Assembly: GCA_963707915.1 (NCBI GenBank)
Contig: OY970178.1
Span: forward strand, 1,120,001 to 1,184,000
Length of the DNA: 64,000 bases
Direction: 5' to 3'
Source: Candidatus Eiseniibacteriota bacterium
Lineage (GTDB): Bacteria > Eisenbacteria > RBG-16-71-46
In this document: positions 1-64,000 of the stretch, piece by piece
Position numbering within the stretch: position 1 is the first letter of the stretch
Layout: every line of letters begins with the position of its first letter
The notes under the pieces: model-generated
The model's input: the letters and a program-made list of their open reading frames with translations, nothing else
Told to the model about the DNA's origin: nothing
Databases searched by the model: none
Made by a program: the position numbers and the translations under genes

Positions 1-96
1 GCGGACCGTTGCTCGCCACCACCCCCGAAGCGAGCGGACCCGGTGACGACCGCCACCGGGGCGCGTCTGCGCGGCCACCCATGCGAGGACGCGGTC

Positions 97-933
97 ATGG
101 CTAGCCTCAAGCCCCTCTGGTTGTCGGTCGGTTCGCTGAGCGAGAATCTGCGCCAGGCCGACTCGTTGCACGTGGGCCTCGACTTCGACGGGACCCTGAC
201 CCCCATCTCCGCCGCTCCGCGCGCGGCCGCGCTGTCGCCACGCGCCCGCGACGTGATCGAGCGCCTGTCGCGACGCGACCGGGTGCGGCTGGCGTTCCTG
301 TCGAGCCGCGTCCTCGACGACCTGTGGCGCCGGATCGGCATCGAGAGCGTCTTCTACGCCGGGTCGTCTGGACTCGAGACCCGGGACGAGCGCGGCCGTC
401 GCGAGACCCACGCCGGCTCCTCGCTCACCTTGCCGCTGGCGTTGCTCCGCGATCTCGAGGGCTGGTGCCGGCGGTTCCCGGGCGCCAACCTCGAGACCCG
501 GGGCAGTTCCTGCGCGCTGCACTTCGCCGAGGTCGCCCCCAGCCTGCAGCCCGCCTTCGGCGCCGGCGTGCGGCGACGCCTGCGCCCCCACGACCAGCTG
601 AGCCTGATCCACGGCCGGACCGCGTTCGAGGTGATGCCGGTCGGCGGCTGGGACAAGGGGGCGGCGCTCGAGCACTGGCTGGGATCGGCCGGACCGGGGA
701 CGATGCTGTTCTACTTCGGCGACGACACGCGCGACGAGCCGGTGCACGCCGTGGTCCGGCGCCACGGCGGCCTCGCCGTGGCGGTGGACCGCATCGTGTC
801 GCAGGCCGAGTACGCCCTGCCCTCGTTCGGCGACGTGATCTGGTTCCTGGAGTGGCTGGACCGGGAGTGGTCCCTGCGCACGTCGGTCCCGGCCGCCGCC
901 GGCCAGGGCCGGCTGCAGCCCTCCCCCGCCTGA
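97..933 (+). CDS. otsB: Trehalose-6-phosphate phosphatase (HAD subfamily IIB)
   Basis: HAD motifs LDFDGTL, EVMP..WDKG.A and YFGDD.RDE; ATG at 97 preceded by GAGG. Confidence 0.8.
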   Translation: MASLKPLWLSVGSLSENLRQADSLHVGLDFDGTLTPISAAPRAAALSPRARDVIERLSRRDRVRLAFLSSRVLDDLWRRIGIESVFYAGSSGLETRDERGRRETHAGSSLTLPLALLRDLEGWCRRFPGANLETRGSSCALHFAEVAPSLQPAFGAGVRRRLRPHDQLSLIHGRTAFEVMPVGGWDKGAALEHWLGSAGPGTMLFYFGDDTRDEPVHAVVRRHGGLAVAVDRIVSQAEYALPSFGDVIWFLEWLDREWSLRTSVPAAAGQGRLQPSPA

Positions 934-1126
934 ACCGTGCCCGGCGCCCGGGCGCGTGCGGCGCCGCCGCGACGCACGCGCCCGGGCCGGCGCCCCCTCG
1001 GTGGGACACGGCTGCGGACCGTGCTAGTGTCCGCGCGTCCTGGACCCCCGCCCCCGGAGGCACGCGGCACCATGAGGATCACGGCTCGCCCGCTGCAGTC
1101 CCGACCCGGCCACGGAGGACGCCCCG

Positions 1127-2023
1127 GTGCGTGAGCCGGGCGCGAGCGCGGAGGCGCTCGACTTCCTGATCCGCCTCGAGCGCTGGGCGGAAGGCGACCG
1201 GTCCGCGGACGCGGCGGCGCTGCACGCCGCACTGCTCGGCCACCTGCGCGAGGGACAGGCGGCGGCCGCGGCCAACGGGCTGGTCCACCAGCTCGCGGCG
1301 CGCGCGCTCGAGGTGGCCGACGCGGGGCGGCGGCGCGACGAACCCGCCCCCGCGCTCCGCACCGCGCTGGCGCAGTCGTGCGCCGCGGAGCGCGGCGACC
1401 TCGCCGGCGCGCGCGCCGCGGTGGCGCGCACGGCGGCCGAGCTGCTGGCCGAGCGCGGCGCGTGGGTCGCCACGCTCTCGGGCAGCAGCACCGTCGCCGC
1501 AGCGCTGCTCGAGCTCCACGCCCGCGACCGCGTGCCGCGGGCGCTGGTGGCCGAAGGGCGGCCGCTCCTGCACGGCCGCGCGCTCGCGGCCGCGCTGGGA
1601 CCGGCCGGCGTGCCGACCTGGCTGGTGGTGGACGCCGCGCTCCCGATGCTGCTGTCGCAGACCGCGGCGCTCTGGCTCGGGGCCGACGCGGTCACCGACC
1701 GCGGCGCGATCGTCGCGGTCGGCGGCTTCGCCACGGCGCTCGCGGCCCGCGAGCACTCGGTGCCGGTCTACGTGCTCGCGCCGCGCCGCAAGTTCCTGCC
1801 CGGGACGACCGCGGCGCTGCGGATCGACGAGCGGCCGCCCGCGGAAGTGTGGGACACCCCGGCCGGCGGCGTGCGGCCGCGCAACGTGCACGCCGAGATG
1901 CTGCCCCTCGGGCTGTTGCGCGGCGTGGTGGTCGAGGACGGCGTGCTCGGGCCGACCGAGGCGGCCACGGTGGCGCGCGAGCGGCGACTCCCCGGGCCGC
2001 TGGCGGAAGCGCCCGGCCGCTGA
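1127..2023 (+). CDS. eIF-2B alpha/beta/delta family protein (MtnA / R15P-isomerase fold)
   Basis: Family motifs TLSGSSTV, VAEGRP..HG, LGADAV...G, A.EH.VPVYV, NVHAE; GGAGG upstream of the GTG. Confidence 0.7.
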   Translation: MREPGASAEALDFLIRLERWAEGDRSADAAALHAALLGHLREGQAAAAANGLVHQLAARALEVADAGRRRDEPAPALRTALAQSCAAERGDLAGARAAVARTAAELLAERGAWVATLSGSSTVAAALLELHARDRVPRALVAEGRPLLHGRALAAALGPAGVPTWLVVDAALPMLLSQTAALWLGADAVTDRGAIVAVGGFATALAAREHSVPVYVLAPRRKFLPGTTAALRIDERPPAEVWDTPAGGVRPRNVHAEMLPLGLLRGVVVEDGVLGPTEAATVARERRLPGPLAEAPGR

Positions 2024-2188
2024 GCGCACCGCGCCCGGGGCGGCCCGGCCGCACGCGCACGCGGAGCCCGTTTCGCCCGACGGGAGTAGGGTGTATGGTG
2101 TGCGGGGGCCTTGTGGCGGAAAGCCCGCACTTTCCGCCGCGCCCACTGGGAATCCTTGACTACCGCGGCCGCGAACGAGGTTCCTTCT

Positions 2189-3904
2189 ATGGATCGTGAA
2201 CTGAAGCACGATGTGGTGATCCTGGGAGCCGGGCTGGCCGGCCTGCGGGCCGCCGTGGAGATCTCACGGCGACTCGGGGGCCAGGTCGACATCGGCATCG
2301 TCTCCAAGGTCCAGCTCATGCGCGCCCACTCGGTCTGCGCCGAGGGCGGCACGGCCTCGGTGCTCCGCACCGACCTGGGCGACTCGGAGGAGCTGCATGC
2401 CTGGGACACGGTGAAGGGCTCCGACTTCCTGGCCGACCAGAACGTGGTGCGGACCTTCGTCGAGACCATCCCGAAGGAGATCCGTCAGCTCGACCACTGG
2501 GGCATCCCCTGGACGCGCGACACCGAGGGCTACATCGCCCAGCGCCCGTTCGGTGGGCACAGCTACCCGCGGGCGACGCTGGCGGCCGACAAGACCGGCT
2601 TCTTCGAGATGCAGACGCTCTACGACCAGCTCCAGCGGTTCCGCAACTTCACGCGCTACGACGAGTTCTTCGTCACCGACATCCTGGTCCACGACGGCCG
2701 CTTCGCGGGCCTGGTCGGCCTGGACACCGGCAGCGGCGAGACCGTGGCGATCCGCGGCAAGGCGCTGCTCGTCGCCTCGGGTGGCGGCGGCTGCCTGTAC
2801 GGCTTCACCACCTACTCGCAGACCGTCACGGGCGACGGCATGGCGATGGCCTACCGGGCCGGCCTGCCCCTCGAGGACATGGAGTTCCTGCAGTTCCACC
2901 CGACCGGCCTGGTGCCCAACGGCATCCTGATGACCGAGGCCTGCCGCGGCGAGGGCGGCTACCTGAAGAACAACAAGGGCGAGCGCTTCATGGCGAGGTA
3001 CGCGCCGAAGCTGATGGAGCTGGCGCCCCGCGACATGGTCTCGCGCGCCGAGACCGAGGAGATCCTCGCCGGGAACGGCTTCCCCGCGTCCGACGGCGGC
3101 CACTACATCGAGCTGGACCTCACGCACCTCGGCGCGGACCGCATCAACACGCGGCTGCCGCTGATCCGCGAGGTGACCATCAAGTTCCTCGGGCTCGACC
3201 CGATCACCAAGCCGATCCCGATCCGCCCGGTGGCCCACTACTCGATGGGCGGCATCGAGACCGACATCAACGGGCTCACGCGCGTCGCCGGCATCTGGGC
3301 GGCGGGCGAGGCGGCCTGCGTGTCGCTGCACGGCGGGAACCGGCTCGGCGCGAACTCGACCGGGGAGTGCCTGGTGTGGGGCGGCATCACCGGCCGCGAG
3401 ATCGCGACGGCGCTGCCCAGGCTGGGCCAAGCGGCGGACCTGCCGGCAGGCAAGGCCCGCGACGCCGAGGACCGCATCCGGCAGGTGCTGGCGCGGCGCG
3501 GCAGCGAGAACATGTACGAGCTGCGCCGCCAGCTGCGCGAGACCATGGACTCCTGCGTCGGCGTGTTCCGCAACGGCGACGACCTGGCGAAGGCGCTGAA
3601 GCGGATCCGGGAGATCCGCGTCCGCGCGCTGCAGGCGCCCGTCGCCGACCAGTCGCGGGTCTACAACTCGAACCTGATCCACGCGCTCGAGCTGGAGAAC
3701 CTCCTGGACCTGGCCGAGGTGACGGTGGCCGGGGCACTGCCGCGGCAGGAATCACGAGGCGCACACGCCCGGCGCGACTTCGCCGTGCGCGACGACGCGA
3801 ACTGGCTCAAGCACACGCTGGCCTTCCACGATGCGGCGGGGCCCCGGCTGGAGTACAAGCCGGTGACCATCGACATGTGGCAGCCGGTCGAGCGCAAGTA
3901 CTAG
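2189..3904 (+). CDS. sdhA: Succinate dehydrogenase/fumarate reductase flavoprotein subunit
   Basis: GAGLAG dinucleotide fold, RAHSVCAEGG FAD-His motif, QFHPTG, TEACRGEGG, HYSMGG, LHGGNRLGANS, ESRGAH, C-terminal ERKY. Confidence 0.95.
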   Translation: MDRELKHDVVILGAGLAGLRAAVEISRRLGGQVDIGIVSKVQLMRAHSVCAEGGTASVLRTDLGDSEELHAWDTVKGSDFLADQNVVRTFVETIPKEIRQLDHWGIPWTRDTEGYIAQRPFGGHSYPRATLAADKTGFFEMQTLYDQLQRFRNFTRYDEFFVTDILVHDGRFAGLVGLDTGSGETVAIRGKALLVASGGGGCLYGFTTYSQTVTGDGMAMAYRAGLPLEDMEFLQFHPTGLVPNGILMTEACRGEGGYLKNNKGERFMARYAPKLMELAPRDMVSRAETEEILAGNGFPASDGGHYIELDLTHLGADRINTRLPLIREVTIKFLGLDPITKPIPIRPVAHYSMGGIETDINGLTRVAGIWAAGEAACVSLHGGNRLGANSTGECLVWGGITGREIATALPRLGQAADLPAGKARDAEDRIRQVLARRGSENMYELRRQLRETMDSCVGVFRNGDDLAKALKRIREIRVRALQAPVADQSRVYNSNLIHALELENLLDLAEVTVAGALPRQESRGAHARRDFAVRDDANWLKHTLAFHDAAGPRLEYKPVTIDMWQPVERKY

Positions 3905-3919
3905 CCCCCGGAGGAGATC

Positions 3920-4354
3920 ATGGAATCCCACGCACATCCCAATCGGCTGGGCATCCGGGGGTGGGTCGGAGGCGGGCGCTGGGGCTTCGAGCGCGCCCTG
4001 TACACACTCCACCGCATCACCGGGCTCGGACTGCTCACCTACTTCCTGCTCCACATCTTCGTCACCTCGGCCCGGGTCTTCGGCAAGGGCGCCTGGGAGA
4101 CGGCGATGGGCGCCGTCAGCGGGCCGGCCTTTAAGGTCGGCGAGTACCTGGTCTTCGCCGCCTTCGCCTTCCACGCCGTCAACGGCATCCGGCTCGCGAT
4201 GCTCGAGCTCGGCTTCGCCGTCGGCCGGCCGATCGAACCCATCTACCCCTACGCGACCTCGGTCGGCCGGCAGCGGCCGCTCGCGCTCGCGGTGATGCTG
4301 ATCGCGGGCGTGATCGCGGTCTGGGGTGGCTACAACTTCTTCTTCATGGACTAG
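3920..4354 (+). CDS. sdhC: Succinate dehydrogenase cytochrome b556 subunit
   Basis: LHRITG and FHAVNGIR heme-His motifs, three hydrophobic helices, GGAGG RBS. Confidence 0.9.
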   Translation: MESHAHPNRLGIRGWVGGGRWGFERALYTLHRITGLGLLTYFLLHIFVTSARVFGKGAWETAMGAVSGPAFKVGEYLVFAAFAFHAVNGIRLAMLELGFAVGRPIEPIYPYATSVGRQRPLALAVMLIAGVIAVWGGYNFFFMD

Positions 4355-4363
4355 GGGGCCACC

Positions 4364-4747
4364 ATGCGAGACCGCACACTCTGGACCTGGCACATCTTCG
4401 CAGGCGCGGTGATCCTGGTCTTCCTCGGCCTGCACATGATCATCATGCACCTCAACGGGACGTTCCCGACCTTCAACAACCCGTTCGGCGGCGAGGCCGA
4501 GTCGTGGCAGAACGTCGCGGCCCGGGCCCGCAGCCTGTTCTTCACCGTGACCTACGTCGTCCTGCTGGGTGCCGCGCTCTACCACGGGCTCTACGGCCTG
4601 CGCAACATCCTGCTCGAGCTGGATCCCGGCGCCGGGCTGCGCCGGGGCATCAACGTCGCGCTCTCGATGCTCGGCCTGGCGTTGTTCGCCTTCGGGGCCT
4701 GGGTCGCCGTCACGGCCCCGGGCGCCATGTCCCGGATGGGAGGCTGA
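4364..4747 (+). CDS. sdhD: Succinate dehydrogenase membrane anchor subunit
   Basis: Three TM helices, YHGLYGLRNIL motif, position inside the sdh operon. Confidence 0.8.
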   Translation: MRDRTLWTWHIFAGAVILVFLGLHMIIMHLNGTFPTFNNPFGGEAESWQNVAARARSLFFTVTYVVLLGAALYHGLYGLRNILLELDPGAGLRRGINVALSMLGLALFAFGAWVAVTAPGAMSRMGG

Positions 4748-4748
4748 C

Positions 4749-5588
4749 GTGGCCGACACGACCCTGAAATCCGTGATCTTCCACCTGCGCCGCTTCGAGC
4801 CCGGCAAGGACCGCGAGCCCCACTGGGAGAAGTACCCGATCGACGCGCTGCCGGGGATGACCGTGCTCGACGGCCTGTGGAAGGTGAAGGAGTTGTTCGC
4901 GCCGACCCTGGCGTGGCGGTCTTCGTGCCGCATGGGCATCTGCGGCTCCTGCGGCATGCTCATCAACGGCCGCCCCCGGCTCGCCTGCAACACGCAGATC
5001 TCCGAGCTGAACAGCGACGTCGTGGCGGTCGGGCCGCTGCCCAATTTCGGCATCATCAAGGACCTGGTCCCCGACCTGCACCCGATGTTCGAGGCCCACC
5101 GCGAGCTGATGCCCTTCCTGGTCCGCGAGGACGTCCAGGAGCAGGAGACCCCGACCGGGGAGTACTGGCAGACGCCGCACGAGCTGGAGCGCTACCTGCA
5201 GTTCAGCTACTGCATCAAGTGCGGCTGCTGCATGGCGGCGTGCCCGACGGTGGCCACCGACCCGGAGTACTCCGGACCGATGCCGCTGGGCCAGGCGCAC
5301 CGCTACAACAGCGACACGCGCGACGGCGGGTTCGCGAAGCGCCGCCAGGCGCTCGAGGGTGGCCGCGGGCCGTGGCGCTGCCATTTCGCGGGCGAATGCT
5401 CGCAGGTCTGTCCCAAGGGCGTCGACCCGGCCAAGGCGATCCAGCTGATGAAGCAGGACCTCGTCTTCGACCTGCTGAAGTTGCGCGTGCGCGGGCCGGC
5501 CGCACGGCTGGTGGACAAGCCCTGTGGCAAGCGGCGCGAGGACATCCCGGTGGCGCCGCCGCGGACGGTCAAGGCGCCGACCGGCTGA
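4749..5588 (+). CDS. sdhB: Succinate dehydrogenase iron-sulfur subunit
   Basis: SCRMGICGSC..LAC (2Fe-2S), CIKCGCCMAACP (4Fe-4S), CHFAGECSQVCP (3Fe-4S); GTG at 4749 after GGAGG. Confidence 0.95.
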   Translation: MADTTLKSVIFHLRRFEPGKDREPHWEKYPIDALPGMTVLDGLWKVKELFAPTLAWRSSCRMGICGSCGMLINGRPRLACNTQISELNSDVVAVGPLPNFGIIKDLVPDLHPMFEAHRELMPFLVREDVQEQETPTGEYWQTPHELERYLQFSYCIKCGCCMAACPTVATDPEYSGPMPLGQAHRYNSDTRDGGFAKRRQALEGGRGPWRCHFAGECSQVCPKGVDPAKAIQLMKQDLVFDLLKLRVRGPAARLVDKPCGKRREDIPVAPPRTVKAPTG

Positions 5589-5642
5589 CCCCGGCGGCGA
5601 ACGGGCGGACGGCAGCCACGGACTCGCCCGTCGACGTGAATC

Positions 5643-5674
5643 GAACGCCCGCACGGGCTCCCGTGCGGGCGTTC
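5643..5674. terminator. Hairpin between convergent sdhB and MCP genes
   Basis: Perfect inverted repeat GAACGCCCGCACGG-gctc-CCGTGCGGGCGTTC. Confidence 0.65.
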
Positions 5675-5714
5675 ATGCGGTGGGCGGCCAGGGACGCCGT
5701 GCCCGGGCCTGCCC

Positions 5715-7361
5715 TCAGGCCGCGTCCGCCAGGTCGTCGCCCCCGCCGGCCGCCGCTTCGGAGGAGTCGAGGCGGAACCGAGCCACCAGGCCGCGCAACC
5801 GCTCGCCGCGCTCCGAGAGCGAGCGCGAGGCGCCCTCGAGTTCCTCGGCCTGCGAGGCGTTGGACTCGGTGACCTGGCTGACGTGCTCGATGGCCTGGTG
5901 CAGCCCCTGGATGCTGCTCACGTGCTCGCGGCTCGCCCGGGCGATGGCGTCCACGGTGTCGGTCACGGTCTGCACCGAGCTCACGATCTCCTCGAGCCGC
6001 TGCCCCGAGCGTTCCACCAGGCCGGAGCTCGACTCGATGCGCTGCACCGACTCCTGGATGAGCGTGCGGATCTCGCGCGACGCCGCCGCGCTGCGCTGCG
6101 CCAGCAGGCGCACCTCGCCGGCGACCACCGCGAACCCCCGGCCCTGGTCGCCCGCACGCGCCGCCTCGACCGCGGCGTTGAGCGCGAGCAGGTTGGTCTG
6201 GAACGCCAACTCGTCGATGGTCGCGCTGATGTCCTCGATGCGATTCGACGAGGCGAGCAACTCGCGCATCGAGGCGACGGCCGAGACGACCACCTCGCCG
6301 CCGCGCTGGGCCGAGGCGCGGGCCTCGCCCGCGAGCCGGCAGGTCTCCTCGGCGTGGCGCGCGTTCTCCCGCATCGTCTCCGAGACGACCGTGAGGCTGG
6401 TGACCGTCTGCTCGAGGCTCGATGCCTGGCTCTGGGCCCCGGCGGAGATGAGCCCGGCGCCGTGCATGAACTCGGCCGAAGCCTGCGCGACCTCGTCGGC
6501 GGAGCCCCGGACGTCGGTCAGCGTCTCGCGGATGTCGCGGATGGCCGCCGACAGCACCTCGATCATGCGCCCCGTCTCGTCGCGGCTCTCGGCGACCGGG
6601 TCCTGCGAGAGGTCGCCCCGGCCGAGGGCCTCGAGCACGCGCACGGTGTTCCGCAGGGGCCGGGTGAGGACCATCGCGGAGGCCAGCCCGATCAGGACCA
6701 CTCCGAGCACGCCGGCGATGAGCAGTCCCAGCATGAGCAGCCGGCCGCGCACGTACAGCGCGTCACTCTTCTCCAGCGCCCGCTGGCCCAGCACCTCGCG
6801 CGAGACCGCGACCTCGGTGAGCAGGGCCGCCAGCCCCTGGGACTGGTTGCTCATCTCCTCGACCGCCGCGGCGGCGCCCCGGCGGTCGCCCGACTTCGCC
6901 AGGGCGAACACCTTCCCGCCGGCGGACTCGAAGGCGCCGATCTGGGCCCGGACCTCGTCGATCCTGGCGTGCGAGGCGGAATCCGAAAGCGCGGAGTCCG
7001 CGCGCGCCATCTGTTCGCGCACCACCGGCGCGTAGCAGGCGTAGGCCTGCTCCTGGAACTCCACCATCGCCGGGTCGGACTGCTGGCTCGCGGCCTGCGC
7101 CGCGCCCAGCATGGCGAGCAGGTTGATGTTCGTCTCCTTGACGCAGGAGAGCCCCGTCATGTCCTTCTGGAGGCCCCGCACGGTGAGCCGCAGGCCGTCC
7201 ATGCGCTGCAGGCCGATCCAACCCACGCCAGCCAGCAGCAGGGCGCTGAGGGCCGCGCTGAGGACCATCTTCTGGCGGATGCCGAGGTCCACGTAGGCGC
7301 GCCCCAGCCGACGGCCGATGCGCGCGAGAACGAACGGTCTCCTTGCCTTCGTCATGTCCAT
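5715..7361 (-). CDS. Methyl-accepting chemotaxis protein (TM-4HB sensor-TM-HAMP-MA)
   Basis: Hairpin-tip [37 protein letters not shown]; two TM segments; start MDMTKARR with GAGGT RBS. Confidence 0.93.
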
Positions 7362-7438
7362 GGACGACCTCGAGGTGCGCGGTCCGGGAGCCCCGGAGCG
7401 GCTCCGGGGCCTCTGAAGCGATGCAGGGGCACATCTTA

Positions 7439-7465
7439 GCGTCGGCAGAAGGCGTGGGACCTTGA
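7439..7465 (-). promoter_or_regulatory. Putative sigma28 (FliA) promoter for the MCP
   Basis: TCAAG-N14-GCCGACGC on the minus strand, about 80 nt upstream of the MCP start. Confidence 0.7.
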
Positions 7466-7486
7466 GGCGCTCCGGCACGTCGGGCC

Positions 7487-7513
7487 TCAAGTCCCGCGCC
7501 CCTCCACCGACAC
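7487..7513 (+). promoter_or_regulatory. Putative sigma28 promoter for the porin/PBP operon
   Basis: TCAAG-N14-ACCGACAC, mirror image of the MCP promoter. Confidence 0.6.
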
Positions 7514-7587
7514 TCCTCAGGGTCCACTGGCATGGCCTCGCTCCCCTCACGAGGCCAGTCCACCACGGCTCATGGAGGAGGTTGGTC

Positions 7588-8814
7588 ATGCGACGTCTCG
7601 CGTTCGGCCTGATCGCGGCAGTGCTCCTGTCCATCCCCGCGCTCGCGGCGGCACAGCAGCAGTTGAGCGTGTACGGCTACTTCTCGACCCGCGTCGAGAA
7701 GGGCTTCGGGGTGCCGTCCTACGACGGCTCGAAGGTCGTGCAGGAGAACCTCCCGCACGAGTTCAGCTCGCCGTTCTTCAGCTTCATGGCACAGTCCCCC
7801 ATCGGGGACCGCTTCCGGGCCTTCGTGAACTTCAACGGCTCGTCGAGCGGGGCGCTGACCGTCCGCAATTCGTGGGGTGAGTACAACGGCTCGAACGCCT
7901 TCAACTTGCGCGTCGGCCGGATGTACCGCCGCTTCGGGCTCTACAACGAGAACCTCGACGCCACTCCGACCTACTACGGCATCGAGCCGCCGGAGACGTT
8001 CGACACCGACCACCTGATCGTCTCCCGGACCACCCTGGCGATGGTCTACGGGCGCGCCAACGTCGGCACCGGCATCGTCAACTACTCGATCACGACCGAC
8101 AACGGCGAAGGCAAGGACATCTTCAAGAACGCGTATCCCGCGGGGGTCGACCTGAACTGCGTGGTGGCGGGCGGGAAGGCCACGGTCGGCTTCTCGGGCT
8201 ACAGCTCCGGCGGCTGGACGAACTCCGACGTCTCGATCGGCGACGGCTCCCCGAAGAGCGGCGTGCTGCCCTGGATGGATCGCGACCACTTCACCGTCAT
8301 GAATGGCTACGTCGAGGGCAAGATCGACCGCCTGACCCTTCAGTTCGAGGTCGCGGAAGCCAACCACGTCGCCATCCGCAACGCGGACAACGTGCTCACG
8401 CTGCTGGCGGACGCCGGCCTGAACGACGCGCAGCGCGCGCGCTTCATGATCGACCCGGCCGGCGACCCGGCCGACGCGGCGAACGTGAACCTGAACGGCG
8501 ACTACAAGGTCCAGACCTGGTACATGCGGGCCGGCTACTCCATGGAGAGCAAGGTGGGCGAGTTCGGTCCGTACGTGCAGTGGGACTACTACTCGAATCC
8601 CGAGACCATCAACAAGAAGAAGTACGGCGGCGACAACGAGGCGGGTGACGCGGACGACGGCAAGTTCAACAAGTCCACGATCGGCCTGCTCTACCGGCCG
8701 GTCCCCGAGGTCGCCTTCAAGTTCGACGGCAGCCAGCACTACTACAAGTACCATGGCGAGAACGTCAGCTACACCGAGCTGCGCTTCGACGTCTCGTACA
8801 CCTTCGGCCTGTGA
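7588..8814 (+). CDS. Outer-membrane beta-barrel (porin-like) protein
   Basis: Sec signal peptide MRRLAFG...ALAAAQ, aromatic/Gly-rich alternating strands, C-terminal [22 protein letters not shown]. Confidence 0.75.
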
Positions 8815-8870
8815 CATCGCCGGCGCGGCCCCTCGCGGCCGCGCCTCCACCTCGAGAGGAGCAGCGGACA

Positions 8871-9305
8871 ATGAAGAACAACGTGCGGTTCGTGTGGGTC
8901 GCGACGGCCGCGCTGGCGTTCCTCGGGCTCTCCGCCCTGGATGCCACCGCCCAGGTCAGCATCATCGTCTCGGCATCGAGCACTGCGAAGGCGTCTCCCG
9001 CACAGGTCGCGGACATGTTCGCGGGCGTGACGACGACCTGGTCCACCGGCAGCAAGGTCCAGATCGTCGACCAGCCCGACACGCCGGTCGGCAAGACCTT
9101 CTACATGAAGCTCGTGAAGCGCCCGGTCACGATCGTGAGAGCCCAGTGGACGAAGCTCTCGCTGTCGGGCCAGGGGCTCGCGCCGAAGCGCGTGGCGGAC
9201 GACGAAGCCATGAAGGACGCGGTCAAGAAGTCGCCCGGCGCGATCGGGTACATCGCCAGCAGCTCGCTGGACGCGAGCGTCAAGGAACTGGCTCGCGTCG
9301 AGTAG
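8871..9305 (+). CDS. Small periplasmic binding-protein-like (PstS/PBP2-like single domain) protein
   Basis: Signal peptide; V.DMF.G..W, FY..L, W..L..SG.G..P and V...PGAIGYI patterns; GAGGAG RBS. Confidence 0.7.
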   Translation: MKNNVRFVWVATAALAFLGLSALDATAQVSIIVSASSTAKASPAQVADMFAGVTTTWSTGSKVQIVDQPDTPVGKTFYMKLVKRPVTIVRAQWTKLSLSGQGLAPKRVADDEAMKDAVKKSPGAIGYIASSSLDASVKELARVE

Positions 9306-9327
9306 GCTCGTTCCCCGGATCCACCCG

Positions 9328-9358
9328 CGGGCTCCCGGCCGTGTCGGCCGGGAGCCCG
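9328..9358. terminator. Hairpin between convergent PBP and rtcB genes
   Basis: CGGGCTCCCGGCC-gtgtc-GGCCGGGAGCCCG, 13-bp stem. Confidence 0.6.
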
Positions 9359-9470
9359 TCGCGTCTCCCACGCCGGCGCGCCGTCCGTCCGCCGCGCCGT
9401 TCGCCCTTCGCCGCCACCGGCGCCGCGCCGGCCGGCGCGGCCTGCCCGCCCCGGGAGCGGAACGGGCGGC

Positions 9471-10923
<1,453 letters not shown>

Positions 10924-10957
10924 GACGGCGGGAGTCTGCGCCCGCTGGCGGGCGCGT

Positions 10958-13734
10958 TCAACCGGCCGGCGCGGCCTCCCGCAGGAACCTCCCGGTCCAC
11001 GACGCCTCGCACGCCGCGATCGCCTCCGGCGGGCCCTCGGCGACGAGCCGTCCGCCGGCCTCGCCGCCGCCGGGGCCCAGGTCCACGACCCAGTCGCTGT
11101 TGCGGATGACGTCGAGGTTGTGCTCGACCGCGATCACCGTGTCGCCGCGCGCAGTCAGGTCGTCGAGGACCTCGAGCAGGCGCTGCACGTCCGCGTAGTG
11201 GAGCCCCACGGTCGGCTCGTCCAGCAGGTAGAGGGTCGGCCCCCCGCTGCGCTCCGACAGCTCGCGGGCGATCTTGAGCCGCTGCGCCTCGCCGCCCGGA
11301 GAGCTGGGTCGCCGGCTGCCCGAGCCGGAGGTAGCCGAGCCCCACGCGTCGCAGGATGTGCAGCGCCCGGGTGAAGCGCGGCTCGGCGGCGAAGTGCTCG
11401 AAGGCCTGGTCCACGGTCAGGTCGAGGGCGTCGCGCACGTTCACCCCGCGGTAGCGCACCTCGAGCACCTCGCGGCGGAAGCGGTCCCCGCCGCAGGTGT
11501 CGCAGGGCACCAGCAGGTCGGCGAGGAAGTACATCTCGACCGTGACCCAGCCGGCGCCCTCGCAGGCCTCGCAGCGCCCGCCCGGCCGTGTTGAACGAGA
11601 AGGCGCCGTCCCTGAGCCCGCGGGCGAGCGCCGCGGGCTGGCGGGCGTACACCTCCCGCAGCGCCGCGAAGGCGCCGAGGTAGGTGACCGGGCAGGAACG
11701 CGGCGTTCGCCCGATGGGCGACTGGTCCACGAGCGCGACGCGCTTCAGCCGCTCCAGCCCGGTCACCGCCCGGTGCGTCCCCGGCGGCTCGTCGCCGGCG
11801 CCCTCGAGCGCGAGCCGTGCGGCGCGGTGGAGCACGTCCTCGACCAGGCTGCTCTTGCCCGAGCCCGACACGCCGCTCACGGCCGTGAGCCGGCCGAGCG
11901 GGAAGCGCGCGTCCACGCCCTTCAGGTTGTGGTGCGTGGCGCCCAGCACCGCCACGAAGTCCCGCGGCACGCCCGGGCGGCGCACCCGCTCGACGCGCTT
12001 CTCGCCGCGCAGGTAGCGGGCGGTGTCGGTCGCGACCCCCGCGAGCGCCGCGCCGCCCGGCCCGGCGTAGAGCAGGCACCCGCCGAGTTCGCCGGCCCCG
12101 GGCCCGAGGTCCACGACGTGGTCGGCCGCGCGCATGACCAGCGGCTCGTGCTCGACCACCACCACGGTGTTCCCGCGGTCGGCGAGGTCCCGGAGGATGG
12201 CGACGAGCCGTTCGGTGTCGCGCGGGTGGAGCCCCACCGTGGGCTCGTCCAGCACGTAGAGCGTCTCGGTCAGGTTCGCCCCCAGCGCGTTGGCCAACTC
12301 GATGCGCTGGGCCTCGCCGCCGGACAGCGTGCGGGTCGCCCGGTCGAGGGTCAGGTAGCCGAGGTCCACGCGCTCGAGGAAGCGCAGCCGCGATTCCACC
12401 TCGGCGAGCACCGGCCCGGCGACCCCGCGCTCCGCCGGCGTGAACTCGAGCCCGGCGAGCCACCGGGCGGCCGCCGAGATGGTGAGCGCGCTCACCGCGG
12501 CGATGTCCTGGCCGCCCAGCCGCACCGCGCGCGCCTCGCGCCGCAGTCGCGTCCCACCGCAGTCGGCGCACGGCAGCGCCGTCTGGTAGGCCTTGACGAG
12601 GAAGCGGTTGCCCGCCTTGTAGGACTTCTCCTTGCGGCGCTCGAGGAACGGGATGACCCCGCGGAAGCCCTCGCCGCCCTCGAGCAGGAGCCGCCGGTGC
12701 CCGGGCTCGAGCCGGTCCCACGGCTCGTCGAGGGCGATGCCCCGCTCCCGCGCGAACTTCTCGATGCGCGGCCAGGCGAGCCGACGCCAGGAACCGGCCC
12801 ACGGCTTGAGCGCCCCCTCGCGCAGGCTCTTCGAGGGATCCGGCACGATCCGGTCCACGGTGAAGGTGAGCACGTCGCCGAAGCCCCGGCACGCGGGACA
12901 GACGCCCAGCGGGCTGTTGAAGGAGAACAGGGCCGGCTCGGGGCGCAGCGCGGCGGCCCCGCAGTGGGAACACTCCCAGAGCTCGCTGCGCCGCTCCGGC
13001 GGCCCCTCCCCCCGCCACAGCTCGAGCCGGCCCTCGCCCCGGCGGAAGGCCTGCTCGCACGCTTCCGCGAGACGGGCCTCCTCGCCGCGCCGCCAGGTGA
13101 AGCGGTCCACCACGACCCGCACCTCCGCCGTGCCGCGCTTGAGCTTCGGCAGCGGATCGAGCGGGCGGACCTCGCCCGAGAGCACCACGCGCGTGTAGCC
13201 GGCGGCCAGCAGGTGGCCGGCCTGCTCCTCCCAGCCCAGGCTCTTGGCCAATCGCACGGCGGCGAGCACGAGCAGGGCATCGCCCTCGGGCCAGCCGGCC
13301 GACTCCCGCACGATGCCGGCGGGGCTGTCGGCGCGGACCGGCCGGCCACACTCGAGGCAGCTCACCTGGCCCAGCCGGGAGAAGAGCACGCGCAGGTAGT
13401 CGCTCACCTCGGTGGCCGTTCCGACCGTGGAGCGCCCGCTCCGCGCCGGGGCCGACTGGCGGATGGCGACGGCCGGCATGAGCCCGTGGATGGTGTCCAC
13501 GTCCGGCCGCGGGAGGCGGTCCAGGAATTGCCGGGCATACGTGGAGACCGACTCGACGTAGCGCCTCTGGCCCTCGGCGTAGAGCGTGTCGAAGGCGAGC
13601 GAGGACTTCCCCGAGCCGGAGACCCCGGTGATCACGCTCAGCCGGCCGCGGGGCAGGTCGAGGTCGAGGTTCTTGAGGTTGTGCTGGCGGGCGCCGCGAA
13701 TCTCGATGGCGCTCGCGGGGGCGTTCTCGGGCAA
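10958..13734 (-). CDS. uvrA: Excinuclease ABC subunit A, split by two apparent +1 frameshifts (about 11582 and 11296)
   Basis: [17 protein letters not shown] (twice), [18 protein letters not shown] and zinc-finger Cys pairs distributed over three consecutive ORFs; TTG start inferred. Confidence 0.9.
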
Positions 13735-13994
13735 CGGGGCCTCGGATCGGCGAACGGCACGCGGCGGAGTGCGAGCCGGGTGACTATAGCACCCGCCGAC
13801 GGCGGCCGAGCCGGCCGCGGCGGTCGGGCCGGAAGACGCGAGCGGCCCGCCCATCCATGGGCGAGCCGCCGCAGGTCACTGGAGGAAATCGGCCAGCCCT
13901 AGCGCAGAGCCTCCAGCCCCTGGCCCGAACGGTTCACGACCTCGCGTTCCCGGCGAGCGGTTCGTGGACAGCACGGGCTGCACCTCTAACGATC

Positions 13995-14025
13995 GGGGAT
14001 TGGCCGGCATCGCCGACCAATCCCC
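13995..14025 (-). terminator. Terminator-like hairpin downstream of the lysine-rich microprotein
   Basis: Minus-strand RNA GGGGAUUGGUCGGC-GAU-GCCGGCCAAUCCCC; the single irregular pair is a G-U wobble only on this strand. Confidence 0.65.
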
Positions 14026-14052
14026 TGAGGACGTGCCAGGTCCTGAAACGAA

Positions 14053-14121
14053 CTACTTCTTCTTCTTGGCGACCTTCTTCTTGGCGACCTTCTTCTTGGC
14101 GACCTTCTTCTTCGCTGCCAT
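14053..14121 (-). CDS. 22-aa lysine-rich, histone-H1/protamine-like microprotein MAAKKKVAKKKVAKKKVAKKKK
   Basis: ATG..TAG; 15-nt repeat AAGAAGAAGGTCGCC x3; AAGGAGGTGATC (14126-14137) complementary to the canonical 16S 3' end; downstream hairpin; not in the ORF track. Confidence 0.8.
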   Translation of the reverse strand: MAAKKKVAKKKVAKKKVAKKKK

Positions 14122-14262
14122 TTCTGATCACCTCCTTGGATCTGATCTCGTCGGTGGAGTCCCCAACTTCACGCTGGGACACTGTTGGCCGCCGCCTTGG
14201 GCGCGGCCCTGGCGGCCCGGCGGAGTTCCCGAGAACTCCACTTGGCCTTGCATTTCAATGTA

Positions 14263-14278
14263 AGCACGTTCCATTCCA
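14263..14278 (-). promoter_or_regulatory. Putative sigma54 -24/-12 promoter for the microprotein transcript
   Basis: TGGAATG-GAAC-GTGCT with exact GG-N10-GC spacing, in a lower-GC intergenic region downstream of a bEBP gene. Confidence 0.6.
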
Positions 14279-14508
14279 CACGGCGATGGAAGTCCGGCAA
14301 ATTGAGTCCAAGTCACTGCAGCACAGCTGAATAAGCGACTCGACGTTGGCCACTCGCAGGTCGGCTCGTCCGCGTATTCGCCCGGTCGAACCGCTCTAAC
14401 CGTCAACTTAATGGCAACTTAGCCGGGACGGAGTTTGTAATCAACTGCAGCACAATAGCTTGCAAGTCGATGTCCACTTCCTTGTGGGTGTCAAGATACT
14501 GGACGATT

Positions 14509-15864
14509 TCAGCTCTCCTCGAGCGTCCGCGAGCGTCGCAGTTTCTCGATGAGACCCTGCCGCGAGATGCCCAGCACGCGCGCGGCGCGGCTCTTGTTCC
14601 CCGCGGTGAGCCGCAACACCTCGGCGATGTGGTCCGCCTCGATCTGCGCCAGGGTGGGAAGCGCGATGGAGTGGTCCGAGGCCAGCCGCCGGCCGGCGAC
14701 CTCCGCCGGGAGGTGATCCACCTCCAGCTGTCGCCCGTCCTCGAGGAGCACGACGCGCTCGATGAGGTTGCGCAGTTCGCGCACGTTGCCGGGCCAGCGG
14801 TAGGACAACAGGAGGCGCGCCGCGTCGGGCGCGATGTCGCGGAAGTCCTTCTGGAACTGGCGGGAGAACTCGCGCATGAAGTGCCGGGCCAGCAGCAGGA
14901 CGTCGTCTCCGCGCTCGCTGAGCGGCGGCAGGTGGATGCTGACGACCTTGAGGCGGAAGTACAGGTCGCTGCGGAAACGCCCGTTCCGGATGTCGCTCTC
15001 GAGGTCCTTGTTCGATGCCGCCACGATGCGGATGTCGACGCTGATGTCCTCGGCGCCGCCGACGCGCTTGAAATTGCGGTAGTCGATGAAGCGGAGGAGC
15101 TTGGCCTGGGTCGGCATCGACATGTCCGCCACCTCGTCCAGGAAGAGCGTGCCGCCATCGCAGAGCTCGACCAGGCCCTTCTTCAGGTCCCCGGCGTCCG
15201 TGAAGGCGCCACGCTCGTGCCCGAACAGCTCGTTCTCGAGCAGGGTCTCCTGGAACGAGGAGCAATTGACCTCCATGAGCGGGGCCTGGGCCCGGTCGCT
15301 GCGGTAATGAATCGCCCGTGCGACCAGTTCCTTGCCGGTCCCGCTCTCCCCGGTGATGAACACCGAGGTCGCCTGGCTGCGCACCACCTTCTCGATGAGG
15401 TCCCGCACCTCCTTCATGGGCCCGGAGGTGCCGATGATCTCCTCCCCGGTGTAGCGGCGCTTCTCCTTGCGGCGGTAGAGGTCGAGCTCGTTGGCCTGGC
15501 GGAAGGTCCGGGCGGCCGCTTCGACCGCCATCTCGATGTCCTCCTTCTCGTAGGGCTTCCGGAGGAAGTCGCAGGCCCCGAGTTTCATGGCCTCGACCGC
15601 CGACTGGACGTCGCCGTAGGCGGTGATGACGATGACCTGGACCAGCGAGTCCATCTGGCGCACGCGCCGCAGCACCGAGAGGCCGTCGGTGTCCGGCAGG
15701 CGCATGTCGAGGATGATGACCTGCGGGCGCACGCTCTCGACCTTGTCGAGGCCCTCCGCCCCGGTGCTCGCGCCCTCCACCAGGTAGCCCTTCTCGCGCA
15801 ACACGCGGGACAACGACTTGCGGATGAGGATCTCGTCGTCCACCACGAGCACGGTGTTCTTCAC
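14509..15864 (-). CDS. Sigma54-dependent response regulator (REC-AAA+-Fis HTH; NtrC/AtoC/ZraR family)
   Basis: VLVVDDE receiver, [49 protein letters not shown]. Confidence 0.95.
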   Translation of the reverse strand: MKNTVLVVDDEILIRKSLSRVLREKGYLVEGASTGAEGLDKVESVRPQVIILDMRLPDTDGLSVLRRVRQMDSLVQVIVITAYGDVQSAVEAMKLGACDFLRKPYEKEDIEMAVEAAARTFRQANELDLYRRKEKRRYTGEEIIGTSGPMKEVRDLIEKVVRSQATSVFITGESGTGKELVARAIHYRSDRAQAPLMEVNCSSFQETLLENELFGHERGAFTDAGDLKKGLVELCDGGTLFLDEVADMSMPTQAKLLRFIDYRNFKRVGGAEDISVDIRIVAASNKDLESDIRNGRFRSDLYFRLKVVSIHLPPLSERGDDVLLLARHFMREFSRQFQKDFRDIAPDAARLLLSYRWPGNVRELRNLIERVVLLEDGRQLEVDHLPAEVAGRRLASDHSIALPTLAQIEADHIAEVLRLTAGNKSRAARVLGISRQGLIEKLRRSRTLEES

Positions 15865-15868
15865 GAGC

Positions 15869-16993
15869 CTAGTCCTCCGCCGGCTCGGGAGCGCCCGGCG
15901 GCTCCGCCGGGACCGGGAAGGAGACCCGCAACGTCGCCCCGCCACCCGCGTTGTTCTTGGCGGTGATCACGCCGCCGACCTCGCGCACGATCTGCAGGGA
16001 GATGGGCAGGCCGAGCCCGGTGCCCATGGAGCGCGTCGTGAAGAAGGGGTCGAAGATCTTCTCCATGAGCTCCCGGGGGATGCCCACGCCGGTGTCCCGG
16101 AAGGAGACGTCCACCACCGAGCGCCGGGTGCGGTAGCGCCGCACTCCCAGCATGACGTGCAGCTCGCCCCCCTGGGGCATGGCCTGCACGGCGTTCAGGC
16201 AGAGATTGAGGAAGACCTGCTGGGTGAGGTCCGGGTCCGCGTAGACCAGCGGGACCTCCTCGGCCACCTCGGCGTAGTCCTTGAACAGCGTCACCTGGGC
16301 GTCCCCCAGCTGCAGCTCGAGCAGGTCGAGGGTCTTCTCGAGCACCTGGCGGAGGGAGCACGCCTGGGGGCGGGCGGCGGGCGGGCGGGCGAACATGAGC
16401 AGCCCGGTGATGATCTGCTCGATGCGGTCCAGCTCCTTGATGACGTCCTCGAGGTCCTCGCGCCGGGCGTCGTTGGGCTTGAACTTCGAGCCCACGTACT
16501 GGACCGTGGTGCGGATGCCGGTCAGCGGGTTGCGGATCTCGTGCGCGACGTAGGCCGACAGCTCGCCCAGCGAGACCAGCCGGTCGATGTTCTTCTGGAA
16601 CTCGCCATCCTCGCTCTCGGAGGTGGCCTCCGCCATCACCAGCGAGCCGGTCAGGACGCCGTCCTCGTCGCGCAGCGGCAGCGACTCGGCCTTGAGCGTC
16701 AGCTCGCGGCCTTCCGCCTCGATGCGGAACTCGCGCGGCTCCCGCGAGGCGCCCTTCAACCAGCGCGCGTCGGCCCCGGGGAACAGGCGCCCGGCTGGCA
16801 ACCCCAGCAGTCCGCCCGGCTCGACGGCGAACAACTCCTCGATCCGGCGGTTGTTGTACGTGACGCGACGCTCACGATCGAGCGCCACGACCCCCTGTTC
16901 CAGCGCGTCCAGCACCTGCGAGGGCCACGGGATCGGCCGCGACGCGGGCTCGGACTCCGCCGGGCGTGCGGGAGCTTCGTTACGCGTGCTCAT
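15869..16993 (-). CDS. Cytoplasmic PAS sensor histidine kinase
   Basis: PAS-like N-terminus, AHEIRNPL, QVFLNLCLNA, DTGVGI, PFFTT..GTGLGL; GGAGG RBS. Confidence 0.92.
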   Translation of the reverse strand: MSTRNEAPARPAESEPASRPIPWPSQVLDALEQGVVALDRERRVTYNNRRIEELFAVEPGGLLGLPAGRLFPGADARWLKGASREPREFRIEAEGRELTLKAESLPLRDEDGVLTGSLVMAEATSESEDGEFQKNIDRLVSLGELSAYVAHEIRNPLTGIRTTVQYVGSKFKPNDARREDLEDVIKELDRIEQIITGLLMFARPPAARPQACSLRQVLEKTLDLLELQLGDAQVTLFKDYAEVAEEVPLVYADPDLTQQVFLNLCLNAVQAMPQGGELHVMLGVRRYRTRRSVVDVSFRDTGVGIPRELMEKIFDPFFTTRSMGTGLGLPISLQIVREVGGVITAKNNAGGGATLRVSFPVPAEPPGAPEPAED

Positions 16994-17117
16994 CGGCCCT
17001 CCGCGGGAGAAACCTACGGTGCGAACGGAGAGGTAGCACACGCCGCCCACGCAGGCAACGGAAGAGGCGACGACGAGCACCCGCGCGACCCCGGCCCGCG
17101 CGGGTGGGACCGTCTGG

Positions 17118-17146
17118 TTGAGCGCGCCGGAGGCGGCTGGTAGAAT
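17118..17146 (+). promoter_or_regulatory. Putative sigma70 promoter for the ppiD-like gene
   Basis: TTGAGC-N17-TAGAAT. Confidence 0.6.
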
Positions 17147-17196
17147 GGGCGGTCCCTTCTTCCCCACGTCGTTTCGTCCCGTTCCGGGAGCCCTGA

Positions 17197-19020
17197 ATGC
17201 TTCGTCAACTTCGCAGCGGCGGCAAGCACACCAAGGCCATCTGGTGGCTGCTCACGGTCGTCATCGTCGTCACGTTCCTCGGCGGCTTCGTGTTCATCTT
17301 CGGCGCGGGCGTCGACTTCGGCGGCGGGCAGGGCAAGGGGACCGTCGGTTCCGTGGACGGCAGCCCCATCAGCGCCACGGAGTACCAGACCGCGCTCACG
17401 AGCCAGCGCGAGGCGTTCCGCCGCCAGTACGGCTCGGATCCCGCCGACCGCGACGAGAAGAACACCGAGGCGCAGGCGTGGCGGACGATCCTCAGCCAGA
17501 AGCTGATGGGCGCCGAGGCCCGCAAGGCCGGCCTCGTGGCGCACGACCGCGAGGTGGTGCTGGCGCTGCAGACCTCCCCACCGCAGGAGCTGGTCGACCA
17601 GCCCGCGTTCCAGACCGACGGCAAGTTCGACCCGGAGAAGTACCGGGCCGCCCTGCGCGACCCCAACAACACGTTCTGGACGGGCTTCGAGGCGCTCGTG
17701 CGGTCGCAGTTGCCGGTCCGCAAGCTGCAGGAGCGCATGCTCGCCTCGATCAAGCTGAGCGAGCCCGAGCTCCGCGAGGCCTACCACGAGCGCTTCGACC
17801 GCGTGGCGGCCACCGCCCTCGTCGTGCTGCCCGACATGCAGGCCAAGCTGCCTCCGCCGCAGCCCGCCGACCTGCAGAAGGTCTACGAGGAGTACAAGAG
17901 CCGCTTCTACTCCGGCCCGCGGATCGACCTCGAAGTGCTCCAGGTGCCCAAGAAGTACAGCGAGGAGGACATCCGCACGGCCCGCCAGTTCGCCCAGAAC
18001 CTGGTCGATCGCGTGCGCCGGGGCGAGGACTTCGCCCAGCTGGCGAAGGACTACTCCGAGGGCCCCGGGGCGGCCCAGGGCGGCCTCATCAACCGCGTCG
18101 TCCAGGTGCAGGAGCTGGGGCCCGAGATGGGGCCCTACATGAACGACCTGCAGCCTGGGCAGGTGAGCAACCCCTACCAGGCCAATGGGCGCTTCATCAT
18201 CATGAAGCTCGTCGAGCGCGTGCCGCAGCCCGGCCAGCCCGCGCCGGGCATGCGCCTGGCCCAGATCATCGTGCGCGTGCGGCCCAACGACGCGGGCCGG
18301 CAGGAGCAGTACGGCGAGCTGCAGAAGCTGCGGGCGCGCGCCGCGGCCCTGAAGAGCCTGGGGAAGGCGGCGACCGAGAAGGCGCTGCCCACGCTGCGCA
18401 CCGGCTTCTTCGACCCGAACACCCCGCCGGCCCCGATCGCCGAGACGCCGGAAGCGGCCGAGTGGGCCTCCGGTGCCAAGCTGAACGCGGTGAGCCCGGT
18501 CTTCGAGGGCGCGGACGACTACGCCATCGTCCAGGTGGCCCAGCGGCACGACGGCGGCCTGGTGTCGAGCGAGACGTTGAAGGAGACCCTGCGCCAGATC
18601 GCCGAGCTCGAGGCCCGGGTGGACCGGGCGAAGCCGGTGGCCGACCGCATCGCCAAGGCCCTCGCGCAGGGGCGCTCGCTCGAGGCCGCCGCGAAGGAGA
18701 ACGGGCTCACGCCGTTCGCCACCGTGCTGTCGCGGGCCCAGCAGGACCCGCGCCTGGCGGGCGCGGGCGAGACCTTCGGCGCGCTCTTCGGCGCGGCCCC
18801 GGGCAAGGTGGTGGGCCCGCTGCGCGGCCCGGGCGGCTGGCTCTTCGCGCGCGTGGAACAGCGGGTGGCGGCCCCGATGGATTCCACCTACGAGAAGGCG
18901 AAGACCCCGCTCTCCCAGGAGATCCTGAGCACCCGGCAGCAGATGTTCTTCAACGGCTGGGTCGCCGGCCTGCGGGAGAAGGCGAAGGTCCAGGATCTGC
19001 GCTTCACCGGCGCCCGCTAG
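17197..19020 (+). CDS. PpiD/SurA-family membrane-anchored peptidyl-prolyl isomerase chaperone
   Basis: N-terminal TM, VGSVDG..IS, FQTDGKFD, parvulin GEDFAQLAKDYSE...QGG, C-terminal LREKAKVQD. Confidence 0.85.
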   Translation: MLRQLRSGGKHTKAIWWLLTVVIVVTFLGGFVFIFGAGVDFGGGQGKGTVGSVDGSPISATEYQTALTSQREAFRRQYGSDPADRDEKNTEAQAWRTILSQKLMGAEARKAGLVAHDREVVLALQTSPPQELVDQPAFQTDGKFDPEKYRAALRDPNNTFWTGFEALVRSQLPVRKLQERMLASIKLSEPELREAYHERFDRVAATALVVLPDMQAKLPPPQPADLQKVYEEYKSRFYSGPRIDLEVLQVPKKYSEEDIRTARQFAQNLVDRVRRGEDFAQLAKDYSEGPGAAQGGLINRVVQVQELGPEMGPYMNDLQPGQVSNPYQANGRFIIMKLVERVPQPGQPAPGMRLAQIIVRVRPNDAGRQEQYGELQKLRARAAALKSLGKAATEKALPTLRTGFFDPNTPPAPIAETPEAAEWASGAKLNAVSPVFEGADDYAIVQVAQRHDGGLVSSETLKETLRQIAELEARVDRAKPVADRIAKALAQGRSLEAAAKENGLTPFATVLSRAQQDPRLAGAGETFGALFGAAPGKVVGPLRGPGGWLFARVEQRVAAPMDSTYEKAKTPLSQEILSTRQQMFFNGWVAGLREKAKVQDLRFTGAR

Positions 19021-19059
19021 GCGGGACCGGCACGGCGGGCACCCGTCGGGCCAGGCACA

Positions 19060-19098
19060 CGACGAGGGCGGCGGGAGCGAATCCCGCCGCCCTCGTCG
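19060..19098. terminator. Bidirectional terminator hairpin between the ppiD-like gene and tatA
   Basis: CGACGAGGGCGGCGGGA-gcgaa-TCCCGCCGCCCTCGTCG, 17-bp perfect stem. Confidence 0.7.
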
Positions 19099-19113
19099 CT
19101 TCCCGGCCCGACG

Positions 19114-19347
19114 CTACTGGATCGGCTTGTTCTCGGGCGGTGTGCCGTTCGCCGGCTTGCGCGCGGCGTCGGGCTTGGTCTCCGTCGGCTCCCGGTTCAG
19201 CTCGTCGGAGATCTCGTGCTGCGCCTTGCGGAAATCGCGCATGGCGGTCCCCAGCCCCTTGGCGAGCTTGGGCAGCTGGCTGGGCCCGAAGATGAGGAGC
19301 ACGATGATGAACACGATCATCATCTCGCCGGGACCTAATCCGAACAC
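19114..19347 (-). CDS. tatA: Twin-arginine translocase TatA/E
   Basis: MFGLGPGE..I....LLIFGP..LP..AKGLG...RDFRK; AAGGAGG RBS. Confidence 0.93.
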   Translation of the reverse strand: MFGLGPGEMMIVFIIVLLIFGPSQLPKLAKGLGTAMRDFRKAQHEISDELNREPTETKPDAARKPANGTPPENKPIQ

Positions 19348-19371
19348 CTTGACCTCCTTTGTGGAACCTGA

Positions 19372-19797
19372 CTATCGACCGAGATGGAGCCGACTGCGGT
19401 CGCTCCCGAGCACCACCGTGACATCAGCCTGATCGGAACTCCACGCCTGGCGGATCACCGGCGGACCGCCGAGGTAGCGCGCCACGGCCAGCGCGCCGGC
19501 GGGGTCCTCGCGCCGCGCCACCACGAGGGTGGCGAAGTAGTCGTCGCGATCCGCGTTCCGCACCTCCACCACATGGAAACCGCCCTCCCGCAGGGCGGAA
19601 GCCAGCCGCCCCGCCACTCCTCCCTCGCCCGATCCATTCAGCACCTGCACGCGGACCACGAGCGGCGTCCCGTTCGCACGATCCGCCGTGCGGCCCGCCC
19701 CGAAGCGGACCCAGAGCCACGAGAGCAGCAACGCCACGACCACCAGCGCGAGCAGGGCCGTGCCCGCGCGCGCCAGCAGCCTAGGCTTTCGGGCCAC
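19372..19797 (-). CDS. LytR C-terminal domain membrane protein
   Basis: N-terminal TM, V.VLNGSG..G.A, L...GF.V....NAD, ADVTVVLGSD. Confidence 0.85.
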   Translation of the reverse strand: MARKPRLLARAGTALLALVVVALLLSWLWVRFGAGRTADRANGTPLVVRVQVLNGSGEGGVAGRLASALREGGFHVVEVRNADRDDYFATLVVARREDPAGALAVARYLGGPPVIRQAWSSDQADVTVVLGSDRSRLHLGR

Positions 19798-20425
19798 GCC
19801 CCCTCCGCCTTCCGCCCGGCCCCGCCTCGAGCGCCCGGACGGCCCGCCGCAGCCGGGCCCAGGTCCGCGGCAGGGACTCCGGGAGCACGCGCGTCTCGCC
19901 GACCGCGGCCATGAAATTGGTGTCGCCGTCCCAGCGCGGCACCACGTGCATGTGCAGGTGGCCGGGGAACCCGGCTCCGGCGACGCGCCCCGCGTTCACG
20001 CCGAAGTTCATCCCGTGCGGGTGATACTCCGTCTCCAGCGCCCGCTCCGCAAGCCCCACCAGCTCCAACAGGTCCGCGCGCTCCGCCGCCGTGAGCCGGG
20101 CGAAGCGTCCCTGGTGGCCGTTCACCGCCACCATCAGGTGGCCGCCGGTGTAGGGGAAGCGGTTCAGCATCAGGAAGGCGTGCGGCCGGCGCGCCACGAC
20201 CAGGAGCGCCCGGTCGCCGCGCGTGCGGGCCACCCGGCAGAACAGGCACTCGGCCGGCTCGTGGGCCCGGCCGATGTACGCCATCCGCCACGGCGCCCAC
20301 AGCCGCTCGAGCGCGCCCCGTGCCCCGCTCCGCGCGGCCGGCCGGCGACGTGCCGGCGCGCCGCCCGGCGCGGTCGTCGCCCGCGTCCTCCCCGGGCGCA
20401 CCGGGGTCCCCCGCCGCGCGCTCAC
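19781..20425 (-). CDS. HIT family nucleotide hydrolase (Ap4A phosphorylase-like)
   Basis: LWAPWRM.YI, CLFC, LNRFPY..GHLM, HLHMHVVPRW; start inferred at the GTG overlapping the panC stop. Confidence 0.88.
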   Translation of the reverse strand: MSARRGTPVRPGRTRATTAPGGAPARRRPAARSGARGALERLWAPWRMAYIGRAHEPAECLFCRVARTRGDRALLVVARRPHAFLMLNRFPYTGGHLMVAVNGHQGRFARLTAAERADLLELVGLAERALETEYHPHGMNFGVNAGRVAGAGFPGHLHMHVVPRWDGDTNFMAAVGETRVLPESLPRTWARLRRAVRALEAGPGGRRRGRGPKA

Positions 20426-21276
20426 CGCGGGCTCCACTCGAAATTGTCGATCAGGCGGGCCGGGCCCACGCGCGCGGCCACCGCGACCAGGAGGCGGCGC
20501 GCGGCGCGCACGTCCTTGACCGGCTCCAGCGAACCGGCGTCCACCACCGCCACGTAGTCCGCGCGCACCAGCGGATGGCGGCGCCACACCGCGCGCACCG
20601 CCCCCGCCACCCGCGCCGCGGAGCGCTCGCCCGCCACCAGCGCGGCGCGCGCCGCGGCCAGGCCGCGCGACAGGGCGACGGCCTGGGCGCGCTCCGCCGG
20701 GTCCAGGTACGCGTTGCGCGAGGACATCGCCAGGCCGTCCGGCTCGCGCACCGTCGGGCCGCGCCGCACCTTCACCGCCAGGCGCAGGTCCCGCGCCATG
20801 CGCTCGACCAGCGCCGCCTGCTGCGCGTCCTTCTGGCCCAGCCAGAGCACGTGCGGCGCCACCGCCTCGAGCAGGATCAGCACGACGGTGGTCACGCCCT
20901 CGAAATGCCCCGGGCGCGAGGCACCCTCGAGCACGTCGCCGAGCCCCGCGACCCTCACGCGCGTGCGGTGGCCGGGCGGGTAGAGGTCGCTCCGGCGCGG
21001 CTCCCAGAGCAGGTCCACGCCGGCCGCCGCCAGCAGCGCGCGGTCCCGGCGCACGGGACGCGGATAGCGGGCGAAGTCCTCTCCCGGCCCGAACTGCAGC
21101 GGGTTGACGAAGATGCTCGCCACCACGCGGTCCGCCGACGCGCGCGCGCGCCGCACCAGGCTCAGGTGCCCCTCGTGGATCGCGCCCATGGTGGGCACGT
21201 ACGCCACGCGCAGGCCGGCGCCCTTCCAGCGCTGGACCAGCGCGTGCACCCGCGCGGGGCTCGCGACCCGTCGCAT
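20422..21276 (-). CDS. panC: Pantoate--beta-alanine ligase
   Basis: VPTMGAIHEGH, SIFVNPLQFGPGED, RPGHFEGV, GQKDAQQ, GLAMSSRN, RLIDN. Confidence 0.96.
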   Translation of the reverse strand: MRRVASPARVHALVQRWKGAGLRVAYVPTMGAIHEGHLSLVRRARASADRVVASIFVNPLQFGPGEDFARYPRPVRRDRALLAAAGVDLLWEPRRSDLYPPGHRTRVRVAGLGDVLEGASRPGHFEGVTTVVLILLEAVAPHVLWLGQKDAQQAALVERMARDLRLAVKVRRGPTVREPDGLAMSSRNAYLDPAERAQAVALSRGLAAARAALVAGERSAARVAGAVRAVWRRHPLVRADYVAVVDAGSLEPVKDVRAARRLLVAVAARVGPARLIDNFEWSPR

Positions 21277-21314
21277 CGCGGGCCGGCGGGCGGGCGGGCG
21301 CGGGCGGCGCGCGC

Positions 21315-22154
21315 TCAATACGACTCCTCGTCGGCCGGGAAGCGGCGGGCCTTCACGTCGGCCACGTACCCCGCGAACGCGTCCCGCATGGTCCCGGCCA
21401 GGTCGGCGTAGCGCCGCACGAACCTGGGTACCCGGCCCTGGGTCAGGCCGAGCAGGTCGTGGCTCACCAGCACCTGCCCGTCGCAGGCGGCCCCGGCGCC
21501 GATGCCGATGGTCGGGATGCCGACCGCGCGCGTCACCGCTTCGCCCAGCGCCGCGGGGACGCCCTCGAGCACCATCGAGAAGCAGCCGCACTGCTCCAGC
21601 AGCCGCGCCTCGCCGACCAGGCGCTCGGCCTCGGCCTCGCCCCTCCCCTGTACCTTGTAGCCGCCGAAGGCGAGCAGCGACTGCGGCGTGAGCCCGAGGT
21701 GCCCCATCACCGGGATGCCGATCTCCACGATGCGCCGCACCGCCGGCGCGACCCGTTCGCCGCCCTCCAGCTTGATCGCGTCCGCACCGCCCTCCTGCAC
21801 GAAGCGCCCGGCGTTGCGCACCGCCTCCTCGACGCTGGCCTGGTACGACATGAAGGGCATGTCGGCCACGACCAGCGCGGCCGGGCGGGCGCGCGTGACC
21901 GCCTTCACGTGGTGCAGCATGTCGGCCATGGTGACCGGCAGCGTGCTGTCGTAACCCAGCACCACGGTGCCCAGGCTGTCGCCCACCAGCAGCACCTCGA
22001 CGCCCGCCTCGTCCGCGATCCGCGCGGTCGGGAAGTCGTAGGCGGTCGCCGCGACCACGATCTCCCCGCGGCGCTTCATCCCGGCGATGGCCGGCGCCGT
22101 CCAGCGCCCGTGGGCGGGTCGCGCGCGCACCGGCTCGCCGTGGGGCTCGCTCAT
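21315..22154 (-). CDS. panB: 3-methyl-2-oxobutanoate hydroxymethyltransferase
   Basis: TAYD, LVGDSLG, ADMPFMSY, IKLEGG, GHLGLTPQS, IGIGAG..CDGQVLV. Confidence 0.97.
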   Translation of the reverse strand: MSEPHGEPVRARPAHGRWTAPAIAGMKRRGEIVVAATAYDFPTARIADEAGVEVLLVGDSLGTVVLGYDSTLPVTMADMLHHVKAVTRARPAALVVADMPFMSYQASVEEAVRNAGRFVQEGGADAIKLEGGERVAPAVRRIVEIGIPVMGHLGLTPQSLLAFGGYKVQGRGEAEAERLVGEARLLEQCGCFSMVLEGVPAALGEAVTRAVGIPTIGIGAGAACDGQVLVSHDLLGLTQGRVPRFVRRYADLAGTMRDAFAGYVADVKARRFPADEESY

Positions 22155-22804
22155 GACCCGGCCGTCCCGCGCTCGAGCGGCGCGTAGTAGACCGTGCCCT
22201 GCCGGTGCGACACGATACGCGGCAGCAGGTCCTCGAAGTCCTCGGGGTTGTTCACGAAGTCGATCCCGTTGGTGTTGACCACCAGCAGTGGCGCGTCCAC
22301 GTAGTGGAAGAAGAAGTGGTTGTAGGCGTCGTTGAGCTGCTTGATGTACTCCCGGTCCATGTCCTTCTCGAACGCGCGGCCGCGCCGGCCGATGCGCTCC
22401 ATGAGGATGTCGGCGCCCGCCTGCAGGTAGACCACCACGTCGGGCTTGACGACGTCCAGCTCGAGCCAGGCCACCAGCCTCTCGTACAGCGCCAGCTCCC
22501 GGTCGGAGAGGTTCAGCCCCGCGAAGATCCGGTCCTTCTGGAACAGGTAGTCGGCGATCAGGCGGTCGTTGAACAGCTCCGTCTGCCGCAGGTTGCGCTG
22601 CTGCTGGTAGCGGCTGAACAGGAAGTGCATCTGGGTCTGGAACGCGAAGCGCGCGCGGTCCTTGTAGAAGTCCTTGAGGAAGGGGTTCTCCTCGACCTCC
22701 TCGAGCACCAGCTGCGCCTTGAGGCGCTCGGTCAGCATCTTCGAGAGACTGGTCTTGCCCACGCCGATCACTCCCTCGATGGCGATGTAGCGGTTCTCGG
22801 TCAT
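22151..22804 (-). CDS. Deoxynucleoside kinase
   Basis: IAIEGVIGVGKTS, ENPFL..FY, FLFSRY.Q, RI..RGR.FE. Confidence 0.93.
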   Translation of the reverse strand: MTENRYIAIEGVIGVGKTSLSKMLTERLKAQLVLEEVEENPFLKDFYKDRARFAFQTQMHFLFSRYQQQRNLRQTELFNDRLIADYLFQKDRIFAGLNLSDRELALYERLVAWLELDVVKPDVVVYLQAGADILMERIGRRGRAFEKDMDREYIKQLNDAYNHFFFHYVDAPLLVVNTNGIDFVNNPEDFEDLLPRIVSHRQGTVYYAPLERGTAGS

Positions 22805-22811
22805 GGGCGGG

Positions 22812-23309
22812 TCAGTTCCACAGCCGGCTCCCCTTCTTCACGGGCGGTCGGTCGTTCTTCAGGCGGGACAGGTGGGCGAGCATGGTCTCGCCGGTGACCG
22901 GGTGGACGAGCAACGGGTCGAGCTCGACCAGGGGCACGAGCACGAACGAGCGGCTCACCAGCTCGGGGTGCGGCACCTTCAGGTCGGGCTGGTCCAGCAC
23001 CTCGTCGCCGTGCAGCAGCAGGTCGAGGTCGATCACCCGCGGGCCCCAGTGCCGGGTGCGCACGCGGCCCAGCCGGCGCTCGATCAGCAGCAGGTTCCAG
23101 AGCAGCTGGCGCGCACCGAGCTCGGTCTCGAGCTCCGCCACGGCGTTCAGGAAGCCGGGCTGGTCGGGGTCCCCCACCGGCTCCGTGTCGTAGAGCGACG
23201 AGGCGCGCACCAGCGTCGTGGACGGCAGGCGCGCCAGGTCGTCCAGGGCGCTCCGGATCATGACCTCGCGCTCGCCGAGGTTGGAGCCCAGCCCGATGAA
23301 GGTCCTCAT
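22812..23309 (-). CDS. folK: 2-amino-4-hydroxy-6-hydroxymethyldihydropteridine diphosphokinase
   Basis: IGLGSNLG, SSLY.TEP, FLNAV, WGPRVIDLDLL, PHP...R.FVL.PL. Confidence 0.96.
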   Translation of the reverse strand: MRTFIGLGSNLGEREVMIRSALDDLARLPSTTLVRASSLYDTEPVGDPDQPGFLNAVAELETELGARQLLWNLLLIERRLGRVRTRHWGPRVIDLDLLLHGDEVLDQPDLKVPHPELVSRSFVLVPLVELDPLLVHPVTGETMLAHLSRLKNDRPPVKKGSRLWN

Positions 23310-23665
23310 GGGCGCCGTTCCCGGGTCACCTCGACGACGGCCCGCCCGCCCGTGGTCCAGCCCAGGTTCTGCTTGGCGATGCGCACCCGGACGCGGCGCA
23401 TGGTGAAACGCGCCAGCAACTCCTCCGCAGTGGCCGCGGCCAGCGCCTCCAGCAAGTGGAAGCTGCGGCCCTCCACGACCTCGCGCACGGTCGTGTAGAT
23501 GGCGTCGTAGTCCACCGCGTCGGCGAGGCGGTCGGTGTGTTCGGCGGCGTCGTTCACGGGATCGATCTCGAGATCCACCTCGAGCCGCTGGCCGGCCTCC
23601 TTCTCATAGGGGCGGGCTCCGTGGTGACCGAAGACCGAGAGGCCTTCGAGACGGACGACAGCCAA
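23306..23665 (-). CDS. folB: Dihydroneopterin aldolase
   Basis: GHHG...EKE.GQ, D.L..AVDY, FHLLEALA; TTG start after GGAGG. Confidence 0.92.
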   Translation of the reverse strand: MAVVRLEGLSVFGHHGARPYEKEAGQRLEVDLEIDPVNDAAEHTDRLADAVDYDAIYTTVREVVEGRSFHLLEALAAATAEELLARFTMRRVRVRIAKQNLGWTTGGRAVVEVTRERRP

Positions 23666-23779
23666 GGACGCCTCCAAGATGAGGGCGGCGAGCCAGGGCA
23701 CGCGGTCGGCCTGCACGGTGCGCAGGCAGACTGGGCCGGGGCCGCCGCCACGGGAATGGTCGGGTGCTCGCGAGGCCGG

Positions 23780-23808
23780 AGTCTAGGAGCGCCCCCCGGA
23801 GCGGTCAA
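23780..23808 (-). promoter_or_regulatory. Putative sigma70 promoter for the folB-pan-tatA operon
   Basis: TTGACC-N17-TAGACT. Confidence 0.65.
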
Positions 23809-23985
23809 GCCGGGGACGTCTCCTCCCTTCCGGTCCGTCACCGGGCGGTGCTAGCCTGCCATCGCAGGCGGATGGAGACGCGCTCGGGAGGCGTCGTCAA
23901 GGGTCCCGGACTCATGGGACACCCCGACTCGACACTACGCGACACGGCTCCCCCGCTCCCGGCGCCACGAGTACGAGGGGAACCC

Positions 23986-24207
23986 ATGGCCGAGCTGCTG
24001 GACCGCCTCACGAGAGCGCTGGCCCCGCGCTACCGGATCGAGCGCGAGGCCGGTCACGGCGGCATGGCCGTCGTCTTCCTGGCCCGCGACCTCCGGCACG
24101 ACCGCCCCGTGGCCATCAAGGTCCTGCGTCCCGAACTGGCGGGCGTCTTCTTCAACGCGGCCGAGATCCGCGGGAACCTCTGGAAGGCGAAAGTGGACCC
24201 GAGGTAA
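23986..24207 (+). pseudogene. Remnant of a Hanks-type Ser/Thr kinase (subdomains I-II only, 73 aa)
   Basis: RYRIEREAGHGGMAVVFLARDLRHDRPVAIKVLRPEL followed by an unrelated 20-aa tail and stop; no catalytic loop or DFG. Confidence 0.7.
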
Positions 24208-24273
24208 CGGCCTCGCGCGCGGGGCCGCGGCGGCGCTCGCGGAACGCCCGCCGCGCTTCCTCCCCGACGTCGG

Positions 24274-26708
24274 TCAGGCCGCGACGGCCGGCGTCCCCGC
24301 CCGCTTCCCGCCGCGGGCGAGCGCCACGGCGACGGCCCCGCAGAGCCCGAGCCACACCAGGGACGCGACGCGCGTCACCGGCACTCCCACCGCCCAGCCC
24401 GGGGGCTCGTAGCGCATCACGACGCGGTGGCTGCCCCCCGGCACCGCCACGCCGCGCAGCAGGTGGTCCACGCGGAAGAGCGGCGCGCCCGTCCCGTCCA
24501 CGGTCACGCTCCAGCCCGGCATCCAGGCGTCCGCGACCACGACGAAGGCCATCATCGGCGCCGCGACGTCCAGCTCCAGCCGGTCGGGATCGTCGCGCCG
24601 CCAGCCCAGCGTCGCGCCGGATGACCCCGGGTAGCGGCCCGCCGCGCGCGCCTCGGTCGTGTAGGCGACCCGTTCGGGCGCGAAGCCCGCATCGTAGAGG
24701 CACCTCATCACGTCGAGGTCCTGGCGCAGGGCGATCACCTCGGTCACGGTGTAGGCGCGCGGCAGCGGATGGCGCAACCGGTACACGGTCATGCCGCTCG
24801 GCGCGCGGTCCACCGCTTCGACCCGCGTGCTGTCCTGGGCCTGGAGGTCCTTGCCCTCGAACCAGCGCACCGCGAGCGCGCGCAGCATGCCCTCGCGCGG
24901 GAGCAACCCCTCCCTCCAGACCTCGTCCCACCTCCTGCTCACCGCGCCGTGCAGCCCCCCCAGCGACCGGGCCCGCCAGGCGATCCAGTCGTTCGAGTAG
25001 AAGAGCCCGCGGTCCATCGGGAAGGCCCGGCCCAGCGGATCTGCGGCGGCGAACCGGGCGAGCGGCGGCGGAGAAGGAGCCGCCAGGCTCGCCGGGGAGC
25101 CGGTGGCCTTGCCGAGCAGGGGAAGGTCCACGACCGCCAGGTCGAAGGTCAGCAACACCGCCAGCGCCAGCGGCCGCCAGGGCCTCGCCCGGCCGGGCAG
25201 CCCCAGAGCACCGAGCGCGAGGGCGGCCAGCCCGAGGCGCAACGCCAGGTCCTCGATCCCCGACTGCGCGGCGTTCGCCGCGGTCTCCGCGTCCATCTGA
25301 GGCCGCGCGGCCAGCACCGCGTCGCGCAGCAGGTCCCGCAGCGGGCCGCCGGCGCTGAGCGCGGCCGAGAGCAGCAGGGCGGCCCCCGCCGCGGGGAGGA
25401 CCCAACGCGGCGCCGGCGAGCGCTCCAGCAGCCGTTCGAGCCCGCGGGCCGAGAGCAACGCCGCGGCGAGCTGGGTCACGATCAGGCCGGCGACCACGAC
25501 GCGCAGGCTCGGCAGCAACGGCACGACACGGTAGGCGGCCTCGTAGAGCGGAAGCCGGGTGCCCAGCGCCATCAGCAGTCCGAGCAGTCCCGCACCCCCC
25601 AGCACGGCGGCGGCTCCGCGCCCGCCGTCCCGCCGCGCGGCCCAGGCCGCGGGCAGCGCGAGCAGGGCCACGATCCCGAGGTAGTTGGGGTAGTCCGTGG
25701 CGCGCATGCCGCCCCAGTAGGTGCTCCCGCCGAAGCCTGCCCCCCACGGCCACGCCAGCGTGAGGTAGTCGCGCAGCGCGAAGCTGAAGCTGCGCACCTC
25801 GCCGATCGGGAGCCCCCGCCCACCGCGCACCGAGAGCCCGCCATAGAGCATCGCCGGCCACCACGCCGCGGCCGCCATCGCCGCGCCGAGGCCGATGCCC
25901 GCCCCCGCCAGCGCCAGGCGTTCCGGCCGCGCGAAGCGGCGCGCGCGCTCGATCGCGAAGGCCGCGCCGAGCAGCAGGGTGAACAGCACGAACTGCGGGT
26001 GGCCGGCCGCGGCCGCGAGCGCGAAGGCCAGCGCCAGGCCGAGCGCGGCGGCGCACGCCGCGCGGCCCGACGCCGGGGCCACGACGCCGTGCACCGCGAG
26101 CAGCGTCACCGGCATCAGCGAGGCGGTCACGAACTGGGCGTCGTGGCCGAAGGCGAACGGCACGACCAGGTTCGGGGTCAGCCCCCAGGCCAGCCCCGCC
26201 CACGCCATGCCGGCGGCGCGCGAGCGCCACAGCGCCCGCGCCAGTCCCGCGGCCGCGATCATGCCGGCCAGGTGCGCCAGGAGCGGTCCCCACAGCCGCG
26301 GCACCACCGGTGAGCGCTCCAGCGTCTCCCAGGCGTCGAGCATGCGGTCGGGCAGGTACTGCGGGCGCGGGTCCGCGAGGCTGGCCGCCGCGGGGATGCC
26401 CGCGAACACGTACGGGTTCCAGAACGTGCGCTCGTGGTGCTCGCGCCAGCGCTCGCGGGAGAATTCGGCGTAGGAGCGGTACGCCGTGGCGTCGCCGATC
26501 ACGAACACGCGCCCGGCGAAGAGCTGCGGCCCGAAGAGCAGCATCCAGGCGAGCAGCAGCGCGGCCAGCACCGCGAGGCGTTCCCGCGCCGGCAGCGGCG
26601 CGGCCGGCACCTCCGGGGCGTCCGGACGCGTCCCGGGCCGCGAGGACGACGACCGCGCGGCCCCGGAGGGCGCCTTGCGCGGCCGCCCCGCCGCCGGGCG
26701 CGGCTTCA

Positions 26709-26709
<1 letters not shown>
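24274..26709 (-). CDS. YfhO-family multi-pass membrane protein (GT-C glycosyltransferase-like)
   Basis: FWNPYVFAG.P, GHPQ, many TM helices, C-terminal VVADAW.PGW.V.VDG..LRGV.VP.G.H.V..RY.P. Confidence 0.85.
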
Positions 26710-27553
<844 letters not shown>

Positions 27554-27557
<4 letters not shown>

Positions 27558-28747
27558 GGCTCCACCCCCGCCCCCGCCGCCTCGAGCCGCGCGATGGCCT
27601 CGTGGCACCCGGCCAGCGTCGGGACCAGCGCGATGCGGACGAACCCCGCTCCCGCCGCGCCCAGGAACGAGCCCGGCAGCGCCACCAGGCCGATGCGCAG
27701 CAGGCGCTCGACGAACGCCACGTCGTCGCCGCCCGGGGCGGCGAGCCACAGGTAGAAGGTGGCCTCGCTGGCCTCGACACGCCAGCCGCGCCGGGCGAAG
27801 TACTCGAGGAAGAGCCCCCGCTTGGCCGCGTACTTCGAGCGCTGGTCGGCGGCGTGGGCGTCGTCGCTCCACGCGGCGATGGCGGCGGCCTGCACGAAGT
27901 CGGGCGTGGCCACTCCCACGTTGGGGCGGAAGCGGCGCAGCGCGGCGATCATGCGCGGATCGCCGGCGATGAAGCCCGAGCGGTAGCCGCTCATCGCGGA
28001 GCGCTTGCTGAGCGTGTGGAGTGCGACGACGTTCTCGAGCCCGCACTCCAGCATCGAGTGCGGGGCCGCACCGAAGAACAGCTCGGTGTAGGCCTCGTCC
28101 GCGACCACCCAGAAGCCGTGGCGGCGCGCCAGCGCCGCGACGCGCTCGAGGGCCGGGCGGTCCAGCATGGAACCGGTCGGGTTGTGCGGCGTGTTGAGCC
28201 ACAGCAGCGCGGTGCGGCGCCAGACCTCGTCGGGCACGCGCTCCGGCGCGAAGCGCCAGCCGTCCTCGCTGCGCAGCGGCGCCAGGTGGACGTCCGCGCC
28301 GGCGAAGCGCGCCGCGGGCTCGTAGACCGGGTAGGCGGGTGAGGGGATGACGACCGTGCGGCGCCCGGGGCCGCCCTGCCCCACCACGGCGAAGGCCATC
28401 AGGAAGACCGCCTCCTTCGTGCCGTTGGCCGGCAGCACCTCGGTCTCGGCATCGAGCGACACGCCGAAGCGGCGTGCGAACCAGCCGGTGAACGCGGTCC
28501 GCAGCGCCGGCTGGCCGGCCATCGCGGGATAGCTCGAGACCACCGGGACCGCGTCCCGCAGCGCCTCGCGGATGAACCCCGGGGTCTCCTCGCGCGGATC
28601 GCCCATGCTGAAATCGATCGGCTGGATCCCCGCCGGGGCGAGCTCCCGACGGCGGCGCTCGAGCGCGACGAACGGGTACTCGGGGCCGCCGGTGAGCAGC
28701 GGGTTCAAGGGCGCCGCCACGGCGGCGCTCCGGTCATCGGGCCTCAT
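27554..28747 (-). CDS. dapC: PLP class I/II aminotransferase, probable N-succinyl-diaminopimelate aminotransferase
   Basis: G.KEA.F, P.YPVY, WLN.PHNPTG, DEAY.E, TLSKRS..SGYRSGF; flanked by dapD and dapE. Confidence 0.88.
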
Positions 28748-29811
28748 CAGTCCCCCTCCGCGAGGAATCGTGCCAGGCAGTCGTAGGTGCGTGCCAGGTT
28801 CCCGACCGGGCAGTACTCGCCGGCGGTGTGGCTCTGTTCGGGCAGCCCCGGACCGAAGTTCAGCGCCGCCACCCCCAGCGCCGTGAAGCGGGCCACGTCG
28901 GTCCACCCCTGCTTGCCGGTCGCCTCGAGCCCGAAGCGAGTCACGAACTCGCGCACCAGCGGCACGTCCAGGCACACGAGGCCCGGGGGCGACTGGTCGG
29001 TGACGCGGAACTCGAACCCCGCCGGCACCAGCGCGCGCAGCCGCGCCTCGGCCTCGGCCGGCGTGCGGCCCGGCGGGTAGCGGTGGTTGAGGTTGGCCGT
29101 GAGCTGGTCGGGCACCACGTTCTTCGCGCCGCCGGCCTCCAGCCGCGTGACCTGCAGCGTCTCGCGGAACTCGACGCCCTGCACCACGACCGGCGTGACC
29201 GGGAAGCGCACGATCTCGGCGAGCCAGGGCGCGGCGCTCTCGACGGCGTTCACGCCGGTCCAGGGCCGCGCCGCGTGCGCGCTCTTCCCGCGCACGCACA
29301 CCTCCACGTGCATCGAGCCGTTGCAGCCCAGCTCGGCCTGCGCGGCGGTGGGCTCGAGCAGCACCGCGAGGGCCGCCTCGCGCAGCCAGGGCATCTCCGC
29401 CAGGACCCGGCCCAGGCCGTTGGCCTCGTGCGGACCCTCCTCCCCGTCGTAGAACACGGCAGCCAGGTCGAAGCGCAGCCGGTCGGGATCCAGCGAATCG
29501 AGCAGGGCGAGCATCACCGCGTCGCCGCCCTTCATGTCGCTCGCGCCGAGCCCGTAGAGCCGGTCGCCCTCGCGGCGCGCCCGTTCGTTGCCGTTCGGCG
29601 GGACGGTGTCGAGGTGCCCGGCGAGCACGACCAGCGGACGGCCGCGCCGCGGCCCCCGCCAGGCCACCGCGTCCCCCGAGCGCAGGCACTCCCCCGTGGC
29701 CCGACGCCCCAGCCGTCCCGCCACGAACCCGGCGATGGCGGATTCCCGGCCCGTGACGCTGGGGATGTCCACCAGCGCACCCAGCAACTCGGCGATGGCT
29801 TCAGGATCCAT
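28747..29811 (-). CDS. dapE: Succinyl-diaminopimelate desuccinylase (M20 family)
   Basis: AGHLDTVP, G.GASDMKGG, YD.EE, AH.ARPW.G.NA, GWTDVARF, NFGPG. Confidence 0.9.
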   Translation of the reverse strand: MDPEAIAELLGALVDIPSVTGRESAIAGFVAGRLGRRATGECLRSGDAVAWRGPRRGRPLVVLAGHLDTVPPNGNERARREGDRLYGLGASDMKGGDAVMLALLDSLDPDRLRFDLAAVFYDGEEGPHEANGLGRVLAEMPWLREAALAVLLEPTAAQAELGCNGSMHVEVCVRGKSAHAARPWTGVNAVESAAPWLAEIVRFPVTPVVVQGVEFRETLQVTRLEAGGAKNVVPDQLTANLNHRYPPGRTPAEAEARLRALVPAGFEFRVTDQSPPGLVCLDVPLVREFVTRFGLEATGKQGWTDVARFTALGVAALNFGPGLPEQSHTAGEYCPVGNLARTYDCLARFLAEGD

Positions 29812-29872
29812 GGAGGGTCTCGCGTGATGATCGAGGGTGGAGCCGCAATCTAGCACCCGTCGCGCGCTTGCG

Positions 29873-31642
29873 CTACCGGCGCACCGCGCCACGCGCACCG
29901 CGCCGGGGGGCCTCCGGCGCGCCCGCCCCGAGTTCGCGCGCGGCGGCCCGGACCTCTGCGTCGGCCGTGGGCAGGGCGGCGGCACGCGCGAGCCAGTCGC
30001 GCGCCGCGGCCCGGTCGCCGGCCGAGAGCGCACTGAGCCCGGCGTAGTAGAAGTAGTCCACGGAGTCGGGGAACGCGGCGGCGAGCTTCGCGTACTCCGC
30101 GGCCGTCCCCGGCCACTCCCCGCCGCGCGACAGCGCGATCGCGAGCCGCTCGTGGTCCTCGCGCCACAATGGGTCCTCGACGCGCGCCCGCGCGACGTCC
30201 TCGGGGCCGCGGCGGACCTCGATCCACCCGGCCAGGCTGTCGAAGCGGAAGAAGCGGTCGGGGCCCGCGGGCTCGCCCGCCCGGCGCGCGCGGAACTGCG
30301 AGAACAGCGCTCCGCTCACGGTCGGGTCCCGGAACCAGACCCGCAGCGCCGGGCCGTCCCCCTGCAGGAAGCCGACGTTGCTCGGCACGTCCGCGAAGTA
30401 GAACCGGCCGTGAGGCGGCGCCGCGGGGACTTTCGCCAGCAGGTCCCGCCGCATGAAGTCGATGAACTCCGCGGCGCGCCGCTGGTACCATTCGTCGCCC
30501 CAGTCGCGCGAGGCGGTGGCCGCCTGCAGCGGCCGCAGCAGCGCGAGGGCCGCCACCACCGCGAGCGCGAGGGCCGGACGACGCGCGAGCCGGGCCCCCA
30601 GCAGCAGCCAGGCGCCCAGCATGCCGAAGAGCCCGTAGTAGGCGTGCCAGCCCACCGTGGGCGCGAAGAGCGGCACCCAGCCGGCCACCGCCCAGGCGAG
30701 CGCCAGCCACGCGAGGCCGTGCCCGCGATCGCCCGGTCCCCACGTCGGACGGCGCCGCGCCCCGTGGCGGGCCAGCAACGGGAGCGCCGCCATCAGGGCC
30801 AGGCACGCCGCTCCGCCCGCGCCCACCAGCAGCGGACCTCCCCAGCCGTGCTCGGGGACCGGCAGGCGGTGGAGGTTCACGGTGGCGAGCAACGCGCGCA
30901 CCGCCACGCTCGAGGGCCCGTCGGCCACGACCGGCGGGGGCGGCGCCGCGACGACGTGCCAGAACCGCCCGCCGAGCAGCGGATGCACGGCCGCCCACAC
31001 CGCGGCCACCACCAGCAGCGGCGCGGTGCTCCACGCGGCCCGCGCCGCCGGCCGGCCCCGCGCCCGCCAGGCCAGCACGAAGGCCACCGCCGGCAACAGC
31101 GCCGCGGTCTCCTTGCTGAGCAGCGCCAGCAGGAAGAGCACCGCGGCGGCCGCGGTGCGCCCGCGCTCGAAGGCCAGGAGCGCGCCGAGGGCGAAGACCA
31201 TCATCCACAGGTCCTGCACGCCCGCGACCCACACGAGCGGCAACCCCCAGGCGGCCAGCGCGGCCACTCCCGCGGTCGCCACCGCCGCGGCCCGGTCGCC
31301 GGCCAGGCGGCGCGCCAGCGTCCAGTAGAGGCCCATCAGCGTCAGCCACAGCGCGAAGCTCGCCAGGTGATAGGGAGCGACGTCGGTCCCGAAGAGCCCC
31401 TGCAGGGTCCAGTAGTGCAGCTCGCGCGACCACGGCCGGTACCAGAGCCAGACCGCGGGGCGCGGCAGCCACAGCGAGAGGAACGACGCGCCGCGGGTCA
31501 CGTCCAGGAACACGTAGTCGTCGTTGATGAATGGCACGCGCCAGGCGTAGCCGTACTGGGTGGCGAGGAACACCGTCAGCAGGGCCGCCCCGACCGCCAC
31601 TCCGGGGACCGCGTTCCCTGCCGGACGGCCCCCGCGATTCAC
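29873..31642 (-). CDS. Multi-pass membrane protein, GT-C-like, with C-terminal TPR-like region
   Basis: F.NDDY, YRP, ALLSKE.A motifs; many TM helices; helical TPR-like tail. Confidence 0.7.
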   Translation of the reverse strand: MNRGGRPAGNAVPGVAVGAALLTVFLATQYGYAWRVPFINDDYVFLDVTRGASFLSLWLPRPAVWLWYRPWSRELHYWTLQGLFGTDVAPYHLASFALWLTLMGLYWTLARRLAGDRAAAVATAGVAALAAWGLPLVWVAGVQDLWMMVFALGALLAFERGRTAAAAVLFLLALLSKETAALLPAVAFVLAWRARGRPAARAAWSTAPLLVVAAVWAAVHPLLGGRFWHVVAAPPPPVVADGPSSVAVRALLATVNLHRLPVPEHGWGGPLLVGAGGAACLALMAALPLLARHGARRRPTWGPGDRGHGLAWLALAWAVAGWVPLFAPTVGWHAYYGLFGMLGAWLLLGARLARRPALALAVVAALALLRPLQAATASRDWGDEWYQRRAAEFIDFMRRDLLAKVPAAPPHGRFYFADVPSNVGFLQGDGPALRVWFRDPTVSGALFSQFRARRAGEPAGPDRFFRFDSLAGWIEVRRGPEDVARARVEDPLWREDHERLAIALSRGGEWPGTAAEYAKLAAAFPDSVDYFYYAGLSALSAGDRAAARDWLARAAALPTADAEVRAAARELGAGAPEAPRRGARGAVRR

Positions 31643-33549
31643 GGCCGCTTTCCGAGGGTCACCGTGACCTCGATCCTGCCCGCCTTGCGCTGGACCGCGA
31701 GCCGCACCGGCTGTCCCGGCTTCCGCGAGCGCAGCGCGTAGGCGTAGTCGTACAGGTTGTCGATGCGCACGTCGTCGAACTTCACGATCACGTCGCCCGG
31801 CTGGAGACCGGCCTGCTCGGCCGGGCTCCCCGCCCGCACCCCCGAGAGCAGCACGCCGCCCTCGGTCTGGGAGAAGTCCGGGATGGTGCCGAGGTAGGCG
31901 CCGTAGCCGCTCCCTCCCCCGATGCGCCCGGGCGTGCTGTCGGCCCGGGCCTTCAGGACGTGCGGGCGCGGGCGCGCGTCCAGCGACTCGACCAGGGCGG
32001 CGGCGAAGCGCGTCACGCGCCAGAGGCCCTGCCCATCGATCCGGTCCCAGGTGTCGGTCGGCCGGTGGTAGTCCGCGTGGGCGCCGGTGAAGAGCATCAA
32101 CACGGGCACCTGTCGCTTGTAGAACGAGGATTGGTCGCTCGGGCCGTAGCCGTCCCCCGAGGTCTTGAGGACGAAGCCGGCCGCGCGATTCACGTTCTCG
32201 ACCAGTGCCGGGAACTCCTCGGCCGTTCCGGTCCCCATGACCATCAGCTTGTCGTCCTGGAGACGGCCCACCATGTCCAGGTTGATCATGGTCTCGACGC
32301 TCGCGAGCGGCCGCGGCGGGCGGTCCACGAAGTGCGAGGACCCGACGACGCCCATCTCCTCGCCGGTGAAGGCCGCGAAGACCAGGTCGTGCTCCGGCCG
32401 CCATCCCGCGCGGGTCCGCTCCGCGAGCAGCCGGGCCGCGCCGAGCAACGCGGCGGTGCCCGAGGCGTTGTCGTCGGCGCCCGGGTGGACGACGCGCTCG
32501 TCGGGACGCAGCGAGCGCTCGCCGCCGAAGCCGAGGTGGTCGTAGTGGGCCCCGACCACCAGCACGCGCGCGGTGTCGCGGCCCGGGAGCAGGCCCACGA
32601 CGTTGCGGATGCCGGCGCGCGTGCGCGCCAGCGTGACGGTCATCGTCACCGAGTCGGGGATCGGGAAGCCGCGCGGCCGGGTGACGCTGTCGATGGCCAG
32701 CTGGGCCGCCAGCAGGCTGGTGCCCGCGCGGCGCATCAGCGCCTCGCCGAGCGAGTCCGCGAGCCAGCCCGCCAGCAACCCGCTCGACATGTAGCCCTGG
32801 CCGTCCGCGCGCGGCCGGCGCACCGGCTCGCCGGCGTGCCAGCGCGGGCCGTTCACCACCAGCAGCCCCAGCGCGCCGTGCTCGCGGGCGTTGATCGCCT
32901 TGGTGCGCAGCTCGGCGAACGGCGTGTTCACCGTGCCGTCGAAGCGGCTGGTCGAGTCCAGCTCGCCGGGTTCGTTCGAGAGCACCAGCACGATCCTGTC
33001 CCGCACGTCCAGCGCGGCGTAGTCGTCGTACTCGTGGCCCGGCGCCGTGATGCCGTAGCCGGCGAACACCACCGGCGCGGTGAGCGTGCCGTTGCTCGAG
33101 TATCCGAGCGGCTGGAAGGCGTCGCCGGCCTCGTGCCGCGCCCCGTCCACGAGGATGGCCGTCGGGCTCCCGACCTCCACCCCGGTGGTCACCTCGAAGC
33201 GCTGGCTCCAGGTGCCGCCGTCGCCGGCAGGCTGGAGCCCGATGTCCCGCATGGAACGCTCGATCCGCTCGGCCGCCCGCTCGAGCCCCTGCGTCCCGAC
33301 CCCGCGCCCCTCGAGCCCCGGGTCGGCCAGCTCGCGGACCAGCCCCAGCACGCGGGCGCTGTCGGAGAGCGCGCCCGCGACGGATGCTTCCCGGGCCACC
33401 GGTGCGGCGGCGACGGGCACGCGCCGGGGGGCGGCCGGCGGCTTCGGCACCCCCCCGAGGCGGCCCCGCTCGCCGATGGCCTGCGGGCTCGCCGCCCCGG
33501 CCGCTCCCAGCAGGAGCGCCGCCAGCGCCAGCGCCGGCAGGGACCTCAC
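31639..33549 (-). CDS. M28 metallopeptidase with PA and C-terminal PDZ domains
   Basis: Signal peptide, VFAGYGI, GAHYDHLG, GADDNASG, FTGEEMG..GS, NLDMVG, SDQ..F, DYHRPTD, YLGTIPD/GSPA..AGL..GD. Confidence 0.92.
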   Translation of the reverse strand: MRSLPALALAALLLGAAGAASPQAIGERGRLGGVPKPPAAPRRVPVAAAPVAREASVAGALSDSARVLGLVRELADPGLEGRGVGTQGLERAAERIERSMRDIGLQPAGDGGTWSQRFEVTTGVEVGSPTAILVDGARHEAGDAFQPLGYSSNGTLTAPVVFAGYGITAPGHEYDDYAALDVRDRIVLVLSNEPGELDSTSRFDGTVNTPFAELRTKAINAREHGALGLLVVNGPRWHAGEPVRRPRADGQGYMSSGLLAGWLADSLGEALMRRAGTSLLAAQLAIDSVTRPRGFPIPDSVTMTVTLARTRAGIRNVVGLLPGRDTARVLVVGAHYDHLGFGGERSLRPDERVVHPGADDNASGTAALLGAARLLAERTRAGWRPEHDLVFAAFTGEEMGVVGSSHFVDRPPRPLASVETMINLDMVGRLQDDKLMVMGTGTAEEFPALVENVNRAAGFVLKTSGDGYGPSDQSSFYKRQVPVLMLFTGAHADYHRPTDTWDRIDGQGLWRVTRFAAALVESLDARPRPHVLKARADSTPGRIGGGSGYGAYLGTIPDFSQTEGGVLLSGVRAGSPAEQAGLQPGDVIVKFDDVRIDNLYDYAYALRSRKPGQPVRLAVQRKAGRIEVTVTLGKRP

Positions 33550-34370
33550 GACCGCTCCTCCCAGAGGATCCTCATGCCCTGGAGCGTGAGTCCCTCGTCG
33601 ACGGCCTCGACGGTCTCGCACTCGGGGGCCACCACCTTCGCCCAGCCGCCCGTGGCGATCACCCGGGGCTTCCCCTTCATCTCGCGCGCGAGGCGGCGCA
33701 CCAGCGCGTCCACCAACCCTGCCGCGCCCCACAGCACGCCGGCCCGCAGCGACTCCTCGGTGGTGCGCCCGAGCGCCCGGCGCGGCCGCTGCAGCTCGAC
33801 ACGCGGCACGCGGGCGGCGCGCCGGAACAACTCCTCGGCCGAGGTGCCGACGCCCGGCGAGATCGCGCCCCCCAGGTAGTCGCCCTCGCGCGAGATGCAG
33901 TCGAAGGTGGTGGCCGTGCCCAGGTCCACCACGATGGCCGGCGTGCCGTACAGCGCGCGCGCCCCGATCGCGTTGGCGATGCGGTCGGCGCCCACCGCGC
34001 CCGGGTCCTGGTAGCGGATCCGGAGCAGGCCGCGCACGGACCCGGCCGTCACCTCGAGCGGCGCCCGCCCGGTGAACCGTGCGAGCGCCTCGTTCCAGGC
34101 CGTCGTCAGGTTGGGCACCACCGAGCAGAGCACGGCGGCGCGCGGACGCGCCCCCCGCCCGCCCCCCAGGATCCGCTCGAGCAGCAGCAGCGCCTCGTCG
34201 GCGGTGAGGCGCCCGCTCGTCAGGCGCCAGAACCCGTCCAGCGCGGCGCCGCGGAAGCGCCCCGCGACGGTGTCGCTGTTGCCGATGTCCACGGCCAGCA
34301 GTTGGTTGCCGCGGCCCGGCGCCGCCCGGCGGGTCCGGGTCGGGGTCCGGGGCGTGCGCCGCTCAGGCAC
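33546..34370 (-). CDS. coaX: Type III pantothenate kinase
   Basis: LAVDIGNS, SVVP, VGADR, VVDLGTATT.D, GG.I.PG, ATGG, L.L.G. Confidence 0.95.
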   Translation of the reverse strand: MPERRTPRTPTRTRRAAPGRGNQLLAVDIGNSDTVAGRFRGAALDGFWRLTSGRLTADEALLLLERILGGGRGARPRAAVLCSVVPNLTTAWNEALARFTGRAPLEVTAGSVRGLLRIRYQDPGAVGADRIANAIGARALYGTPAIVVDLGTATTFDCISREGDYLGGAISPGVGTSAEELFRRAARVPRVELQRPRRALGRTTEESLRAGVLWGAAGLVDALVRRLAREMKGKPRVIATGGWAKVVAPECETVEAVDEGLTLQGMRILWEERS

Positions 34371-35142
34371 GGTCCGCCTCCTTCACGATGTCGGCGTCGG
34401 CGCCGGGCCCGGTGTCCGGCTCGCGCCGGCGCCGCGCCACGAGCCACGAGAGTCCGACGCTCAGGAAGTAGAGCCCGATCATCGGGGCCCCCATGATCAG
34501 CTGGGCCGTCACCACGTCGCCGGGCGTGATGATGGCCGTGAGCAGGAACACACCGACCAGGGCGTAGCGCCACTGGCGCAGCAGGAAGCCCGGCGTGACC
34601 AGCCCGAGCGCGGTGAGCGTCATCGTGACGAGCGGCAGCTGGAACACGACGCCGCAGGCCAGCGCCAGGTTGTAGAAGAACGAGAGCAGGGACCCGACGC
34701 GGATCTGGGCCTGCATGCTGGGCGTCATGAACCCGCTCAGCACGTGCACCACCAGCGGCGTGACGTAGAAGTACGCGCTCGCCGCTCCCGCCATGAAGAG
34801 CAGCATCGAGAGCAGCGCCATCGGCAGGATGAGCCGCCGCTCGCGCTTGAACAGGCCCGGGACGATGAAGCTCCAGACCTGGACGAAGACGATCGGCAGC
34901 GCGATGCACAGCCCGAGGAGGAAGGTCAGCTTGAGCCGCTCGTTGAAGGCCTCGAGCGGATCGAGCACGACGACTCGCCTCACCGTGCGCTGGACGATGT
35001 CCTCGAGCACGCGCGGCGCCAGCCACCAGCCGCCGATCGCCCCCACCGCGCAGGCGGCCAGCGAACGGGTCAGCACCTTGCGCAACTCCTCCAGGTGCTG
35101 GAGGAAGCTCATCTCCCCGGCGGGCCGCGGTTCGCCGCTCAC
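34363..35142 (-). CDS. tatC: Twin-arginine translocase TatC
   Basis: MSFLQHLEELR, W.FI.PGL...ER, G.VFQLP, AIITP.D. Confidence 0.94.
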   Translation of the reverse strand: MSGEPRPAGEMSFLQHLEELRKVLTRSLAACAVGAIGGWWLAPRVLEDIVQRTVRRVVVLDPLEAFNERLKLTFLLGLCIALPIVFVQVWSFIVPGLFKRERRLILPMALLSMLLFMAGAASAYFYVTPLVVHVLSGFMTPSMQAQIRVGSLLSFFYNLALACGVVFQLPLVTMTLTALGLVTPGFLLRQWRYALVGVFLLTAIITPGDVVTAQLIMGAPMIGLYFLSVGLSWLVARRRREPDTGPGADADIVKEADRA

Positions 35143-35993
35143 GGCCCCACCGCCCCCGGGGCGGTCTCGAGGTCGCCCGCCAGCACCACGGTCTCGGTGC
35201 CGCCCGCGAGCTCCAGCCTCAGCGCCCCGTCCGGGTCGAGGCCGCGCGCGACCCCGCTCAGCGTCCCGGCGGGCGTGCGCACGGTCACCGCGCGGTCCCA
35301 GAAGTCGGCGCGCGCGCTCCACCCGGCGAGCAGCGCCTCGCGCCCGCCCTCCCGCAACGCCGTCCACAGGTCCTCGAGCGCGGCCAGGAACGCGGCCGCC
35401 ACGCTCTCGCGGTCGGTCGCGACCCCGGCGAGCGCGAGCGAGGTCGCCGTCCCGGCGATCCCGGGCGGGAAGTCCGCGGCCGCCTGCGCCACGTTGACCC
35501 CCACGCCCACCACCGCCGCGTCGCGCGCCACCGCCGGTGCCGCCGCGCCTCCCGGCGGCGACGTGGGATAGCCCGACGCGGGCGGGACCCGCCGGCTCTC
35601 GCACAGCACGCCCGCCACCTTGCGTCCGCCGAGCAGCACGTCGTTCGGCCACTTGAGCGCGGGGGCGGCGCCGAGCGACTCGAGGGCCTGCGCCACCGCC
35701 AGCCCCGCCGCCAGCGGCAGCAGGCCCAGCGCACGGCGGTCGCAACCCTGGTGGAGCACGACCGAGAGCGCGAGCGACTTGCCGGGAGCGGTGTGCCACG
35801 CGCGCCCGGCGCGGCCGCGGCCCCGGAGCTGGGCGTCGGCCACCACGATCGTGCCGTCCGGCGCGTCCCCGGTGAGCGCTTCCCACGCCTCGTCGTTGGT
35901 GGAGCCGACCTCGGCCCGCGTCACCAGCGTGCGGCCCAGCCGGCGGGTCGTGAGCCGCGACCCGAAGCGCACCCGGTCGAAGGTGCTAGCCAA
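35139..35993 (-). CDS. birA: Biotin--[acetyl-CoA carboxylase] ligase
   Basis: STND, Q..GRGR.GR.W, LKWPNDV...RKVAG.L, GVGVNV. Confidence 0.93.
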   Translation of the reverse strand: MASTFDRVRFGSRLTTRRLGRTLVTRAEVGSTNDEAWEALTGDAPDGTIVVADAQLRGRGRAGRAWHTAPGKSLALSVVLHQGCDRRALGLLPLAAGLAVAQALESLGAAPALKWPNDVLLGGRKVAGVLCESRRVPPASGYPTSPPGGAAAPAVARDAAVVGVGVNVAQAAADFPPGIAGTATSLALAGVATDRESVAAAFLAALEDLWTALREGGREALLAGWSARADFWDRAVTVRTPAGTLSGVARGLDPDGALRLELAGGTETVVLAGDLETAPGAVGP

Positions 35994-36879
35994 CGTCCTC
36001 GATCTCCAGGCTCAGGTTGAGGGCCGGCGCCGAGTGCGTGAGCGCCCCGATCGACAGGTAGTCCACGCCGGTCTCGGCGTAGGCGCGCGCGGTGGCCAGG
36101 GTGATGCCCCCCGAGACCTCGACCTCGGGCCAGCGCCGCGCCCCGGGGGTCATACGCGGGCTGTCGGGCGGGTGCTTGCGGCACCACGCGTCCACCACCT
36201 CGACCGCGCTCTTCACCTCGGCCGGCGGACGGTTGTCCACCAGGATCCGGTCGACCTCGGGCCGCAGCGCCTCGCGCAACTGGTCGAGCGACTCGACCTC
36301 GACCTCGAGCAGCAGGTCGCCCTGGCGCGTGCGCAGGATGCGCTCGAGCGCCGCCGACACCCCGCCCGCCGCGCGGATGTGGTTGTCCTTGACGAGGTAC
36401 ATGTCCCACAGGGCGAGCCGGTGGTTGTCCCCGCCACCGCACTTGACCGCGTACTTCTCGAGGAAGCGCAGCCCCGGCGTGGTCTTGCGCGTGTCGAGGA
36501 TGGTCGCGCCGGTGCCCGCGACCTGGTCGACGAAGCGCCGGGTCAGGGTGGCGATGCCGCACAGCCGCTGGAGGAAGTTGAGCGCCGTGCGCTCGGCCTT
36601 GAGGATGCCGCCCACCTCGCCGGTGATCTGGGCCAGCGCCGCGCCGGCCTGGAGCCGGTCGCCGTCCTCGGCCAGCGGGCGGAACTTGAGCCGCTGCTCG
36701 GCCTCGCGGAAGGTGAGGCGCGCCACGTCGATCCCGGCCGCCACGCCGTCCTCGCGGGTCACGATGACGGCGCGCGCGTTCACGCCGGAGGGGATCGAGT
36801 TGAGCGTGGTGATGTCCCCGGTGCCCACGTCCTCGGAGAGCGCGTACTTGACCAGCGGCAGGGCGATGGCTTCGAGCAC
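35986..36879 (-). CDS. nadC: Quinolinate phosphoribosyltransferase (carboxylating)
   Basis: ED.G.GDIT, ERTALN, DTRKTTPG.R..EKYAV, HR..L.D, KDNH, EVEV, SGGI, GALTHS. Confidence 0.96.
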   Translation of the reverse strand: MLEAIALPLVKYALSEDVGTGDITTLNSIPSGVNARAVIVTREDGVAAGIDVARLTFREAEQRLKFRPLAEDGDRLQAGAALAQITGEVGGILKAERTALNFLQRLCGIATLTRRFVDQVAGTGATILDTRKTTPGLRFLEKYAVKCGGGDNHRLALWDMYLVKDNHIRAAGGVSAALERILRTRQGDLLLEVEVESLDQLREALRPEVDRILVDNRPPAEVKSAVEVVDAWCRKHPPDSPRMTPGARRWPEVEVSGGITLATARAYAETGVDYLSIGALTHSAPALNLSLEIEDVG

Positions 36880-38985
<2,106 letters not shown>

Positions 38986-39078
38986 GGCCGCGCGATGCTA
39001 CCCGAGCCGGGGCGGGGGGTCGAGCGGGCACGAAGGATCGGGCGGGCGTCACCTGCGGGGGCGCGGCACCCCGGTATG

Positions 39079-39348
39079 GGGGGGCGAGCCGAGGCACCCT
39101 GCGCTCGCCCCCGGCCATCCCCGCGCACCGCCGGCTCGTCGCCCGACCCCGGGAACCTGCCCGGGTGGCGCGGCGGCCGGTCGCCGAGTCGGGACCGGGG
39201 CGCGAGATGGCGCGGGGGCCGGAGACCGCGGTAGGCGAGCAGAGGCACCATGCGCTCGCCTACCACGGTCCCCGGCCCCCGCTCGCCAATGCCGGCCCCG
39301 AATCGCCGAGGCACCACGCGCTCGCCCACCGCGGTCCCCGGCCCCCGC
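39079..39348. repeat. Cluster of REP-like palindromic repeats in the uvrB/DUF4139 intergenic region
   Basis: Three copies of GAGGCACC-N2-GCGCTCGCC (about 39091, 39242, 39308); a 29-bp stem with 2 mismatches at 39212-39282 containing GTAG...CTAC. Confidence 0.7.
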
Positions 39349-39353
39349 GTCTC

Positions 39354-40703
39354 TCAGTACCGCACGCGCGCCGTGTAGCTCAGCACGGCTTCCTTGCCGG
39401 CCGCCACCGGGATCGCGAACTCGATCGTGCCGGCGTCCTTGCGCGTGAACTCGTGCGTCTTCTGCGTGATCTCGGTGTCTCCGCCCACGCTCTCCTGCAC
39501 GACGATCACCACGTCGCCGGGCTTGCGGTCGCGCAGCTTGATCTCGACGGCGTACTCGCGCTCGCGCTCGCTGATGCGCTTGTTGTACAGGTCGCGCCGT
39601 TCCGCCTTGAGGTCGAACGCGGCGCCCACCTCGAGCGTGAGCTTCTCCCCCTCCGGGGTGTGGGGGATGCTGGCCTCGCCGGTGAACTGCGGGGCGCCCG
39701 CCGGGTCGGTCTCGTAGATCCGCACGCGCCCGGCGGGCAGCGGCAGGCCGAGCCCGGCCTCCTTCGAGTCCACGACCTGCAGCTGGGTCATGACGCCGCG
39801 GGGGTCGCCGCCGCGGTAGACGTAGCGGGGCGCCACCTTCACCACGCGCGGCTCGATCATGGTGAAGGACTGCTGCTCGCGCCCGCGCAGCGTCGCCGGA
39901 CGGCCGAGCGTGTACAGGTGGTACTCGGAGAAGCTCTCCTCGCCGAGGTCGGGCGCGCCCGCCGCCTTCATGCCGGCGTCCATCGCCATGGCGCGCATCA
40001 TGGGCACGGGCCGCGCCTGGTCGCGGGCGGGCTCGCCCGCCACCAACTTGAGCGTGGCATCCACGAAGTCCCGGCCGGTGGCGTTCTCCACGGTCACGGC
40101 GGCCGACCAGACCGCCTCGCGCTCGCCGCGCCGCACCACCGTGTGCTCGGCGCTCCAGGAGAGCCCGCCGGTCAGGTACGACAACTCGGCGGAGGTGCTA
40201 CCCCGCCGGCCGTCCTCGAGCACGGCCTCGAGCGTGGGCCGCAGCGCGAGCCGCGCCGCCGGGGTGGCCAGCCGCACCGCCTCGACCGCGCTGCGCGCGA
40301 GCGTCGAGAGCGAGCCGTCGTCGGCGCGCACCACGAGCCACGAGCCGTCGCCGGCGACCAGCGTGCCCTCCGTCACGCGGTCGCCGCGCGAGCTCACGCT
40401 CACGCGCCGGCCGGCCGCGTTCTCGAGCAAGGCGTCGCCGCTCGCCGCGTCCCAGCGGTAGGCGAGCCGCGCGAGGCGCGCCGCGCCCGCGGGGACCAGC
40501 CGCACCGAGGTGAAGTCCAGCCGCTCGGGGAGGTCGGAGATCCGCACGGTGTCGCGCCCGCCCGCCAGCTCCAGCACGCGGGTCTCGCGCACGTAGCCGA
40601 GGTCGCGGGTGTAGACCGTGACGGCGGGGCCGGCGGCCGCGGCCGCCGTGGCCAGCACGAGGGACAGTCCGAGAGCGAATCCCGCAGCGTTCGATCGGTT
40701 CAT
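39354..40703 (-). CDS. Secreted DUF4139-domain protein
   Basis: Signal peptide, VTVY..DLG.VRE.R, LSYLTGGLSW.A, LKLVAG, EYHLY.L, LP.GRVR.Y, HTP.GE; GGAGG RBS. Confidence 0.85.
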   Translation of the reverse strand: MNRSNAAGFALGLSLVLATAAAAAGPAVTVYTRDLGYVRETRVLELAGGRDTVRISDLPERLDFTSVRLVPAGAARLARLAYRWDAASGDALLENAAGRRVSVSSRGDRVTEGTLVAGDGSWLVVRADDGSLSTLARSAVEAVRLATPAARLALRPTLEAVLEDGRRGSTSAELSYLTGGLSWSAEHTVVRRGEREAVWSAAVTVENATGRDFVDATLKLVAGEPARDQARPVPMMRAMAMDAGMKAAGAPDLGEESFSEYHLYTLGRPATLRGREQQSFTMIEPRVVKVAPRYVYRGGDPRGVMTQLQVVDSKEAGLGLPLPAGRVRIYETDPAGAPQFTGEASIPHTPEGEKLTLEVGAAFDLKAERRDLYNKRISEREREYAVEIKLRDRKPGDVVIVVQESVGGDTEITQKTHEFTRKDAGTIEFAIPVAAGKEAVLSYTARVRY

Positions 40704-40852
40704 CGTTCCTCCTGGTCTTCGTGGTGGGGCCGGCGGCGGAACCGCCGTCGGGCGCGGTCGGTTCGCCTTCGCGGCATCGGGCCGTGGATCGTCCGGGCTG
40801 GATACGCCGGTCGCGCGCGGGCATTCCCCGCCACCGGCCACGACGCGGGACC

Positions 40853-41746
40853 TCACGACGGGTCTCCCCGCGCCAGCCGGTCCGCGAAGGTCGCCGGTTC
40901 GAACCGGTTCGCGACCCACTCGAGCACCTGGTCGAGGGCGGCGAGCTTGTCGGCCAGCGGCAGCCGCATGCCCGGGTGCCGCGCCAGGCGCGGGTCCACG
41001 CCGTCCTCGGCGAGTCCCAGCGCGTCCACCGCGTGCAGCGTGTACGAGAGCGCCTCGCCGCGCCGGGCGAACCCCTCGATGCGCCGGCGCGTCGGCCCCG
41101 GCCCGCCCAGCAGGCGCAGCGTGTGGTAGACCGGCCAGCGCGCGACCGGCGTGACCGAGGCCGGGAAGCCGGCCAGCCCGCCCGGCGCCCGGGCGCGGTG
41201 CGGCGCACGCCCGAGCGAGTGCGGGAGCAGCCGCATGCGCAGCACCCCCGCCGGGTCGCCTCCCCGCAGCGCCAGCACGACGCGCGCGGCGGCGAGCAGC
41301 GGCGTCGGGTAGCCCGAGGCGTCGTAGCGGTAGCCCGCCGCCTGCACCTCGCCCAGCACGCGGTCGTCCACGTCGAAGTTGGGCGCACGGAAGCCTGCCA
41401 CCGCGCGCCCGATCGCGGCCTCGAGCACGCGCTTCGACTCCGCGATCTCGCGGCGCAACGCCTCGGCCGGCAGCCGGGTGAGCGCGAGCGGGTGCGTGAG
41501 CGAGTGGCTGGCCACCTCGTGCCCGGCGGTCGCGAGGCCCCGGATGGCCGCCGCGTGGGAGGCGGCGTCCCGGCCCACGCAGAAGAAGGTCGCGCGCACT
41601 CCGCTGCGGGCGAAACGATCGAGCAGGCGCGGCAGGGCCAGGTCGTAGACCTGCGGGTCCGGCGGGAGACCGCGCGCCCCGTACCCCAGGAGGTGCAGGT
41701 CCACGGGATCGACGTCCACGTTCACGGTGGCGAACGGACGGGTCAT
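40853..41746 (-). CDS. Polysaccharide deacetylase (CE4/NodB family)
   Basis: VDVD, RATFFCVG, GHEVASHS.TH, GFRAP, Y.YDAS. Confidence 0.88.
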   Translation of the reverse strand: MTRPFATVNVDVDPVDLHLLGYGARGLPPDPQVYDLALPRLLDRFARSGVRATFFCVGRDAASHAAAIRGLATAGHEVASHSLTHPLALTRLPAEALRREIAESKRVLEAAIGRAVAGFRAPNFDVDDRVLGEVQAAGYRYDASGYPTPLLAAARVVLALRGGDPAGVLRMRLLPHSLGRAPHRARAPGGLAGFPASVTPVARWPVYHTLRLLGGPGPTRRRIEGFARRGEALSYTLHAVDALGLAEDGVDPRLARHPGMRLPLADKLAALDQVLEWVANRFEPATFADRLARGDPS

Positions 41747-42240
41747 CGGGACCCGCTCCCGTGCCGGCGAAGGACGCGGGCACCCGGCCGGCCGAAGCCG
41801 CCGGACGGCGGGCGCAGCACGCGTTCTCTCCCGAAACGTGGATGTCGAGCCACGGCCGCTCCTGGGTGGACGGGCGAGGCGCGGTCTTCTCGACGCAGCG
41901 CCGCCTTCCTGAACATACGGACCACGAGCAGGGTGGGCAAGCCTCGCGCCCGCGATCCGGACAGGGCGACCCTGGCCGGGCGCCGGTGGACGGCGCGTGC
42001 TTCCCGACCGTCCCCGCCCGGCCTCCCTGCCGGCCCTGGCCGGGTTGCCCGCCCACCCCCTGCCCGCGTAGCCTGCGGCGCATGCAGGACTGGTGAAACC
42101 TGCCGCGCTCGCGCTGCAGAGGATGCGGGTTCCTGCCGACAACCTGAGGATGGATCCGTGGGCGCCCGCGGCCGGTTCGACCCGACGGGGCGCTCCAGGC
42201 TGCGCACCCCACTCCCCCGACTCCGGGCGCGAGGTGTCCC

Positions 42241-43551
42241 ATGCAAGCGCGCGTCGCTGTCATCGGCGGCGGCATCTCCGGTCTCGCCAGCGCGTTCCGG
42301 CTGTCCGGTCTCGGGCACCGGGTCACGCTGCTGGAGAGCGAGAGCTTCCTAGGGGGCCTCGGCGCCACCTTCCCGTGGCGGGACGGCCACCTCGAGAAGT
42401 TCTACCACTGCATCCTCCCCGACGACCGCCACCTGCTCGCGTTGATCGCCGAGCTGGGGCTGGGGAGCGAGTTGCTCTGGAAGCGCTCCCGGATGGGGTT
42501 CATGTACCGGGGCCGTACCTGGCCCATGAACGGACCGCTCGACCTGCTGCGCTTCGGCCCGCTCTCCCCGCTCGAACGCGTCCGGCTCGGCCTCATGGCC
42601 CTGGCGATCCGCCGGGACGGCCTCGACCCCGCGCTCGACCGCGTCACGGCCGGCGATTGGATCCGCCGCCGGATCGGCGAGCGCGCCTTCGAGGTCCTCT
42701 GGCGGCCGCTGCTCGAGGCCAAGATCGGCGACGGTCACGCGGGGTTGCCCGCGCTCTGGCTCACCAGCCGGATGAGCCGCGAGAAGACCGCGGGGCCCGA
42801 GGTCAAGGGCTGCCTGGTGCGGGGCTACCGCTCGCTCATCGACGCCGCCGAGCGTGGGGTGCGCGAGCGGGGCGCCGACGTGCGCCTCGGGGTGAACGTC
42901 CGCGCCATCGAGCGCGACGGGGAGGCCATGGCGCTGCGCTACGCGGACGGCTCGAGCGAGCGGTTCGACCAGGTGGTGGCGACCTCGCCCCTGCCGCGGT
43001 TCCAGGCGATGACGCGCTCGCTGCGGCTCGACCCCGCCATCGCGGACCTGGAGCTCGACTACCAGGGCGTGGTGAACAGCGTGTTCCTGCTGCCGCGGCC
43101 GCTCACCTCGAACTACTGGATGCCCATCGTGGACAGCGGCACCACCTGCCAGGGCGTGATCGAGATGTCGAACCTGGTCCCGCCGGAACGCTCGCAGGGA
43201 CTCCACGTCACCTACGTCGTCAACTACACGCACCGCAGCGGGCCGCTGTTCGCGCGCAGCGAGGACGAGGTGCTGGCGGCCCACCGCGCCGACCTGGAGC
43301 GGCTGTTCCCCGGCTCGACCCGTGACCTGGCGGGGGCGTTCGTGTTCCGCGCCCCGCACGTCGAGCCCATCTGGCACCTCGACTACGGCCGCCACGTGCC
43401 CCCGACGACGGTGATCCCGGGGCGGCTCTACCTGGCGTGTACGGCGCAGGTCTACCCGAGCGTCAACTCGTGGAACTCCTGCTGCGCGGTGGTCGAGCGG
43501 CTGGTGGCGGACCACGCCGCCGATCTCGCGGCCCCGGCGAGGCCCGCGTGA
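42241..43551 (+). CDS. FAD-dependent oxidoreductase (amine oxidase/PPO/Glf-like, glycan-locus type)
   Basis: VAVIGGGISGL.SA, E....LGGL, LEKFYH, W.PLL.AK.G. Confidence 0.8.
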   Translation: MQARVAVIGGGISGLASAFRLSGLGHRVTLLESESFLGGLGATFPWRDGHLEKFYHCILPDDRHLLALIAELGLGSELLWKRSRMGFMYRGRTWPMNGPLDLLRFGPLSPLERVRLGLMALAIRRDGLDPALDRVTAGDWIRRRIGERAFEVLWRPLLEAKIGDGHAGLPALWLTSRMSREKTAGPEVKGCLVRGYRSLIDAAERGVRERGADVRLGVNVRAIERDGEAMALRYADGSSERFDQVVATSPLPRFQAMTRSLRLDPAIADLELDYQGVVNSVFLLPRPLTSNYWMPIVDSGTTCQGVIEMSNLVPPERSQGLHVTYVVNYTHRSGPLFARSEDEVLAAHRADLERLFPGSTRDLAGAFVFRAPHVEPIWHLDYGRHVPPTTVIPGRLYLACTAQVYPSVNSWNSCCAVVERLVADHAADLAAPARPA

Positions 43552-44396
43552 TCTTCGTCATCCTCCCGGCCCACGACGAGGAGCAGGCCATCGGCCCGGT
43601 GCTACGGGCACTGGCCGGGGTCGCGCGCGGACCGGGGCCCGGCTACCACGCGGTGCTGGTGGACGACGGCAGCACGGACCGCACCGTCGCCGCGGCGCAG
43701 GCCGCCGTGGCGGTCAGCGGCGGCCGCCTGCCGCTCACGGTCCTGCGTCACGGCACCAACCGGGGCCTGGGCGCCGGCCTGCGGACCGGCATCTACTGGT
43801 GCGTCGACCACGCGGAGGACGACGACGTCATCGTCACGCTGGACGCGGACAACACCCACCCGCCGGCGCTCATTCCGGCCCTGGCTGCCCGCCTCGACGA
43901 GGGCTACGACCTGGCCATCGCTTCGCGCTACCGGGCGGGCGCGGCGGTACGCGGCGTGCCCGCCCACCGGCGCGCGCTCTCGGACGCCGGGCGGATCCTG
44001 TTCCAGGTCCTCTTCCCCATCCCGGGGGTGCGCGACTACACCTGCTGCTTCCGCGCCTTCCGCGCGGGCGTGTTGCGACGGGCGCGCCTCGCCTGGGGCG
44101 ACGAGCTGTGCAGCGCCCGGGGGTTCGAAGCAGTGGCGGACCTGCTGCTCAAGCTGCGCCCGCTCGGGGTGCGCGTCGTCGAGCTGGGGTTCGAGCTGGA
44201 CTACGGCGAACGCGCCACCCAGAGCAAGATGCGGGTGCTGCGCACCACGCGCACGACCCTCGCCCTGCTCGCGCGGCGCTTCTTCGAGCGCTTCACCGTG
44301 GCCTCGCCCGCGCGGCTGCGTGCCCGCATCGCCGCCGCCGGGCCGGCGCCGTCGAAGGTCACGGCGGCGGGCGCACCCGGGACGGGGACGCCATGA
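43548..44396 (+). CDS. GT2 glycosyltransferase, polyprenol-phosphate glycosyltransferase (DPM1/ArnC-like)
   Basis: ILPAHDEE, VDDGSTD, NRGLG, TLDAD.TH.P, ASRY, RDYTC.FRA, SKM. Confidence 0.88.
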   Translation: MIFVILPAHDEEQAIGPVLRALAGVARGPGPGYHAVLVDDGSTDRTVAAAQAAVAVSGGRLPLTVLRHGTNRGLGAGLRTGIYWCVDHAEDDDVIVTLDADNTHPPALIPALAARLDEGYDLAIASRYRAGAAVRGVPAHRRALSDAGRILFQVLFPIPGVRDYTCCFRAFRAGVLRRARLAWGDELCSARGFEAVADLLLKLRPLGVRVVELGFELDYGERATQSKMRVLRTTRTTLALLARRFFERFTVASPARLRARIAAAGPAPSKVTAAGAPGTGTP

Positions 44397-45487
44397 AGAT
44401 CGCGGTGGTGGTGGGCACGCGCCCCGAGATCATCAAGATGGCGCCGGTGGTGCGCGCCTGCCGGGCCCGCGGCGCACCCTGCCTGCTGCTCCACACCGGG
44501 CAGCACTACTCGTTCGAGCTGGACGGCGTGTTCTTCGCCGAGCTGGACCTGCCTGGGCCCGACGTGAACCTCGAGGTCGGCTCCGGCTCCCGCACGCACC
44601 AGGTCGCCACCGCGATGGTGGGCCTGGAGAAGGTGCTGCGGGAGTGCCGGCCGGACGTCGTGCTGGTGGAGGGCGACACCAACTCCGTGCTGGCCGCGGC
44701 CCTGGCGGCCAACCAGGCCGGGATCGCCGTGGGCCATGTCGAGGCGGGGTTGCGCTCCTACGATCGCGGCATGCCCGAGGAGATCAACCGCATCCTCACC
44801 GACCACGTCGCCGACCAGCTGTTCGCCCCCACCGCCGGCGCGCGGACCATCCTGCTCGGCGAGGGCATCCCGGACGCGCGCATCCACGTCACCGGCAACA
44901 CGGTCGTGGACGAGCTGCAGCTGCAGCTCGGGCGCGCCCGCCGGCCCGGGCTGCTGGAGCGTTTCGGCGTCGCGGCGGGCCGCTACGCCCTCGCCACGGT
45001 CCACCGGGCCGAGAACGTGGACCGGGCGGACCGCCTGCGCGGCATCCTGACCGGGGTCGCCGCCGCCGGCGAGGCGCTCGGCCTGGTCGTGCTGGCGGCG
45101 CTCCACCCGCGCACGCAGGCCCGCATCGCGGCGGCCGACCCGGCCCTGACCGCACGGCTCCGCGTGCTGCCGCCGCTGGGCTACCTCGACTTCCTCGGGC
45201 TCCACGCCGACGCGGCGCTCGTGCTCACCGATTCCGGCGGGCTGCAGGAGGAGGCGTGCTGCCTGCGCGTGCCCTGCGTGACGTTGCGCGACAACACCGA
45301 GCGCCCGGAGTCCGTCGAGGTGGGCGCCAGCGTGCTGGCGGGAGCCGATCCCGGGCGCATCGTCGCCTGCGCGCGGGCCATCCACCAGGTGCCGCGCGAC
45401 TGGCCGAACCCGTTCGGCGACGGCCGCAGCGGCGAGCGCATCGTGGACCTGCTGCTCGACCGGGCAGCCGGCCGGCCTACCGCGTAG
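44393..45487 (+). CDS. wecB: UDP-N-acetylglucosamine 2-epimerase (non-hydrolysing)
   Basis: GTRPEIIKMAP, HTGQHY, GDTNS, HVEAGLRS, MPEEINR, TDSGGLQEEA, TERPE, PFGDG. Confidence 0.95.
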   Translation: MKIAVVVGTRPEIIKMAPVVRACRARGAPCLLLHTGQHYSFELDGVFFAELDLPGPDVNLEVGSGSRTHQVATAMVGLEKVLRECRPDVVLVEGDTNSVLAAALAANQAGIAVGHVEAGLRSYDRGMPEEINRILTDHVADQLFAPTAGARTILLGEGIPDARIHVTGNTVVDELQLQLGRARRPGLLERFGVAAGRYALATVHRAENVDRADRLRGILTGVAAAGEALGLVVLAALHPRTQARIAAADPALTARLRVLPPLGYLDFLGLHADAALVLTDSGGLQEEACCLRVPCVTLRDNTERPESVEVGASVLAGADPGRIVACARAIHQVPRDWPNPFGDGRSGERIVDLLLDRAAGRPTA

Positions 45488-47273
45488 CGAGCGGAGGCGC
45501 GTAGAGGGTCGAGCGCAGCCGCGGGCGACCGGCGGCGTCCGGCCAGTAGTCGATGACGCGCACCACCTGCATCCCGGTCGTCGCGAAGCCTTCGTCGGGG
45601 CTGAGCGGCCTGCCGTCCCGGGTGGTCACGATCGCCAGCCCCGGTCGGAAGCGCGCCAGGCCGTCCAGGTTCATCCGCATGCCGACCGCCGGCCAGTCGC
45701 GGATGATGAAGGAGAACAGGCCGTTCTCAAGCGACATGGTGTCCGCCGTGATCCCGACCATCGCGCGCCGGTCGCCCGGCAGGCCCTGCGCGAGCCGGCC
45801 AATCTCGCGGCTCGCGTCCCGGATGCTGAACCGCAGGCCGCTCCAGTACGCCGCATCGCGCGCGACGTCCCCGGCCAGTACCACCGCCAGCAGCAGCCAG
45901 GCCGGTACCGCGATCCGGCGAACCGCCCTCCAGCGGGCCCAGGCCAGCAGGGCCAGGCCGGCGAGCAGGTACGCCGCGAGCCAGACCGGCGCAAGCAGCC
46001 CCAGCGGCGACAACCCGGGCTCGGCGCCGATCCGGATCCCGGCGCTCGCCCCGGCGAGCCAGGGCACCGCCCAGGTCCGCAGGTAGAGGCCGGCGACGAA
46101 GCCCGCGACCGCCCACGCGGCCAGCCAGTGCCGGGCGCGAGGCCGCCCGGGCTGGACCGAGGGCGCCGCGCCGTCCCCGCCCGCGGCCAGCCCCAGCAGG
46201 ATCGCGAGCGGCGGGACCAGCAGCAGGTAGCGGCGGTCGGGCTGGTAGACCTGCACCGCGAAGAAGGCGAGCGTCAGGACGATCCACCACCAGCAACAGC
46301 GCTCGAGCTCGCCGGCCGGCCGCCGCGCGAGCCCCAGCAGCCGCGCGAGCGCGAGCAGCGCCACCGCGAGGACCAGCGCCGCCTCCTGGGTGTAGAGCCC
46401 GACGATCACCTTGGGTCCGTCCTGCTGGTCGCGGAACCCCTGCCAGAGGAGCGGGCGGAGCCAGGTCGCGACCGAGGTGCCCGGGTGGACCGCCTGCAGC
46501 GTGTTGCTGCGGAACTCCGACGCCACCGCCGACCAGTGCGGGCCCACGAAGGACACCGCGAGGACCGCGGCCCCGAGCAACCCGGTCCCGGCGAAGACCA
46601 GCGCGGCGCGCCGGCAGGCGGCGCGCTCGGCCGGCCGCGTCCGCGACCGGGCCAGCAGCATCGCGTAGAGCGCCGCGACCACCAGGACGGCCGGTGCGGC
46701 CGACGGCTTGGTCAGCATGGCCAGCAGGAGACCGGCCGCGCTCACCGCGCCCCAGGCCGGGGCCGCGCGCGAGCGCAGCGCCGCGAGGATGGCGACGACG
46801 ACGAAGGCGAGCTGCAGGGACTCGGTCAGCGCCACCCGGTTGTGGCTCAGCATGAAGTAGCCCGCGCCCAGCACCAGCGCGGAGAAGAAGGCCGCGCGGG
46901 GCGTGGCCTCGCGGCGCACGAAGCCGTACACCGCGAAGCAGGTCGCCACGCCGGCCAGCGCGCTCAGCACGCGCGTCTGCCACAGCCCCACCCCGAACGC
47001 CTGGTAGACCAGCCACAGCAGGTACGAATAGACCGGCGTGCTCCACAGCGGCGGGTTGTGGTCGTCCATGATCCAGTGCCCGAACAGCACCCGCTGGCGG
47101 GCGTTGTGCGCCCACCAGCCCTCGTCCGTGATGAAGTGGATGTGGAGGTCGCCGGGAGGATCGGCGTCGAGGAAGAGCACGCGCGGCAGGACGACGACCA
47201 GCGCGAGGACCGCGAGCCGCGCGATCTCGCCCCAGGGGATCCGCCGGCGACCGATCCACGCGGGGTCCCGCAT
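45477..47273 (-). CDS. ArnT/PMT-like (GT39/GT83) membrane glycosyltransferase
   Basis: TDEG.W..NAR, FGVGLWQ.R, many TM helices, LTK, RY...L.PPLA. Confidence 0.8.
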   Translation of the reverse strand: MRDPAWIGRRRIPWGEIARLAVLALVVVLPRVLFLDADPPGDLHIHFITDEGWWAHNARQRVLFGHWIMDDHNPPLWSTPVYSYLLWLVYQAFGVGLWQTRVLSALAGVATCFAVYGFVRREATPRAAFFSALVLGAGYFMLSHNRVALTESLQLAFVVVAILAALRSRAAPAWGAVSAAGLLLAMLTKPSAAPAVLVVAALYAMLLARSRTRPAERAACRRAALVFAGTGLLGAAVLAVSFVGPHWSAVASEFRSNTLQAVHPGTSVATWLRPLLWQGFRDQQDGPKVIVGLYTQEAALVLAVALLALARLLGLARRPAGELERCCWWWIVLTLAFFAVQVYQPDRRYLLLVPPLAILLGLAAGGDGAAPSVQPGRPRARHWLAAWAVAGFVAGLYLRTWAVPWLAGASAGIRIGAEPGLSPLGLLAPVWLAAYLLAGLALLAWARWRAVRRIAVPAWLLLAVVLAGDVARDAAYWSGLRFSIRDASREIGRLAQGLPGDRRAMVGITADTMSLENGLFSFIIRDWPAVGMRMNLDGLARFRPGLAIVTTRDGRPLSPDEGFATTGMQVVRVIDYWPDAAGRPRLRSTLYAPPLATR

Positions 47274-47298
47274 CGTCGCCCGCCGCCGACCGGCCGGG

Positions 47299-49959
47299 CT
47301 AGCCCTGTACCGCGCGCAGGGACTCCTGCGCACGCTTGAGCTTGTCCAGCGTCTCTTCGAGCTGCGCGAGGCGCTGGCGCTCGCGCTCGACCACCTCGGG
47401 CTTGGCCTTGGCGAGGAACTCCGCGTTGTCGAGCTTCCGGCGCGTGCCCTCGAGGTCGTGGAGCAGCCGGCCGGCCTCGCGCACCAGGCGGTCGCGCTCG
47501 GTATCGAGGTCGATGAGGCCCTCGAGCGGCAGGAAGACCTCGGCGCCCTGCACCACGGCGGACGCAGCCACCCGCGGACGCGAGCCGTCGCGGGCGAGCG
47601 TGAGGCTCTCGATCCTGGCCAGCGGCCGGATCTGCTCTTCGAGCTTCCCGACCAGGTCCAGCTGCGCTTCGTCGCCGCGCACCACCACCGCGACCGGCCG
47701 GCCCGGGGCGACCTTGTTCTCGGCGCGCAGGTTGCGCACCGCCACCACGAGCTCCTGCAGGAAGACGACCTGCCGCTCGGCCTCGGCGTCGAACCAGGCC
47801 TTCTTCGCGCGCGGCCACGCCGCCAGCGCGAGGGTCTCGCCATCGTGCGGCAGCGCCTGCCAGATCTCCTCGGTGACGAACGGCATGAACGGGTGCAGCA
47901 GGCGCAGGATGCCGTCCAGCACCTTCCACGACACCCAGCGCGCCGTGCGGCGGTCCGCCGGGTCGGCGTCCTCGGCCCAGCGCGGCTTGGTCATCTCGAG
48001 GTACCAGTCGCAGTACTCGGCCCAGGCGAACTGGTAGAGCGCGCTCGCCGCCTCGTTGAAGCGGTAGGTCTTCAGGTTGCGCGTCACGTTCTTCACCGCG
48101 TTGGCGTAGCGCGACAGGATCCAGCGGTCGGCGAGCGTGAGCCGCAACGACGATTCGCGCACCTTCGAGAGGTCCTCGTCCCCGAGGCGCATCTGCACCA
48201 GGCGGGCGGCGTTCCAGACCTTGTTGGCGAAGAACTTCCCGGTCTCGACGCGCTTCTCGTCGAATACCAGGTCCTGGCCGGTGGGCGTCAGGTAGATGAG
48301 GGTGAAGCGCACGGCGTCCGCGCCGTAGTCGTCCATGATCCGGATCGGGTCGGGCGAGTTGCCCAGCGTCTTCGACATCTTCCGGCCCTGCGCGTCCCGC
48401 ACGATGCTGGTGAAGTAGACGTGCTGGAACGGGACCTCGCCGCGGAACTCGAGCCCGGCCATGACCATGCGGGCGACCCAGAAGAAGATGATGTCGGCCC
48501 CGGTGACCATCAGGGAGTTCGGGTGGAAGCGCTCCCCGTCCGCGGTCTCCTCGGGCCAGCCGAGGATGGCGAAGGGCCACAGCCAGGACGAGAACCAGGT
48601 GTCGAGCACGTCCTCGTCCTGGGTCCAGCCCTCCCCGGCGGGCGGGTCGACCGACACCACCATCTCGTCGCCGCGGTACCAGACGGGGATGCGGTGCCCC
48701 CACCACAGCTGCCGCGAGATGCACCAGTCGCGGATGTTCTCGAGCCAGTGGAGGTAGACCTTCTTGTAGCGCGACGGGTAGAACTTGACCTGCCCCTTCC
48801 TCGCCGCGTCGATGGCGGGCGCGGCGAGCGGCGCCATCTTCACGAACCACTGCCACGACAGGTAGGGCTCGATCACGGTGTGACAGCGCGAGCAGTGCCC
48901 GACCGGCACGGTGTAGGGCTCGGTCTTCTCGAGGTAGCCGGAATCGGTCAGCGCGGCGACCACGCGCTTGCGGGCCTCGAAGCGGTCGAGGCCGCGGAAG
49001 TCGCCGGCGCTGTCGTTCATCACCCCGTGCTCGTCCATGACGACCAACTCAGGCAGGCCGTGGCGCTTCGCGGTCTGGAAGTCGTTCGGGTCGTGCGCGG
49101 GAGTGACCTTGACCGCGCCCGTGCCGAACTTGGGGTCCACCATGTCATCGGCGACGATGGGGATCTCGCGCCGCATGAGCGGCAGCACCGCCGTCTTGCC
49201 CACCAGCTTCGCGTAGCGCCGGTCCTTCGGGTTCACCGCCACCGCGGTGTCGCCCAGCATGGTCTCGGGCCGCGTGGTGGCGACCGTCACCGACTGCTTC
49301 GAGTCCTTGACCGGGTACTTGAGGTACCAGAGGTGGCCCGCCGTTTCGACGTGGTCCACCTCCTCGTCGCTGAGCGCGGTGAGGCAGCGCGGGCACCAGT
49401 TGACGATGTAGTGCCCGCGGTAGACCAGGCCCTTGTCGTGGAGCGACTTGAAGGCGTGCAGCACCGCGCGGGAGTAGCCCTCGTCGAGCGTGAAACGCTC
49501 GCGGGTCCAGTCGGCCGAGATGCCGAAGCGGCGCAACTGCTTCAGGATCAGGCCGCCGTACTGCTCCTTCCAGGCCCAGACCTCGCGCAGGAAGGCCTCG
49601 CGCCCCAGGTCGTGGCGGCTGCGGCCGTCCTCGCGCAGCTTCTTCTCCACCACGTTCTGCGTGGCGATGCCGGCGTGGTCCATGCCCGGCACGTAGAGCG
49701 TCTCCCGGCCTTCCATGCGCTGCCAGCGCAGCACCACGTCGCGCACCGACTCGCCCAGCAGGTGGCCCATGGTGAGCGAGCCGGTGACGTTGGGCGGCGG
49801 GATCGAGATGACGAACGGCTTCCCGGCCTGCCGTTCGCCGGCGCGGGCCGACGCGCCCGGCTGGAACACGCCCCGTTCCACCCAGAAGCCGTACCAGCGC
49901 TGCTCGATGCGTCCGGGGTCGTAGGGCTGCTGCAGGGGCTGGGGATCGCCGCGTTCCAA
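47299..49959 (-). CDS. valS: Valine--tRNA ligase
   Basis: PPPNVTGSLTMGH, DHAGIATQ, TTRPET, DWCISRQLWWGH, DVLDTWFSS, KMSKT, C-terminal coiled coil; TTG start inferred. Confidence 0.97.
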   Translation of the reverse strand: MERGDPQPLQQPYDPGRIEQRWYGFWVERGVFQPGASARAGERQAGKPFVISIPPPNVTGSLTMGHLLGESVRDVVLRWQRMEGRETLYVPGMDHAGIATQNVVEKKLREDGRSRHDLGREAFLREVWAWKEQYGGLILKQLRRFGISADWTRERFTLDEGYSRAVLHAFKSLHDKGLVYRGHYIVNWCPRCLTALSDEEVDHVETAGHLWYLKYPVKDSKQSVTVATTRPETMLGDTAVAVNPKDRRYAKLVGKTAVLPLMRREIPIVADDMVDPKFGTGAVKVTPAHDPNDFQTAKRHGLPELVVMDEHGVMNDSAGDFRGLDRFEARKRVVAALTDSGYLEKTEPYTVPVGHCSRCHTVIEPYLSWQWFVKMAPLAAPAIDAARKGQVKFYPSRYKKVYLHWLENIRDWCISRQLWWGHRIPVWYRGDEMVVSVDPPAGEGWTQDEDVLDTWFSSWLWPFAILGWPEETADGERFHPNSLMVTGADIIFFWVARMVMAGLEFRGEVPFQHVYFTSIVRDAQGRKMSKTLGNSPDPIRIMDDYGADAVRFTLIYLTPTGQDLVFDEKRVETGKFFANKVWNAARLVQMRLGDEDLSKVRESSLRLTLADRWILSRYANAVKNVTRNLKTYRFNEAASALYQFAWAEYCDWYLEMTKPRWAEDADPADRRTARWVSWKVLDGILRLLHPFMPFVTEEIWQALPHDGETLALAAWPRAKKAWFDAEAERQVVFLQELVVAVRNLRAENKVAPGRPVAVVVRGDEAQLDLVGKLEEQIRPLARIESLTLARDGSRPRVAASAVVQGAEVFLPLEGLIDLDTERDRLVREAGRLLHDLEGTRRKLDNAEFLAKAKPEVVERERQRLAQLEETLDKLKRAQESLRAVQG

Positions 49960-50167
49960 GTGCGCGCCTCGTCGGTCAGGGAAAGTGCGGGTCGAGAGCT
50001 GCCCCGCCGCCATGGAGAGTCGGGGCACCGAGGCTAGCACACGACTCGAAAGGGCCTCAAACCTGCGGATGCGCCACCGGTCCGGCGGTGCCCGGGCGGA
50101 CCGTTGCCGATCGCGAGCGGACTCCCGGGCTGGCCGCACCCGGGCCCGCCTGCTAGCATCGCCGATC

Positions 50168-51775
50168 ATGCTCTGCTCCGAGGGTCTCCTTCGCCCGAAC
50201 CGACGCCGGCCGCATCCGTTGCGCGCCGTACCGGCCGCGCTCCTGCTGCTGGTCCTGGGCGCGCCTGCACCGCTGCTCGGCTCGCCGCTGGAATCCATCC
50301 CGGTCGGGGACCCGGTCGAGTCGGAGCTGCGCCTGCTCGACCTCCTCGGTCCCGCCGGGCCCGACGAACGGATCCTGCGCCCGCACCTCGGCCTGCGTCC
50401 GTTGCAGCGCTTCGAGCTGCAGGGCCGCGCCGCGCCGCCGGAAGCCTCCGACGCGGCCCGCGCCATCTCCTTCGCGCGGCTTGAGCGCGCCCTCGGACGC
50501 GACGCCGCGCCCTGGTTCGCGCCCCACCCGCGCTGGCGCTCGACGCCGCGCATCTTCGAGGCGACCGGGCCCGACCAGCAGCGCCTCGAGCTCTCCGTGG
50601 CGGCCGCGGGCAGCGCCCTGGCCGATACGGGCGGGCTGCAGGCGGTCTCGGGCTCGGGTCTGCACGCGCGGCTGGGCGCGCAGGTGGACCGCTGGCTCCT
50701 CTACACCGACCTGCTGGCCGGGCGCGTGGACCGGGCGCGCTCCTTCGCGGACCCCATCGTCGCGGGGACCGACCTCGTGGTCCACACCGACGACACCTAC
50801 CTGGCCTACACCGCCGGCGAAGGCCACTGGAGCGCCCGCTTCGGTCGCAGCCGCTGGCACTGGGGCCCGGGCGAGGAGGCCTCGCTGCTGCTCTCGAAGA
50901 CCTCGGCTCCCATCACCGGTCTCTCCTACGAGGTCCACCTGACCGCGTTCCACCTGGACTTCTCCGCGCTCTCGGCCACGCTGCAGCAGGCGGCCGGCGA
51001 GCAGCTCGCCGCCCATCGCGTCGAGTGGCAGCCGCGCGACGCGCTGCGGCTCGGGCTCACCGAGACCGCGCGCTACCACGGGTCCGGCTGGCAGCCGCTC
51101 TACGCCCTCGGCGCGATCCCCTACGTCCTGGTCCAGCGCCTGCAGGTGCAGGACGAGCCCGACTCGTCCGGCCGGCTGCGCAACAACATCCTGCTGGGAG
51201 TGGACGCGGCCTGGCGCGTCGCCGCCGGCACCCGCGTCTACGGCGAGTTCCTGCTCGACGATCTCTCGGCACGCACCTCGGAGAACCCCGACAAGTACGG
51301 CTGGCAGCTCGGCTGGGAGGGCGTGGGCATGATCGGCACCAGCCGCCTGGGCTGGGGCGGCGAGGTCACGCGGTTGTCGCGCTACGTCTACACGTCGTTC
51401 TTCGGACGGTCCTACGAGGCCCAGGGTGGGCCGCTCGGGTTCCCGATGGGGCCGGACTCGCGGCGCATCGCGCTGCGCGGCACCGTCGACCTGGGAGCGG
51501 ACTGGCAGCTGGTCGCGCGCGCCTCGCGCAGCGACCAGGGCGAGAACGGGCTCGACCAGCCCTTCCTGCCCGGTTCGCCGCGCGTCGCGACCGGGACATT
51601 CGAGGGCGTGGTCGAGCAGACCCGCGACCTCGAGGCGGGGCTGCGCTGGTGGCCCGCGAGCGGCGCGGACCTGCGCGCGCTCGCGGGCTACCGCTGGGTC
51701 GACAACGAGGCCCACGTGACGGGCCGCCACAGCGGGCACCCGCGCCTCCTGCTCGAGGCGCGGCTCTCCCGCTGA
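50168..51775 (+). CDS. Capsule assembly Wzi-family outer-membrane beta-barrel
   Basis: Signal peptide; FGR...WGPG...SLLLS, A.HRVE, NNILLG.D, YGEFLLDD, PLG...GPD. Confidence 0.75.
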   Translation: MLCSEGLLRPNRRRPHPLRAVPAALLLLVLGAPAPLLGSPLESIPVGDPVESELRLLDLLGPAGPDERILRPHLGLRPLQRFELQGRAAPPEASDAARAISFARLERALGRDAAPWFAPHPRWRSTPRIFEATGPDQQRLELSVAAAGSALADTGGLQAVSGSGLHARLGAQVDRWLLYTDLLAGRVDRARSFADPIVAGTDLVVHTDDTYLAYTAGEGHWSARFGRSRWHWGPGEEASLLLSKTSAPITGLSYEVHLTAFHLDFSALSATLQQAAGEQLAAHRVEWQPRDALRLGLTETARYHGSGWQPLYALGAIPYVLVQRLQVQDEPDSSGRLRNNILLGVDAAWRVAAGTRVYGEFLLDDLSARTSENPDKYGWQLGWEGVGMIGTSRLGWGGEVTRLSRYVYTSFFGRSYEAQGGPLGFPMGPDSRRIALRGTVDLGADWQLVARASRSDQGENGLDQPFLPGSPRVATGTFEGVVEQTRDLEAGLRWWPASGADLRALAGYRWVDNEAHVTGRHSGHPRLLLEARLSR

Positions 51776-51792
51776 GCGGGGAAGGACGGACG

Positions 51793-53436
51793 GTGCCCCC
51801 GAGCGCGACGCCACCCGCGGAGCCGGATTCCCCGCCCCCGCCGCCGCCGGCCGCCTCCACCGGGCATCGCGGCCTGTGGCTGCTGCTGACGCTGGGCGCG
51901 GCACTGCGCCTCGGCCTCGTCTGGACCGGCGCGTGCGACAACCGGGTGGTCGCGGACGACGCCTTCTACTACTTCACCATCGCGCGCAACCTCGCCGCGG
52001 GCCACGGCGCCACCTTCGACGGCCTCGCCCCGACCAACGGCTTCCACCCGCTCTGGCTGTTGCTGCTCACCCCGGTGTTCGCCCTCGCCGGCGCGCTGCG
52101 GGCGGCCTCCTGGACGGCCGTGCACCTGGCCCTCAGCCTGTGCGCCCTGCTGGACCTCGCCAGCGGCGTGCTGCTCTGGCGGTTGCTGCGCCGCCTCGGC
52201 TCGCCGCGCGGCGCCCACTGGGGCGCGGCGGTGTGGCTCCTCTCGCCGGTCACCGTGATGCTCTCCCTGCGCGGGCTGGAGAGCGCGCTCACCGTGACGC
52301 TGTTCGCGGCGTGGCTGTGGGTGGTCGTCCGGGCCTGCGAGGACGGCGCGCCCGACGCGCGCCGCGGCGTGCTCGTCGGCATCGTCACCGGGCTGGCGTT
52401 CCTCGCCCGCACCGACAACGGGCCGCTGCTCGGCCTTGCCCTCGCGCTGATCACGGTGGGTTCCTGGTTCGCCACCCGCGGCCCGTGGCGGTCATCGCTC
52501 GGCTTCTTCGCGGTGGCCGGCGTGACGGCGGTCGCGGTCGCCCTGCCGTGGTTCGCTTGGAACGTCGCCACCTTCGGCACGCCATGGCAGGTGAGCGGCG
52601 CGGCGAAGCTCGCGAACCCGCAGATCTTCGGTCACGTGCCGGCGGCGCTGGGACACCGCCTGCGCTACCTCGCCGCCTTCGTCTGGGTGCCGGCCTACTT
52701 CGCCGCCGGCGAGAGCATGCGGCACCGCGCGGCGTTCACCGTCCTCGCCTGGGCCCAGTGGCTGACCCTCGCCGCGCTCCTGCCCTTCCTCGTCCTCGCC
52801 CTGCGGCGGACCCGCGCCGCGGTCCTGCGCCCGCTGGCGCTCGGCCTCCTCGCCTACCTCGCGGCGCACGCCGTGGTCTACGCGCTGGTCCTGCGCACGT
52901 ACGTCGTCTGGTACGCGACCGTGCCCACGTTCATCCTCGTGTTCCTCGCCGGCGGCGTGGCGGGCGGCGAGTTGCTCGGGCGCCTGCGGCCCGCGTGGCG
53001 CAGGGCGCTGGCGGTCGCGGCCGCGGCGGCGGGGATCGCGGTCTTCGCGCAGTACTTCGGCGCCACGAAGTTCCTGCCGCGCGGCGAGGAGTTCGTGGTG
53101 CGGCCCATCCTGACGAAGATCGCGACCCAGGCCCCGGGCACCCGCACGGTCGGGGTCTTCAATGCCGGCGCGGCCGGCTACTTCGCCCCCGAGATCGGCC
53201 CGTTCACCGTGGTGAACCTCGACGGGCTGGTGAACAACCCGTCGGTGGCGGCCTGGCAGGCGGGGCGCTACCTCGAGTACCTCGACCGCAACGTGGACGT
53301 GGTCATCAACGACGCCGACGGCACGCTGAACTTCCTGCTCGGCCCGGGGGGCCGCGCGCGCTTCGACGCGCGCTACCCGCTCTGGTCGCCGGCCTCGCTG
53401 GTCCGCGGGCCGCGGCTCGCCGCGCCGGTGCGCTGA
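51793..53436 (+). CDS. Multi-pass membrane GT-C-like glycosyltransferase
   Basis: DDAFYYF.IARN...G.G.TFDG...TNGFHPLW, GLES, LAR.D, VNLDGLVN. Confidence 0.75.
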   Translation: MPPSATPPAEPDSPPPPPPAASTGHRGLWLLLTLGAALRLGLVWTGACDNRVVADDAFYYFTIARNLAAGHGATFDGLAPTNGFHPLWLLLLTPVFALAGALRAASWTAVHLALSLCALLDLASGVLLWRLLRRLGSPRGAHWGAAVWLLSPVTVMLSLRGLESALTVTLFAAWLWVVVRACEDGAPDARRGVLVGIVTGLAFLARTDNGPLLGLALALITVGSWFATRGPWRSSLGFFAVAGVTAVAVALPWFAWNVATFGTPWQVSGAAKLANPQIFGHVPAALGHRLRYLAAFVWVPAYFAAGESMRHRAAFTVLAWAQWLTLAALLPFLVLALRRTRAAVLRPLALGLLAYLAAHAVVYALVLRTYVVWYATVPTFILVFLAGGVAGGELLGRLRPAWRRALAVAAAAAGIAVFAQYFGATKFLPRGEEFVVRPILTKIATQAPGTRTVGVFNAGAAGYFAPEIGPFTVVNLDGLVNNPSVAAWQAGRYLEYLDRNVDVVINDADGTLNFLLGPGGRARFDARYPLWSPASLVRGPRLAAPVR

Positions 53437-53446
53437 GCGCGGCCGG

Positions 53447-54385
53447 CTACCGCAGCGACTTGCCGCCGGTGCGGCGCGACCACTCCACGGTCTGGATCAG
53501 CCCGTCGCGGAAGCTCGTCCGCGGGGTCCAGCCCAGCACCTGCTTCGCCCGCGTCGCGTCGAGGTAGATGCGCTGCACCTCACCCGGCCGCGCCGCCTCG
53601 TAGACCGGCTCGCCGGTGAAGCCCAGGATCGTCTTCAGCTCGCGGAAGATGTCGTTCACCGACGTGCCGATCCCGGTGCCGAGGTTCACCATCTCGCCGC
53701 TGCCCAGCGCGAGCGCCCGCTCGTTCCCCTCCACCACGTCCATGACGTAGAGGTAGTCGCGCACCTGCTCGCCCGTGCCGAAGATGTGCGGCGACCTCCC
53801 CTGCAGCATGGCCAGGATGAAGATGGCGTTCACGCCCGCCTCGCCGTGCGGATTCTGGCGCGGCCCGTAGACGTTGGGATAGCGCAGCACCGCGTAGTCG
53901 AGCCCGTGCAGGAGCTTCCAGAGGTAGAGGTAGTGCTCGAGCGTGTGCTTGCTCACGCCGTAGGGCGACTCCGGGTTGACCGGGTGGTCCTCGGTCGCGG
54001 GCAGCTGCCGTCCCTCCCCGTAGAGCGCCCCCCCGGTCGACGCGTAGACGAACTTGCGCACGCCGTGGCGGGTGCAGGCCTGCAACAGGCCCAGCGCGCC
54101 GAGGATGTTGGTGCCGGCGTCGAACACCGGGTCGTCCACCGAGCGGCGCACGTCGATCTGCGCGGCATGGTGGTCCACGACCTCGGGGCGGAACCCGGCG
54201 AAGCAGCGCTCGACCGCGGCGGCGTCCGTGAGGTCTGCTTCGTAGAGCCGGGCGGCGGGATTCACCAGCTCGCGGAACCCGCTGGAGAGGTTGTCGAGCA
54301 CGGCCACCTCGTGCCCGCGCTCGACGAAGCGGTCGACGACGTGCGAGCCGATGAAGCCCGCGCCACCGGTCACCAGGATGCGCAA
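53447..54385 (-). CDS. NAD-dependent epimerase/dehydratase (UDP-glucose 4-epimerase-like)
   Basis: TGGAGFIGSH, DNLSSG, AAQIDVR.S, STGGA.YG, YGVSK, NVYGPRQ...GEAGV; TTG after GGAGG. Confidence 0.93.
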   Translation of the reverse strand: MRILVTGGAGFIGSHVVDRFVERGHEVAVLDNLSSGFRELVNPAARLYEADLTDAAAVERCFAGFRPEVVDHHAAQIDVRRSVDDPVFDAGTNILGALGLLQACTRHGVRKFVYASTGGALYGEGRQLPATEDHPVNPESPYGVSKHTLEHYLYLWKLLHGLDYAVLRYPNVYGPRQNPHGEAGVNAIFILAMLQGRSPHIFGTGEQVRDYLYVMDVVEGNERALALGSGEMVNLGTGIGTSVNDIFRELKTILGFTGEPVYEAARPGEVQRIYLDATRAKQVLGWTPRTSFRDGLIQTVEWSRRTGGKSLR

Positions 54386-54414
54386 GGGGTCCTCCGCCGA
54401 TCGGGTCGCGCGGC

Positions 54415-56637
54415 TCAACTGCCCGCGCTGGTCTCGAGCACCGCGGCCCGGCGTTCGGCCCGCACGCGCCGCATCCAGACCATGAAGCGCAGGCGCTCCC
54501 GCACCTCGAGGTCGCAATCCAGCACCACCGTCTCCCCACGCGATTGGGCGGGCCCTTCGATGGCCACGGGCGATCCGGGCGTGGCCTCCACGGGCTCCTG
54601 CGATCCCTCGACGGGCCCGGGCACCGCGACCACGGAGGCCGCTTCGGTCTCGAGGGCCGGTCCAGCCACGGAGGCCACTTCGATCACGGGGGCCGCTTCG
54701 GCCACGGGGGCCGCTTCGGCCACGGGGGCCGCTTCGATCACGGGGGCCGCTTCAGCCACGGAGGCCACTTCGATCACGGGGGCCGCTTCGATCGCGGGGG
54801 CCGCTTCAGCCACGGGGGCCCCTTCGATCGCGGGGGCCGTCTCTACCTCCGGGCCCACTTCGACCTCGCGGGTCGCCTCCATCGCCGGGGCCGCTTCAGC
54901 CACGGGGGCCACATCGATCACGGGAGCCTCGATGGCGTCAGGCTGCGCGACGACCGCCCGATTCGCGGTGGGCGATGGACCGGGATGCTGCGCCGCGCCG
55001 CCGGACCGGGCTTCGACTCTTGCCTCCATCAACCAGTCCAGGTCGAAGCAGGAGAACGGGATGCCAAGTCGTTCGGAGAGTGCGACCGCCTTCCTCGGAA
55101 GTCGCGGTCCGGGCTCGGCCCACCACGCTTCGAGGACCCGTCCTCCCAGCGGCAGCGCAGCCGCGCGCGTGACCTTCGGCTCGAGGGCCAGGAGCACCCG
55201 GTCGAAGTGCCCGCGCGCATCCTCGAGCAGCGCGCTCAGCTTGTCCCAGCACGCCGCCCGCCCGGGATCGCCGTGGGCCAGGAAGAAGAAGCCGGTGACC
55301 CCCGCCGCCTGCACCGTCCCCAGCAGCGGGATCTCGCCCGCCATGCACTCGCCGAGGCCCCAGCGCAGGTTCCCGCCGAAGCGTTCGTGCAGCCTCAGAC
55401 GCATCCCCGCGTCCACCAGCAGGACGCGCTCGCCCCGCTCGGTGAACCCGCCGGCCAGCGCGGCCGCGGCGTCCCCGATGCGCGCGCGGTCCGGTCCGCT
55501 CACGAGGTGAAGCCAACCCAGCTCCGCGTCCCAGGCCCGGAGCGCATCGCGGGACAACCGCTCGGCGCGCGGGTCCGGCGCGGCCCGGAAACCACGGGGC
55601 GCCCGCGCGGCGCGCCGCCGGGAGCGCCGCAACAGCCACGGCGCGGAAAGGACCAGGGCGAGCGCGGCCCCGGCGAGCGCGCCCGCCGCGGTGAGCGCGC
55701 CCCAGGTCCGCGCGACGGGGATCGCCCGCGACGCGGGCCCCCAGGTGCCGTGCATGAAGACCGCCGCGGCGGGGTCCGGGGCCAGGCGCTCGAGCGACAG
55801 CGCCCGCCCGAAGGCCTCGCTCACCACCGCATCGTACTGGGACCTGGACAGGCCCGCCTCGAGCGCGCGTTCCGCCTGGTCGAGCAACGGCGCACGCGTC
55901 CGTTCGTGCCACCTCCACGCCGCCTCGATCCGCGCGCGCGGGTCAGGCGCCGGCTCCGCGGCCAGGGACCTCAGCCACTCCCCCTCGGCAGCCGCGCAGG
56001 CGGTGAGCGCGGAAGCCAGCGAATCCGGCCGGGCGGCCAGGGCCAGGCGCACGACTTCGTCCTCGGCCCGCGTCAGCCGCGCCCGCTGCGCCACGCTGGC
56101 CGGCGTCTCGAACGGGGCCTGCGGGGCCACACGCAGGTCCACCAGGGCGACCAGCAGCAACCGCGCCCGGACGAGCACCGCGCACTGGCCGGCGGGCGGC
56201 AGCGCCGTCGTCACCGTCGGTGCGGGTTCGGCACGCCAGCGCTGGCGGGCCTCGGCACGGCGCGCGGCGGATGCGTCCACCCCGCTCAGGCGGCGACGCT
56301 GCAGGTCGCGGGCGAGGGCCTCCGTCCCCGTGGCCGTGAACGAACGCACGGCCAGCAGCGTGCGGTCCCGGTCCGCGACGGGAGCGGCCTGCTCGCCTGC
56401 TTGCCTGGGCCGCGGCCACTCCCCGGGGGCGGGCGGACCTCCCTGCCAGGCCACGCGGGACTCGAACAGGGGGACGCCGACGACGGCGAAACGCTCGGAC
56501 GAGATCCCCAGGAGGCCGGCGACCGGCAGAGCGGCACCCAGCAGGGCGCCCGCCAGGATCGCGACGCCCAGGCGTCCCCGCGCACCGGGTCGGCGGGTGG
56601 CGTCCGGAGGATGGGTGGCGTCTTCCCTGGCGCTCAT
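54415..56637 (-). CDS. Membrane protein with degenerate Wzc/CpsD-like P-loop domain and acidic repeat tail
   Basis: Two TM segments flanking a large loop; HLVSG...A..LA..F...[15 protein letters not shown] resembles BY-kinase domains. Confidence 0.55.
54630..54935 (-). repeat. Intragenic 18-bp tandem repeat encoding (A-P-V/A-I/A-E-A/V)n
   Basis: Recurrent plus-strand unit CACGGGGGCCGCTTCG(AT/GC); protein [18 protein letters not shown]... Confidence 0.85.
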
Positions 56638-56695
56638 CGGGTGGGTTTCGGGCTCCTTCCCTGGACAGGGCAGCCCTCATGGACCGCCGGAACGG

Positions 56696-56724
56696 AAGTT
56701 AGACGCCGGGCCGGGGCCGGTCAA
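56696..56724 (-). promoter_or_regulatory. Putative sigma70 promoter for the Wzc-like gene and epimerase
   Basis: TTGACC-N17-TAACTT. Confidence 0.55.
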
Positions 56725-56732
56725 GGCCCCGC

Positions 56733-58526
56733 TCAGGCGGCGGCCGCCCTGCCTTCCGAACCCGTGTCGCCCGCTTCTTCCTGGCGCACGTCGGACCGCG
56801 GCAGGAGGAAGTAGAAGGTGCTGCCCTCGCCCGGCACGCTGTCGACGCCGATGGTGCCGCCGTGCTGCTCGACGATCCCCTTGCAGATCACCAGGCCCAG
56901 GCCCGTGCCTCCCACCCGGCGCGTGGAGCCGCTGTCGATCTGGGAGAACTTGCGGAAGAGCTTGTGGATGTCCCCGGGGCTGATGCCCTCGCCGCAGTCA
57001 CGCACGCTGACCCGCATCATCGGGCCCTCCGTCGCGACCCGGACCTCGATGCGTCCTTCGGGCGCCGAGAACTTGATGGCGTTCGACAACAGGTTGGTGA
57101 GCACCTGGGCGATGCGGTTCGAGTCCATCCGGAGGTCGGGCAGGCCGGGCTCGAAGCTGCAATCGAGGACGATGTGGCGCTCCGCGATCAGGGTGCGCAG
57201 GTTCTGCACCGCCTGCCGGACCACCGGCTCCAGGCCCTCGACCGCCATGCACATCGGCAGCGAGGCGGACTCGAGCTTCGAGAAGTCGAGGATGTCGTTG
57301 ATGAGCACCAGCAGCCGCTCGGCGTTGGCGTGGGCGATGTTCAGCAGCTTGGCCTGCTGCTCGTTGTTCTGGAAGTAGCGGTCGTCGGTGAGCAACTCCA
57401 CCGCGCCCTTGACCGACGTGAGCGGGGTGCGGATCTCGTGCGAGACCACCGCCACGAACTCGGACTTGAGGCGGTCGAGGACGCGGGTGTGCTCGTAGAG
57501 CCGCGAGTTGTGAACGGCGATGGCGGCTTCCGACGCGTAGAGCTCGAGGAACTTCTCGTCCGCCGCGCTGAACCCGCCCGGCTTGTCGAGCATGACCAGC
57601 AGTCCGAAGACCTGCTGGCCCGCCGACAGCGAGAGCGGCATCGCCAGCAGGGACTCGAACCGCTGCCCGCCGAGCAGCGGCAGCTCGATCGGGTGCTCCG
57701 CCGAGGCCACGCGGCGCACCGCCCGGTAGTCGGGGTGGTCGAAGCCGATGGCCCGCTCGGCCGTGAAGAAGTGGACCCGGTCGGCCTCGCCGCCCGGGAG
57801 CCCCAGCCCGTGGGCCGCGGCCACGCGGCCCTCCTCGGTCTCCTCGAGGCGCAGGTAGACCACGACGGCGCGGGCGCCCGACAGCTCGGCGGCCTTCGAG
57901 GCCACCGTGGCGACCCGCGGGTCGAGCTCGAGATCCGCGCTGATCTCCTTGCCCACCTCGTACAGGGTCCTCATCTGGTGGGTCGCCAGCCGGACCTGCT
58001 CGCGCAACTCCTGCTCGTGGTTGCTCAGGATCTCGTTCTTCTGGCTCAGCTCCTCGACCAGCTGGCGGTTGACGGCGCGCAGCCGGCGGTTGGCCAGCGC
58101 CCGCTCGACGCTGCTCTGCACGTCGTCCAGCTCGAACGGCTTGATGATGTAGTCGTAGGCCCCCTGCCGGATCGCGTCGATGGCCACGGCGGTGGTGGTC
58201 TCGCCGGTGATCAGGATGACCATGGTCTCGTCGTCCGCCTGCCGCGCGAAGCGCATCACGTCGAGGCCCGTGAGACCCGACATGTTGAGGTCGGAGAGCA
58301 CGGCGTCGGGCCGGTAGACGGGGATGCGCGCCACGGCGGCCTCGCCGTTCGCGGCCACCTCGACCTCGTAGCCGAGGGTGGTGAGGAACTCCTGCAGCAG
58401 CTCGGTGACCGTGGCCTCGTCGTCGACCACGAGCAGGCGGGCGGGCGGGCCGCCGCCCACCGCGGTCACGGGGCCGGGAAGCGGGCGGCCTTCGCCGGCC
58501 GGGGGCGTTCCGGGCTCACTGGACAC
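56733..58526 (-). CDS. Hybrid histidine kinase (REC-coiled coil-GAF-HisKA-HATPase)
   Basis: LLVVDDE..SDLNM..KPF, GAF-like segment, VSHEIRTPL, QVLTNLLSNAIKF, GGTGLGL. Confidence 0.93.
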   Translation of the reverse strand: MSSEPGTPPAGEGRPLPGPVTAVGGGPPARLLVVDDEATVTELLQEFLTTLGYEVEVAANGEAAVARIPVYRPDAVLSDLNMSGLTGLDVMRFARQADDETMVILITGETTTAVAIDAIRQGAYDYIIKPFELDDVQSSVERALANRRLRAVNRQLVEELSQKNEILSNHEQELREQVRLATHQMRTLYEVGKEISADLELDPRVATVASKAAELSGARAVVVYLRLEETEEGRVAAAHGLGLPGGEADRVHFFTAERAIGFDHPDYRAVRRVASAEHPIELPLLGGQRFESLLAMPLSLSAGQQVFGLLVMLDKPGGFSAADEKFLELYASEAAIAVHNSRLYEHTRVLDRLKSEFVAVVSHEIRTPLTSVKGAVELLTDDRYFQNNEQQAKLLNIAHANAERLLVLINDILDFSKLESASLPMCMAVEGLEPVVRQAVQNLRTLIAERHIVLDCSFEPGLPDLRMDSNRIAQVLTNLLSNAIKFSAPEGRIEVRVATEGPMMRVSVRDCGEGISPGDIHKLFRKFSQIDSGSTRRVGGTGLGLVICKGIVEQHGGTIGVDSVPGEGSTFYFLLPRSDVRQEEAGDTGSEGRAAAA

Positions 58527-59322
58527 CGGCGGCCTCCGCTGCGACCACCCGGCGGCGGCCGGCCTTGACGGCCAGCGCCAGGGCCCGTTCGGCGCGGTCC
58601 ATGAGCTCGACGCTCTGGAGGCCGTCGCGCGGGCTCGCCGCGACCCCGGCGCTCACGCCCAGGCGGCCGGCGCGCGCGAAGCGGTGCTCCTCGGTGGTGC
58701 GGCGCAGACGCTCGGCGACGCGCAGCGCGGCGATCGGCTCGGTCTCCGGCAGCAGCACGGCGAAACGGCCGCCGGGCAGACGCGCCAGCGCGTCCGTCTC
58801 CCGCAGGGCGAGCCGCAGGACGAGCGCGGCCTCTCCCAGCACGGCGCGGGCCACCGAGGCGCCGTAGCGCTTCGCCAGCGCCGGGAAGCGGTCCAGTTCC
58901 ACGATGGTCACCGCCAGCGGCGCACCGTGCACGCGCACGCGGGCCAGTTCGTCGTCGAGCCGCTGCTGGAAGGCGTGCGCGTCGGGCAGTCCGGTCGCGG
59001 GGTCACGGCCGGGCTGACGACGCAGCCGTTCCAGTTCGAAGCGCGCGCCGAGGGCGGCGCCGAGCGCGCCGGACGCGGCGCGCACGAGGCCGAGCTGGGC
59101 GGGCTGCCAGTGCTGGCCGCGGCGCGCGAGCAGCTCGATCGTCCCCACGCGCTCGCTGCCGCGCAGCAACGGGACCGCCAGGCAGTCACGCAGGTCGCCG
59201 GGCCGGACCGACCATTCCCCGCAGGTCTGCCAGGGCTCGAGATCGCCGGACGGGCCGCGCGCCCGCAGGATCACGGCGTCGCAGTCGAAGGCCGTGCGCA
59301 GGCCGGCCAGCGCACGTTCCAA
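58516..59322 (-). CDS. GAF-like plus degenerate GGDEF-domain protein (true start probably further upstream)
   Basis: RDPATGLPD, ELDRF, RYG, LRETD.LARLPGGRFAVLLP, VSAGVA, A..AL..A..AGR. Confidence 0.8.
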   Translation of the reverse strand: MERALAGLRTAFDCDAVILRARGPSGDLEPWQTCGEWSVRPGDLRDCLAVPLLRGSERVGTIELLARRGQHWQPAQLGLVRAASGALGAALGARFELERLRRQPGRDPATGLPDAHAFQQRLDDELARVRVHGAPLAVTIVELDRFPALAKRYGASVARAVLGEAALVLRLALRETDALARLPGGRFAVLLPETEPIAALRVAERLRRTTEEHRFARAGRLGVSAGVAASPRDGLQSVELMDRAERALALAVKAGRRRVVAAEAAGVQ

Positions 59323-59505
59323 GGTCTTGCGCTCGACCGCGGCCGAGAGCAGCGCCTCGCACGCCTGCCACAGCGAACGCGAAGCGCGGCGGCGCTCCCC
59401 CCCGCACCCTGCGGGTCGGAGGCGCGCACCGTCGCCGGCCCCGGGGCCGGCGGCGCGGCCGGGCCGGGCCGGCGCGTGCGGGCGGGGCCGGTGCGCACGT
59501 CCGGC

Positions 59506-59901
59506 TCAGGCCGCACGGGACGTCGGCTCCGATCCGCGCTCGCGGGCCAGCACCGCGAGGGCGGACTTGAGGGTGTTGAGCCGGTGCGCGGCGTCCCGGA
59601 TGCGATCGGACTCACGGAGCACGACCTCCAGTCGGTCCCGGGCCCCCGGGACCGCGCCGGCGGGTCCCATGAGCAGGAGCTGGGCGTTGCCGCGCACCCC
59701 CACGAGGGCATTGTTGATGTCGTGGTAGACGCCGAGCTGGCGGACCAGCTCGTCCGTCCACCGCAGGTGGTCCTGCCACCAGTTCTCCAGCGCGGCGCAC
59801 AACTCGTCCGAGAGCTCGCCCTGGCCCGCGGCCTCGAGGCGGCCGGCCACGTCCAGCAGGGCCGAGCGCAGCGCGGCGTGCGGGGCGCCGGGCATCGTCA
59901 T
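59506..59901 (-). CDS. Stand-alone HisKA/DHp-domain protein (no ATPase domain)
   Basis: H-box YHDINNALVGVRGNAQLLL and second helix RLEVVLRESDRI; 131 aa. Confidence 0.7.
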   Translation of the reverse strand: MTMPGAPHAALRSALLDVAGRLEAAGQGELSDELCAALENWWQDHLRWTDELVRQLGVYHDINNALVGVRGNAQLLLMGPAGAVPGARDRLEVVLRESDRIRDAAHRLNTLKSALAVLARERGSEPTSRAA

Positions 59902-59918
59902 GTCCGCCGGGGCCGGGC

Positions 59919-60806
59919 TCAAGCCGCCAGCTCCTCGCTCGCCAGCGCCTTGTGCAGCCGCAGCCGCAGCCGGGCCATGGCGCGCGTGTGGACCTGCGAG
60001 ACCCGCGACTCGGAGATCCCGAGCGTGCGGCCGATCTCCTTGAGCGTGAGGTGCTCGTAGTAGTAGAGCGCCACCACGAGCCGCTCCTGCTCGGGCAGCA
60101 GGTCGAGCGTGCGCAGCAGGACCAGGCGCGTCTGCTCGTCTTCGAGCCGCGCGTCCAGGTCCACGGCGTGCGGGTCCGGCAGGTGCTCGCCCAGCGTCGT
60201 GGACTCCTGGTCCTCGCTCGAACGGGCCTCGTCCAGCGACACGAGCACCGCCCCGCGGACGTGGTCGAAGAGCCGGTAGAACTCGTTGCGGTTCATCTTG
60301 AGCTCGCGGGCCAACTCGTCCTCGGAGGCCGCGCGACCGAGCTTCTGGTCGAGCGCGCGGGTCACGCCGTCCAGCGTGCGCGCCTTGCGGCGCATCGAGC
60401 GCGACACCCAGTCGAGCGAGCGCAACTGGTCCAGCACGGCGCCCTTGATGCGCCACACGGCGTAGGTCTCGAACTTCACGCCCTTGCGCAGGTCGAACTT
60501 GGCGTGCGCGTCCAGCAGTCCCAGGACGCCCGCCGAGTAGAGGTCCTCGTGGTCCACGTTGCGCGGCAGGGTGGTGGCCACGCGTTCGACCACGTGCCTC
60601 ACCAGCGGCGCGAAGCGGCTCAGCAGCTCCTCCTTCGAGTAGGTCACGGGCGCCGGCGCCGGCACCAGGCGCAGGACGCGGGGCGCCGCGCTGCCCGCGC
60701 GGGGTGCGGACGCGGCCCGGCCCGGGGCCGGGCCCCGGGTGCGCGCGGGTACGGCAGGCTTCGCAACGCGGGTGCGCGTGCGGGTCGCGGCGGAGGGGCG
60801 TGCCAT
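59919..60806 (-). CDS. fliA: RNA polymerase sigma factor, FliA/WhiG (sigma28) family
   Basis: DLYSAG.LGL, KFETYA.WRIKGA.LD.LR.LDW..RS.R, LYYYE.LTLKEIG..LGISESRVSQ.H; GAGGAG RBS. Confidence 0.93.
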   Translation of the reverse strand: MARPSAATRTRTRVAKPAVPARTRGPAPGRAASAPRAGSAAPRVLRLVPAPAPVTYSKEELLSRFAPLVRHVVERVATTLPRNVDHEDLYSAGVLGLLDAHAKFDLRKGVKFETYAVWRIKGAVLDQLRSLDWVSRSMRRKARTLDGVTRALDQKLGRAASEDELARELKMNRNEFYRLFDHVRGAVLVSLDEARSSEDQESTTLGEHLPDPHAVDLDARLEDEQTRLVLLRTLDLLPEQERLVVALYYYEHLTLKEIGRTLGISESRVSQVHTRAMARLRLRLHKALASEELAA

Positions 60807-60816
60807 GGGGTTCTCC

Positions 60817-61764
60817 TCAGGCTCCGAGCCGCTGGCGATCGCGACGTGCGTCCGCCGGCAGGCGCTCGGGGTGGGTCTCTTCGATCGGCGGCTCGGGCGG
60901 CGGCGGCGTCCACAGACGCAGGGCCAGGGCGCGGTAGGCCGCGGCGGCCGGCGACTGCGGGAAGGCGGTCACGACCGGCTCCTGGCGCCGCACGGCGCGC
61001 GGGATGGCCGGGTCCTCGGGGATCGCGCCGAGGGACTGGAGTTCGAGGTGCAGGAAGCGCCGGGCCACGAGCCGGATGCGGTGCGCGGTCTCCTCGGCCT
61101 CCTCGGCGCTGCTCGCCTGGCTCACCAGCAGGTACGGCGCCTTGCGGATGCCCTGGGCGCTCAGGACCTTGATCAGGCCGTAGGCGTCGGCGAAGGCCGG
61201 CATCTCGGGCGTCGTCATCACGATCACGTCGTCCGCGGCCAGGCACAGCGCGAGCGCGTCGCGCGTCACGCCCGAGGCCGTGTCCGCGATGACCAGGTCC
61301 GCCTCGCCGTCCAGCGTGCCGATGCCGCGCAGCAGGAGCTCGCGCCGGTAGTCGTCCAACTCGGCCAGCTCGGGCACGTCCGAGGCCGCGGGGATGAGGC
61401 GCACGCCGCCCGGCCCGTCCACCAGGACCTCCTCGAGCGTGCGCTCGCCGGCGAGCACGTGCTGCAGGTCGTAGCGCGGGTGGACCCCCAGCAACAGGTC
61501 GAGGTTGGCCTGCGAGAAGTCGGCGTCGAGCAGCAGCACGCGCGCACCGTTGTCGCCCATGGCCACCGCCAGGTTCGCGCACAGGTTGCTCTTGCCCACG
61601 CCGCCCTTGCCGCTCGCTACCACGAGCATGCGGGTGTGCGGGCGATCCCAGTTCGCGGGATGGTCGTGGAACGCGCCGGACGGCGCGACCCGCGGCATGA
61701 CGCGCAGCGGCCCCGCCGGGGACGGACCGCGGCGGGGGCCGCCGGAAGCGCGATCGGTGGCCAT
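60817..61764 (-). CDS. flhG: FlhG/FleN-like MinD/ParA ATPase
   Basis: ASGKGGVGKSN, LDAD...ANLD.LLG, PAAS, ADTASG, TTPE..A.ADAY.LIK; directly upstream of fliA. Confidence 0.85.
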   Translation of the reverse strand: MATDRASGGPRRGPSPAGPLRVMPRVAPSGAFHDHPANWDRPHTRMLVVASGKGGVGKSNLCANLAVAMGDNGARVLLLDADFSQANLDLLLGVHPRYDLQHVLAGERTLEEVLVDGPGGVRLIPAASDVPELAELDDYRRELLLRGIGTLDGEADLVIADTASGVTRDALALCLAADDVIVMTTPEMPAFADAYGLIKVLSAQGIRKAPYLLVSQASSAEEAEETAHRIRLVARRFLHLELQSLGAIPEDPAIPRAVRRQEPVVTAFPQSPAAAAYRALALRLWTPPPPEPPIEETHPERLPADARRDRQRLGA

Positions 61765-62021
61765 CAGTGGCCTGCGCCCGACCGGGTGGCGCGGGACCGT
61801 GGCGCGGCCGGCAGCGCGAAGAGCGCCGAGAGGAACTCCCAGTAGCGCAGCTGCTCGCGGCAGCGGTGCAGCGGCTCCTCGAGGCCGAGCCGCTCCAGGC
61901 GGCGCTCCTCCTCGCGCAACGAGGCCAGCGCGGCGCGCGACTGGTCGGCGCGCAGCGCGGGCGTGGGCGGGATGGCGCGGCGCGGGTCGGAGCGGGACGT
62001 GAGCGCGGGCTGGCGGTTCAC
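61764..62021 (-). CDS. Hypothetical 85-aa helical protein
   Basis: GTG overlaps the upstream stop and its stop overlaps the flhG ATG; amphipathic LASLREEERRLERLGL...QLRYWEFLSALF. Confidence 0.6.
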   Translation of the reverse strand: MNRQPALTSRSDPRRAIPPTPALRADQSRAALASLREEERRLERLGLEEPLHRCREQLRYWEFLSALFALPAAPRSRATRSGAGH

Positions 62022-62326
62022 GACGCCCTCCGCAGGCGCGCGGCCGGGGTCGCGAAGCGCGGCAGGCCCGCCCGCGCGACGCCGCCGCCGACCCGCTCGC
62101 GAAGCTGCGAGAGCAGCGCGGCGTAGGAGCGCTCGATGCGGGCGGCCGGGACGCCGAGCACGCTCGCCGCCTCGGAGGGCGTCAGGCGCTCGAAGAGCAG
62201 CAGGGCGAGGAGCACGCGTTCGCGCACGGCGCACCCGCTGAGGGCGCGTGCCACGACCTCGCGGCAGTCGTGCCGGGGGAGCGCGACCAGGCGGTGCGAG
62301 GACGGGGCCGGACGGCGCGGGCGCAT
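62018..62326 (-). CDS. Stand-alone sigma70 region-4 (FliA sigma4-like) HTH protein
   Basis: RERVLLALLLFERLTPSEAASVLGV...RI aligns without gaps to the C-terminus of the neighbouring FliA. Confidence 0.7.
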   Translation of the reverse strand: MRPRRPAPSSHRLVALPRHDCREVVARALSGCAVRERVLLALLLFERLTPSEAASVLGVPAARIERSYAALLSQLRERVGGGVARAGLPRFATPAARLRRAS

Positions 62327-62727
62327 CAGGCGGCCCTGCGCTGCGGCCGCACGTCACGGAGGTCCGCCGCCCGCCGCAGCGAACGGTGCACGGCGTGGCG
62401 GAGCGCGTCCATGGCGAACGGCTTGGGGAAGCACTCGAAGACGCCGGCGGCGGCGAGCGCGCGCAGCGTCTCGGGGCTGCCGTAGGCGGTCAGGATGATG
62501 ACCGGTAGGGTCCGGCGGCTGCGCGCCAGCTTGCGGGCCAGGTCGAGACCGCTCATGCCCGGCAGGCGCAGGTCGGAGATCACGAGGTCGCACTGGTCCT
62601 GCTGCAGCCAGCCCAGCGCCTCCTCCGCGGACGAGAACGTGTCGATGCTGAAGCCGTCGTCCGAGAGCCCCTCGGCCAGGGCCCAGGCGGTGCTCGGTTC
62701 GTCTTCGACGATCAGGATGTGGGGCAT
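62326..62727 (-). CDS. Single-domain response regulator (receiver only)
   Basis: ILIVEDE, DLVISDLRLPGMSG, IILTAYG, FPKPF. Confidence 0.92.
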   Translation of the reverse strand: MPHILIVEDEPSTAWALAEGLSDDGFSIDTFSSAEEALGWLQQDQCDLVISDLRLPGMSGLDLARKLARSRRTLPVIILTAYGSPETLRALAAAGVFECFPKPFAMDALRHAVHRSLRRAADLRDVRPQRRAA

Positions 62728-62763
62728 GAGCGTGGATCTCCGTTGGGTGCGGGAGCCTCGATT

Positions 62764-62780
62764 TGCACCCCGCGTGCCAG
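62764..62780 (-). promoter_or_regulatory. Sigma54 -24/-12 promoter for the REC-sigma4-flhG-fliA operon
   Basis: CTGGCACG-CGGG-GTGCA, near consensus, 36 nt upstream of the first ATG and downstream of a bEBP gene. Confidence 0.8.
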
Positions 62781-63195
62781 CAGGAGACCCGGTGCCGCGG
62801 AGGCGGGCCGCGGGGCCCGGGAGGAGGCCGGGAGCCGGGTCGGCGCGCCCGCCACCTCGTTCACGCGCGCAGGATTAGCCCTGCCGGGCCGGGGGCTGGC
62901 GCGCGTGCCCCGCTCCCCGGGGCGGAGGCGTCGACCCGGCCGTGTCGCAACGGGCAAGCCCGGCCTTGCAGGATGCCCGCCCAACCTCGTTCCGCCCGGG
63001 TCCCTCGCGCGACCGCTTCTTGACCGCGGGTGGCCCGGGAGGGGCCCGGCGTGTGCGCGTCGCGCCGGGCCCCCGGGAAGCGCCCACGCGCGGGGAGCGC
63101 CGCGACCCGGCCGGGGCCGGGCGGCCGGGGACGCGCGCCCCGCCCGCGGCGGCGTGCGCCGCCGCAGAACGCCCGGAGGAGGGACCTTCAGCCGA

Positions 63196-64000
63196 TCAGA
63201 GGTCCTCGCCCGCCTCGTCCGGGTCGTCGCCGAGCGCGTAGTCCTTGAGCTTCGTGCGCAACGTCTGGCGCGAGATGCCCAGTTGCTTCGCGGCGAGCGT
63301 CTTGTTGCCACCGCACACTGACAACGCGTGCTCGATCGCCAGCTTCTCGACCTCGACCAGCGGCCGCACCACTCCGGGCAGGAACACCCCCGCCGCCGAA
63401 GCCGGGGCGCGGGGCCCCCCGCGCGTTCCGGTCACCTCCGGCGGCAGGTGCTCGACGCGGATCTCGTCCTCGGCCTCGAGCAGCACGACGCGCTCCATCA
63501 GGTTCCGCAGCTCCCGGACGTTTCCCGGCCAGGCGTAGTCGAGCAGCACGCGCAGGGCGTCGGGGTGCAGCCGCGCCGTGGGGCGGCCCAGCTCGCGGCA
63601 GAACTGGGCGACGAAATGCTCGGCCATGAGCGGCACGTCCTCACGGCGCTCGCGCAGCGGCGGCACCTCGATGGGGACCACGTTGAGGCGGAAGTAGAGG
63701 TCCTCGCGGAAGCGCCCCTCCGCCACCGCCTTCGGCAGGTCGCGGTGGGTGGCGGCGATGACGCGCACGTCCACGGTGATGTCGCTCCCGCCGCCCACGC
63801 GGCGGAAGGTGCGGGTCTCGAGGACGTGGAGCAGCTTGGCCTGCAGGCCCGGGGTCATCTCGCCGATCTCGTCGAGGAACAGCGCGCCGCCGTCGGCCAG
63901 CTCGAAGAGGCCCTTCTTGAAGCGCTTGGCGTCGGTGAAGGCGCCCTTCTCGTGTCCGTACAGCTCGCTCTCCAGCAACTGCTCGGGGATGGCGCTGCAG
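63196..64000 (-). CDS. Sigma54-dependent enhancer-binding protein (AAA+ and Fis HTH; 5' end outside the window)
   Basis: [57 protein letters not shown]. Confidence 0.93.

Follow-up and report, generated by a model that had tools for sequence, protein, structure and literature searches.

A lysine-rich micro-gene in a conserved sigma-54 unit of Candidatus Eisenbacteria

Genes for a PAS histidine kinase, a sigma-54 activator, a UvrA paralogue and an RtcB-like ORF follow one another on the same strand of the 64,000-nt stretch of DNA analysed here (the window), and the 654-nt gap between the activator and the UvrA paralogue contains a short ORF made up largely of Lys codons. Is this ORF a gene, how would it be expressed, and what would its product do? 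The peptide encoded by positions 14121 to 14053, MAAKKKVAKKKVAKKKVAKKKK, has Lys at 13 of its 22 residues and zero acidic residues, for a net charge of approximately +13. Lys makes up just 2.0% of the codons in 811 long ORFs of this genome (G+C content 72%), so a frame with 59% Lys is extreme for the organism. An earlier note had described the 22-aa ORF with 13 Lys and no acidic residue, a 12-base Shine-Dalgarno (SD) sequence and a following hairpin, all of which we find in place (Table 1). It had also proposed that the ORF escapes gene callers; an exact look-up of five forms of the peptide against 15 billion predicted proteins found zero, which fits that claim. Gene callers drop genes of 22 codons, and the micro-gene is therefore invisible in every annotated Eisenbacteria genome.

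Table 1. Coordinates of features at the micro-gene locus (positions in the window).
Feature	Position	Strand	Basis or remark
UvrA paralogue	11155..13854	minus	Downstream neighbour; family matches
Terminator hairpin, 14-bp stem, 3-nt loop	13995..14025	minus	Fold, covariation
15-nt box GGACCTGGCACGTCC in 3' UTR	14029..14043	minus	Between stop codon and terminator
Poly-Lys ORF, 22 codons	14053..14121 (stop codon counted)	minus	ATG...TAG; reading and conservation
Perfect 15-bp tandem repeat, 3.6 copies	14059..14112		Within ORF
Shine-Dalgarno AAGGAGGTGATC, 12 nt	14126..14137	minus	4 nt before ATG; complementarity to 16S
5'-terminal stem-loop of leader	14214..14247	minus	Minimum free energy fold, covariation
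RNA 5' end in environmental relatives	14248..14249	minus	Contig ends
Sigma-54 promoter TGGAATGGAACGTGCT (-24 GG, -12 GC)	14263..14278	minus	-24/-12 match
Conserved element just past activator stop codon	14468..14506	minus	Candidate activator-binding site
NtrC-type sigma-54 activator (receiver + AAA+ + Fis-type HTH)	14509..15945	minus	Pfam, NCBIfam
PAS histidine kinase	15869..17167	minus	Pfam PAS_4, HisKA, HATPase_c

Conservation of the ORF was assessed in 80 loci anchored on the activator protein, most of them from Candidatus Eisenbacteria. A Lys-rich ORF preceded by an SD of the GGAGGTGA type lies about 400 nt past the activator gene in 69 of these loci; in 10 of the 11 others the contig ends early, leaving at most 358 nt of DNA after the activator, and in the remaining one (L054) a transposase-like ORF occupies the slot. 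The 654-nt gap was matched in 39 of 41 related genomes, where the best-kept stretch corresponds exactly to the SD, the ORF and the hairpin. The coding analysis was based on 66 complete short-form ORFs, representing 44 distinct DNAs and 24 distinct peptides, with lengths of 11 (one ORF), 17 (one), 19 (one), 21 (19), 22 (42), 23 (one) and 27 aa (one), such that 65 of the 66 fall within 17–27 aa; the length differences are always whole codons. Variation in repeat number by steps of 15 nt, as the earlier note had predicted, is seen in forms of 17 aa (L016), 27 aa (L029) and 11 aa (L040). The KKKVA repeat on which that note laid emphasis is present in the window genome, but a strict threefold KKKVA is confined to its genus, and the wider peptide consensus is MA(A)KKKAAKKK(A/G/V)TKKKAAKKKK.

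Base and codon usage in these ORFs are those of a coding sequence. At non-Lys codons, minority bases accumulate towards the third codon position, with counts at positions 1, 2 and 3 of 8, 27 and 50 for the 22-aa class and of 9, 20 and 47 for the 21-aa class; the 44 distinct DNAs start with ATG (43) or GTG (one), and the stops are TAA or TAG. Lys is encoded by AAG in 558 of 558 cases and never by AAA (genome background 2.1% AAA), and GCT makes up 25% of Ala codons in the micro-ORFs, compared with 3.2% genome-wide. Among variants in contigs from environmental RNA, the four listed indels within the ORF are of 3, 6, 3 and 3 nt, and the two listed in the leader are of 1 and 2 nt. The perfect repeat, which is the sole such locus in the genome, could suggest that the ORF is a chance frame in DNA repeated in tandem, with no gene product. 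Most relatives do not have a perfect repeat and nevertheless retain the start codon (ATG), the SD and the reading frame, whose loss the earlier note had named as grounds for rejecting its own proposal, as well as the stop codon and the Lys pattern. A chance frame is excluded by the presence of the ORF in 69 of the 80 anchored loci and refuted by frame conservation across the 66 complete ORFs, and we assign it practically no probability. These patterns support a genuine, conserved micro-gene that has the appearance of being translated.

The earlier note had also singled out the ribosome-binding site as exceptional, a description that the genome-wide comparison upholds. The 12-base SD is fully complementary to the 3' end of the genome's own 16S rRNA, GATCACCTCCTT (the rRNA ends in ...GGATCACCTCCTTTCT), and outside rDNA the 12-mer occurs as a single copy in the 3.62-Mb genome. 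Sites of the form GGAGGTGAT number just 31 genome-wide, and few stand before an ORF; one instance among those before real genes precedes a ribosomal-protein-like ORF. The SD core GGAGGTGA (GGGGGTGA in two loci) is retained in all short-form loci examined.

The regulatory setting of the micro-gene is also conserved. The kinase gene is upstream of the activator gene in 79 of the 80 loci; in the window the kinase probably starts at an internal Met (residue 59), after which there is no membrane segment. The activator has the Pfam domains Response_reg, Sigma54_activat, AAA_lid_14 and HTH_8, and is AtoC/NtrC-like by NCBIfam, under the equivalog cut-offs. A -24/-12 promoter is located 104–169 nt before the ATG in 68 of 70 loci, and the two loci without it are long-form loci. 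The relatives mostly have the canonical TGGCACG-N4-xTGC(T/A), whereas the sequence in the window genome is weaker (TGGAAT-N5-GTGCT); a sigma-70 consensus scan of the region did not find a promoter. Both of the components by which membership of a sigma-54 regulon is judged are encoded, namely sigma-54 itself (rpoN, which adjoins hpf) and an adjacent activator with a sigma-54 interaction domain. The conserved element just past the activator stop codon is kept at 85–95% in many relatives, and includes a palindrome, GTCAAG-N3-CTTGAC, at positions 14490–14504, one arm of which is mutated in the window genome. Among the first 45 of a set of 66 sequences, 29 have its TGGACA at a fixed distance of ~198 nt ahead of the promoter, and further cases fall within 2 nt of this value; the palindrome core, TCTTGACAC-N3-CAA, occurs just once in the genome. 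We propose the palindrome as a candidate binding site for the activator. The reading of the micro-gene as a self-contained sigma-54 unit, which the earlier note had missed along with the structured leader and the 15-nt box, is well supported by this arrangement.

Comparison between families suggests how the unit has evolved. A third family within the order has the arrangement kinase, activator, sigma-54 promoter, CheY-like single-domain receiver, poly-Lys ORF, terminator and UvrA paralogue; the peptide is MAAKKKAAKKATKKKATKKKK and similar, the SD is GGGGGTGA, and the 3' box differs, being GGGCGCGTCC(C/T). The SD of the small ORF contains the TGA stop codon of the receiver gene, and translational coupling is therefore predicted. 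In long-form loci a receiver gene is likewise situated between the activator and the Lys-rich gene. The constant theme across these layouts is a kinase–activator pair driving a Lys-rich product; in the family to which the window belongs, the receiver has dropped out of this layout and a structured leader has been acquired.

RNA from relatives of this locus is present in soil. Sequence from a small part of the region turned up in five RNA runs, four of which were compared with it in detail; two of these (X6 and X11) are soil metatranscriptome runs from one study, and contribute assembled contigs of relatives that differ from the window at 2–7 letters. The short X6 and X11 contigs cover positions 14093–14249, a stretch that takes in the leader and SD and extends into the first codons, with a word depth of 40–1025 each (contig depth not being a measure of expression). 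There are zero X6 or X11 contigs on the activator gene and almost none past the terminator. Four of the contigs stop at 14248/14249, and two of these continue with three unmatched letters (CCC, GCC) followed by letters that we take to be the start of the Illumina adapter; DNA similarity at the family level likewise begins at 14248–14249. We read the stops as the 5' end of the RNA, which, if the extra C's are template-switch additions, would lie on the minus strand. The contig 5' ends, all from one study, fall 12–16 nt after the -12 C (14264); in window coordinates the 5' end is 15 nt past this C, or ~3 nt beyond the textbook spacing. One low-depth contig from run X15 passes the 5' end and reaches 14284. 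Matches of runs X4 and X15 on the ORF were discarded as mostly low-complexity Lys-codon pieces of other organisms. The earlier note had expected high expression: RNA contigs of relatives do cover the ORF at high depth, but this depth cannot be equated with expression level.

The transcript has conserved structure at both ends. In the 5'-terminal stem-loop of the leader, compensatory changes are found in seven of seven inner pairs (37 sequences), and in the terminator hairpin both sides have changed in three of 11 pairs, with 97.8% of cells paired. The predicted fold of the window genome's transcript has a free energy of -116 kcal/mol (z = -5.5 relative to shuffles). None of 500 shuffles reached any of the observed measures in the structure controls, and sliding the pairing partners reduced pairing from 93.6% to 35–51%. 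A U-tract after the terminator hairpin is absent in the window genome, and a T-rich tail is present in many relatives; a terminator consensus scan did not call the hairpin.

If the ORF were a leader peptide, with the speed of the ribosome on the 13 Lys codons controlling the terminator and the UvrA paralogue beyond it, one would likewise expect a run of a single codon ahead of a strong hairpin and a further gene in the same orientation. The paralogue is indeed downstream in 57 of the 80 loci, but the distance ranges from tens of nt up to ~1700 nt in L017, and the more than 2.9 kb of downstream DNA available for L043 and for L044 did not contain it. The stop codon is placed 27 nt before the hairpin, a conserved alternative antiterminator pairing is not predicted, and lysine supply is not a signal to which a DNA-repair ATPase would logically respond; in the third family, coupling to the receiver gene would make the ORF a member of an operon. 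We therefore regard control of the UvrA paralogue by a leader peptide as very improbable, and we see no functional tie between the two. A second UvrA is encoded elsewhere in the genome.

A further conserved element lies in the 3' UTR. All 65 complete short-form units in which the box region is readable have the 15-nt box without a change, and the window genome has it as a single copy; L040, in which the ORF is cut to 11 aa, has one mismatch. Within the family of the window genome, 57 of 59 genomes have the box as an exact single copy, as do five of six in a sister family, compared with six hits for the reversed box across 151 genomes (a count that takes in the unpublished genome G026). In the sister family the box is exact even though the peptides are of 26–27 aa with a different sequence, and it is therefore more conserved than the peptide, which hints at a layer of function at the RNA level. 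Box matches in loci of other families (L104–L106) were dismissed as chance, given that a Lys-rich ORF is absent and the rate is close to that of the reversed control. A look-alike of a sigma-54 -24 element within the box, CTGGCACG, has no -12 partner at the right spacing. The box also resembles an anticodon loop (CUGGCAC), and as an alternative reading it would presumably be the complement of a conserved 16S segment. The best lead for the box is its likeness to the anti-SD: the part CACGUCCU is one letter off the 16S anti-SD CACCUCCU, and RNAalifold pairs it with the SD AGGAGGUG. The box:SD duplex has a free energy of -17 to -23 kcal/mol, compared with -22 to -26 kcal/mol for SD:16S. Covariation is silent on this pairing because all of the columns are invariant; in single-sequence ensembles its probability has a mean of 0.115 and a median of 0.001, exceeding 0.5 in seven of 64 transcripts, and a local 4-bp GGAC/GUCC hairpin has a probability of 0.355 in the same 64.

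Three kinds of known system invite comparison with the micro-gene. Small transcripts under sigma-54 control are located behind activator genes in CrcZ/cbrB, Qrr/LuxO and GlmY/GlrR. The micro-gene shares with the CrcZ type a kinase and sigma-54 activator, a -24/-12 promoter and a short transcript ended by a terminator, and its repeated AAG triplets resemble A-R-N protein-binding motifs; it differs in that the transcript includes an ORF that is conserved, looks coding and follows a maximal SD, and in that neither Hfq nor an Rfam match was found (the top Rfam 15 score, 23.4 bits where 40 are required, belongs to an unrelated viral element aligned with the terminator hairpin). The tiny basic proteins and hibernation factors bound to ribosomes (bS22, bL37, Thx and RMF) are, like the peptide, very short and strongly basic, and binding of the peptide to rRNA is plausible; in contrast to them, the peptide is a low-complexity repeat without a model match, and the micro-gene is predicted to be inducible and lies outside a ribosomal operon. 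Chlamydial Hc2 (HctB) and Pseudomonas AlgP resemble the peptide in having short Lys/Ala-rich repeats that vary in copy number and are free of acidic residues, for which binding to polyanions would be expected. Hc2 is described as 165 to 237 aa in size, depending on the number of lysine-rich pentamers (PMC2848022), and H1-like AlgP has been tied to the spacing of polyphosphate granules (PMC9239181). The micro-gene peptide is five to 10 times shorter (17–27 aa, rather than >100 aa), and its gene, situated behind a kinase–activator pair, has a sigma-54 promoter of its own together with a structured leader and, in the 3' UTR, an invariant box. Titles and abstracts gave no published description of a sigma-54 micro-gene in Eisenbacteria or of such lysine-rich or polylysine small proteins.

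The likeness to Hc2 is one of composition and repeat structure. The number of Lys-rich pentamers varies, with lengths of 11, 17, 22 and 27 aa representing whole-unit steps; a size of ~165–237 aa and a match to a family model, as in Hc2, are not seen. Searches of Pfam (E ≤ 10) with the 22-aa, 27-aa and 101-aa forms, and of NCBIfam (E ≤ 1, including Hc2 and H1) with the peptide, returned zero families. In distant relatives, in which the activator is 57–60% identical, the same slot holds a Lys/Arg-rich protein: one of 101 aa in L089, and in L088 an RKKAT-repeat protein of at least 43 aa that ends at the contig edge. These longer proteins support the idea that the peptide is a miniaturised polycation resembling a histone-H1 tail. 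The 101-aa protein had no match at E ≤ 0.001 among 8000 scored candidates, a result that the HMMER composition correction makes largely uninformative. The histone-H1-like character proposed in the earlier note is thus favoured by repeat variation and longer relatives, but not by any Hc2 or H1 model. The peptide resembles Lys-rich polycations and would work like them, while standing outside the Hc2/H1 families by every model.

Based on these findings, we propose a mechanism in which the soluble PAS histidine kinase, on sensing a state of stress or dormancy, would phosphorylate the adjacent NtrC-type activator, which would then bind the palindrome past its own gene and open the sigma-54 promoter. 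The resulting RNA, of ~255 nt, would begin with a protective 5' stem-loop and carry the strongest ribosome-binding site of the genome, the ORF, the box and the terminator; its translation would give large amounts of a stable peptide with a charge of ~+13. By charge alone, the peptide may coat or compact chromosomal DNA, rRNA and ribosomes, or polyphosphate, and would be a miniature histone-H1 tail or protamine, or a ribosomally made 'macro-polyamine'; 13 lysines is approximately the length at which lysine peptides start to condense DNA efficiently. The gene and its regulation are well supported. Activation by the adjacent pair, translation into a stable peptide and the polyanion target are inferred, and for the whole chain, a polycation induced by the kinase–activator pair and acting by charge on cellular polyanions, we judge the chances to be roughly even. 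The genome already encodes three HU/IHF-family proteins and one HPF, so there is no obvious gap for a polycation to fill, and the greater conservation of the box than of the peptide points to a role at the RNA level.

The box is at the centre of the idea that the RNA is the main effector, as a dual-function or regulatory RNA for which the peptide is secondary, and which would act via the box, the maximal SD or both, by titrating 30S subunits or an RNA-binding protein or by base-pairing with targets. An unvarying box alongside 24 different peptides and in the sister family, present as a single copy in nearly all genomes of both families, is consistent with this, as are a transcript that folds far better than shuffles, the proximity of the box to the anti-SD and its capacity to pair with the SD, and the presence of CsrA in the genome; the layout also matches that of CrcZ behind cbrB. 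The ORF nevertheless has a strong coding signature, and in distant homologues it is longer proteins that are encoded. The SD:box pairing is without covariation and is not favoured in the single-sequence ensembles, where the local hairpin also has a low probability; the box of the third family differs, and Rfam provides no match. Hfq had no match in the genome (94.8% complete), which makes a sponge of the CrcZ type unlikely, and an Hfq-sequestering sRNA was dropped from consideration. On balance, an RNA that acts chiefly in its own right seems to us unlikely.

Alternatively, the peptide might be a conditional ribosome-associated factor of the hibernation type, which would insert in rRNA and silence or stabilise ribosomes; in one variant, a cationic peptide shorter than the exit tunnel would stay in the tunnel of its own ribosome. 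In favour of this are the minute size and strong basicity of the peptide, and a structured mRNA with a high contig depth in soil RNA, which is reminiscent of the rmf and hpf mRNAs of dormant cells; in addition, rpoN adjoins hpf in the genome. The complete avoidance of AAA would fit selection for faithful reading of poly-Lys. A low-complexity Lys/Ala repeat of variable copy number is, however, atypical for a defined rRNA pocket, there are zero matches to ribosomal-protein or hibernation-factor models, and an HPF is already present; we consider a dedicated ribosome factor a doubtful proposition. The charge-based polycation is the explanation that we prefer.

The micro-gene is real: previously unannotated, it is part of a complete and conserved sigma-54 switch, its RNA is seen in nature, and with its own sensor–activator switch it is among the best-conserved features of the locus. 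If the peptide is a charge-based compactor, it would be the smallest known bacterial nucleoid or ribosome polycation, and would offer a handle on dormancy in a phylum without a cultured member. With the invariant box and the maximal SD, control of a micro-gene at the RNA level is open to a clean test. More speculatively, and with low confidence, ribosomally made polylysine peptides under sigma-54 activators could be a stress device that is widespread, though so far undescribed, among uncultivated phyla of soil and sediment. When cells become dormant, such a 'macro-polyamine' would neutralise and compact their DNA and ribosomes; in Eisenbacteria, the invariant anti-SD look-alike of the 3' UTR would compete with 16S rRNA for the maximal SD, so that the mRNA limits itself. 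Within the window genome, a search for basic micro-ORFs preceded by an SD yielded just one further case. A 31-aa basic ORF with a bS22-like look sits elsewhere in the genome.

In loci L121 and L122, which belong to a sister family, the CheY-like receiver gene and the poly-Lys ORF are translationally coupled, with the TGA stop codon of the receiver falling within the SD of the poly-Lys ORF (GGGGGTGA). The TGA is retained in the SD of the poly-Lys ORF in the window (GGAGGTGA), where it may be a relic of the receiver stop codon.

L054 is the only activator-anchored locus that has ample DNA downstream yet lacks a poly-Lys gene; a transposase-like ORF takes its place. In locus L118, the Lys-rich segment is part of a fused protein reminiscent of DdbA, an H1-like/DksA-like protein of Streptomyces (abstract of PMC3643593). 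The long Lys/Arg-rich forms, L119 (G039:C176) and L089/L120, have in common a short, non-basic terminal motif (MEPPIT or MEPDIT), to which L119 adds an acidic tail; the 22-aa forms may have lost this ending, which would then represent an ancestral C-terminal module. Of 151 genomes, G022 alone carries the 15-nt box of the 3' UTR twice in exact form (C19:30398 and C20:11583), which could reflect duplication of the unit or mixing of genomes in the bin.

Coordinates of features in the window, its source genome (G000) and related loci
Feature	Location	Strand	Remarks
CheY-like receiver gene and poly-Lys ORF	L121:3575-4062	-	same arrangement in L122
Zinc-ribbon transposase-like ORF	L054:4865-5765		in place of poly-Lys gene
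Fused protein, L118	G021:C10:460300-461600		Lys-rich N-terminus, DksA/TraR-like C-terminus
UvrA-like protein	window 11155-13854	-	724 bits; UvrA equivalog cut-off 1147 bits
Another UvrA	genome 658018-660834		45% identity to the window paralogue
RtcB-like ORF, 547 aa	window 9280-10923	-	RtcB match restricted to first ~125 residues
rpoN and hpf-type gene	G000:C1:1106061-1106849	-	rpoN immediately 5' of hpf-type gene
CsrA	1186222-1186380		
Basic micro-ORF, 31 aa	G000:C1:685628-685723	+	MGSGKKRKRKK...; has SD; outside window

Downstream in the window, the UvrA-like protein does not reach the equivalog cut-off, and its C-terminal ~140 aa are without a match. The RtcB-like ORF, for which the top NCBIfam match is to intein-containing RtcB models, could encode an RNA ligase that has either diverged or been interrupted.

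Among regulators, no Hfq was found in the source genome, CsrA is encoded, and rpoN and the hpf-type gene follow the classical gene order. Besides the poly-Lys ORF, the only strongly basic micro-ORF with an SD in this genome is the 31-aa ORF, which has no NCBIfam match, lies directly downstream of an HU-family gene, and has a bS22-like appearance.

Follow-up and report, generated by a model that had tools for sequence, protein, structure and literature searches.

The flhF-fleN-fliA operon of Pseudomonas putida depends on sigmaN and FleQ and is antagonised by FleN (PMC6424431). It offers the closest described logic to the operon reported here, rather than the Caulobacter CckA-ChpT-CpdR-PopA circuit. 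Our operon lies on the minus strand of the window (the whole 64,000-nucleotide stretch of DNA analysed) in the lineage Candidatus Eisenbacteria; the host is an uncultured soil and sediment bacterium. Eight intact, tightly packed genes follow a sigma54 promoter in the order REC, sigma4-only, 85-aa ORF, FlhG-like ATPase, FliA, DHp-only HisKA, GAF-GGDEF and REC-GAF-kinase (Table 1), and ORFs, Pfam and NCBIfam confirm the parts and packing described in an earlier sequence-only reading. The REC/sigma4, sigma4/85-aa, 85-aa/FlhG and GGDEF/kinase junctions overlap, FlhG/FliA and FliA/DHp are separated by about 10 nt, and a 183-nt gap runs from the DHp gene to the first canonical start of the GGDEF gene, upstream of which conserved coding sequence extends and includes a conserved N-terminal peptide. 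We consider that the operon is probably what is left, on the regulatory side, of an ancestral Eisenbacteria flagellar gene cluster, still a sigma54-to-sigma28 cascade and now serving a mostly non-flagellar regulon.

Table 1. Features of the operon and its flanks, in window coordinates.
Feature	Position	Strand	Basis
740-aa protein (X740), no family, weak Wzc/EpsG-like P-loop region	54415..56637	-	no Pfam match
REC-GAF-HisKA-HATPase histidine kinase, 597 aa	56733..58526	-	Pfam matches, all four domains
GAF(partial)-GGDEF protein, degenerate active site, intact RxxD I-site	58516..59322	-	GGDEF 87 bits
DHp-only HisKA protein, 133 aa, without catalytic domain	59506..59907	-	HisKA 25.4 bits vs cut-off 26.9
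sigma28 FliA (FliA/WhiG family)	59919..60806	-	TIGR02479 FliA_WhiG 242.4 bits vs cut-off 189.6
FlhG/FleN-lineage MinD-type ATPase, 315 aa	60817..61764	-	Pfam ParA/CbiA/AAA_31
85-aa protein, disordered N-terminal part and helical hairpin	61764..62021	-	ORF, family-less
sigma28-region-4-only protein, 102 aa	62018..62326	-	NCBIfam region-4 matches to ECF, WhiG, FliA models, below cut-off
Stand-alone receiver protein REC, 133 aa	62326..62727	-	Response_reg 98.6 bits
sigma54 (-24/-12) promoter TGGCACGCGGGGTGCA	62764..62779	-	read from sequence, 37 nt before REC ATG
Second copy of candidate activator element, GAACGAGGTGGCGGGCGC	62845..62862	-	83 nt before promoter
Candidate activator-binding site GAACGAGGTTGGGCGGGC	62975..62992	-	conserved element, 213 nt before sigma54 promoter
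NtrC-type sigma54 activator (REC-AAA+-HTH_8), C-terminal two thirds	63196..64000	-	Pfam Sigma54_activat, AAA_lid_14, HTH_8

The sequence-only reading would have been refuted by a gene set not conserved together, but the genes do stay together: they are colinear across a family and persist in reduced form across an order and class of Candidatus Eisenbacteria. Of 36 related loci, 14 have all eight genes in colinear order and 20 have the six core genes. The REC-GAF-kinase, 39–90% identical down to class level, always closes the unit. The operon genes are under purifying selection, with dN/dS staying under 1 in each of 29 pairwise comparisons covering six genes (0.14–0.44 for REC and 0.17–0.29 for FliA). 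The gene for X740 begins 95 nt after that of the kinase and was detected in 13 of 22 f1 loci (families are designated f1 to f4); its NCBIfam match to Wzc (E 2.7e-4) falls far under the cut-off, and its membership of the operon is uncertain. Downstream of it lie epimerase, glycosyltransferase and Wzi genes and, further on, ValRS.

The near-consensus sigma54 promoter previously read ahead of REC was upheld at 62779-62764. Amid diverged flanking sequence, 27 of 28 loci carry TGGCA[CT]-N5-NTGC 30–84 nt ahead of the REC start, a sigma54 promoter was also spotted by eye before the f2 orthologues, and rpoN was found in the window's genome. Further upstream, 13 of 19 f1 intergenic regions contain the 9-mer GAACGAGGT (at most one mismatch) at 212–228 nt from the promoter; the second copy of the candidate element is confined, at its position, to the window and the three relatives closest to it. 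A PAS kinase and the NtrC-type activator lie directly upstream of the operon in every locus reaching that far, and tblastn at a threshold of at least 50% identity matched the activator in 18 of 22 f1 and 6 of 8 f3 loci. The activator's N-terminus and its partner, a PAS-HisKA-HATPase kinase encoded just upstream of it, lie past the window end, and the full activator frame has a GAFTDA loop as well as the D/T/K residues of a receiver. Upstream of this pair, across a 296-nt gap, is csrA with a sigma28-type promoter, an arrangement in which csrA recurs in 20 related loci and the motif before it in 15 of these, as well as in front of the window genome's own csrA.

The absence of flagellar neighbour genes, remarked on earlier, holds within the window, where we found no flagellar or che operon and the sole chemotaxis-type gene encodes an MCP (5718-7634), but a complete flagellar cluster, equipped with flhA, flhF, flhG and fliA of its own, is encoded elsewhere in the genome at a distance of about 0.5 Mb. 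In f2, a flagellated family, orthologues of the operon lie on either side of an intact flagellar cluster, at the equivalent chromosomal site, with kinase, activator, sigma54 promoter, REC and sigma4 as head genes before it and flhG, fliA, GAF-GGDEF and REC-GAF-kinase as tail genes after it. The f2 layout runs HEAT, kinase, activator, REC, CheR, REC, sigma4, TPR, fliF through flhA-flhF-flhG-fliA, then HDOD, GAF-GGDEF, REC-GAF-kinase, Wzi and ValRS, the last two neighbouring the locus in the window as well. Flagellar genes are thus missing locally because of descent, and, given the separate cluster and the f2 bracketing, the operon is best understood as a skeleton of regulatory genes left by an ancestral flagellar cluster. 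Of 40 relatives, 37 carry operon-type FliA, with one further partial match, vs just 8 with FlhA; operon-type FliA was not found in two same-genus relatives (96% and 87% complete).

Phylogenies also bear on this descent. The operon-type FliA clade (support 97/92) takes in the f2 flagellar-context FliA, FliA proteins from the flagellar clusters of f1 group apart in a long-branched clade of their own (99/99), and the FlhG tree repeats this pattern, with the operon FlhG sister to its f2 flagellar-context counterpart, showing that the operon FliA and FlhG are vertically inherited copies of the lineage. This FliA has regions 2, 3 and 4, and the FlhG Walker A motif SGKGGVGKS is invariant across orthologues. 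The operon FlhG lacks DQAxxLR, the FlhF-activating motif (the genome's flagellar FlhG begins MDQAAALR), and ends in ERLEA/RLGA without a membrane-targeting end; f2 orthologues finish LEGFLRRV.

Using a consensus from the sigma28 literature and a crude custom ORF caller, we detected 42 sigma28 motif sites in the window's genome vs 8 in reversed-sequence controls, and 29 vs 1 with a strict pattern. Five relatives without FlhA, FliF or flagellin matches had 10, 11, 12, 10 and 17 sigma28-type sites (control pattern 0, 0, 5, 0 and 0), showing that canonical sigma28-type promoters persist in relatives in which these flagellar genes were not detected. The motif often precedes the same non-flagellar genes: it is shared with relatives before a 573-aa HEAT gene (5/5), a 351-aa HEAT gene (2) and a 690-aa TPR gene (3), and also precedes genes for a GAF protein and a hybrid kinase and csrA in this genome and relatives; one "conserved" site falls within the ORF of a kinase, where coding constraint may account for it. 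Since the motifs before pilM and pilB are rarely kept (2/5 and 1/5 relatives), a clear output function does not emerge.

The sequence-only reading had cast the operon as a self-contained phosphorelay and c-di-GMP switch setting sigma28 activity, by analogy with the Caulobacter circuit; spelled out as such a model, the kinase would pass phosphoryl groups through the DHp phosphotransferase to the lone receiver, the dead GGDEF would be a c-di-GMP-dependent adaptor and, by extension, the sigma factor would undergo regulated proteolysis. Every part type is indeed present and co-inherited. REC conserves its acidic pocket and the phospho-acceptor Asp, Thr and Lys across 28 aligned orthologues. The DHp protein, which among solved structures is most closely related to the DHp regions of the kinases LvrB and ZraS, matches Pfam HisKA at E <= 0.01 in 26 of 29 orthologues and keeps the H-box HH[DE]INNALVGVRGNAQLL, with its phospho-accepting His, in 27, and a 95-aa f4 orthologue retains the box. 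The GGDEF motif here is PGGRF with RETD five residues upstream; across orthologues this RxxD is conserved throughout despite the decayed active site, and f1 has lost the GTP-binding N-R pair. A C-terminal Ala-Ala, as on CtrA-type ClpXP substrates, is found on 4 of the 8 operon proteins (REC, FliA, DHp and kinase) vs 61 of 1735 ORFs in the genome (3.5%); the ending is kept in 25 of 35 FliA orthologues, and the DHp protein ends ..RAA in 18 of 29 and ..AA in 24. However, self-containment did not survive, for the kinase/activator pair and the sigma28-motif csrA are part of the conserved unit, and the tested Caulobacter family memberships all failed: REC scores 50.5 bits vs a CpdR cut-off of 180, the DHp protein lacks a CA-like domain, the GAF-GGDEF protein is not REC-REC-GGDEF, and the "hybrid" kinase, though it has REC, HisKA and HATPase, carries its receiver at the N-terminus and not the C-terminus. 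The GGDEF motif, mostly GGDxF in f1 and degenerate in f3, is intact (GGDEF/GGEEF) in f2 and f4, so a c-di-GMP receptor role would be derived and lineage-specific. We therefore regard a Caulobacter-like switch as unlikely.

Less probable still is a sigma mimicry partner switch, in which the sigma4-only protein would act as a decoy titrating an anti-sigma factor (the 85-aa or DHp-like protein) and replace a FlgM checkpoint useless without a flagellum. The sigma4-only protein is nearest to sigma28/WhiG region 4 in sequence, including tblastn cross-hits, and its f4 and f2 orthologues pass Pfam Sigma70_r4; the best matches to the AlphaFold model of the protein (pLDDT 77.5) are 1rp3, in its sigma28 region 4 (rmsd 1.0–1.3 A over 63–66 residues), and WhiG in 7lq4. 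Across 17 orthologues the conserved residues lie in the helices preceding a poorly conserved recognition helix, and the gene always neighbours that of a receiver and accompanies fliA as far as the class level. Among five genomes searched, Pfam FlgM matched in the flagellated f2 genome alone, and the 85-aa protein occurs in f1 and f3, whose loci no longer hold flagellar genes. Yet f2 has both FlgM and flagella in addition to the sigma4-only gene, which means that the decoy cannot have originated as a substitute for FlgM. The 85-aa protein shows neither a Pfam or NCBIfam match nor a FlgM or RsiG signature, its model (pLDDT 84.6; helices 21–45 and 48–69) is a generic Rop-like hairpin, and each of its 532 homologues at E <= 0.001 is either unnamed or "hypothetical"; among the 120 matches listed none had a Pfam domain. 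Residues R41, L42, R44, G46, C54, R59, W61 and F63 are invariant, and an f3 homologue has the RYWQF motif. In class-level loci this protein co-occurs with FlhG, not FliA, which a role as FlhG partner would fit at least as well as an anti-sigma role.

A second, still flagellar regulatory set, which would govern how many distantly encoded flagella are made, where they are placed or how their late genes are expressed, is comparably improbable: the cluster exists, there are sigma28-like promoters ahead of its flagellin, motA-like and cheY-like genes, the operon FliA and FlhG descend from flagellar-context genes and the operon FliA could still serve flagella in this genome, but the cluster owns flhF, a DQAxxLR-bearing flhG and fliA, its flhA and flhG are frameshifted in the assembly, the operon FlhG has shed the two features noted above, and 17 relatives without FlhA (at least 90% complete) keep the operon FliA.

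As a remnant of a flagellar cluster, the operon would operate as a cascade in which the PAS kinase phosphorylates the activator and the sigma54 promoter fires, after which FliA would transcribe a TCAAG-N15/16-GCCGATA regulon that includes csrA and possibly the kinase/activator genes, closing a feedback loop. The FlhG-like ATPase, released from FlhF and the membrane, would restrain the activator as FleN does FleQ, phosphoryl groups would be exchanged among the kinase, the DHp-only protein and receivers, and the degenerate GGDEF would sense c-di-GMP via its I-site. More speculatively, the sigma4-only and 85-aa proteins might take over the secretion-dependent FlgM checkpoint, and the Ala-Ala tails might mark FliA, DHp and REC for proteolysis. 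An old motility switch thus seems to have been reused for another purpose, the operon having been kept by relatives after loss of the flagellum.

We called the operon's genes from an ORF listing together with Pfam and NCBIfam scans, in a window with a G+C content of 72-79% and a genome that is a single contig of 3.62 Mb; Candidatus Eisenbacteria are known from metagenome-assembled genomes. The eight genes lie on the minus strand between 62727 and 56733. Neighbouring genes overlap at four junctions and are about 10 nt apart at two more, and 183 nt separate the sixth gene from the first canonical start of the seventh. Because the gene scans, the junctions and the position of the promoter agree, the layout described in the sequence-only reading, a sigma54 promoter followed by eight closely packed regulatory genes, is correct as written.

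Features of the operon, its surroundings and the rest of the genome (plain numbers are window positions; G000 and C1, the window's own genome and contig; L004 and L005, loci extracted from it)
Feature	Position	Strand	Description
Gene 1, REC		minus	stand-alone receiver
Gene 2, sigma4		minus	102 aa; hits confined to region 4 of sigma-70-family models (ECF, WhiG and FliA best), none reaching cut-off
Gene 3, orf85		minus	85 aa; no family
Gene 4, FlhG-like		minus	MinD/ParA-type ATPase
Gene 5, FliA		minus	FliA/WhiG sigma factor; passes family cut-off
Gene 6, DHp		minus	HisKA-only protein, 133 aa
Gene 7, GGDEF		minus	GAF(partial)-GGDEF
Gene 8, kinase		minus	REC-GAF-HisKA-HATPase
sigma54 promoter	62779-62764		37 nt 5' of the REC start codon
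Direct repeat, distal copy	62975-62992	minus	213 nt upstream of promoter
Direct repeat, proximal copy	62845-62862	minus	83 nt upstream of promoter
GGDEF N-terminal peptide region	59323-59505	minus	upstream of first ATG/GTG/TTG
X740	54415-56637	minus	740-aa protein; no family
Second PAS kinase and NtrC-type sigma54 activator pair	14512-17167	minus	
MCP gene	5718-7634		
Long overlapping ORFs	24277-32404		1168 and 843 aa; no Pfam match
csrA	G000:C1:1186132-1186380 (L004:2132-2380)		outside the window
rpoN	C1:1106373-1106849		
Flagellar/chemotaxis cluster	~C1:1672000-1712000		loci L005 and L006
976-aa ORF	G000:C1:1678115-1681045 (L005:6116-9043)		MotA_N, MotA_ExbB, receiver and HD_5 (HD-GYP-like)
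Motif inside kinase-GAF-HD_5 ORF	G000:C1:2916274	plus	sigma28-type

Synteny across related genomes, proposed in the sequence-only reading as a check, bore out the gene set. We compared 36 loci, each around the best FliA match of one of 36 related genomes, drawn from the window's own family (f1), a flagellated family (f2) and further related groups (f3 and the class-level f4). By tblastn, all eight genes are present and colinear in 14 of the 36 loci, and REC, FlhG, FliA, DHp, GGDEF and the kinase are colinear in 20; most of the remaining loci are truncated at contig ends or do not reach the identity thresholds. The small ORFs are not frameshift debris because their lengths are stable across relatives, at 79-114 aa for sigma4 (17 loci), 74-91 aa for orf85 (20) and 94-138 aa for DHp (29). 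Estimates of dN/dS between the window and up to five relatives were below 1 in 29/29 comparisons, with ranges of 0.17-0.29 for FliA, 0.14-0.44 for REC, 0.29-0.42 for FlhG, 0.30-0.75 for sigma4, 0.35-0.76 for DHp and 0.31-0.76 for orf85. Among the sequencing runs listed, no RNA run contained the operon, and 24 DNA runs each contained 0.10 or less of the sampled words.

Next to the operon, X740 combines a weakly Wzc/EpsG-like P-loop region with a long repetitive C-terminal part rich in Ala, Pro, Val and Glu. Epimerase, PMT_2, GT2 and Wzi genes come next, which places a surface-polysaccharide cluster directly beside the operon in f1, f3 and f4. The window also holds an MCP gene, another kinase/activator pair and a stretch of long overlapping ORFs that a composition-based gene caller left unresolved.

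The promoter, TGGCACGCGGGGTGCA, has the form TGGCACG-N4-GTGCA, with the -24 GG and -12 GC at the correct spacing. In 27 of 28 loci a -24/-12 motif precedes the start of REC by 30-84 nt, in flanks that have diverged. Directly upstream and in the same orientation is an NtrC-type activator with the D/T/K residues of its receiver, a GAFTDA loop and an HTH_8 domain, itself preceded by a PAS kinase; this activator was detected in 18/22 f1 and 6/8 f3 loci (tblastn, at least 50% identity). The conserved promoter elements, the rpoN gene in the genome and an enhancer-binding protein with a GAFTGA-type loop together mark this as a putative sigma54 operon. Further upstream, a direct repeat of the form GAACGAGGT[TG]G..GCGGGC occurs twice, and its distal copy is kept in 13 of 19 f1 loci; this repeat may be a binding site of the activator. 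An Rfam scan of the 651-nt promoter region gave no matches at E <= 1.

The absence of flagellar genes seen in the sequence-only reading holds within the window and does not extend to the genome, as a full flagellar and chemotaxis cluster lies roughly 0.5 Mb away. It encodes flgB/C-type rod proteins, fliE-F-G-H-I, flgD-E, fliL-M-P-R, flhB, flhA, flgF-G-A-H-I, flgN, flgK, a second sigma54 activator and cheA/cheW, as well as the flhF and flagellin genes for which a search elsewhere had been proposed. The cluster has its own flhG, 36% identical to that of the operon and starting MDQAAALR, and its own fliA (40% identical). In the assembly, the flhA coding sequence falls in three frames, flhG shifts frame at its 3' end and runs into fliA, and several of the remaining flagellar ORFs span their Pfam models incompletely. 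These frameshifts reflect either ongoing decay or assembly indels; when indels were counted at the DNA level, small compensating gaps dominated every alignment. The cluster also carries a 976-aa ORF with MotA, receiver and HD_5 domains, an unusual stator-signalling fusion preceded by a sigma28-like motif.

Operon-type FliA (E <= 1e-72) was found in 37 of 40 relatives, with one further partial match at a contig end, and FlhA in 8/40; these counts include a genome flagged as unpublished (G026), without which they are 36/39 and 8/39. Operon-type FliA was not found in two same-genus genomes that are 96% and 87% complete. In f2 the best FliA match directly follows flhA-flhF-flhG. The f2 genome G025 shows the larger arrangement: its cluster opens with HEAT, kinase, an activator 59% identical to that of the window, a TGGCAC-N5-TTGC promoter and a REC (50% identical), continues with CheR, REC, sigma4, a TPR protein and a second kinase/activator pair, runs from fliF through fliR to flhB, flhA, flhF, flhG, fliA and two unknown ORFs, and closes with HDOD, GAF-GGDEF, REC-GAF-kinase, Wzi and ValRS. 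The right-hand neighbours of the operon in the window are the same as in G025 (kinase, X740, epimerase, glycosyltransferases, Wzi, ValRS).

A maximum-likelihood tree of FliA, rooted with two other sigma factors of the window's genome, placed the operon-type proteins in a clade (support 97/92) that follows taxonomy and includes the f2 proteins, and the FliA of f1 flagellar clusters in a separate, long-branched clade (99/99). A FastTree of FlhG had the same shape. These gene orders and trees are most simply read as the loss, in f1 and f3, of the structural genes that separated the two ends of an ancestral cluster, a head with activator, REC and sigma4 and a tail with flhG, fliA, GGDEF and kinase. 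Class-level relatives carry a smaller unit of activator, REC, sigma4, FliA, a 95-aa DHp, GAF-GGDEF and kinase, with neither FlhG nor orf85. This candidate phylum presents the full cluster (f2), the regulator-only operon (f1, f3) and a form without FlhG (class-level relatives), and, as a fourth stage, a genome in which the remnant coexists with a second flagellar cluster that is apparently decaying. A few lineages, such as the Actinobacteria with WhiG, are known to have sigma28 factors without flagella, and the survival of a flagellar regulatory hierarchy after loss of the organelle is rarely visible.

The operon's FliA scores above the family cut-offs (TIGR02479, 242.4 bits against 189.6; NF005413, 227.1 against 201) and has Sigma70_r2, r3 and r4 domains (Pfam); the flagellar order flhA-flhF-flhG-fliA is absent from the window and present around its f2 orthologues. 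Sigma28 promoters are of the TAAA/TCAAG-N15-GCCGATAA type. We searched for TCAAG (at most one mismatch)-N14-18-CCGATA with reversed sequence as the control, and detected 42 sites in the window's genome against 8 in the controls, and 29 against 1 with a stricter pattern. The strict motif occurred at 10, 11, 12, 10 and 17 sites in five relatives against 0, 0, 5, 0 and 0 for the control pattern; these genomes have no second FliA, and the counts are silent on which sigma factor uses the sites. FlhA, flagellin and FliF had no match in the same five genomes (completeness 93, 86, 99, 92 and 100%).

In the window's genome, the first ORFs after the motif encode two HDOD proteins, HEAT, TPR and GAF proteins, a PAS kinase and two hybrid kinases with Hpt domains. 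The motif also precedes csrA, lptC, TonB receptor and D-Ala-D-Ala carboxypeptidase genes, pilB-pilT-pilC and pilMNOPQ (a PilT-like gene carries one too), and flagellin, motA-like fusion and cheY-like genes. Many of the relatives' sites precede orthologues of these genes: a 573-aa HEAT protein in 5/5 relatives, a 690-aa TPR protein in three and a 351-aa HEAT protein in two, with single cases for the GAF protein, a hybrid kinase, csrA and others. As a conserved output, type IV pili can be dismissed: the motif stands before pilM in only two of five relatives and before pilB in one of the four examined. HEAT, TPR and HDOD genes lie inside the f2 flagellar cluster, and the retained regulon therefore looks like an accessory part of the old flagellar regulon. 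A motif inside a kinase-GAF-HD_5 ORF, conserved in four relatives, may be an internal promoter or a coding constraint.

A gap of 296 nt separates the kinase/activator pair from csrA, which lies directly upstream of it and carries a sigma28-type motif in the window's own genome. The same position is occupied by csrA in 20 related loci, 15 of which have the motif before it. Because a motif-bearing csrA adjoins the pair, these sequences suggest a feedback loop from sigma28 to the unit driving fliA. Taken together, we consider a sigma54-to-sigma28 cascade, put to non-flagellar use, the probable function of the operon.

The FlhG-like ATPase has kept its deviant Walker A motif with the signature lysine, SGKGGVGKS, invariant or nearly so across 29 orthologues. 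Its descent from a flagellar flhG is indicated by its placement as sister to the f2 FlhG that follows flhF (FastTree rooted on the genome's MinD-like gene, read for topology only). Flagellar FlhG ends in an amphipathic membrane-targeting helix; judged by eye, the operon type, which ends ..ERLEA or RLGA, lacks it, while the f2 orthologues end ..LEGFLRRV. According to the available text of a preprint, an N-terminal DQAxxLR motif activates FlhF (bioRxiv 10.1101/2022.03.19.484964). We did not find this motif in any of 29 aligned operon-type and f2 FlhG proteins; it occurs as MDQAAALR, DQADALR or DQAQGLR in 4/6 FlhG of f1 flagellar clusters. By analogy with FleN acting on FleQ (PMC6424431, available text), the ATPase may feed back on the activator.

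In the lone receiver the acidic pocket and the Asp, Thr and Lys residues are intact. DHp matches Pfam HisKA in 26 of 29 orthologues and keeps the H-box HH[DE]INNALVGVRGNAQLL with its phospho-accepting His in 27; among solved structures, the DHp regions of LvrB and ZraS match it best. At 95-138 aa these proteins match over the DHp region only and have no catalytic domain. A D-x-x-N follows the His, at the position of the HisKA phosphatase motif. In alignments, DHp is slightly closer to the DHp of the upstream PAS kinase (37% over 67 residues) than to the one in the operon kinase (29%), a weak hint that it acts on the activator's receiver.

The GGDEF protein was read from sequence as inactive with an I-site, which is right for f1 and describes a derived state. 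The motif is PGGRF in the window, in place of an active GG[DE]EF, mostly GGDxF in f1, degenerate in f3 and intact in f2 and f4 orthologues, and the GTP-binding N-R pair is lost in f1. The RxxD I-site (RETD in the window, five residues upstream of the active site) is kept throughout f1-f4, its R..D at 90% or more in the consensus of 28 orthologues. An N-terminal peptide common to relatives, ERRRASRSLWQACEALL, is encoded upstream of the first canonical start, in the same frame as the DHp stop codon. A DHp-GGDEF fusion by stop read-through appears unlikely: the ORFs share a frame in the window but differ in frame in a relative (L007).

Half of the operon's eight proteins carry a C-terminal Ala-Ala (REC, FliA, DHp, kinase), compared with 61 of 1735 ORFs (3.5%) genome-wide, and the feature is conserved in 24/29 DHp and 25/35 FliA orthologues; sigma4 ends in R[RK]A[SA] in 13/17. 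As a conjecture from sequence, these tails would fit C-terminal degrons.

The AlphaFold model of sigma4 (pLDDT 77.5) best matched region 4 of sigma28 in the sigma28/FlgM crystal structure 1rp3, and also WhiG in 7lq4; its recognition helix is poorly conserved. A profile of orf85 recovered 532 proteins at E <= 0.001, and among the 120 matches listed all are unnamed or 'hypothetical' and lack a Pfam domain. Its model is a two-helix hairpin (pLDDT 84.6), for which a fold search returned only generic helical hairpins (Rop, bacterioferritin), all at E > 1, and a protein atlas search no match at or above 0.9. FlgM, which the sequence-only reading had also listed for a search elsewhere, had no Pfam match in orf85, the window's genome or three non-flagellated relatives; the single match among the five genomes searched was in flagellated G025. 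With no recognisable FlgM for the f1 sigma28, there is room for sigma4, orf85 or DHp as substitutes.

The nearest described system is the sigmaN/FleQ-dependent, FleN-antagonised flhF-fleN-fliA operon of Pseudomonas (flhA-flhF-fleN-fliA; PMC6424431, available text). As in the FleQ/FlrA-FleN/FlhG-FliA systems of Pseudomonas and Vibrio, a sigma54 promoter and an enhancer-binding protein drive a MinD-type FlhG/FleN and fliA, here on one predicted transcript, c-di-GMP is a predicted part of the circuit, and the ATPase is placed to feed back on the activator. Unlike them, the operon lacks flhA and flhF, its ATPase lacks DQAxxLR and the membrane-targeting end, its activator belongs to the phosphorylatable NtrC type rather than to the FleQ type and is paired with a kinase of its own, five additional signalling genes lie within the operon, and relatives in which we detected no flagellar genes retain the unit.

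WhiG-RsiG-c-di-GMP is the closest precedent for a sigma28 put to new use without flagella; in the text available, a sigma28-family factor controls type IV pili in Rubrobacter and RsiG binds c-di-GMP through E(X)3S(X)2R(X)3Q(X)3D (PMC8325347). Both systems keep a sigma28-family factor for non-flagellar outputs (sporulation in Actinobacteria, pili in Rubrobacter) and combine, in ours by prediction, c-di-GMP with a small helical-hairpin protein encoded nearby. Ours belongs to another phylum and is under sigma54 control, and its c-di-GMP-binding candidate is the degenerate GGDEF I-site; the RsiG motif is absent from all 66 small proteins (0/20 orf85, 0/29 DHp, 0/17 sigma4).

The sequence-only reading had likened the operon to the Caulobacter CckA-ChpT-CpdR-PopA circuit, built from a receiver-bearing kinase, a histidine phosphotransferase, a single-domain receiver and a catalytically dead GGDEF that has an I-site. 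The likeness in kinds of parts stands, as do possible substrates with C-terminal Ala-Ala tails, but none of the four proteins could be assigned to its Caulobacter counterpart. The receiver scored 50.5 bits against a CpdR cut-off of 180 (NF046022), DHp lacks the CA-like second domain of ChpT and Spo0B, and the window's GAF(partial)-GGDEF differs from the REC-REC-GGDEF of PopA. Domain orders also differ, the controlled factor here is a sigma factor and not a response regulator, and proteolysis is conjectured. PhyR-NepR-EcfG, the sigma-mimicry partner switch of Alphaproteobacteria, similarly has a sigma-like domain linked to a receiver, with a sigma factor gene and a small helical protein as neighbours. 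The sigma-like piece in our operon is region 4 only, is sigma28-like and not ECF-like, and is encoded separately from the receiver, and no anti-sigma factor was identified. Among the matches listed in searches on Eisenbacteria flagella and on non-flagellated FliA/FlhG/sigma-54, the available texts gave no description of the module.

We further propose, as an unlikely extension of the cascade, that after loss of the flagellum a cytoplasmic checkpoint made from leftovers of the flagellar cluster replaced the FlgM secretion checkpoint on sigma28. Under this proposal, the sigma28-region-4 decoy sigma4 and the orf85 hairpin would form a partner switch on FliA or the FlhG-like ATPase, gated by the DHp-only phosphotransferase/phosphatase and the lone receiver, while the dead GGDEF would read c-di-GMP and the conserved Ala-Ala tails would make FliA, DHp and REC short-lived.

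The operon offers a clear evolutionary series and three tractable, conserved small proteins of no known role (sigma4, orf85 and DHp) beside a well-understood sigma factor. Thus, sigma mimicry, a CA-less HisKA and an FlhG without FlhF can be tested with purified proteins, a route that is open although no member of the phylum has been cultured. If true, the checkpoint replacement would add a new mode of control over a sigma28 factor and a worked example of how an uncultured phylum rewires a motility regulon into a general behavioural switch.

Follow-up and report, generated by a model that had tools for sequence, protein, structure and literature searches.

A sigma-28-type sigma4-only protein encoded between a lone receiver and a small helical hairpin protein in Candidatus Eisenbacteria: a putative decoy for a FlgM-like anti-sigma factor

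In a stretch of 64,000 nucleotides from a Candidatus Eiseniibacteriota bacterium (assembly GCA_963707915.1, contig OY970178.1, positions 1,120,001 to 1,184,000; hereafter the window) we define, whatever its mechanism may be, an uncharacterised and strictly conserved trio of an uncultured phylum: a single-domain receiver (REC), a sigma4-only protein (SIG4) and an 85-aa helical hairpin (ORF85) (Table 1). Judging by profile and model comparisons, SIG4 is a duplicated sigma4 domain from a sigma-28-type sigma factor. The best reading of its residues is that it gave up -35 reading and would act via protein-protein contacts. More specifically, SIG4 may be a receiver-gated sigma4 decoy for a FlgM-like anti-sigma factor, a proposal that we hold to be plausible, at somewhat less than an even chance.

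Table 1. Features of the block that holds the trio. Positions are those of the window, except where G000 marks positions in the genome to which the window belongs.
Feature	Position	Strand	Remarks
Hybrid kinase REC-GAF-HisKA-HATPase, 597 aa	56733..58526	(-)	Pfam
GGDEF-domain protein, 268 aa	58516..59322	(-)	Pfam GGDEF E 1.5e-24
DHp-only (HisKA-like) protein, 131 aa, candidate histidine phosphotransferase	59506..59901	(-)	GC3 ~1.0
FliA1, FliA/WhiG-family sigma factor, 295 aa	59919..60806	(-)	TIGR02479 FliA_WhiG 242 bits (cut-off 189.6); Pfam r2, r3, r4
FlhG/MinD-like ATPase, 315 aa	60817..61764	(-)	Pfam ParA/CbiA; NCBIfam MinD under cut-off
ORF85, 85-aa helical hairpin	61764..62021	(-)	GC3 0.98; between SIG4 and the FlhG-like gene; no known family
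SIG4, sigma-28-type sigma4-only protein	62018..62326	(-)	102 aa; residues 21-86 folded; basic disordered tails at both ends
REC, single-domain receiver, 133 aa	62326..62727	(-)	Pfam Response_reg E 3.2e-28
Sigma54-type -24/-12 promoter element TGGCACGCGGGGTGCA	62764..62779	(-)	~40-50 nt upstream of the receiver start
Sigma54-dependent activator (NtrC-like)	63196..64000	(-)	cut by the window end; Pfam Sigma54_activat, AAA_lid_14, HTH_8
Kinase of the sigma54 activator	G000 1184559-1185839		beyond the window
FlgM-like gene, 85 aa	G000 1185861-1186118		~3.5 kb upstream, just outside the window; heads the block

The SIG4 gene is real: its reading frame has a GC3 of 0.96, with a clean frame switch at either end. 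A first-pass annotation made from the sequence alone had described the product as a stand-alone sigma4 protein that aligns gap-free with the FliA C-terminus and lacks sigma2 and sigma3, and our comparisons agree with this in full. With MAFFT, SIG4 residues ~19-81 fall onto residues 223-286 of FliA1 with zero gaps, and in hhalign the SIG4 family matched the FliA family with a probability of 96.8% (E 2.4e-10) over 64 gapless columns. Regions 4.1-4.2, as four helices with a helix-turn-helix (HTH), were recognised by profile, by hhalign and in the AlphaFold2 model, which consists of four helices (residues 21-86) and disordered tails. No sigma2 domain was found in the 102 residues, where the Pfam and NCBIfam matches lie at the sigma4 end, and neither sigma2 nor sigma3 would fit; therefore SIG4 is no sigma factor by itself.

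Regarding its origin, searches of the genome with SIG4 put FliA first after SIG4 itself (tblastn E 7e-5; profile 46 bits, E 6.9e-12), and FliA1 matched the sigma-28 of P. aeruginosa (9wsf) with an E of 5.6e-51. When the SIG4 family profile was compared with the PDB, the FliA/WhiG group came out on top (8.7e-12 to 1.1e-8; WhiG 8.7e-12, FliA 1.1e-10), before the best ECF sigma factor (2e-6), DevR (4.4e-5), PhyR (7.6e-5) and FixJ (0.09). The comparison with Sigma70_r4 that the first-pass annotation had proposed gave a split answer, since the single sequence stayed under the Pfam cut-off (E 0.022), whereas the family profile placed FliA/WhiG first. The single-sequence matches in NCBIfam were sigma70-ECF (9e-7), WhiG (3e-5) and FliA_WhiG (7e-5), all of them covering the sigma4 end; the generic ECF match is slightly stronger than the FliA/WhiG match and therefore the assignment to FliA rests on the profile-level results. 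The NCBIfam PhyR model NF006623 reached an E of 0.021, far under its 240-bit cut-off. The best Foldseek match of the SIG4 model was the Aquifex sigma-28 in its complex with FlgM (1rp3; rmsd 1.0, 61 columns, 30% identity, E 8.7e-3), and in general the model lay at ~1 A rmsd from sigma-28/WhiG sigma4 domains with 29-32% identity, against 16-22% identity to ECF sigma4 domains. Elsewhere in the genome, a small ORF at G000 2155123-2155392 that resembled a sigma4-only gene was rejected as a second SIG4; it reads as an ordinary ECF sigma C-terminus.

The gene order of the block is FlgM-like gene, histidine kinase, sigma54 activator, sigma54 promoter, receiver, SIG4, ORF85, FlhG-like ATPase, FliA-like sigma factor, DHp-only protein, GGDEF protein and hybrid kinase, and the whole block, with SIG4, is kept across two families of Candidatus Eisenbacteria. 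At <=1e-10 the SIG4 family had 118 cluster representatives, mostly of 80-135 aa, and with a narrower alignment 8 related loci were found, of which 7 carry the title Candidatus Eisenbacteria. A search of sequencing runs turned up only ones that contain 5-10% of the sequence words. SIG4 is not a decaying duplicate, because it is conserved across these relatives, and thus the objection to a decoy that the first-pass annotation had itself raised falls away. There are differences among the families: in family f3 ~350 nt of non-coding DNA lie between REC-SIG4-ORF85 and FlhG-FliA, and in family f2 a SIG4-like gene is present without ORF85.

FliA1 had been called the operon's own FliA. There is indeed a FliA in the operon, but it is one of two paralogs in the genome and no flagellar structural genes were found within the window. 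A canonical flhA-flhF-flhG-fliA set is located elsewhere in the genome; actually, the FliA/FlhG/FlgM set is present twice in the Eisenbacteria of this family, once inside the flagellar gene cluster and once outside it. This canonical set, the ORF85 gene and the upstream FlgM-like gene had all been overlooked before. The motif DQAxxLR activates FlhF; the FlhG-like ATPase of the window has no N-terminal DQAxxLR, and the other FlhG of the genome starts MDQAAALRSL. The DHp-only protein matched Pfam HisKA with an E of 1.4e-5 (25.4 bits, just under the cut-off of 26.9).

The receiver retains D9, D52, T80 and K102, its phospho-acceptor and switch residues being at least 90% conserved among 19 orthologs, and its closest NCBIfam models are NtrC-type receivers. 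The promoter element upstream of it is an exact match to TGGCACG-N5-TGCW. By itself such an element is at chance level: with one mismatch allowed, the window contains 2 where 2.8 would be expected; reading the upstream sequences by eye, we saw TGGCA(C/T)-N6-TGC at the equivalent position in 19/19 loci of the f1/f3 relatives. As had been noticed in the first pass, the start ATG of SIG4 (62326-62324) overlaps the TGA of the receiver (62328-62326), by one shared base. Furthermore, the GTG start of ORF85 and the stop of SIG4 overlap as GTGA, and the ORF85 stop overlaps the start of the FlhG-like gene. With a script that picked the start codon nearest to the stop of the upstream gene, an available SIG4 start overlapped the receiver stop in 17/19 loci, and SIG4 and ORF85 were overlapping or <=2 nt apart in 17/17. 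A receiver followed by a SIG4-like gene is also seen in family f2, so that this pairing is common to three families.

A receiver gene and an HTH gene joined by a stop/start overlap are also the expected look of a split response regulator. SIG4 would then be the DNA-binding output of its separate receiver, with flhG-fliA1 or other genes as targets, in the manner of a NarL/FixJ regulator in two pieces or of the stand-alone HTH protein GerE. We consider this unlikely, though it deserves to be weighed. The HTH fold of SIG4 is intact, the DNA-binding domains of DevR/DosR (4.4e-5) and FixJ (0.09) match its profile, and the pairing with the receiver predates ORF85, since it is shared by family f2. 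However, the profile matches favour sigma-28 sigma4 over the NarL-type HTH by 5-6 orders of magnitude, and the Pfam model GerE was absent among the matches at E up to 1. A search for REC-sigma4 fusions, which the first-pass annotation had recommended, also speaks against it to the extent that a weak search can: no credible fused REC-SIG4 was found among longer proteins. The lone longer protein with a SIG4 match is a 205-aa call on an 851-bp contig with an unrelated Pfam domain, and probably a gene-calling artefact.

The residues of the DNA-reading helix bear on the same question. The replacement of SESRVSQ in FliA1 by PAARIER in SIG4, already pointed out in the first pass, is confirmed by the alignment. 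Among 19 SIG4 orthologs, no folded segment varies more than residues 59-65 (VPAARIE; top residue 32-58%), and the aligned ISESRVS of FliA1 is 100% invariant in 19 genomes. The conserved -35-reading residues of helix 4.2 were not found in SIG4, which has also lost the conserved basic residues K256, R260, R268, R275, R279 and R283 of FliA1. In the sigma-28 of P. aeruginosa the base-reading residues are, according to PMC12784957, S224 and Q228; mapped through a Pa+43 numbering offset, their equivalents in SIG4 are A62, which is variable, and R66. Orthologous DNA readers normally keep the start of their recognition helix, here the least conserved part of the fold, and this argues against SIG4 as the output of a split regulator, as does the loss of the six basic residues. 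The 'recognition' helix nevertheless keeps R66 (84%) and Y68 (79%), and both tails are arginine-rich, so that SIG4 could still bind DNA; R63 and R66, together with the basic tails, are what a split regulator could touch it with.

Regarding the surface that faces the anti-sigma factor, FlgM contacts I191, A203, L204 and L210 on the sigma4 domain of P. aeruginosa, and the substitution L204R takes FlgM binding from 2.2 to 422 nM with sigma function unharmed (both as reported in PMC12784957). The equivalents in SIG4 are L29 (95%), A41 (84%), L42 (84%) and L48 (95%). Most of the FlgM-contact equivalents are well conserved and several are among the best-kept positions; conserved hydrophobics are also part of the sigma4 core, so this conservation is expected of any folded sigma4. 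Y206, which makes a hydrogen bond to FlgM E104 in P. aeruginosa, corresponds to Leu in SIG4 (79%), and the equivalents of L187 and L200 are only loosely hydrophobic.

A search for flgM in the genome, another suggestion of the first pass, led to the FlgM-like gene at the head of the block, in addition to a second FlgM. The gene was found with a profile of Eisenbacteria FlgM (match at G000 1185870-1186001, E 2.8e-4), which also matches the equivalent syntenic place in ~20 relatives. In hhalign the FlgM-like family matched the canonical Eisenbacteria FlgM with 97.5% probability (E 7.6e-12, 43 columns). All the f1 loci that reach far enough upstream contain the gene (15/15; 12 of them built the profile and 3 are independent). 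Pfam FlgM matched 3 of the 13 family members, at best with an E of 0.002 and under cut-off, and the FlgM-like profile had no match among solved FlgM chains. Since there are a second FlgM and a second FliA in the genome, the true partners of SIG4 are ambiguous. We also considered that FlgM had been replaced by ORF85/SIG4, with complementary distributions; this was dropped, as the Eisenbacteria profile found FlgM relatives in 35 of the 41 genomes, including this one.

In the decoy scheme that we favour, the operon REC-SIG4-ORF85-FlhG-like-FliA1 would be transcribed from the sigma54 promoter, driven by the adjacent activator, while the FlgM-like anti-sigma factor from the head of the block would hold FliA1. 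SIG4 would present FlgM with a second sigma4 surface and titrate it away, that is, act as an anti-anti-sigma factor by mimicry. The receiver, phosphorylated by the kinases of the block or by the DHp protein, would set whether SIG4 is free. The binding steps of this scheme, and the direction in which control would run, are all inferred. The logic would be PhyR-like, with the two halves on separate polypeptides. A decoy for sigma28 was what the first-pass annotation had imagined, and the FlgM-like gene, the variable reading helix, the kept FlgM-contact positions and the pairing in three families lend it partial support, the binding itself being presumed; the idea survived each of the tests made here. 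FlgM and RsiG contact mostly sigma2 and sigma4 of their sigma factors (PMC7005675), and FlgM touches sigma2 and sigma3 of sigma-28 too (PMC7005675, PMC12784957), so a sigma4-only decoy should bind FlgM more weakly than FliA1 does.

The decoy scheme assigns no role to ORF85, although no other gene is linked to SIG4 so tightly; in families f1 and f3 it is the obligate third member of the set. SIG4 is directly upstream of it in 29 of the 30 genomes with a solid ORF85 match, and ORF85 is the better conserved of the two (43-75% identity to the window protein, against 34-78% for SIG4). Its AlphaFold2 model (pLDDT 86) has two helices, residues 21-45 and 48-68. The invariant residues are P18, L35, E38, R41, L42, R44, G46, C54, R59, W61 and F63; among them E38, R41, R44 and R59 are charged and at the surface, and the aromatic residues Y60, W61 and F63 form an invariant cluster in helix 2. 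ORF85 had no match in Pfam or NCBIfam and its profile gave nothing under an E of 0.9 in the PDB. The Foldseek and VIA-align matches were all generic hairpins, Rop and designed bundles among them (Z <=8.5, within the noise range of helical models), which were not accepted as relatives, and in the ESM Atlas the scores rose up to 0.82 with unnamed clusters. We rejected the idea of an FlhG/FlhF activator of the 'DQAxxLR' kind: the protein of the window has ADQSRAALASLR, but the Q is unconserved and the spacing differs. An RsiG-type c-di-GMP motif was not seen by eye. One run of complex prediction for SIG4 and ORF85 gave a score of 0.01, which we counted neither way. An extended form of the decoy, in which SIG4 and ORF85 would capture the FlgM-like anti-sigma factor and release FliA1 with the phosphorylated receiver in control, seems doubtful to us.

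There are two other explanations. In a two-subunit sigma factor of the SigO-RsoA kind, SIG4 would provide sigma4 and ORF85 a substitute for sigma2, and with core RNAP they would serve promoters of their own. The order and sizes fit, as a sigma4 protein is followed by one of ~9 kDa; the translational coupling of SIG4 and ORF85 (17/17 loci), their co-occurrence (29/30 genomes) and the invariant aromatics of helix 2 would fit as well. However, ORF85 bears no likeness to sigma2: hhalign against the FliA1 family gave a probability of 0.3%, there was no Sigma70_r2 match and the model has just two helices. Besides, the -35-reading positions vary among SIG4 orthologs, which is unexpected with a conserved regulon, the conserved promoter of the operon is of the sigma54 type and not autoregulated, and ORF85 is missing from family f2, which does have a SIG4-like gene. 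We regard this explanation as improbable. The other one, slightly less so and yet quite unlikely, is that SIG4 has another protein target: the RNAP beta-flap, where it would compete with sigma4 of FliA1 or of other sigma factors, ORF85 as a NepR-like small anti-sigma factor, the FlhG-like ATPase or the sigma54 activator. The lost conservation of DNA reading fits this equally well, ORF85 is the most tightly linked gene, better conserved than SIG4 and with many invariant charged surface residues, and the gap of ~350 nt after REC-SIG4-ORF85 in family f3 suggests that the trio is a functional unit. Nevertheless, no finding points to any of these partners, the sequence and structure searches run showed no likeness of ORF85 to NepR, FlgM, RsiG or class I anti-sigma domains, and these readings would not account for why the block keeps a FlgM-like gene.

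To our knowledge, sigma mimicry against an anti-sigma factor is known from one system, PhyR; an antagonist of FlgM is known (HsbA, of STAS type), and we know of no mimic of sigma-28. If SIG4 is a decoy, mimicry would have arisen independently from a flagellar-type sigma factor, and a single domain with a detached receiver would suffice for it. This would be the first sigma mimicry outside ECF/PhyR and the Alphaproteobacteria, the first protein-mimic antagonist of FlgM and a group-3 sigma switch made from separate parts, and it would widen the known wiring of two-component signalling into sigma-factor control. The block of the trio (FlgM-like protein, FlhG-like ATPase, second FliA, DHp-only protein and diguanylate cyclase) offers six to eight small proteins for concrete tests.

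Among the known systems, PhyR-NepR-sigmaEcfG of the Alphaproteobacteria is alike in that a degenerate sigma-like module serves as anti-sigma decoy under a receiver, as is proposed for SIG4; according to PMC8103513 the promoter and core contacts of the PhyR sigma-like domain are degenerate. In both cases the target sigma factor has its gene nearby, as does a small protein of helical fold. However, PhyR is one polypeptide, in which an ECF-type sigma2 plus sigma4 is fused to the receiver, whereas SIG4 and its receiver are separate proteins from two genes and SIG4 is sigma4 alone, of the sigma-28 type. The partner of PhyR is NepR and the candidate anti-sigma factor for SIG4 is FlgM-like; the phylum is different as well.

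The HptB/HsbR/HsbD pathway (HsbA-FlgM-FliA) of P. aeruginosa shows that the first-pass annotation went too far in stating that there was no described equivalent for FliA. There, HsbA binds FlgM and frees sigma-28 under phosphorelay control, with a link to a diguanylate cyclase; the antagonist is encoded beside flgM, with a response regulator in the relay, and works as a STAS protein, not by mimicry (all as PMC5085249 describes the pathway). The block analysed here likewise has a receiver, a DHp-only protein, a hybrid kinase and a GGDEF protein. HsbA, however, has a STAS domain and is switched by the phosphorylation of a serine, whereas SIG4 has an all-helical sigma4 fold and no STAS family among its Pfam and NCBIfam matches; no RsbW/RsbU-type kinase or phosphatase was seen in the block.

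SigO-RsoA of Bacillus subtilis is divided between two proteins, one with the sigma4 domain and the other with sigma2 (PMC8103513), and RsoA has 9.0 kDa (PMC10141391). As here, one operon encodes a protein with sigma4 and, after it, one of ~9 kDa. SigO has ~22 kDa against ~11 kDa of SIG4, and RsoA has a region-2.3-like segment that ORF85 lacks in hhalign against the FliA1 family, a comparison made with that family in place of the RsoA sequence. Finally, the coiled coil of RsiG and the ORF85 hairpin are alike in outline only, with no sequence match, and the sigma4 domains of the sigma-28/FlgM and WhiG/RsiG complexes are the closest relatives of SIG4 in both sequence and structure.

In the GC3 frame plot of the minus strand (G+C of the window, 73.6%) three successive coding frames run from 62727 to 61764, and they correspond to a receiver (REC), a sigma4-only protein (SIG4) and a small protein, ORF85. 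The first two had been listed by the first-pass annotation and both stand, whereas ORF85 had been omitted. As read from the sequence, the junctions are TGATG, GTGA and TGATG, which means that every stop overlaps the following start. Furthermore, the C-terminal codons of SIG4, CGG AGG GCG TCG TGA, contain both the Shine-Dalgarno sequence (GGAGG) and the start codon from which ORF85 would be translated; the protein-level conservation of the SIG4 C-terminus 'RLRRAS' (62018-62040, minus) may therefore be a consequence of this overlap with signals for translation.

Features of the locus and of related loci (G000, genome holding the window; positions are those of the window unless a genome is named)
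Feature	Position	Strand	Evidence or context
sigma54 -24/-12 element TGGCACGCGGGGTGCA	62764-62779	minus	upstream of REC
REC, receiver, 133 aa	62326-62727	minus	Pfam Response_reg E 3.2e-28
SIG4, 102 aa	62018-62326	minus	GC3 0.96
ORF85, 85 aa, GTG start	61764-62021	minus	GC3 0.98
FlhG/MinD-like ATPase	60817-61764	minus	directly downstream of ORF85
FliA1, FliA/WhiG-family sigma	59919-60806	minus	TIGR02479 242 bits vs cut-off 189.6
DHp-only (HisKA-like) protein, 131 aa	59506-59901	minus	HisKA E 1.4e-5, slightly below cut-off
GGDEF protein			Pfam; downstream of FliA1, after DHp-only
Hybrid kinase REC-GAF-HisKA-HATPase			Pfam; downstream of FliA1, after GGDEF protein
740-aa ORF	54415-56637	minus	directly downstream of hybrid kinase
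Two sigma-28-like elements	7439-7513	minus	upstream of chemoreceptor (MCP) gene
FlgM-like ORF, 85 aa	G000 1185861-1186118		A4 profile E 2.8e-4
flhA, flhF, FlhG2, FliA2	G000:C1:1687929-1692574		canonical set, 1.688-1.693 Mb
FlgM2	G000:C1:1713732-1714070		A4 profile E 3e-12
Variant locus of family f2	L023 (G027:C63:7000-15500), L054, L055		activator, orthologous receiver, CheY-like receiver, SIG4-like

SIG4 resembles sigma4 of the sigma-28 type in several comparisons. As a single sequence it gave a weak Pfam match to Sigma70_r4 (E 0.022, below cut-off) and NCBIfam matches to sigma70-ECF (9e-7), WhiG (3e-5) and FliA_WhiG (7e-5), all confined to the sigma4 end of the models. With the family profile (alignment A1, 27 rows) against all PDB sequences, the top eight were WhiG, FliA and SigF (8.7e-12 to 1.1e-8), and further down came the best ECF sigma, CnrH (2e-6), DevR (4.4e-5) and PhyR (7.6e-5). 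The gap-free alignment with the neighbouring FliA, reported earlier from the sequence alone, was recovered by hhalign, which joined the two families over 64 gapless columns (96.8%, E 2.4e-10; FliA alignment A6, 15 rows from 19 available sequences). In its own genome the SIG4 profile found the neighbouring FliA first (46 bits), then the second FliA (41), with ECF sigmas at 37 or less. AlphaFold2 predicts four helices over residues 21-86, flanked by disordered arginine-rich tails (pLDDT 79.6 for the whole chain, 89-97 for the core). Foldseek superposed this model on the sigma4 domain of sigma-28 from Aquifex (1rp3; rmsd 1.0, 61 columns, 30% identity, E 8.7e-3) and on that of WhiG (7lq4; rmsd 0.9), and ECF sigma4 domains came after (16-22% identity); with so small a domain the E-values are weak.

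A word-index search with SIG4 gave 81 relatives, nearly all of 98-117 aa and many labelled 'sigma24 family protein' by one source, and an exhaustive profile search gave 118 cluster representatives at <=1e-10, mostly of 80-135 aa. SIG4 is therefore conserved, and not the decaying duplicate that the first-pass annotation had named as a possible objection. The sequences inspected either belong to the family or are FliA/ECF calls that have been truncated. The wide search also returned unusual sigma architectures: P0194 (374 aa) has four nearly identical tandem sigma4-like HTH repeats of ~60 residues each, and in P0253, P0276 and P0317 (433-500 aa) an ECF-like sigma or its sigma4 is fused to the N-terminus of a complete FliA-like sigma ('LYYYEQMTMKEIG...SESRVSQ').

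Regarding the gene order, activator-REC-SIG4-ORF85-FlhG-FliA was found by tblastn in 17 of 20 relatives' loci; SIG4 in one locus and ORF85 in another were detected only by other searches, and one f2 locus has a genuinely different order. Record titles name Candidatus Eisenbacteria for seven of eight loci. In 17/19 loci SIG4 has an available start that overlaps the REC stop, in 15/18 FlhG has one that overlaps the ORF85 stop, and SIG4 and ORF85 overlap or lie <=2 nt apart in 17/17, counts which show availability and are not proof, as the script took the start nearest the upstream stop. The ORF85 profile found one copy in 79 of 86 genomes of family f1 and in 7 of 9 of f3 (including the unpublished G026, on which alone no claim depends) and had no match among 105 genomes from 16 further families of the phylum. 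Fragmented MAGs make up most of the relatives, and because the compared genomes are kin, the counts stand for one or two events in evolution. Of 30 genomes in which ORF85 scores E <=1e-6, 29 have SIG4 directly upstream of it (28/29 without G026), the exception being G002, where both genes are at contig ends. In f3 (G035) ~350 nt of non-coding DNA separate the trio from FlhG.

The f2 SIG4-like gene is nearer FliA, has the 'YYYE' motif of FliA and comes after an additional receiver of CheY type, itself downstream of the orthologous one, with no ORF85, FlhG or FliA adjoining. In G027 a CheR-like methyltransferase lies between the receivers and an AMIN/TPR-like protein follows the SIG4-like gene. 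Because f2 has this gene after a receiver without ORF85, the receiver-sigma4 pairing is the older core and the hairpin a later addition.

In the confident model of ORF85 (pLDDT 86, core 93-97) a short N-terminal motif, conserved at D12 and P18, leads into a pair of helices, 21-45 and 48-68, that run antiparallel. The 95 relatives found are all 'hypothetical protein' or unnamed, and family, structure and profile searches gave no family, informative structural neighbour or sigma2 similarity. This last result speaks against a two-subunit sigma like SigO-RsoA (excerpts of PMC8103513 and PMC10141391), which would accommodate a separate sigma4 and which we consider very unlikely. The constant adjacency would also suit a SIG4 whose partner is some other protein, for instance ORF85 in the role of a new anti-sigma; this option leaves the FlgM-like gene described below unexplained, and we find it quite unlikely.

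Our tentative reading, held at somewhat below an even chance, is that SIG4 is a receiver-gated sigma4 decoy for a FlgM-like anti-sigma. In one alignment of 19 SIG4 orthologs and 19 neighbouring FliA sequences, ISESRVSQVH of FliA1 is invariant, whereas the aligned SIG4 positions 59-65 have top-residue frequencies of 32-58%, and SIG4 is without the invariant or near-invariant basic residues K256, R260, R268, R275, R279 and R283 of FliA1. Its best-conserved positions are L29, E36, R37, L40, A41, L42, E46, L48, E52, A53, A54, L57, G58, R66 and L75. Excerpts of PMC12784957 give the FlgM contacts and base readers of P. aeruginosa (Pa) sigma-28, L204R being the strongest binding mutant (FlgM Kd 2.2 to 422 nM, little motility effect); FliA1 numbering is Pa + 43, from the phmmer alignment of FliA1 to 9wsf_A and the numbering in those excerpts.

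Pa sigma-28 sigma4 positions and their SIG4 counterparts
Pa residue	Role	SIG4	Conservation in SIG4 family
L187	FlgM contact	V25	37%
I191	FlgM contact	L29	95%
L200	FlgM contact	V38	32%
A203	FlgM contact	A41	84%
L204	FlgM contact	L42	84%
Y206	FlgM contact	L44	79%, Tyr -> Leu
E209	FlgM contact	R47	74%
L210	FlgM contact	L48	95%
S224	base reader	A62	variable
Q228	base reader	R66	84%, Arg not Gln

Four of the eight contact positions rank with the most conserved of SIG4, which has lost one polar contact and retains neither base reader. This pattern fits a decoy without deciding the matter, since any sigma4 core is built in part from these hydrophobic residues. A response regulator split over two genes, with SIG4 as its HTH output, would agree with the receiver next door and the DevR match, and less well with the variable positions 59-65 and the lost basic residues; we regard it as rather unlikely.

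Regarding the anti-sigma that the decoy reading involves, Pfam and TIGRFAM FlgM models gave nothing convincing in G000. The first-pass annotation had proposed looking for flgM, and a profile from three Eisenbacteria genomes scoring with those models (A4) found two relatives, FlgM2 and the FlgM-like ORF. The latter lies just past the window end, ~20 nt upstream of the kinase preceding the activator, and in ~20 relatives the profile has a match at the syntenic site, which shares contig and strand with SIG4 and precedes it by 3.3-3.9 kb. Thirteen such ORFs (A5, C-terminal 62 residues) matched canonical FlgM over 43 columns (97.5%, E 7.6e-12); Pfam FlgM matched only 3/13 members (best E 0.002, below cut-off) and the family gave no match to solved FlgM chains. 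The A5 profile found the gene in 15/15 f1 loci extending far enough upstream, twelve of which contributed to it, L013, L014 and L022 being independent.

The gene immediately upstream of REC is a sigma54 activator. Taken alone, the sigma54 element of the window is no more than chance; nevertheless, 19/19 f1/f3 loci, whose upstream sequences were read by eye, have the same element 50-70 nt ahead of the receiver. The conserved block thus comprises FlgM-like, kinase and activator genes, then the sigma54 promoter, REC, SIG4, ORF85, FlhG-like, FliA1, DHp-only, GGDEF and hybrid kinase. The DHp-only protein may be a phosphotransferase linking hybrid kinase and receiver. Its gene, unannotated and concealed within a spurious 316-aa ORF, begins 17 nt past the FliA1 stop and encodes an H-box 'YHDINNAL'. 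The 740-aa ORF had no Pfam match at E <=1 except one at E 0.98. Elsewhere the window contains housekeeping genes and a single MCP gene, with no flagellar structural genes. The elements upstream of the MCP gene read (C)TCAAG/CTTGAGG ... GCCGAC, for example TCAAG-N14-GCCGACGC, and nothing in the window matches TAAA-N13-17-CCGATA, the pattern of E. coli type.

G000 also has a second, canonical set, which adjoins flgF, flgG, flgH and flgI-like genes and whose FlhG2 and FliA2 read as a single 610-aa frame in the ORF list. The N-terminal DQAxxLR motif of FlhG activates FlhF; FlhG2 begins MDQAAALRSL, and the window FlhG-like protein is without that motif. FlgM2, a full-length relative, is 24 kb from this set. 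Since the canonical set and FlgM2 exist in addition to the window set, this family carries two FliA/FlhG/FlgM sets.

To our knowledge, no sigma mimic other than PhyR has been described. The sigma-like domain of PhyR has degenerate promoter and core contacts (excerpts of PMC8103513), and SIG4 differs from PhyR in fusion, domain content and sigma class. The first-pass annotation knew of no equivalent for FliA. However, according to excerpts of PMC5085249, HsbA of P. aeruginosa is a FlgM antagonist that the HptB phosphorelay controls and that is linked to the cyclase HsbD, and therefore the regulatory logic is not new for FliA. What stands is the means: among the papers listed on FlgM/FliA antagonism, sigma-28 mimicry and Eisenbacteria flagella, no title or abstract described a sigma-28-derived sigma4 decoy, and such a module as a means of antagonising FlgM would be new.
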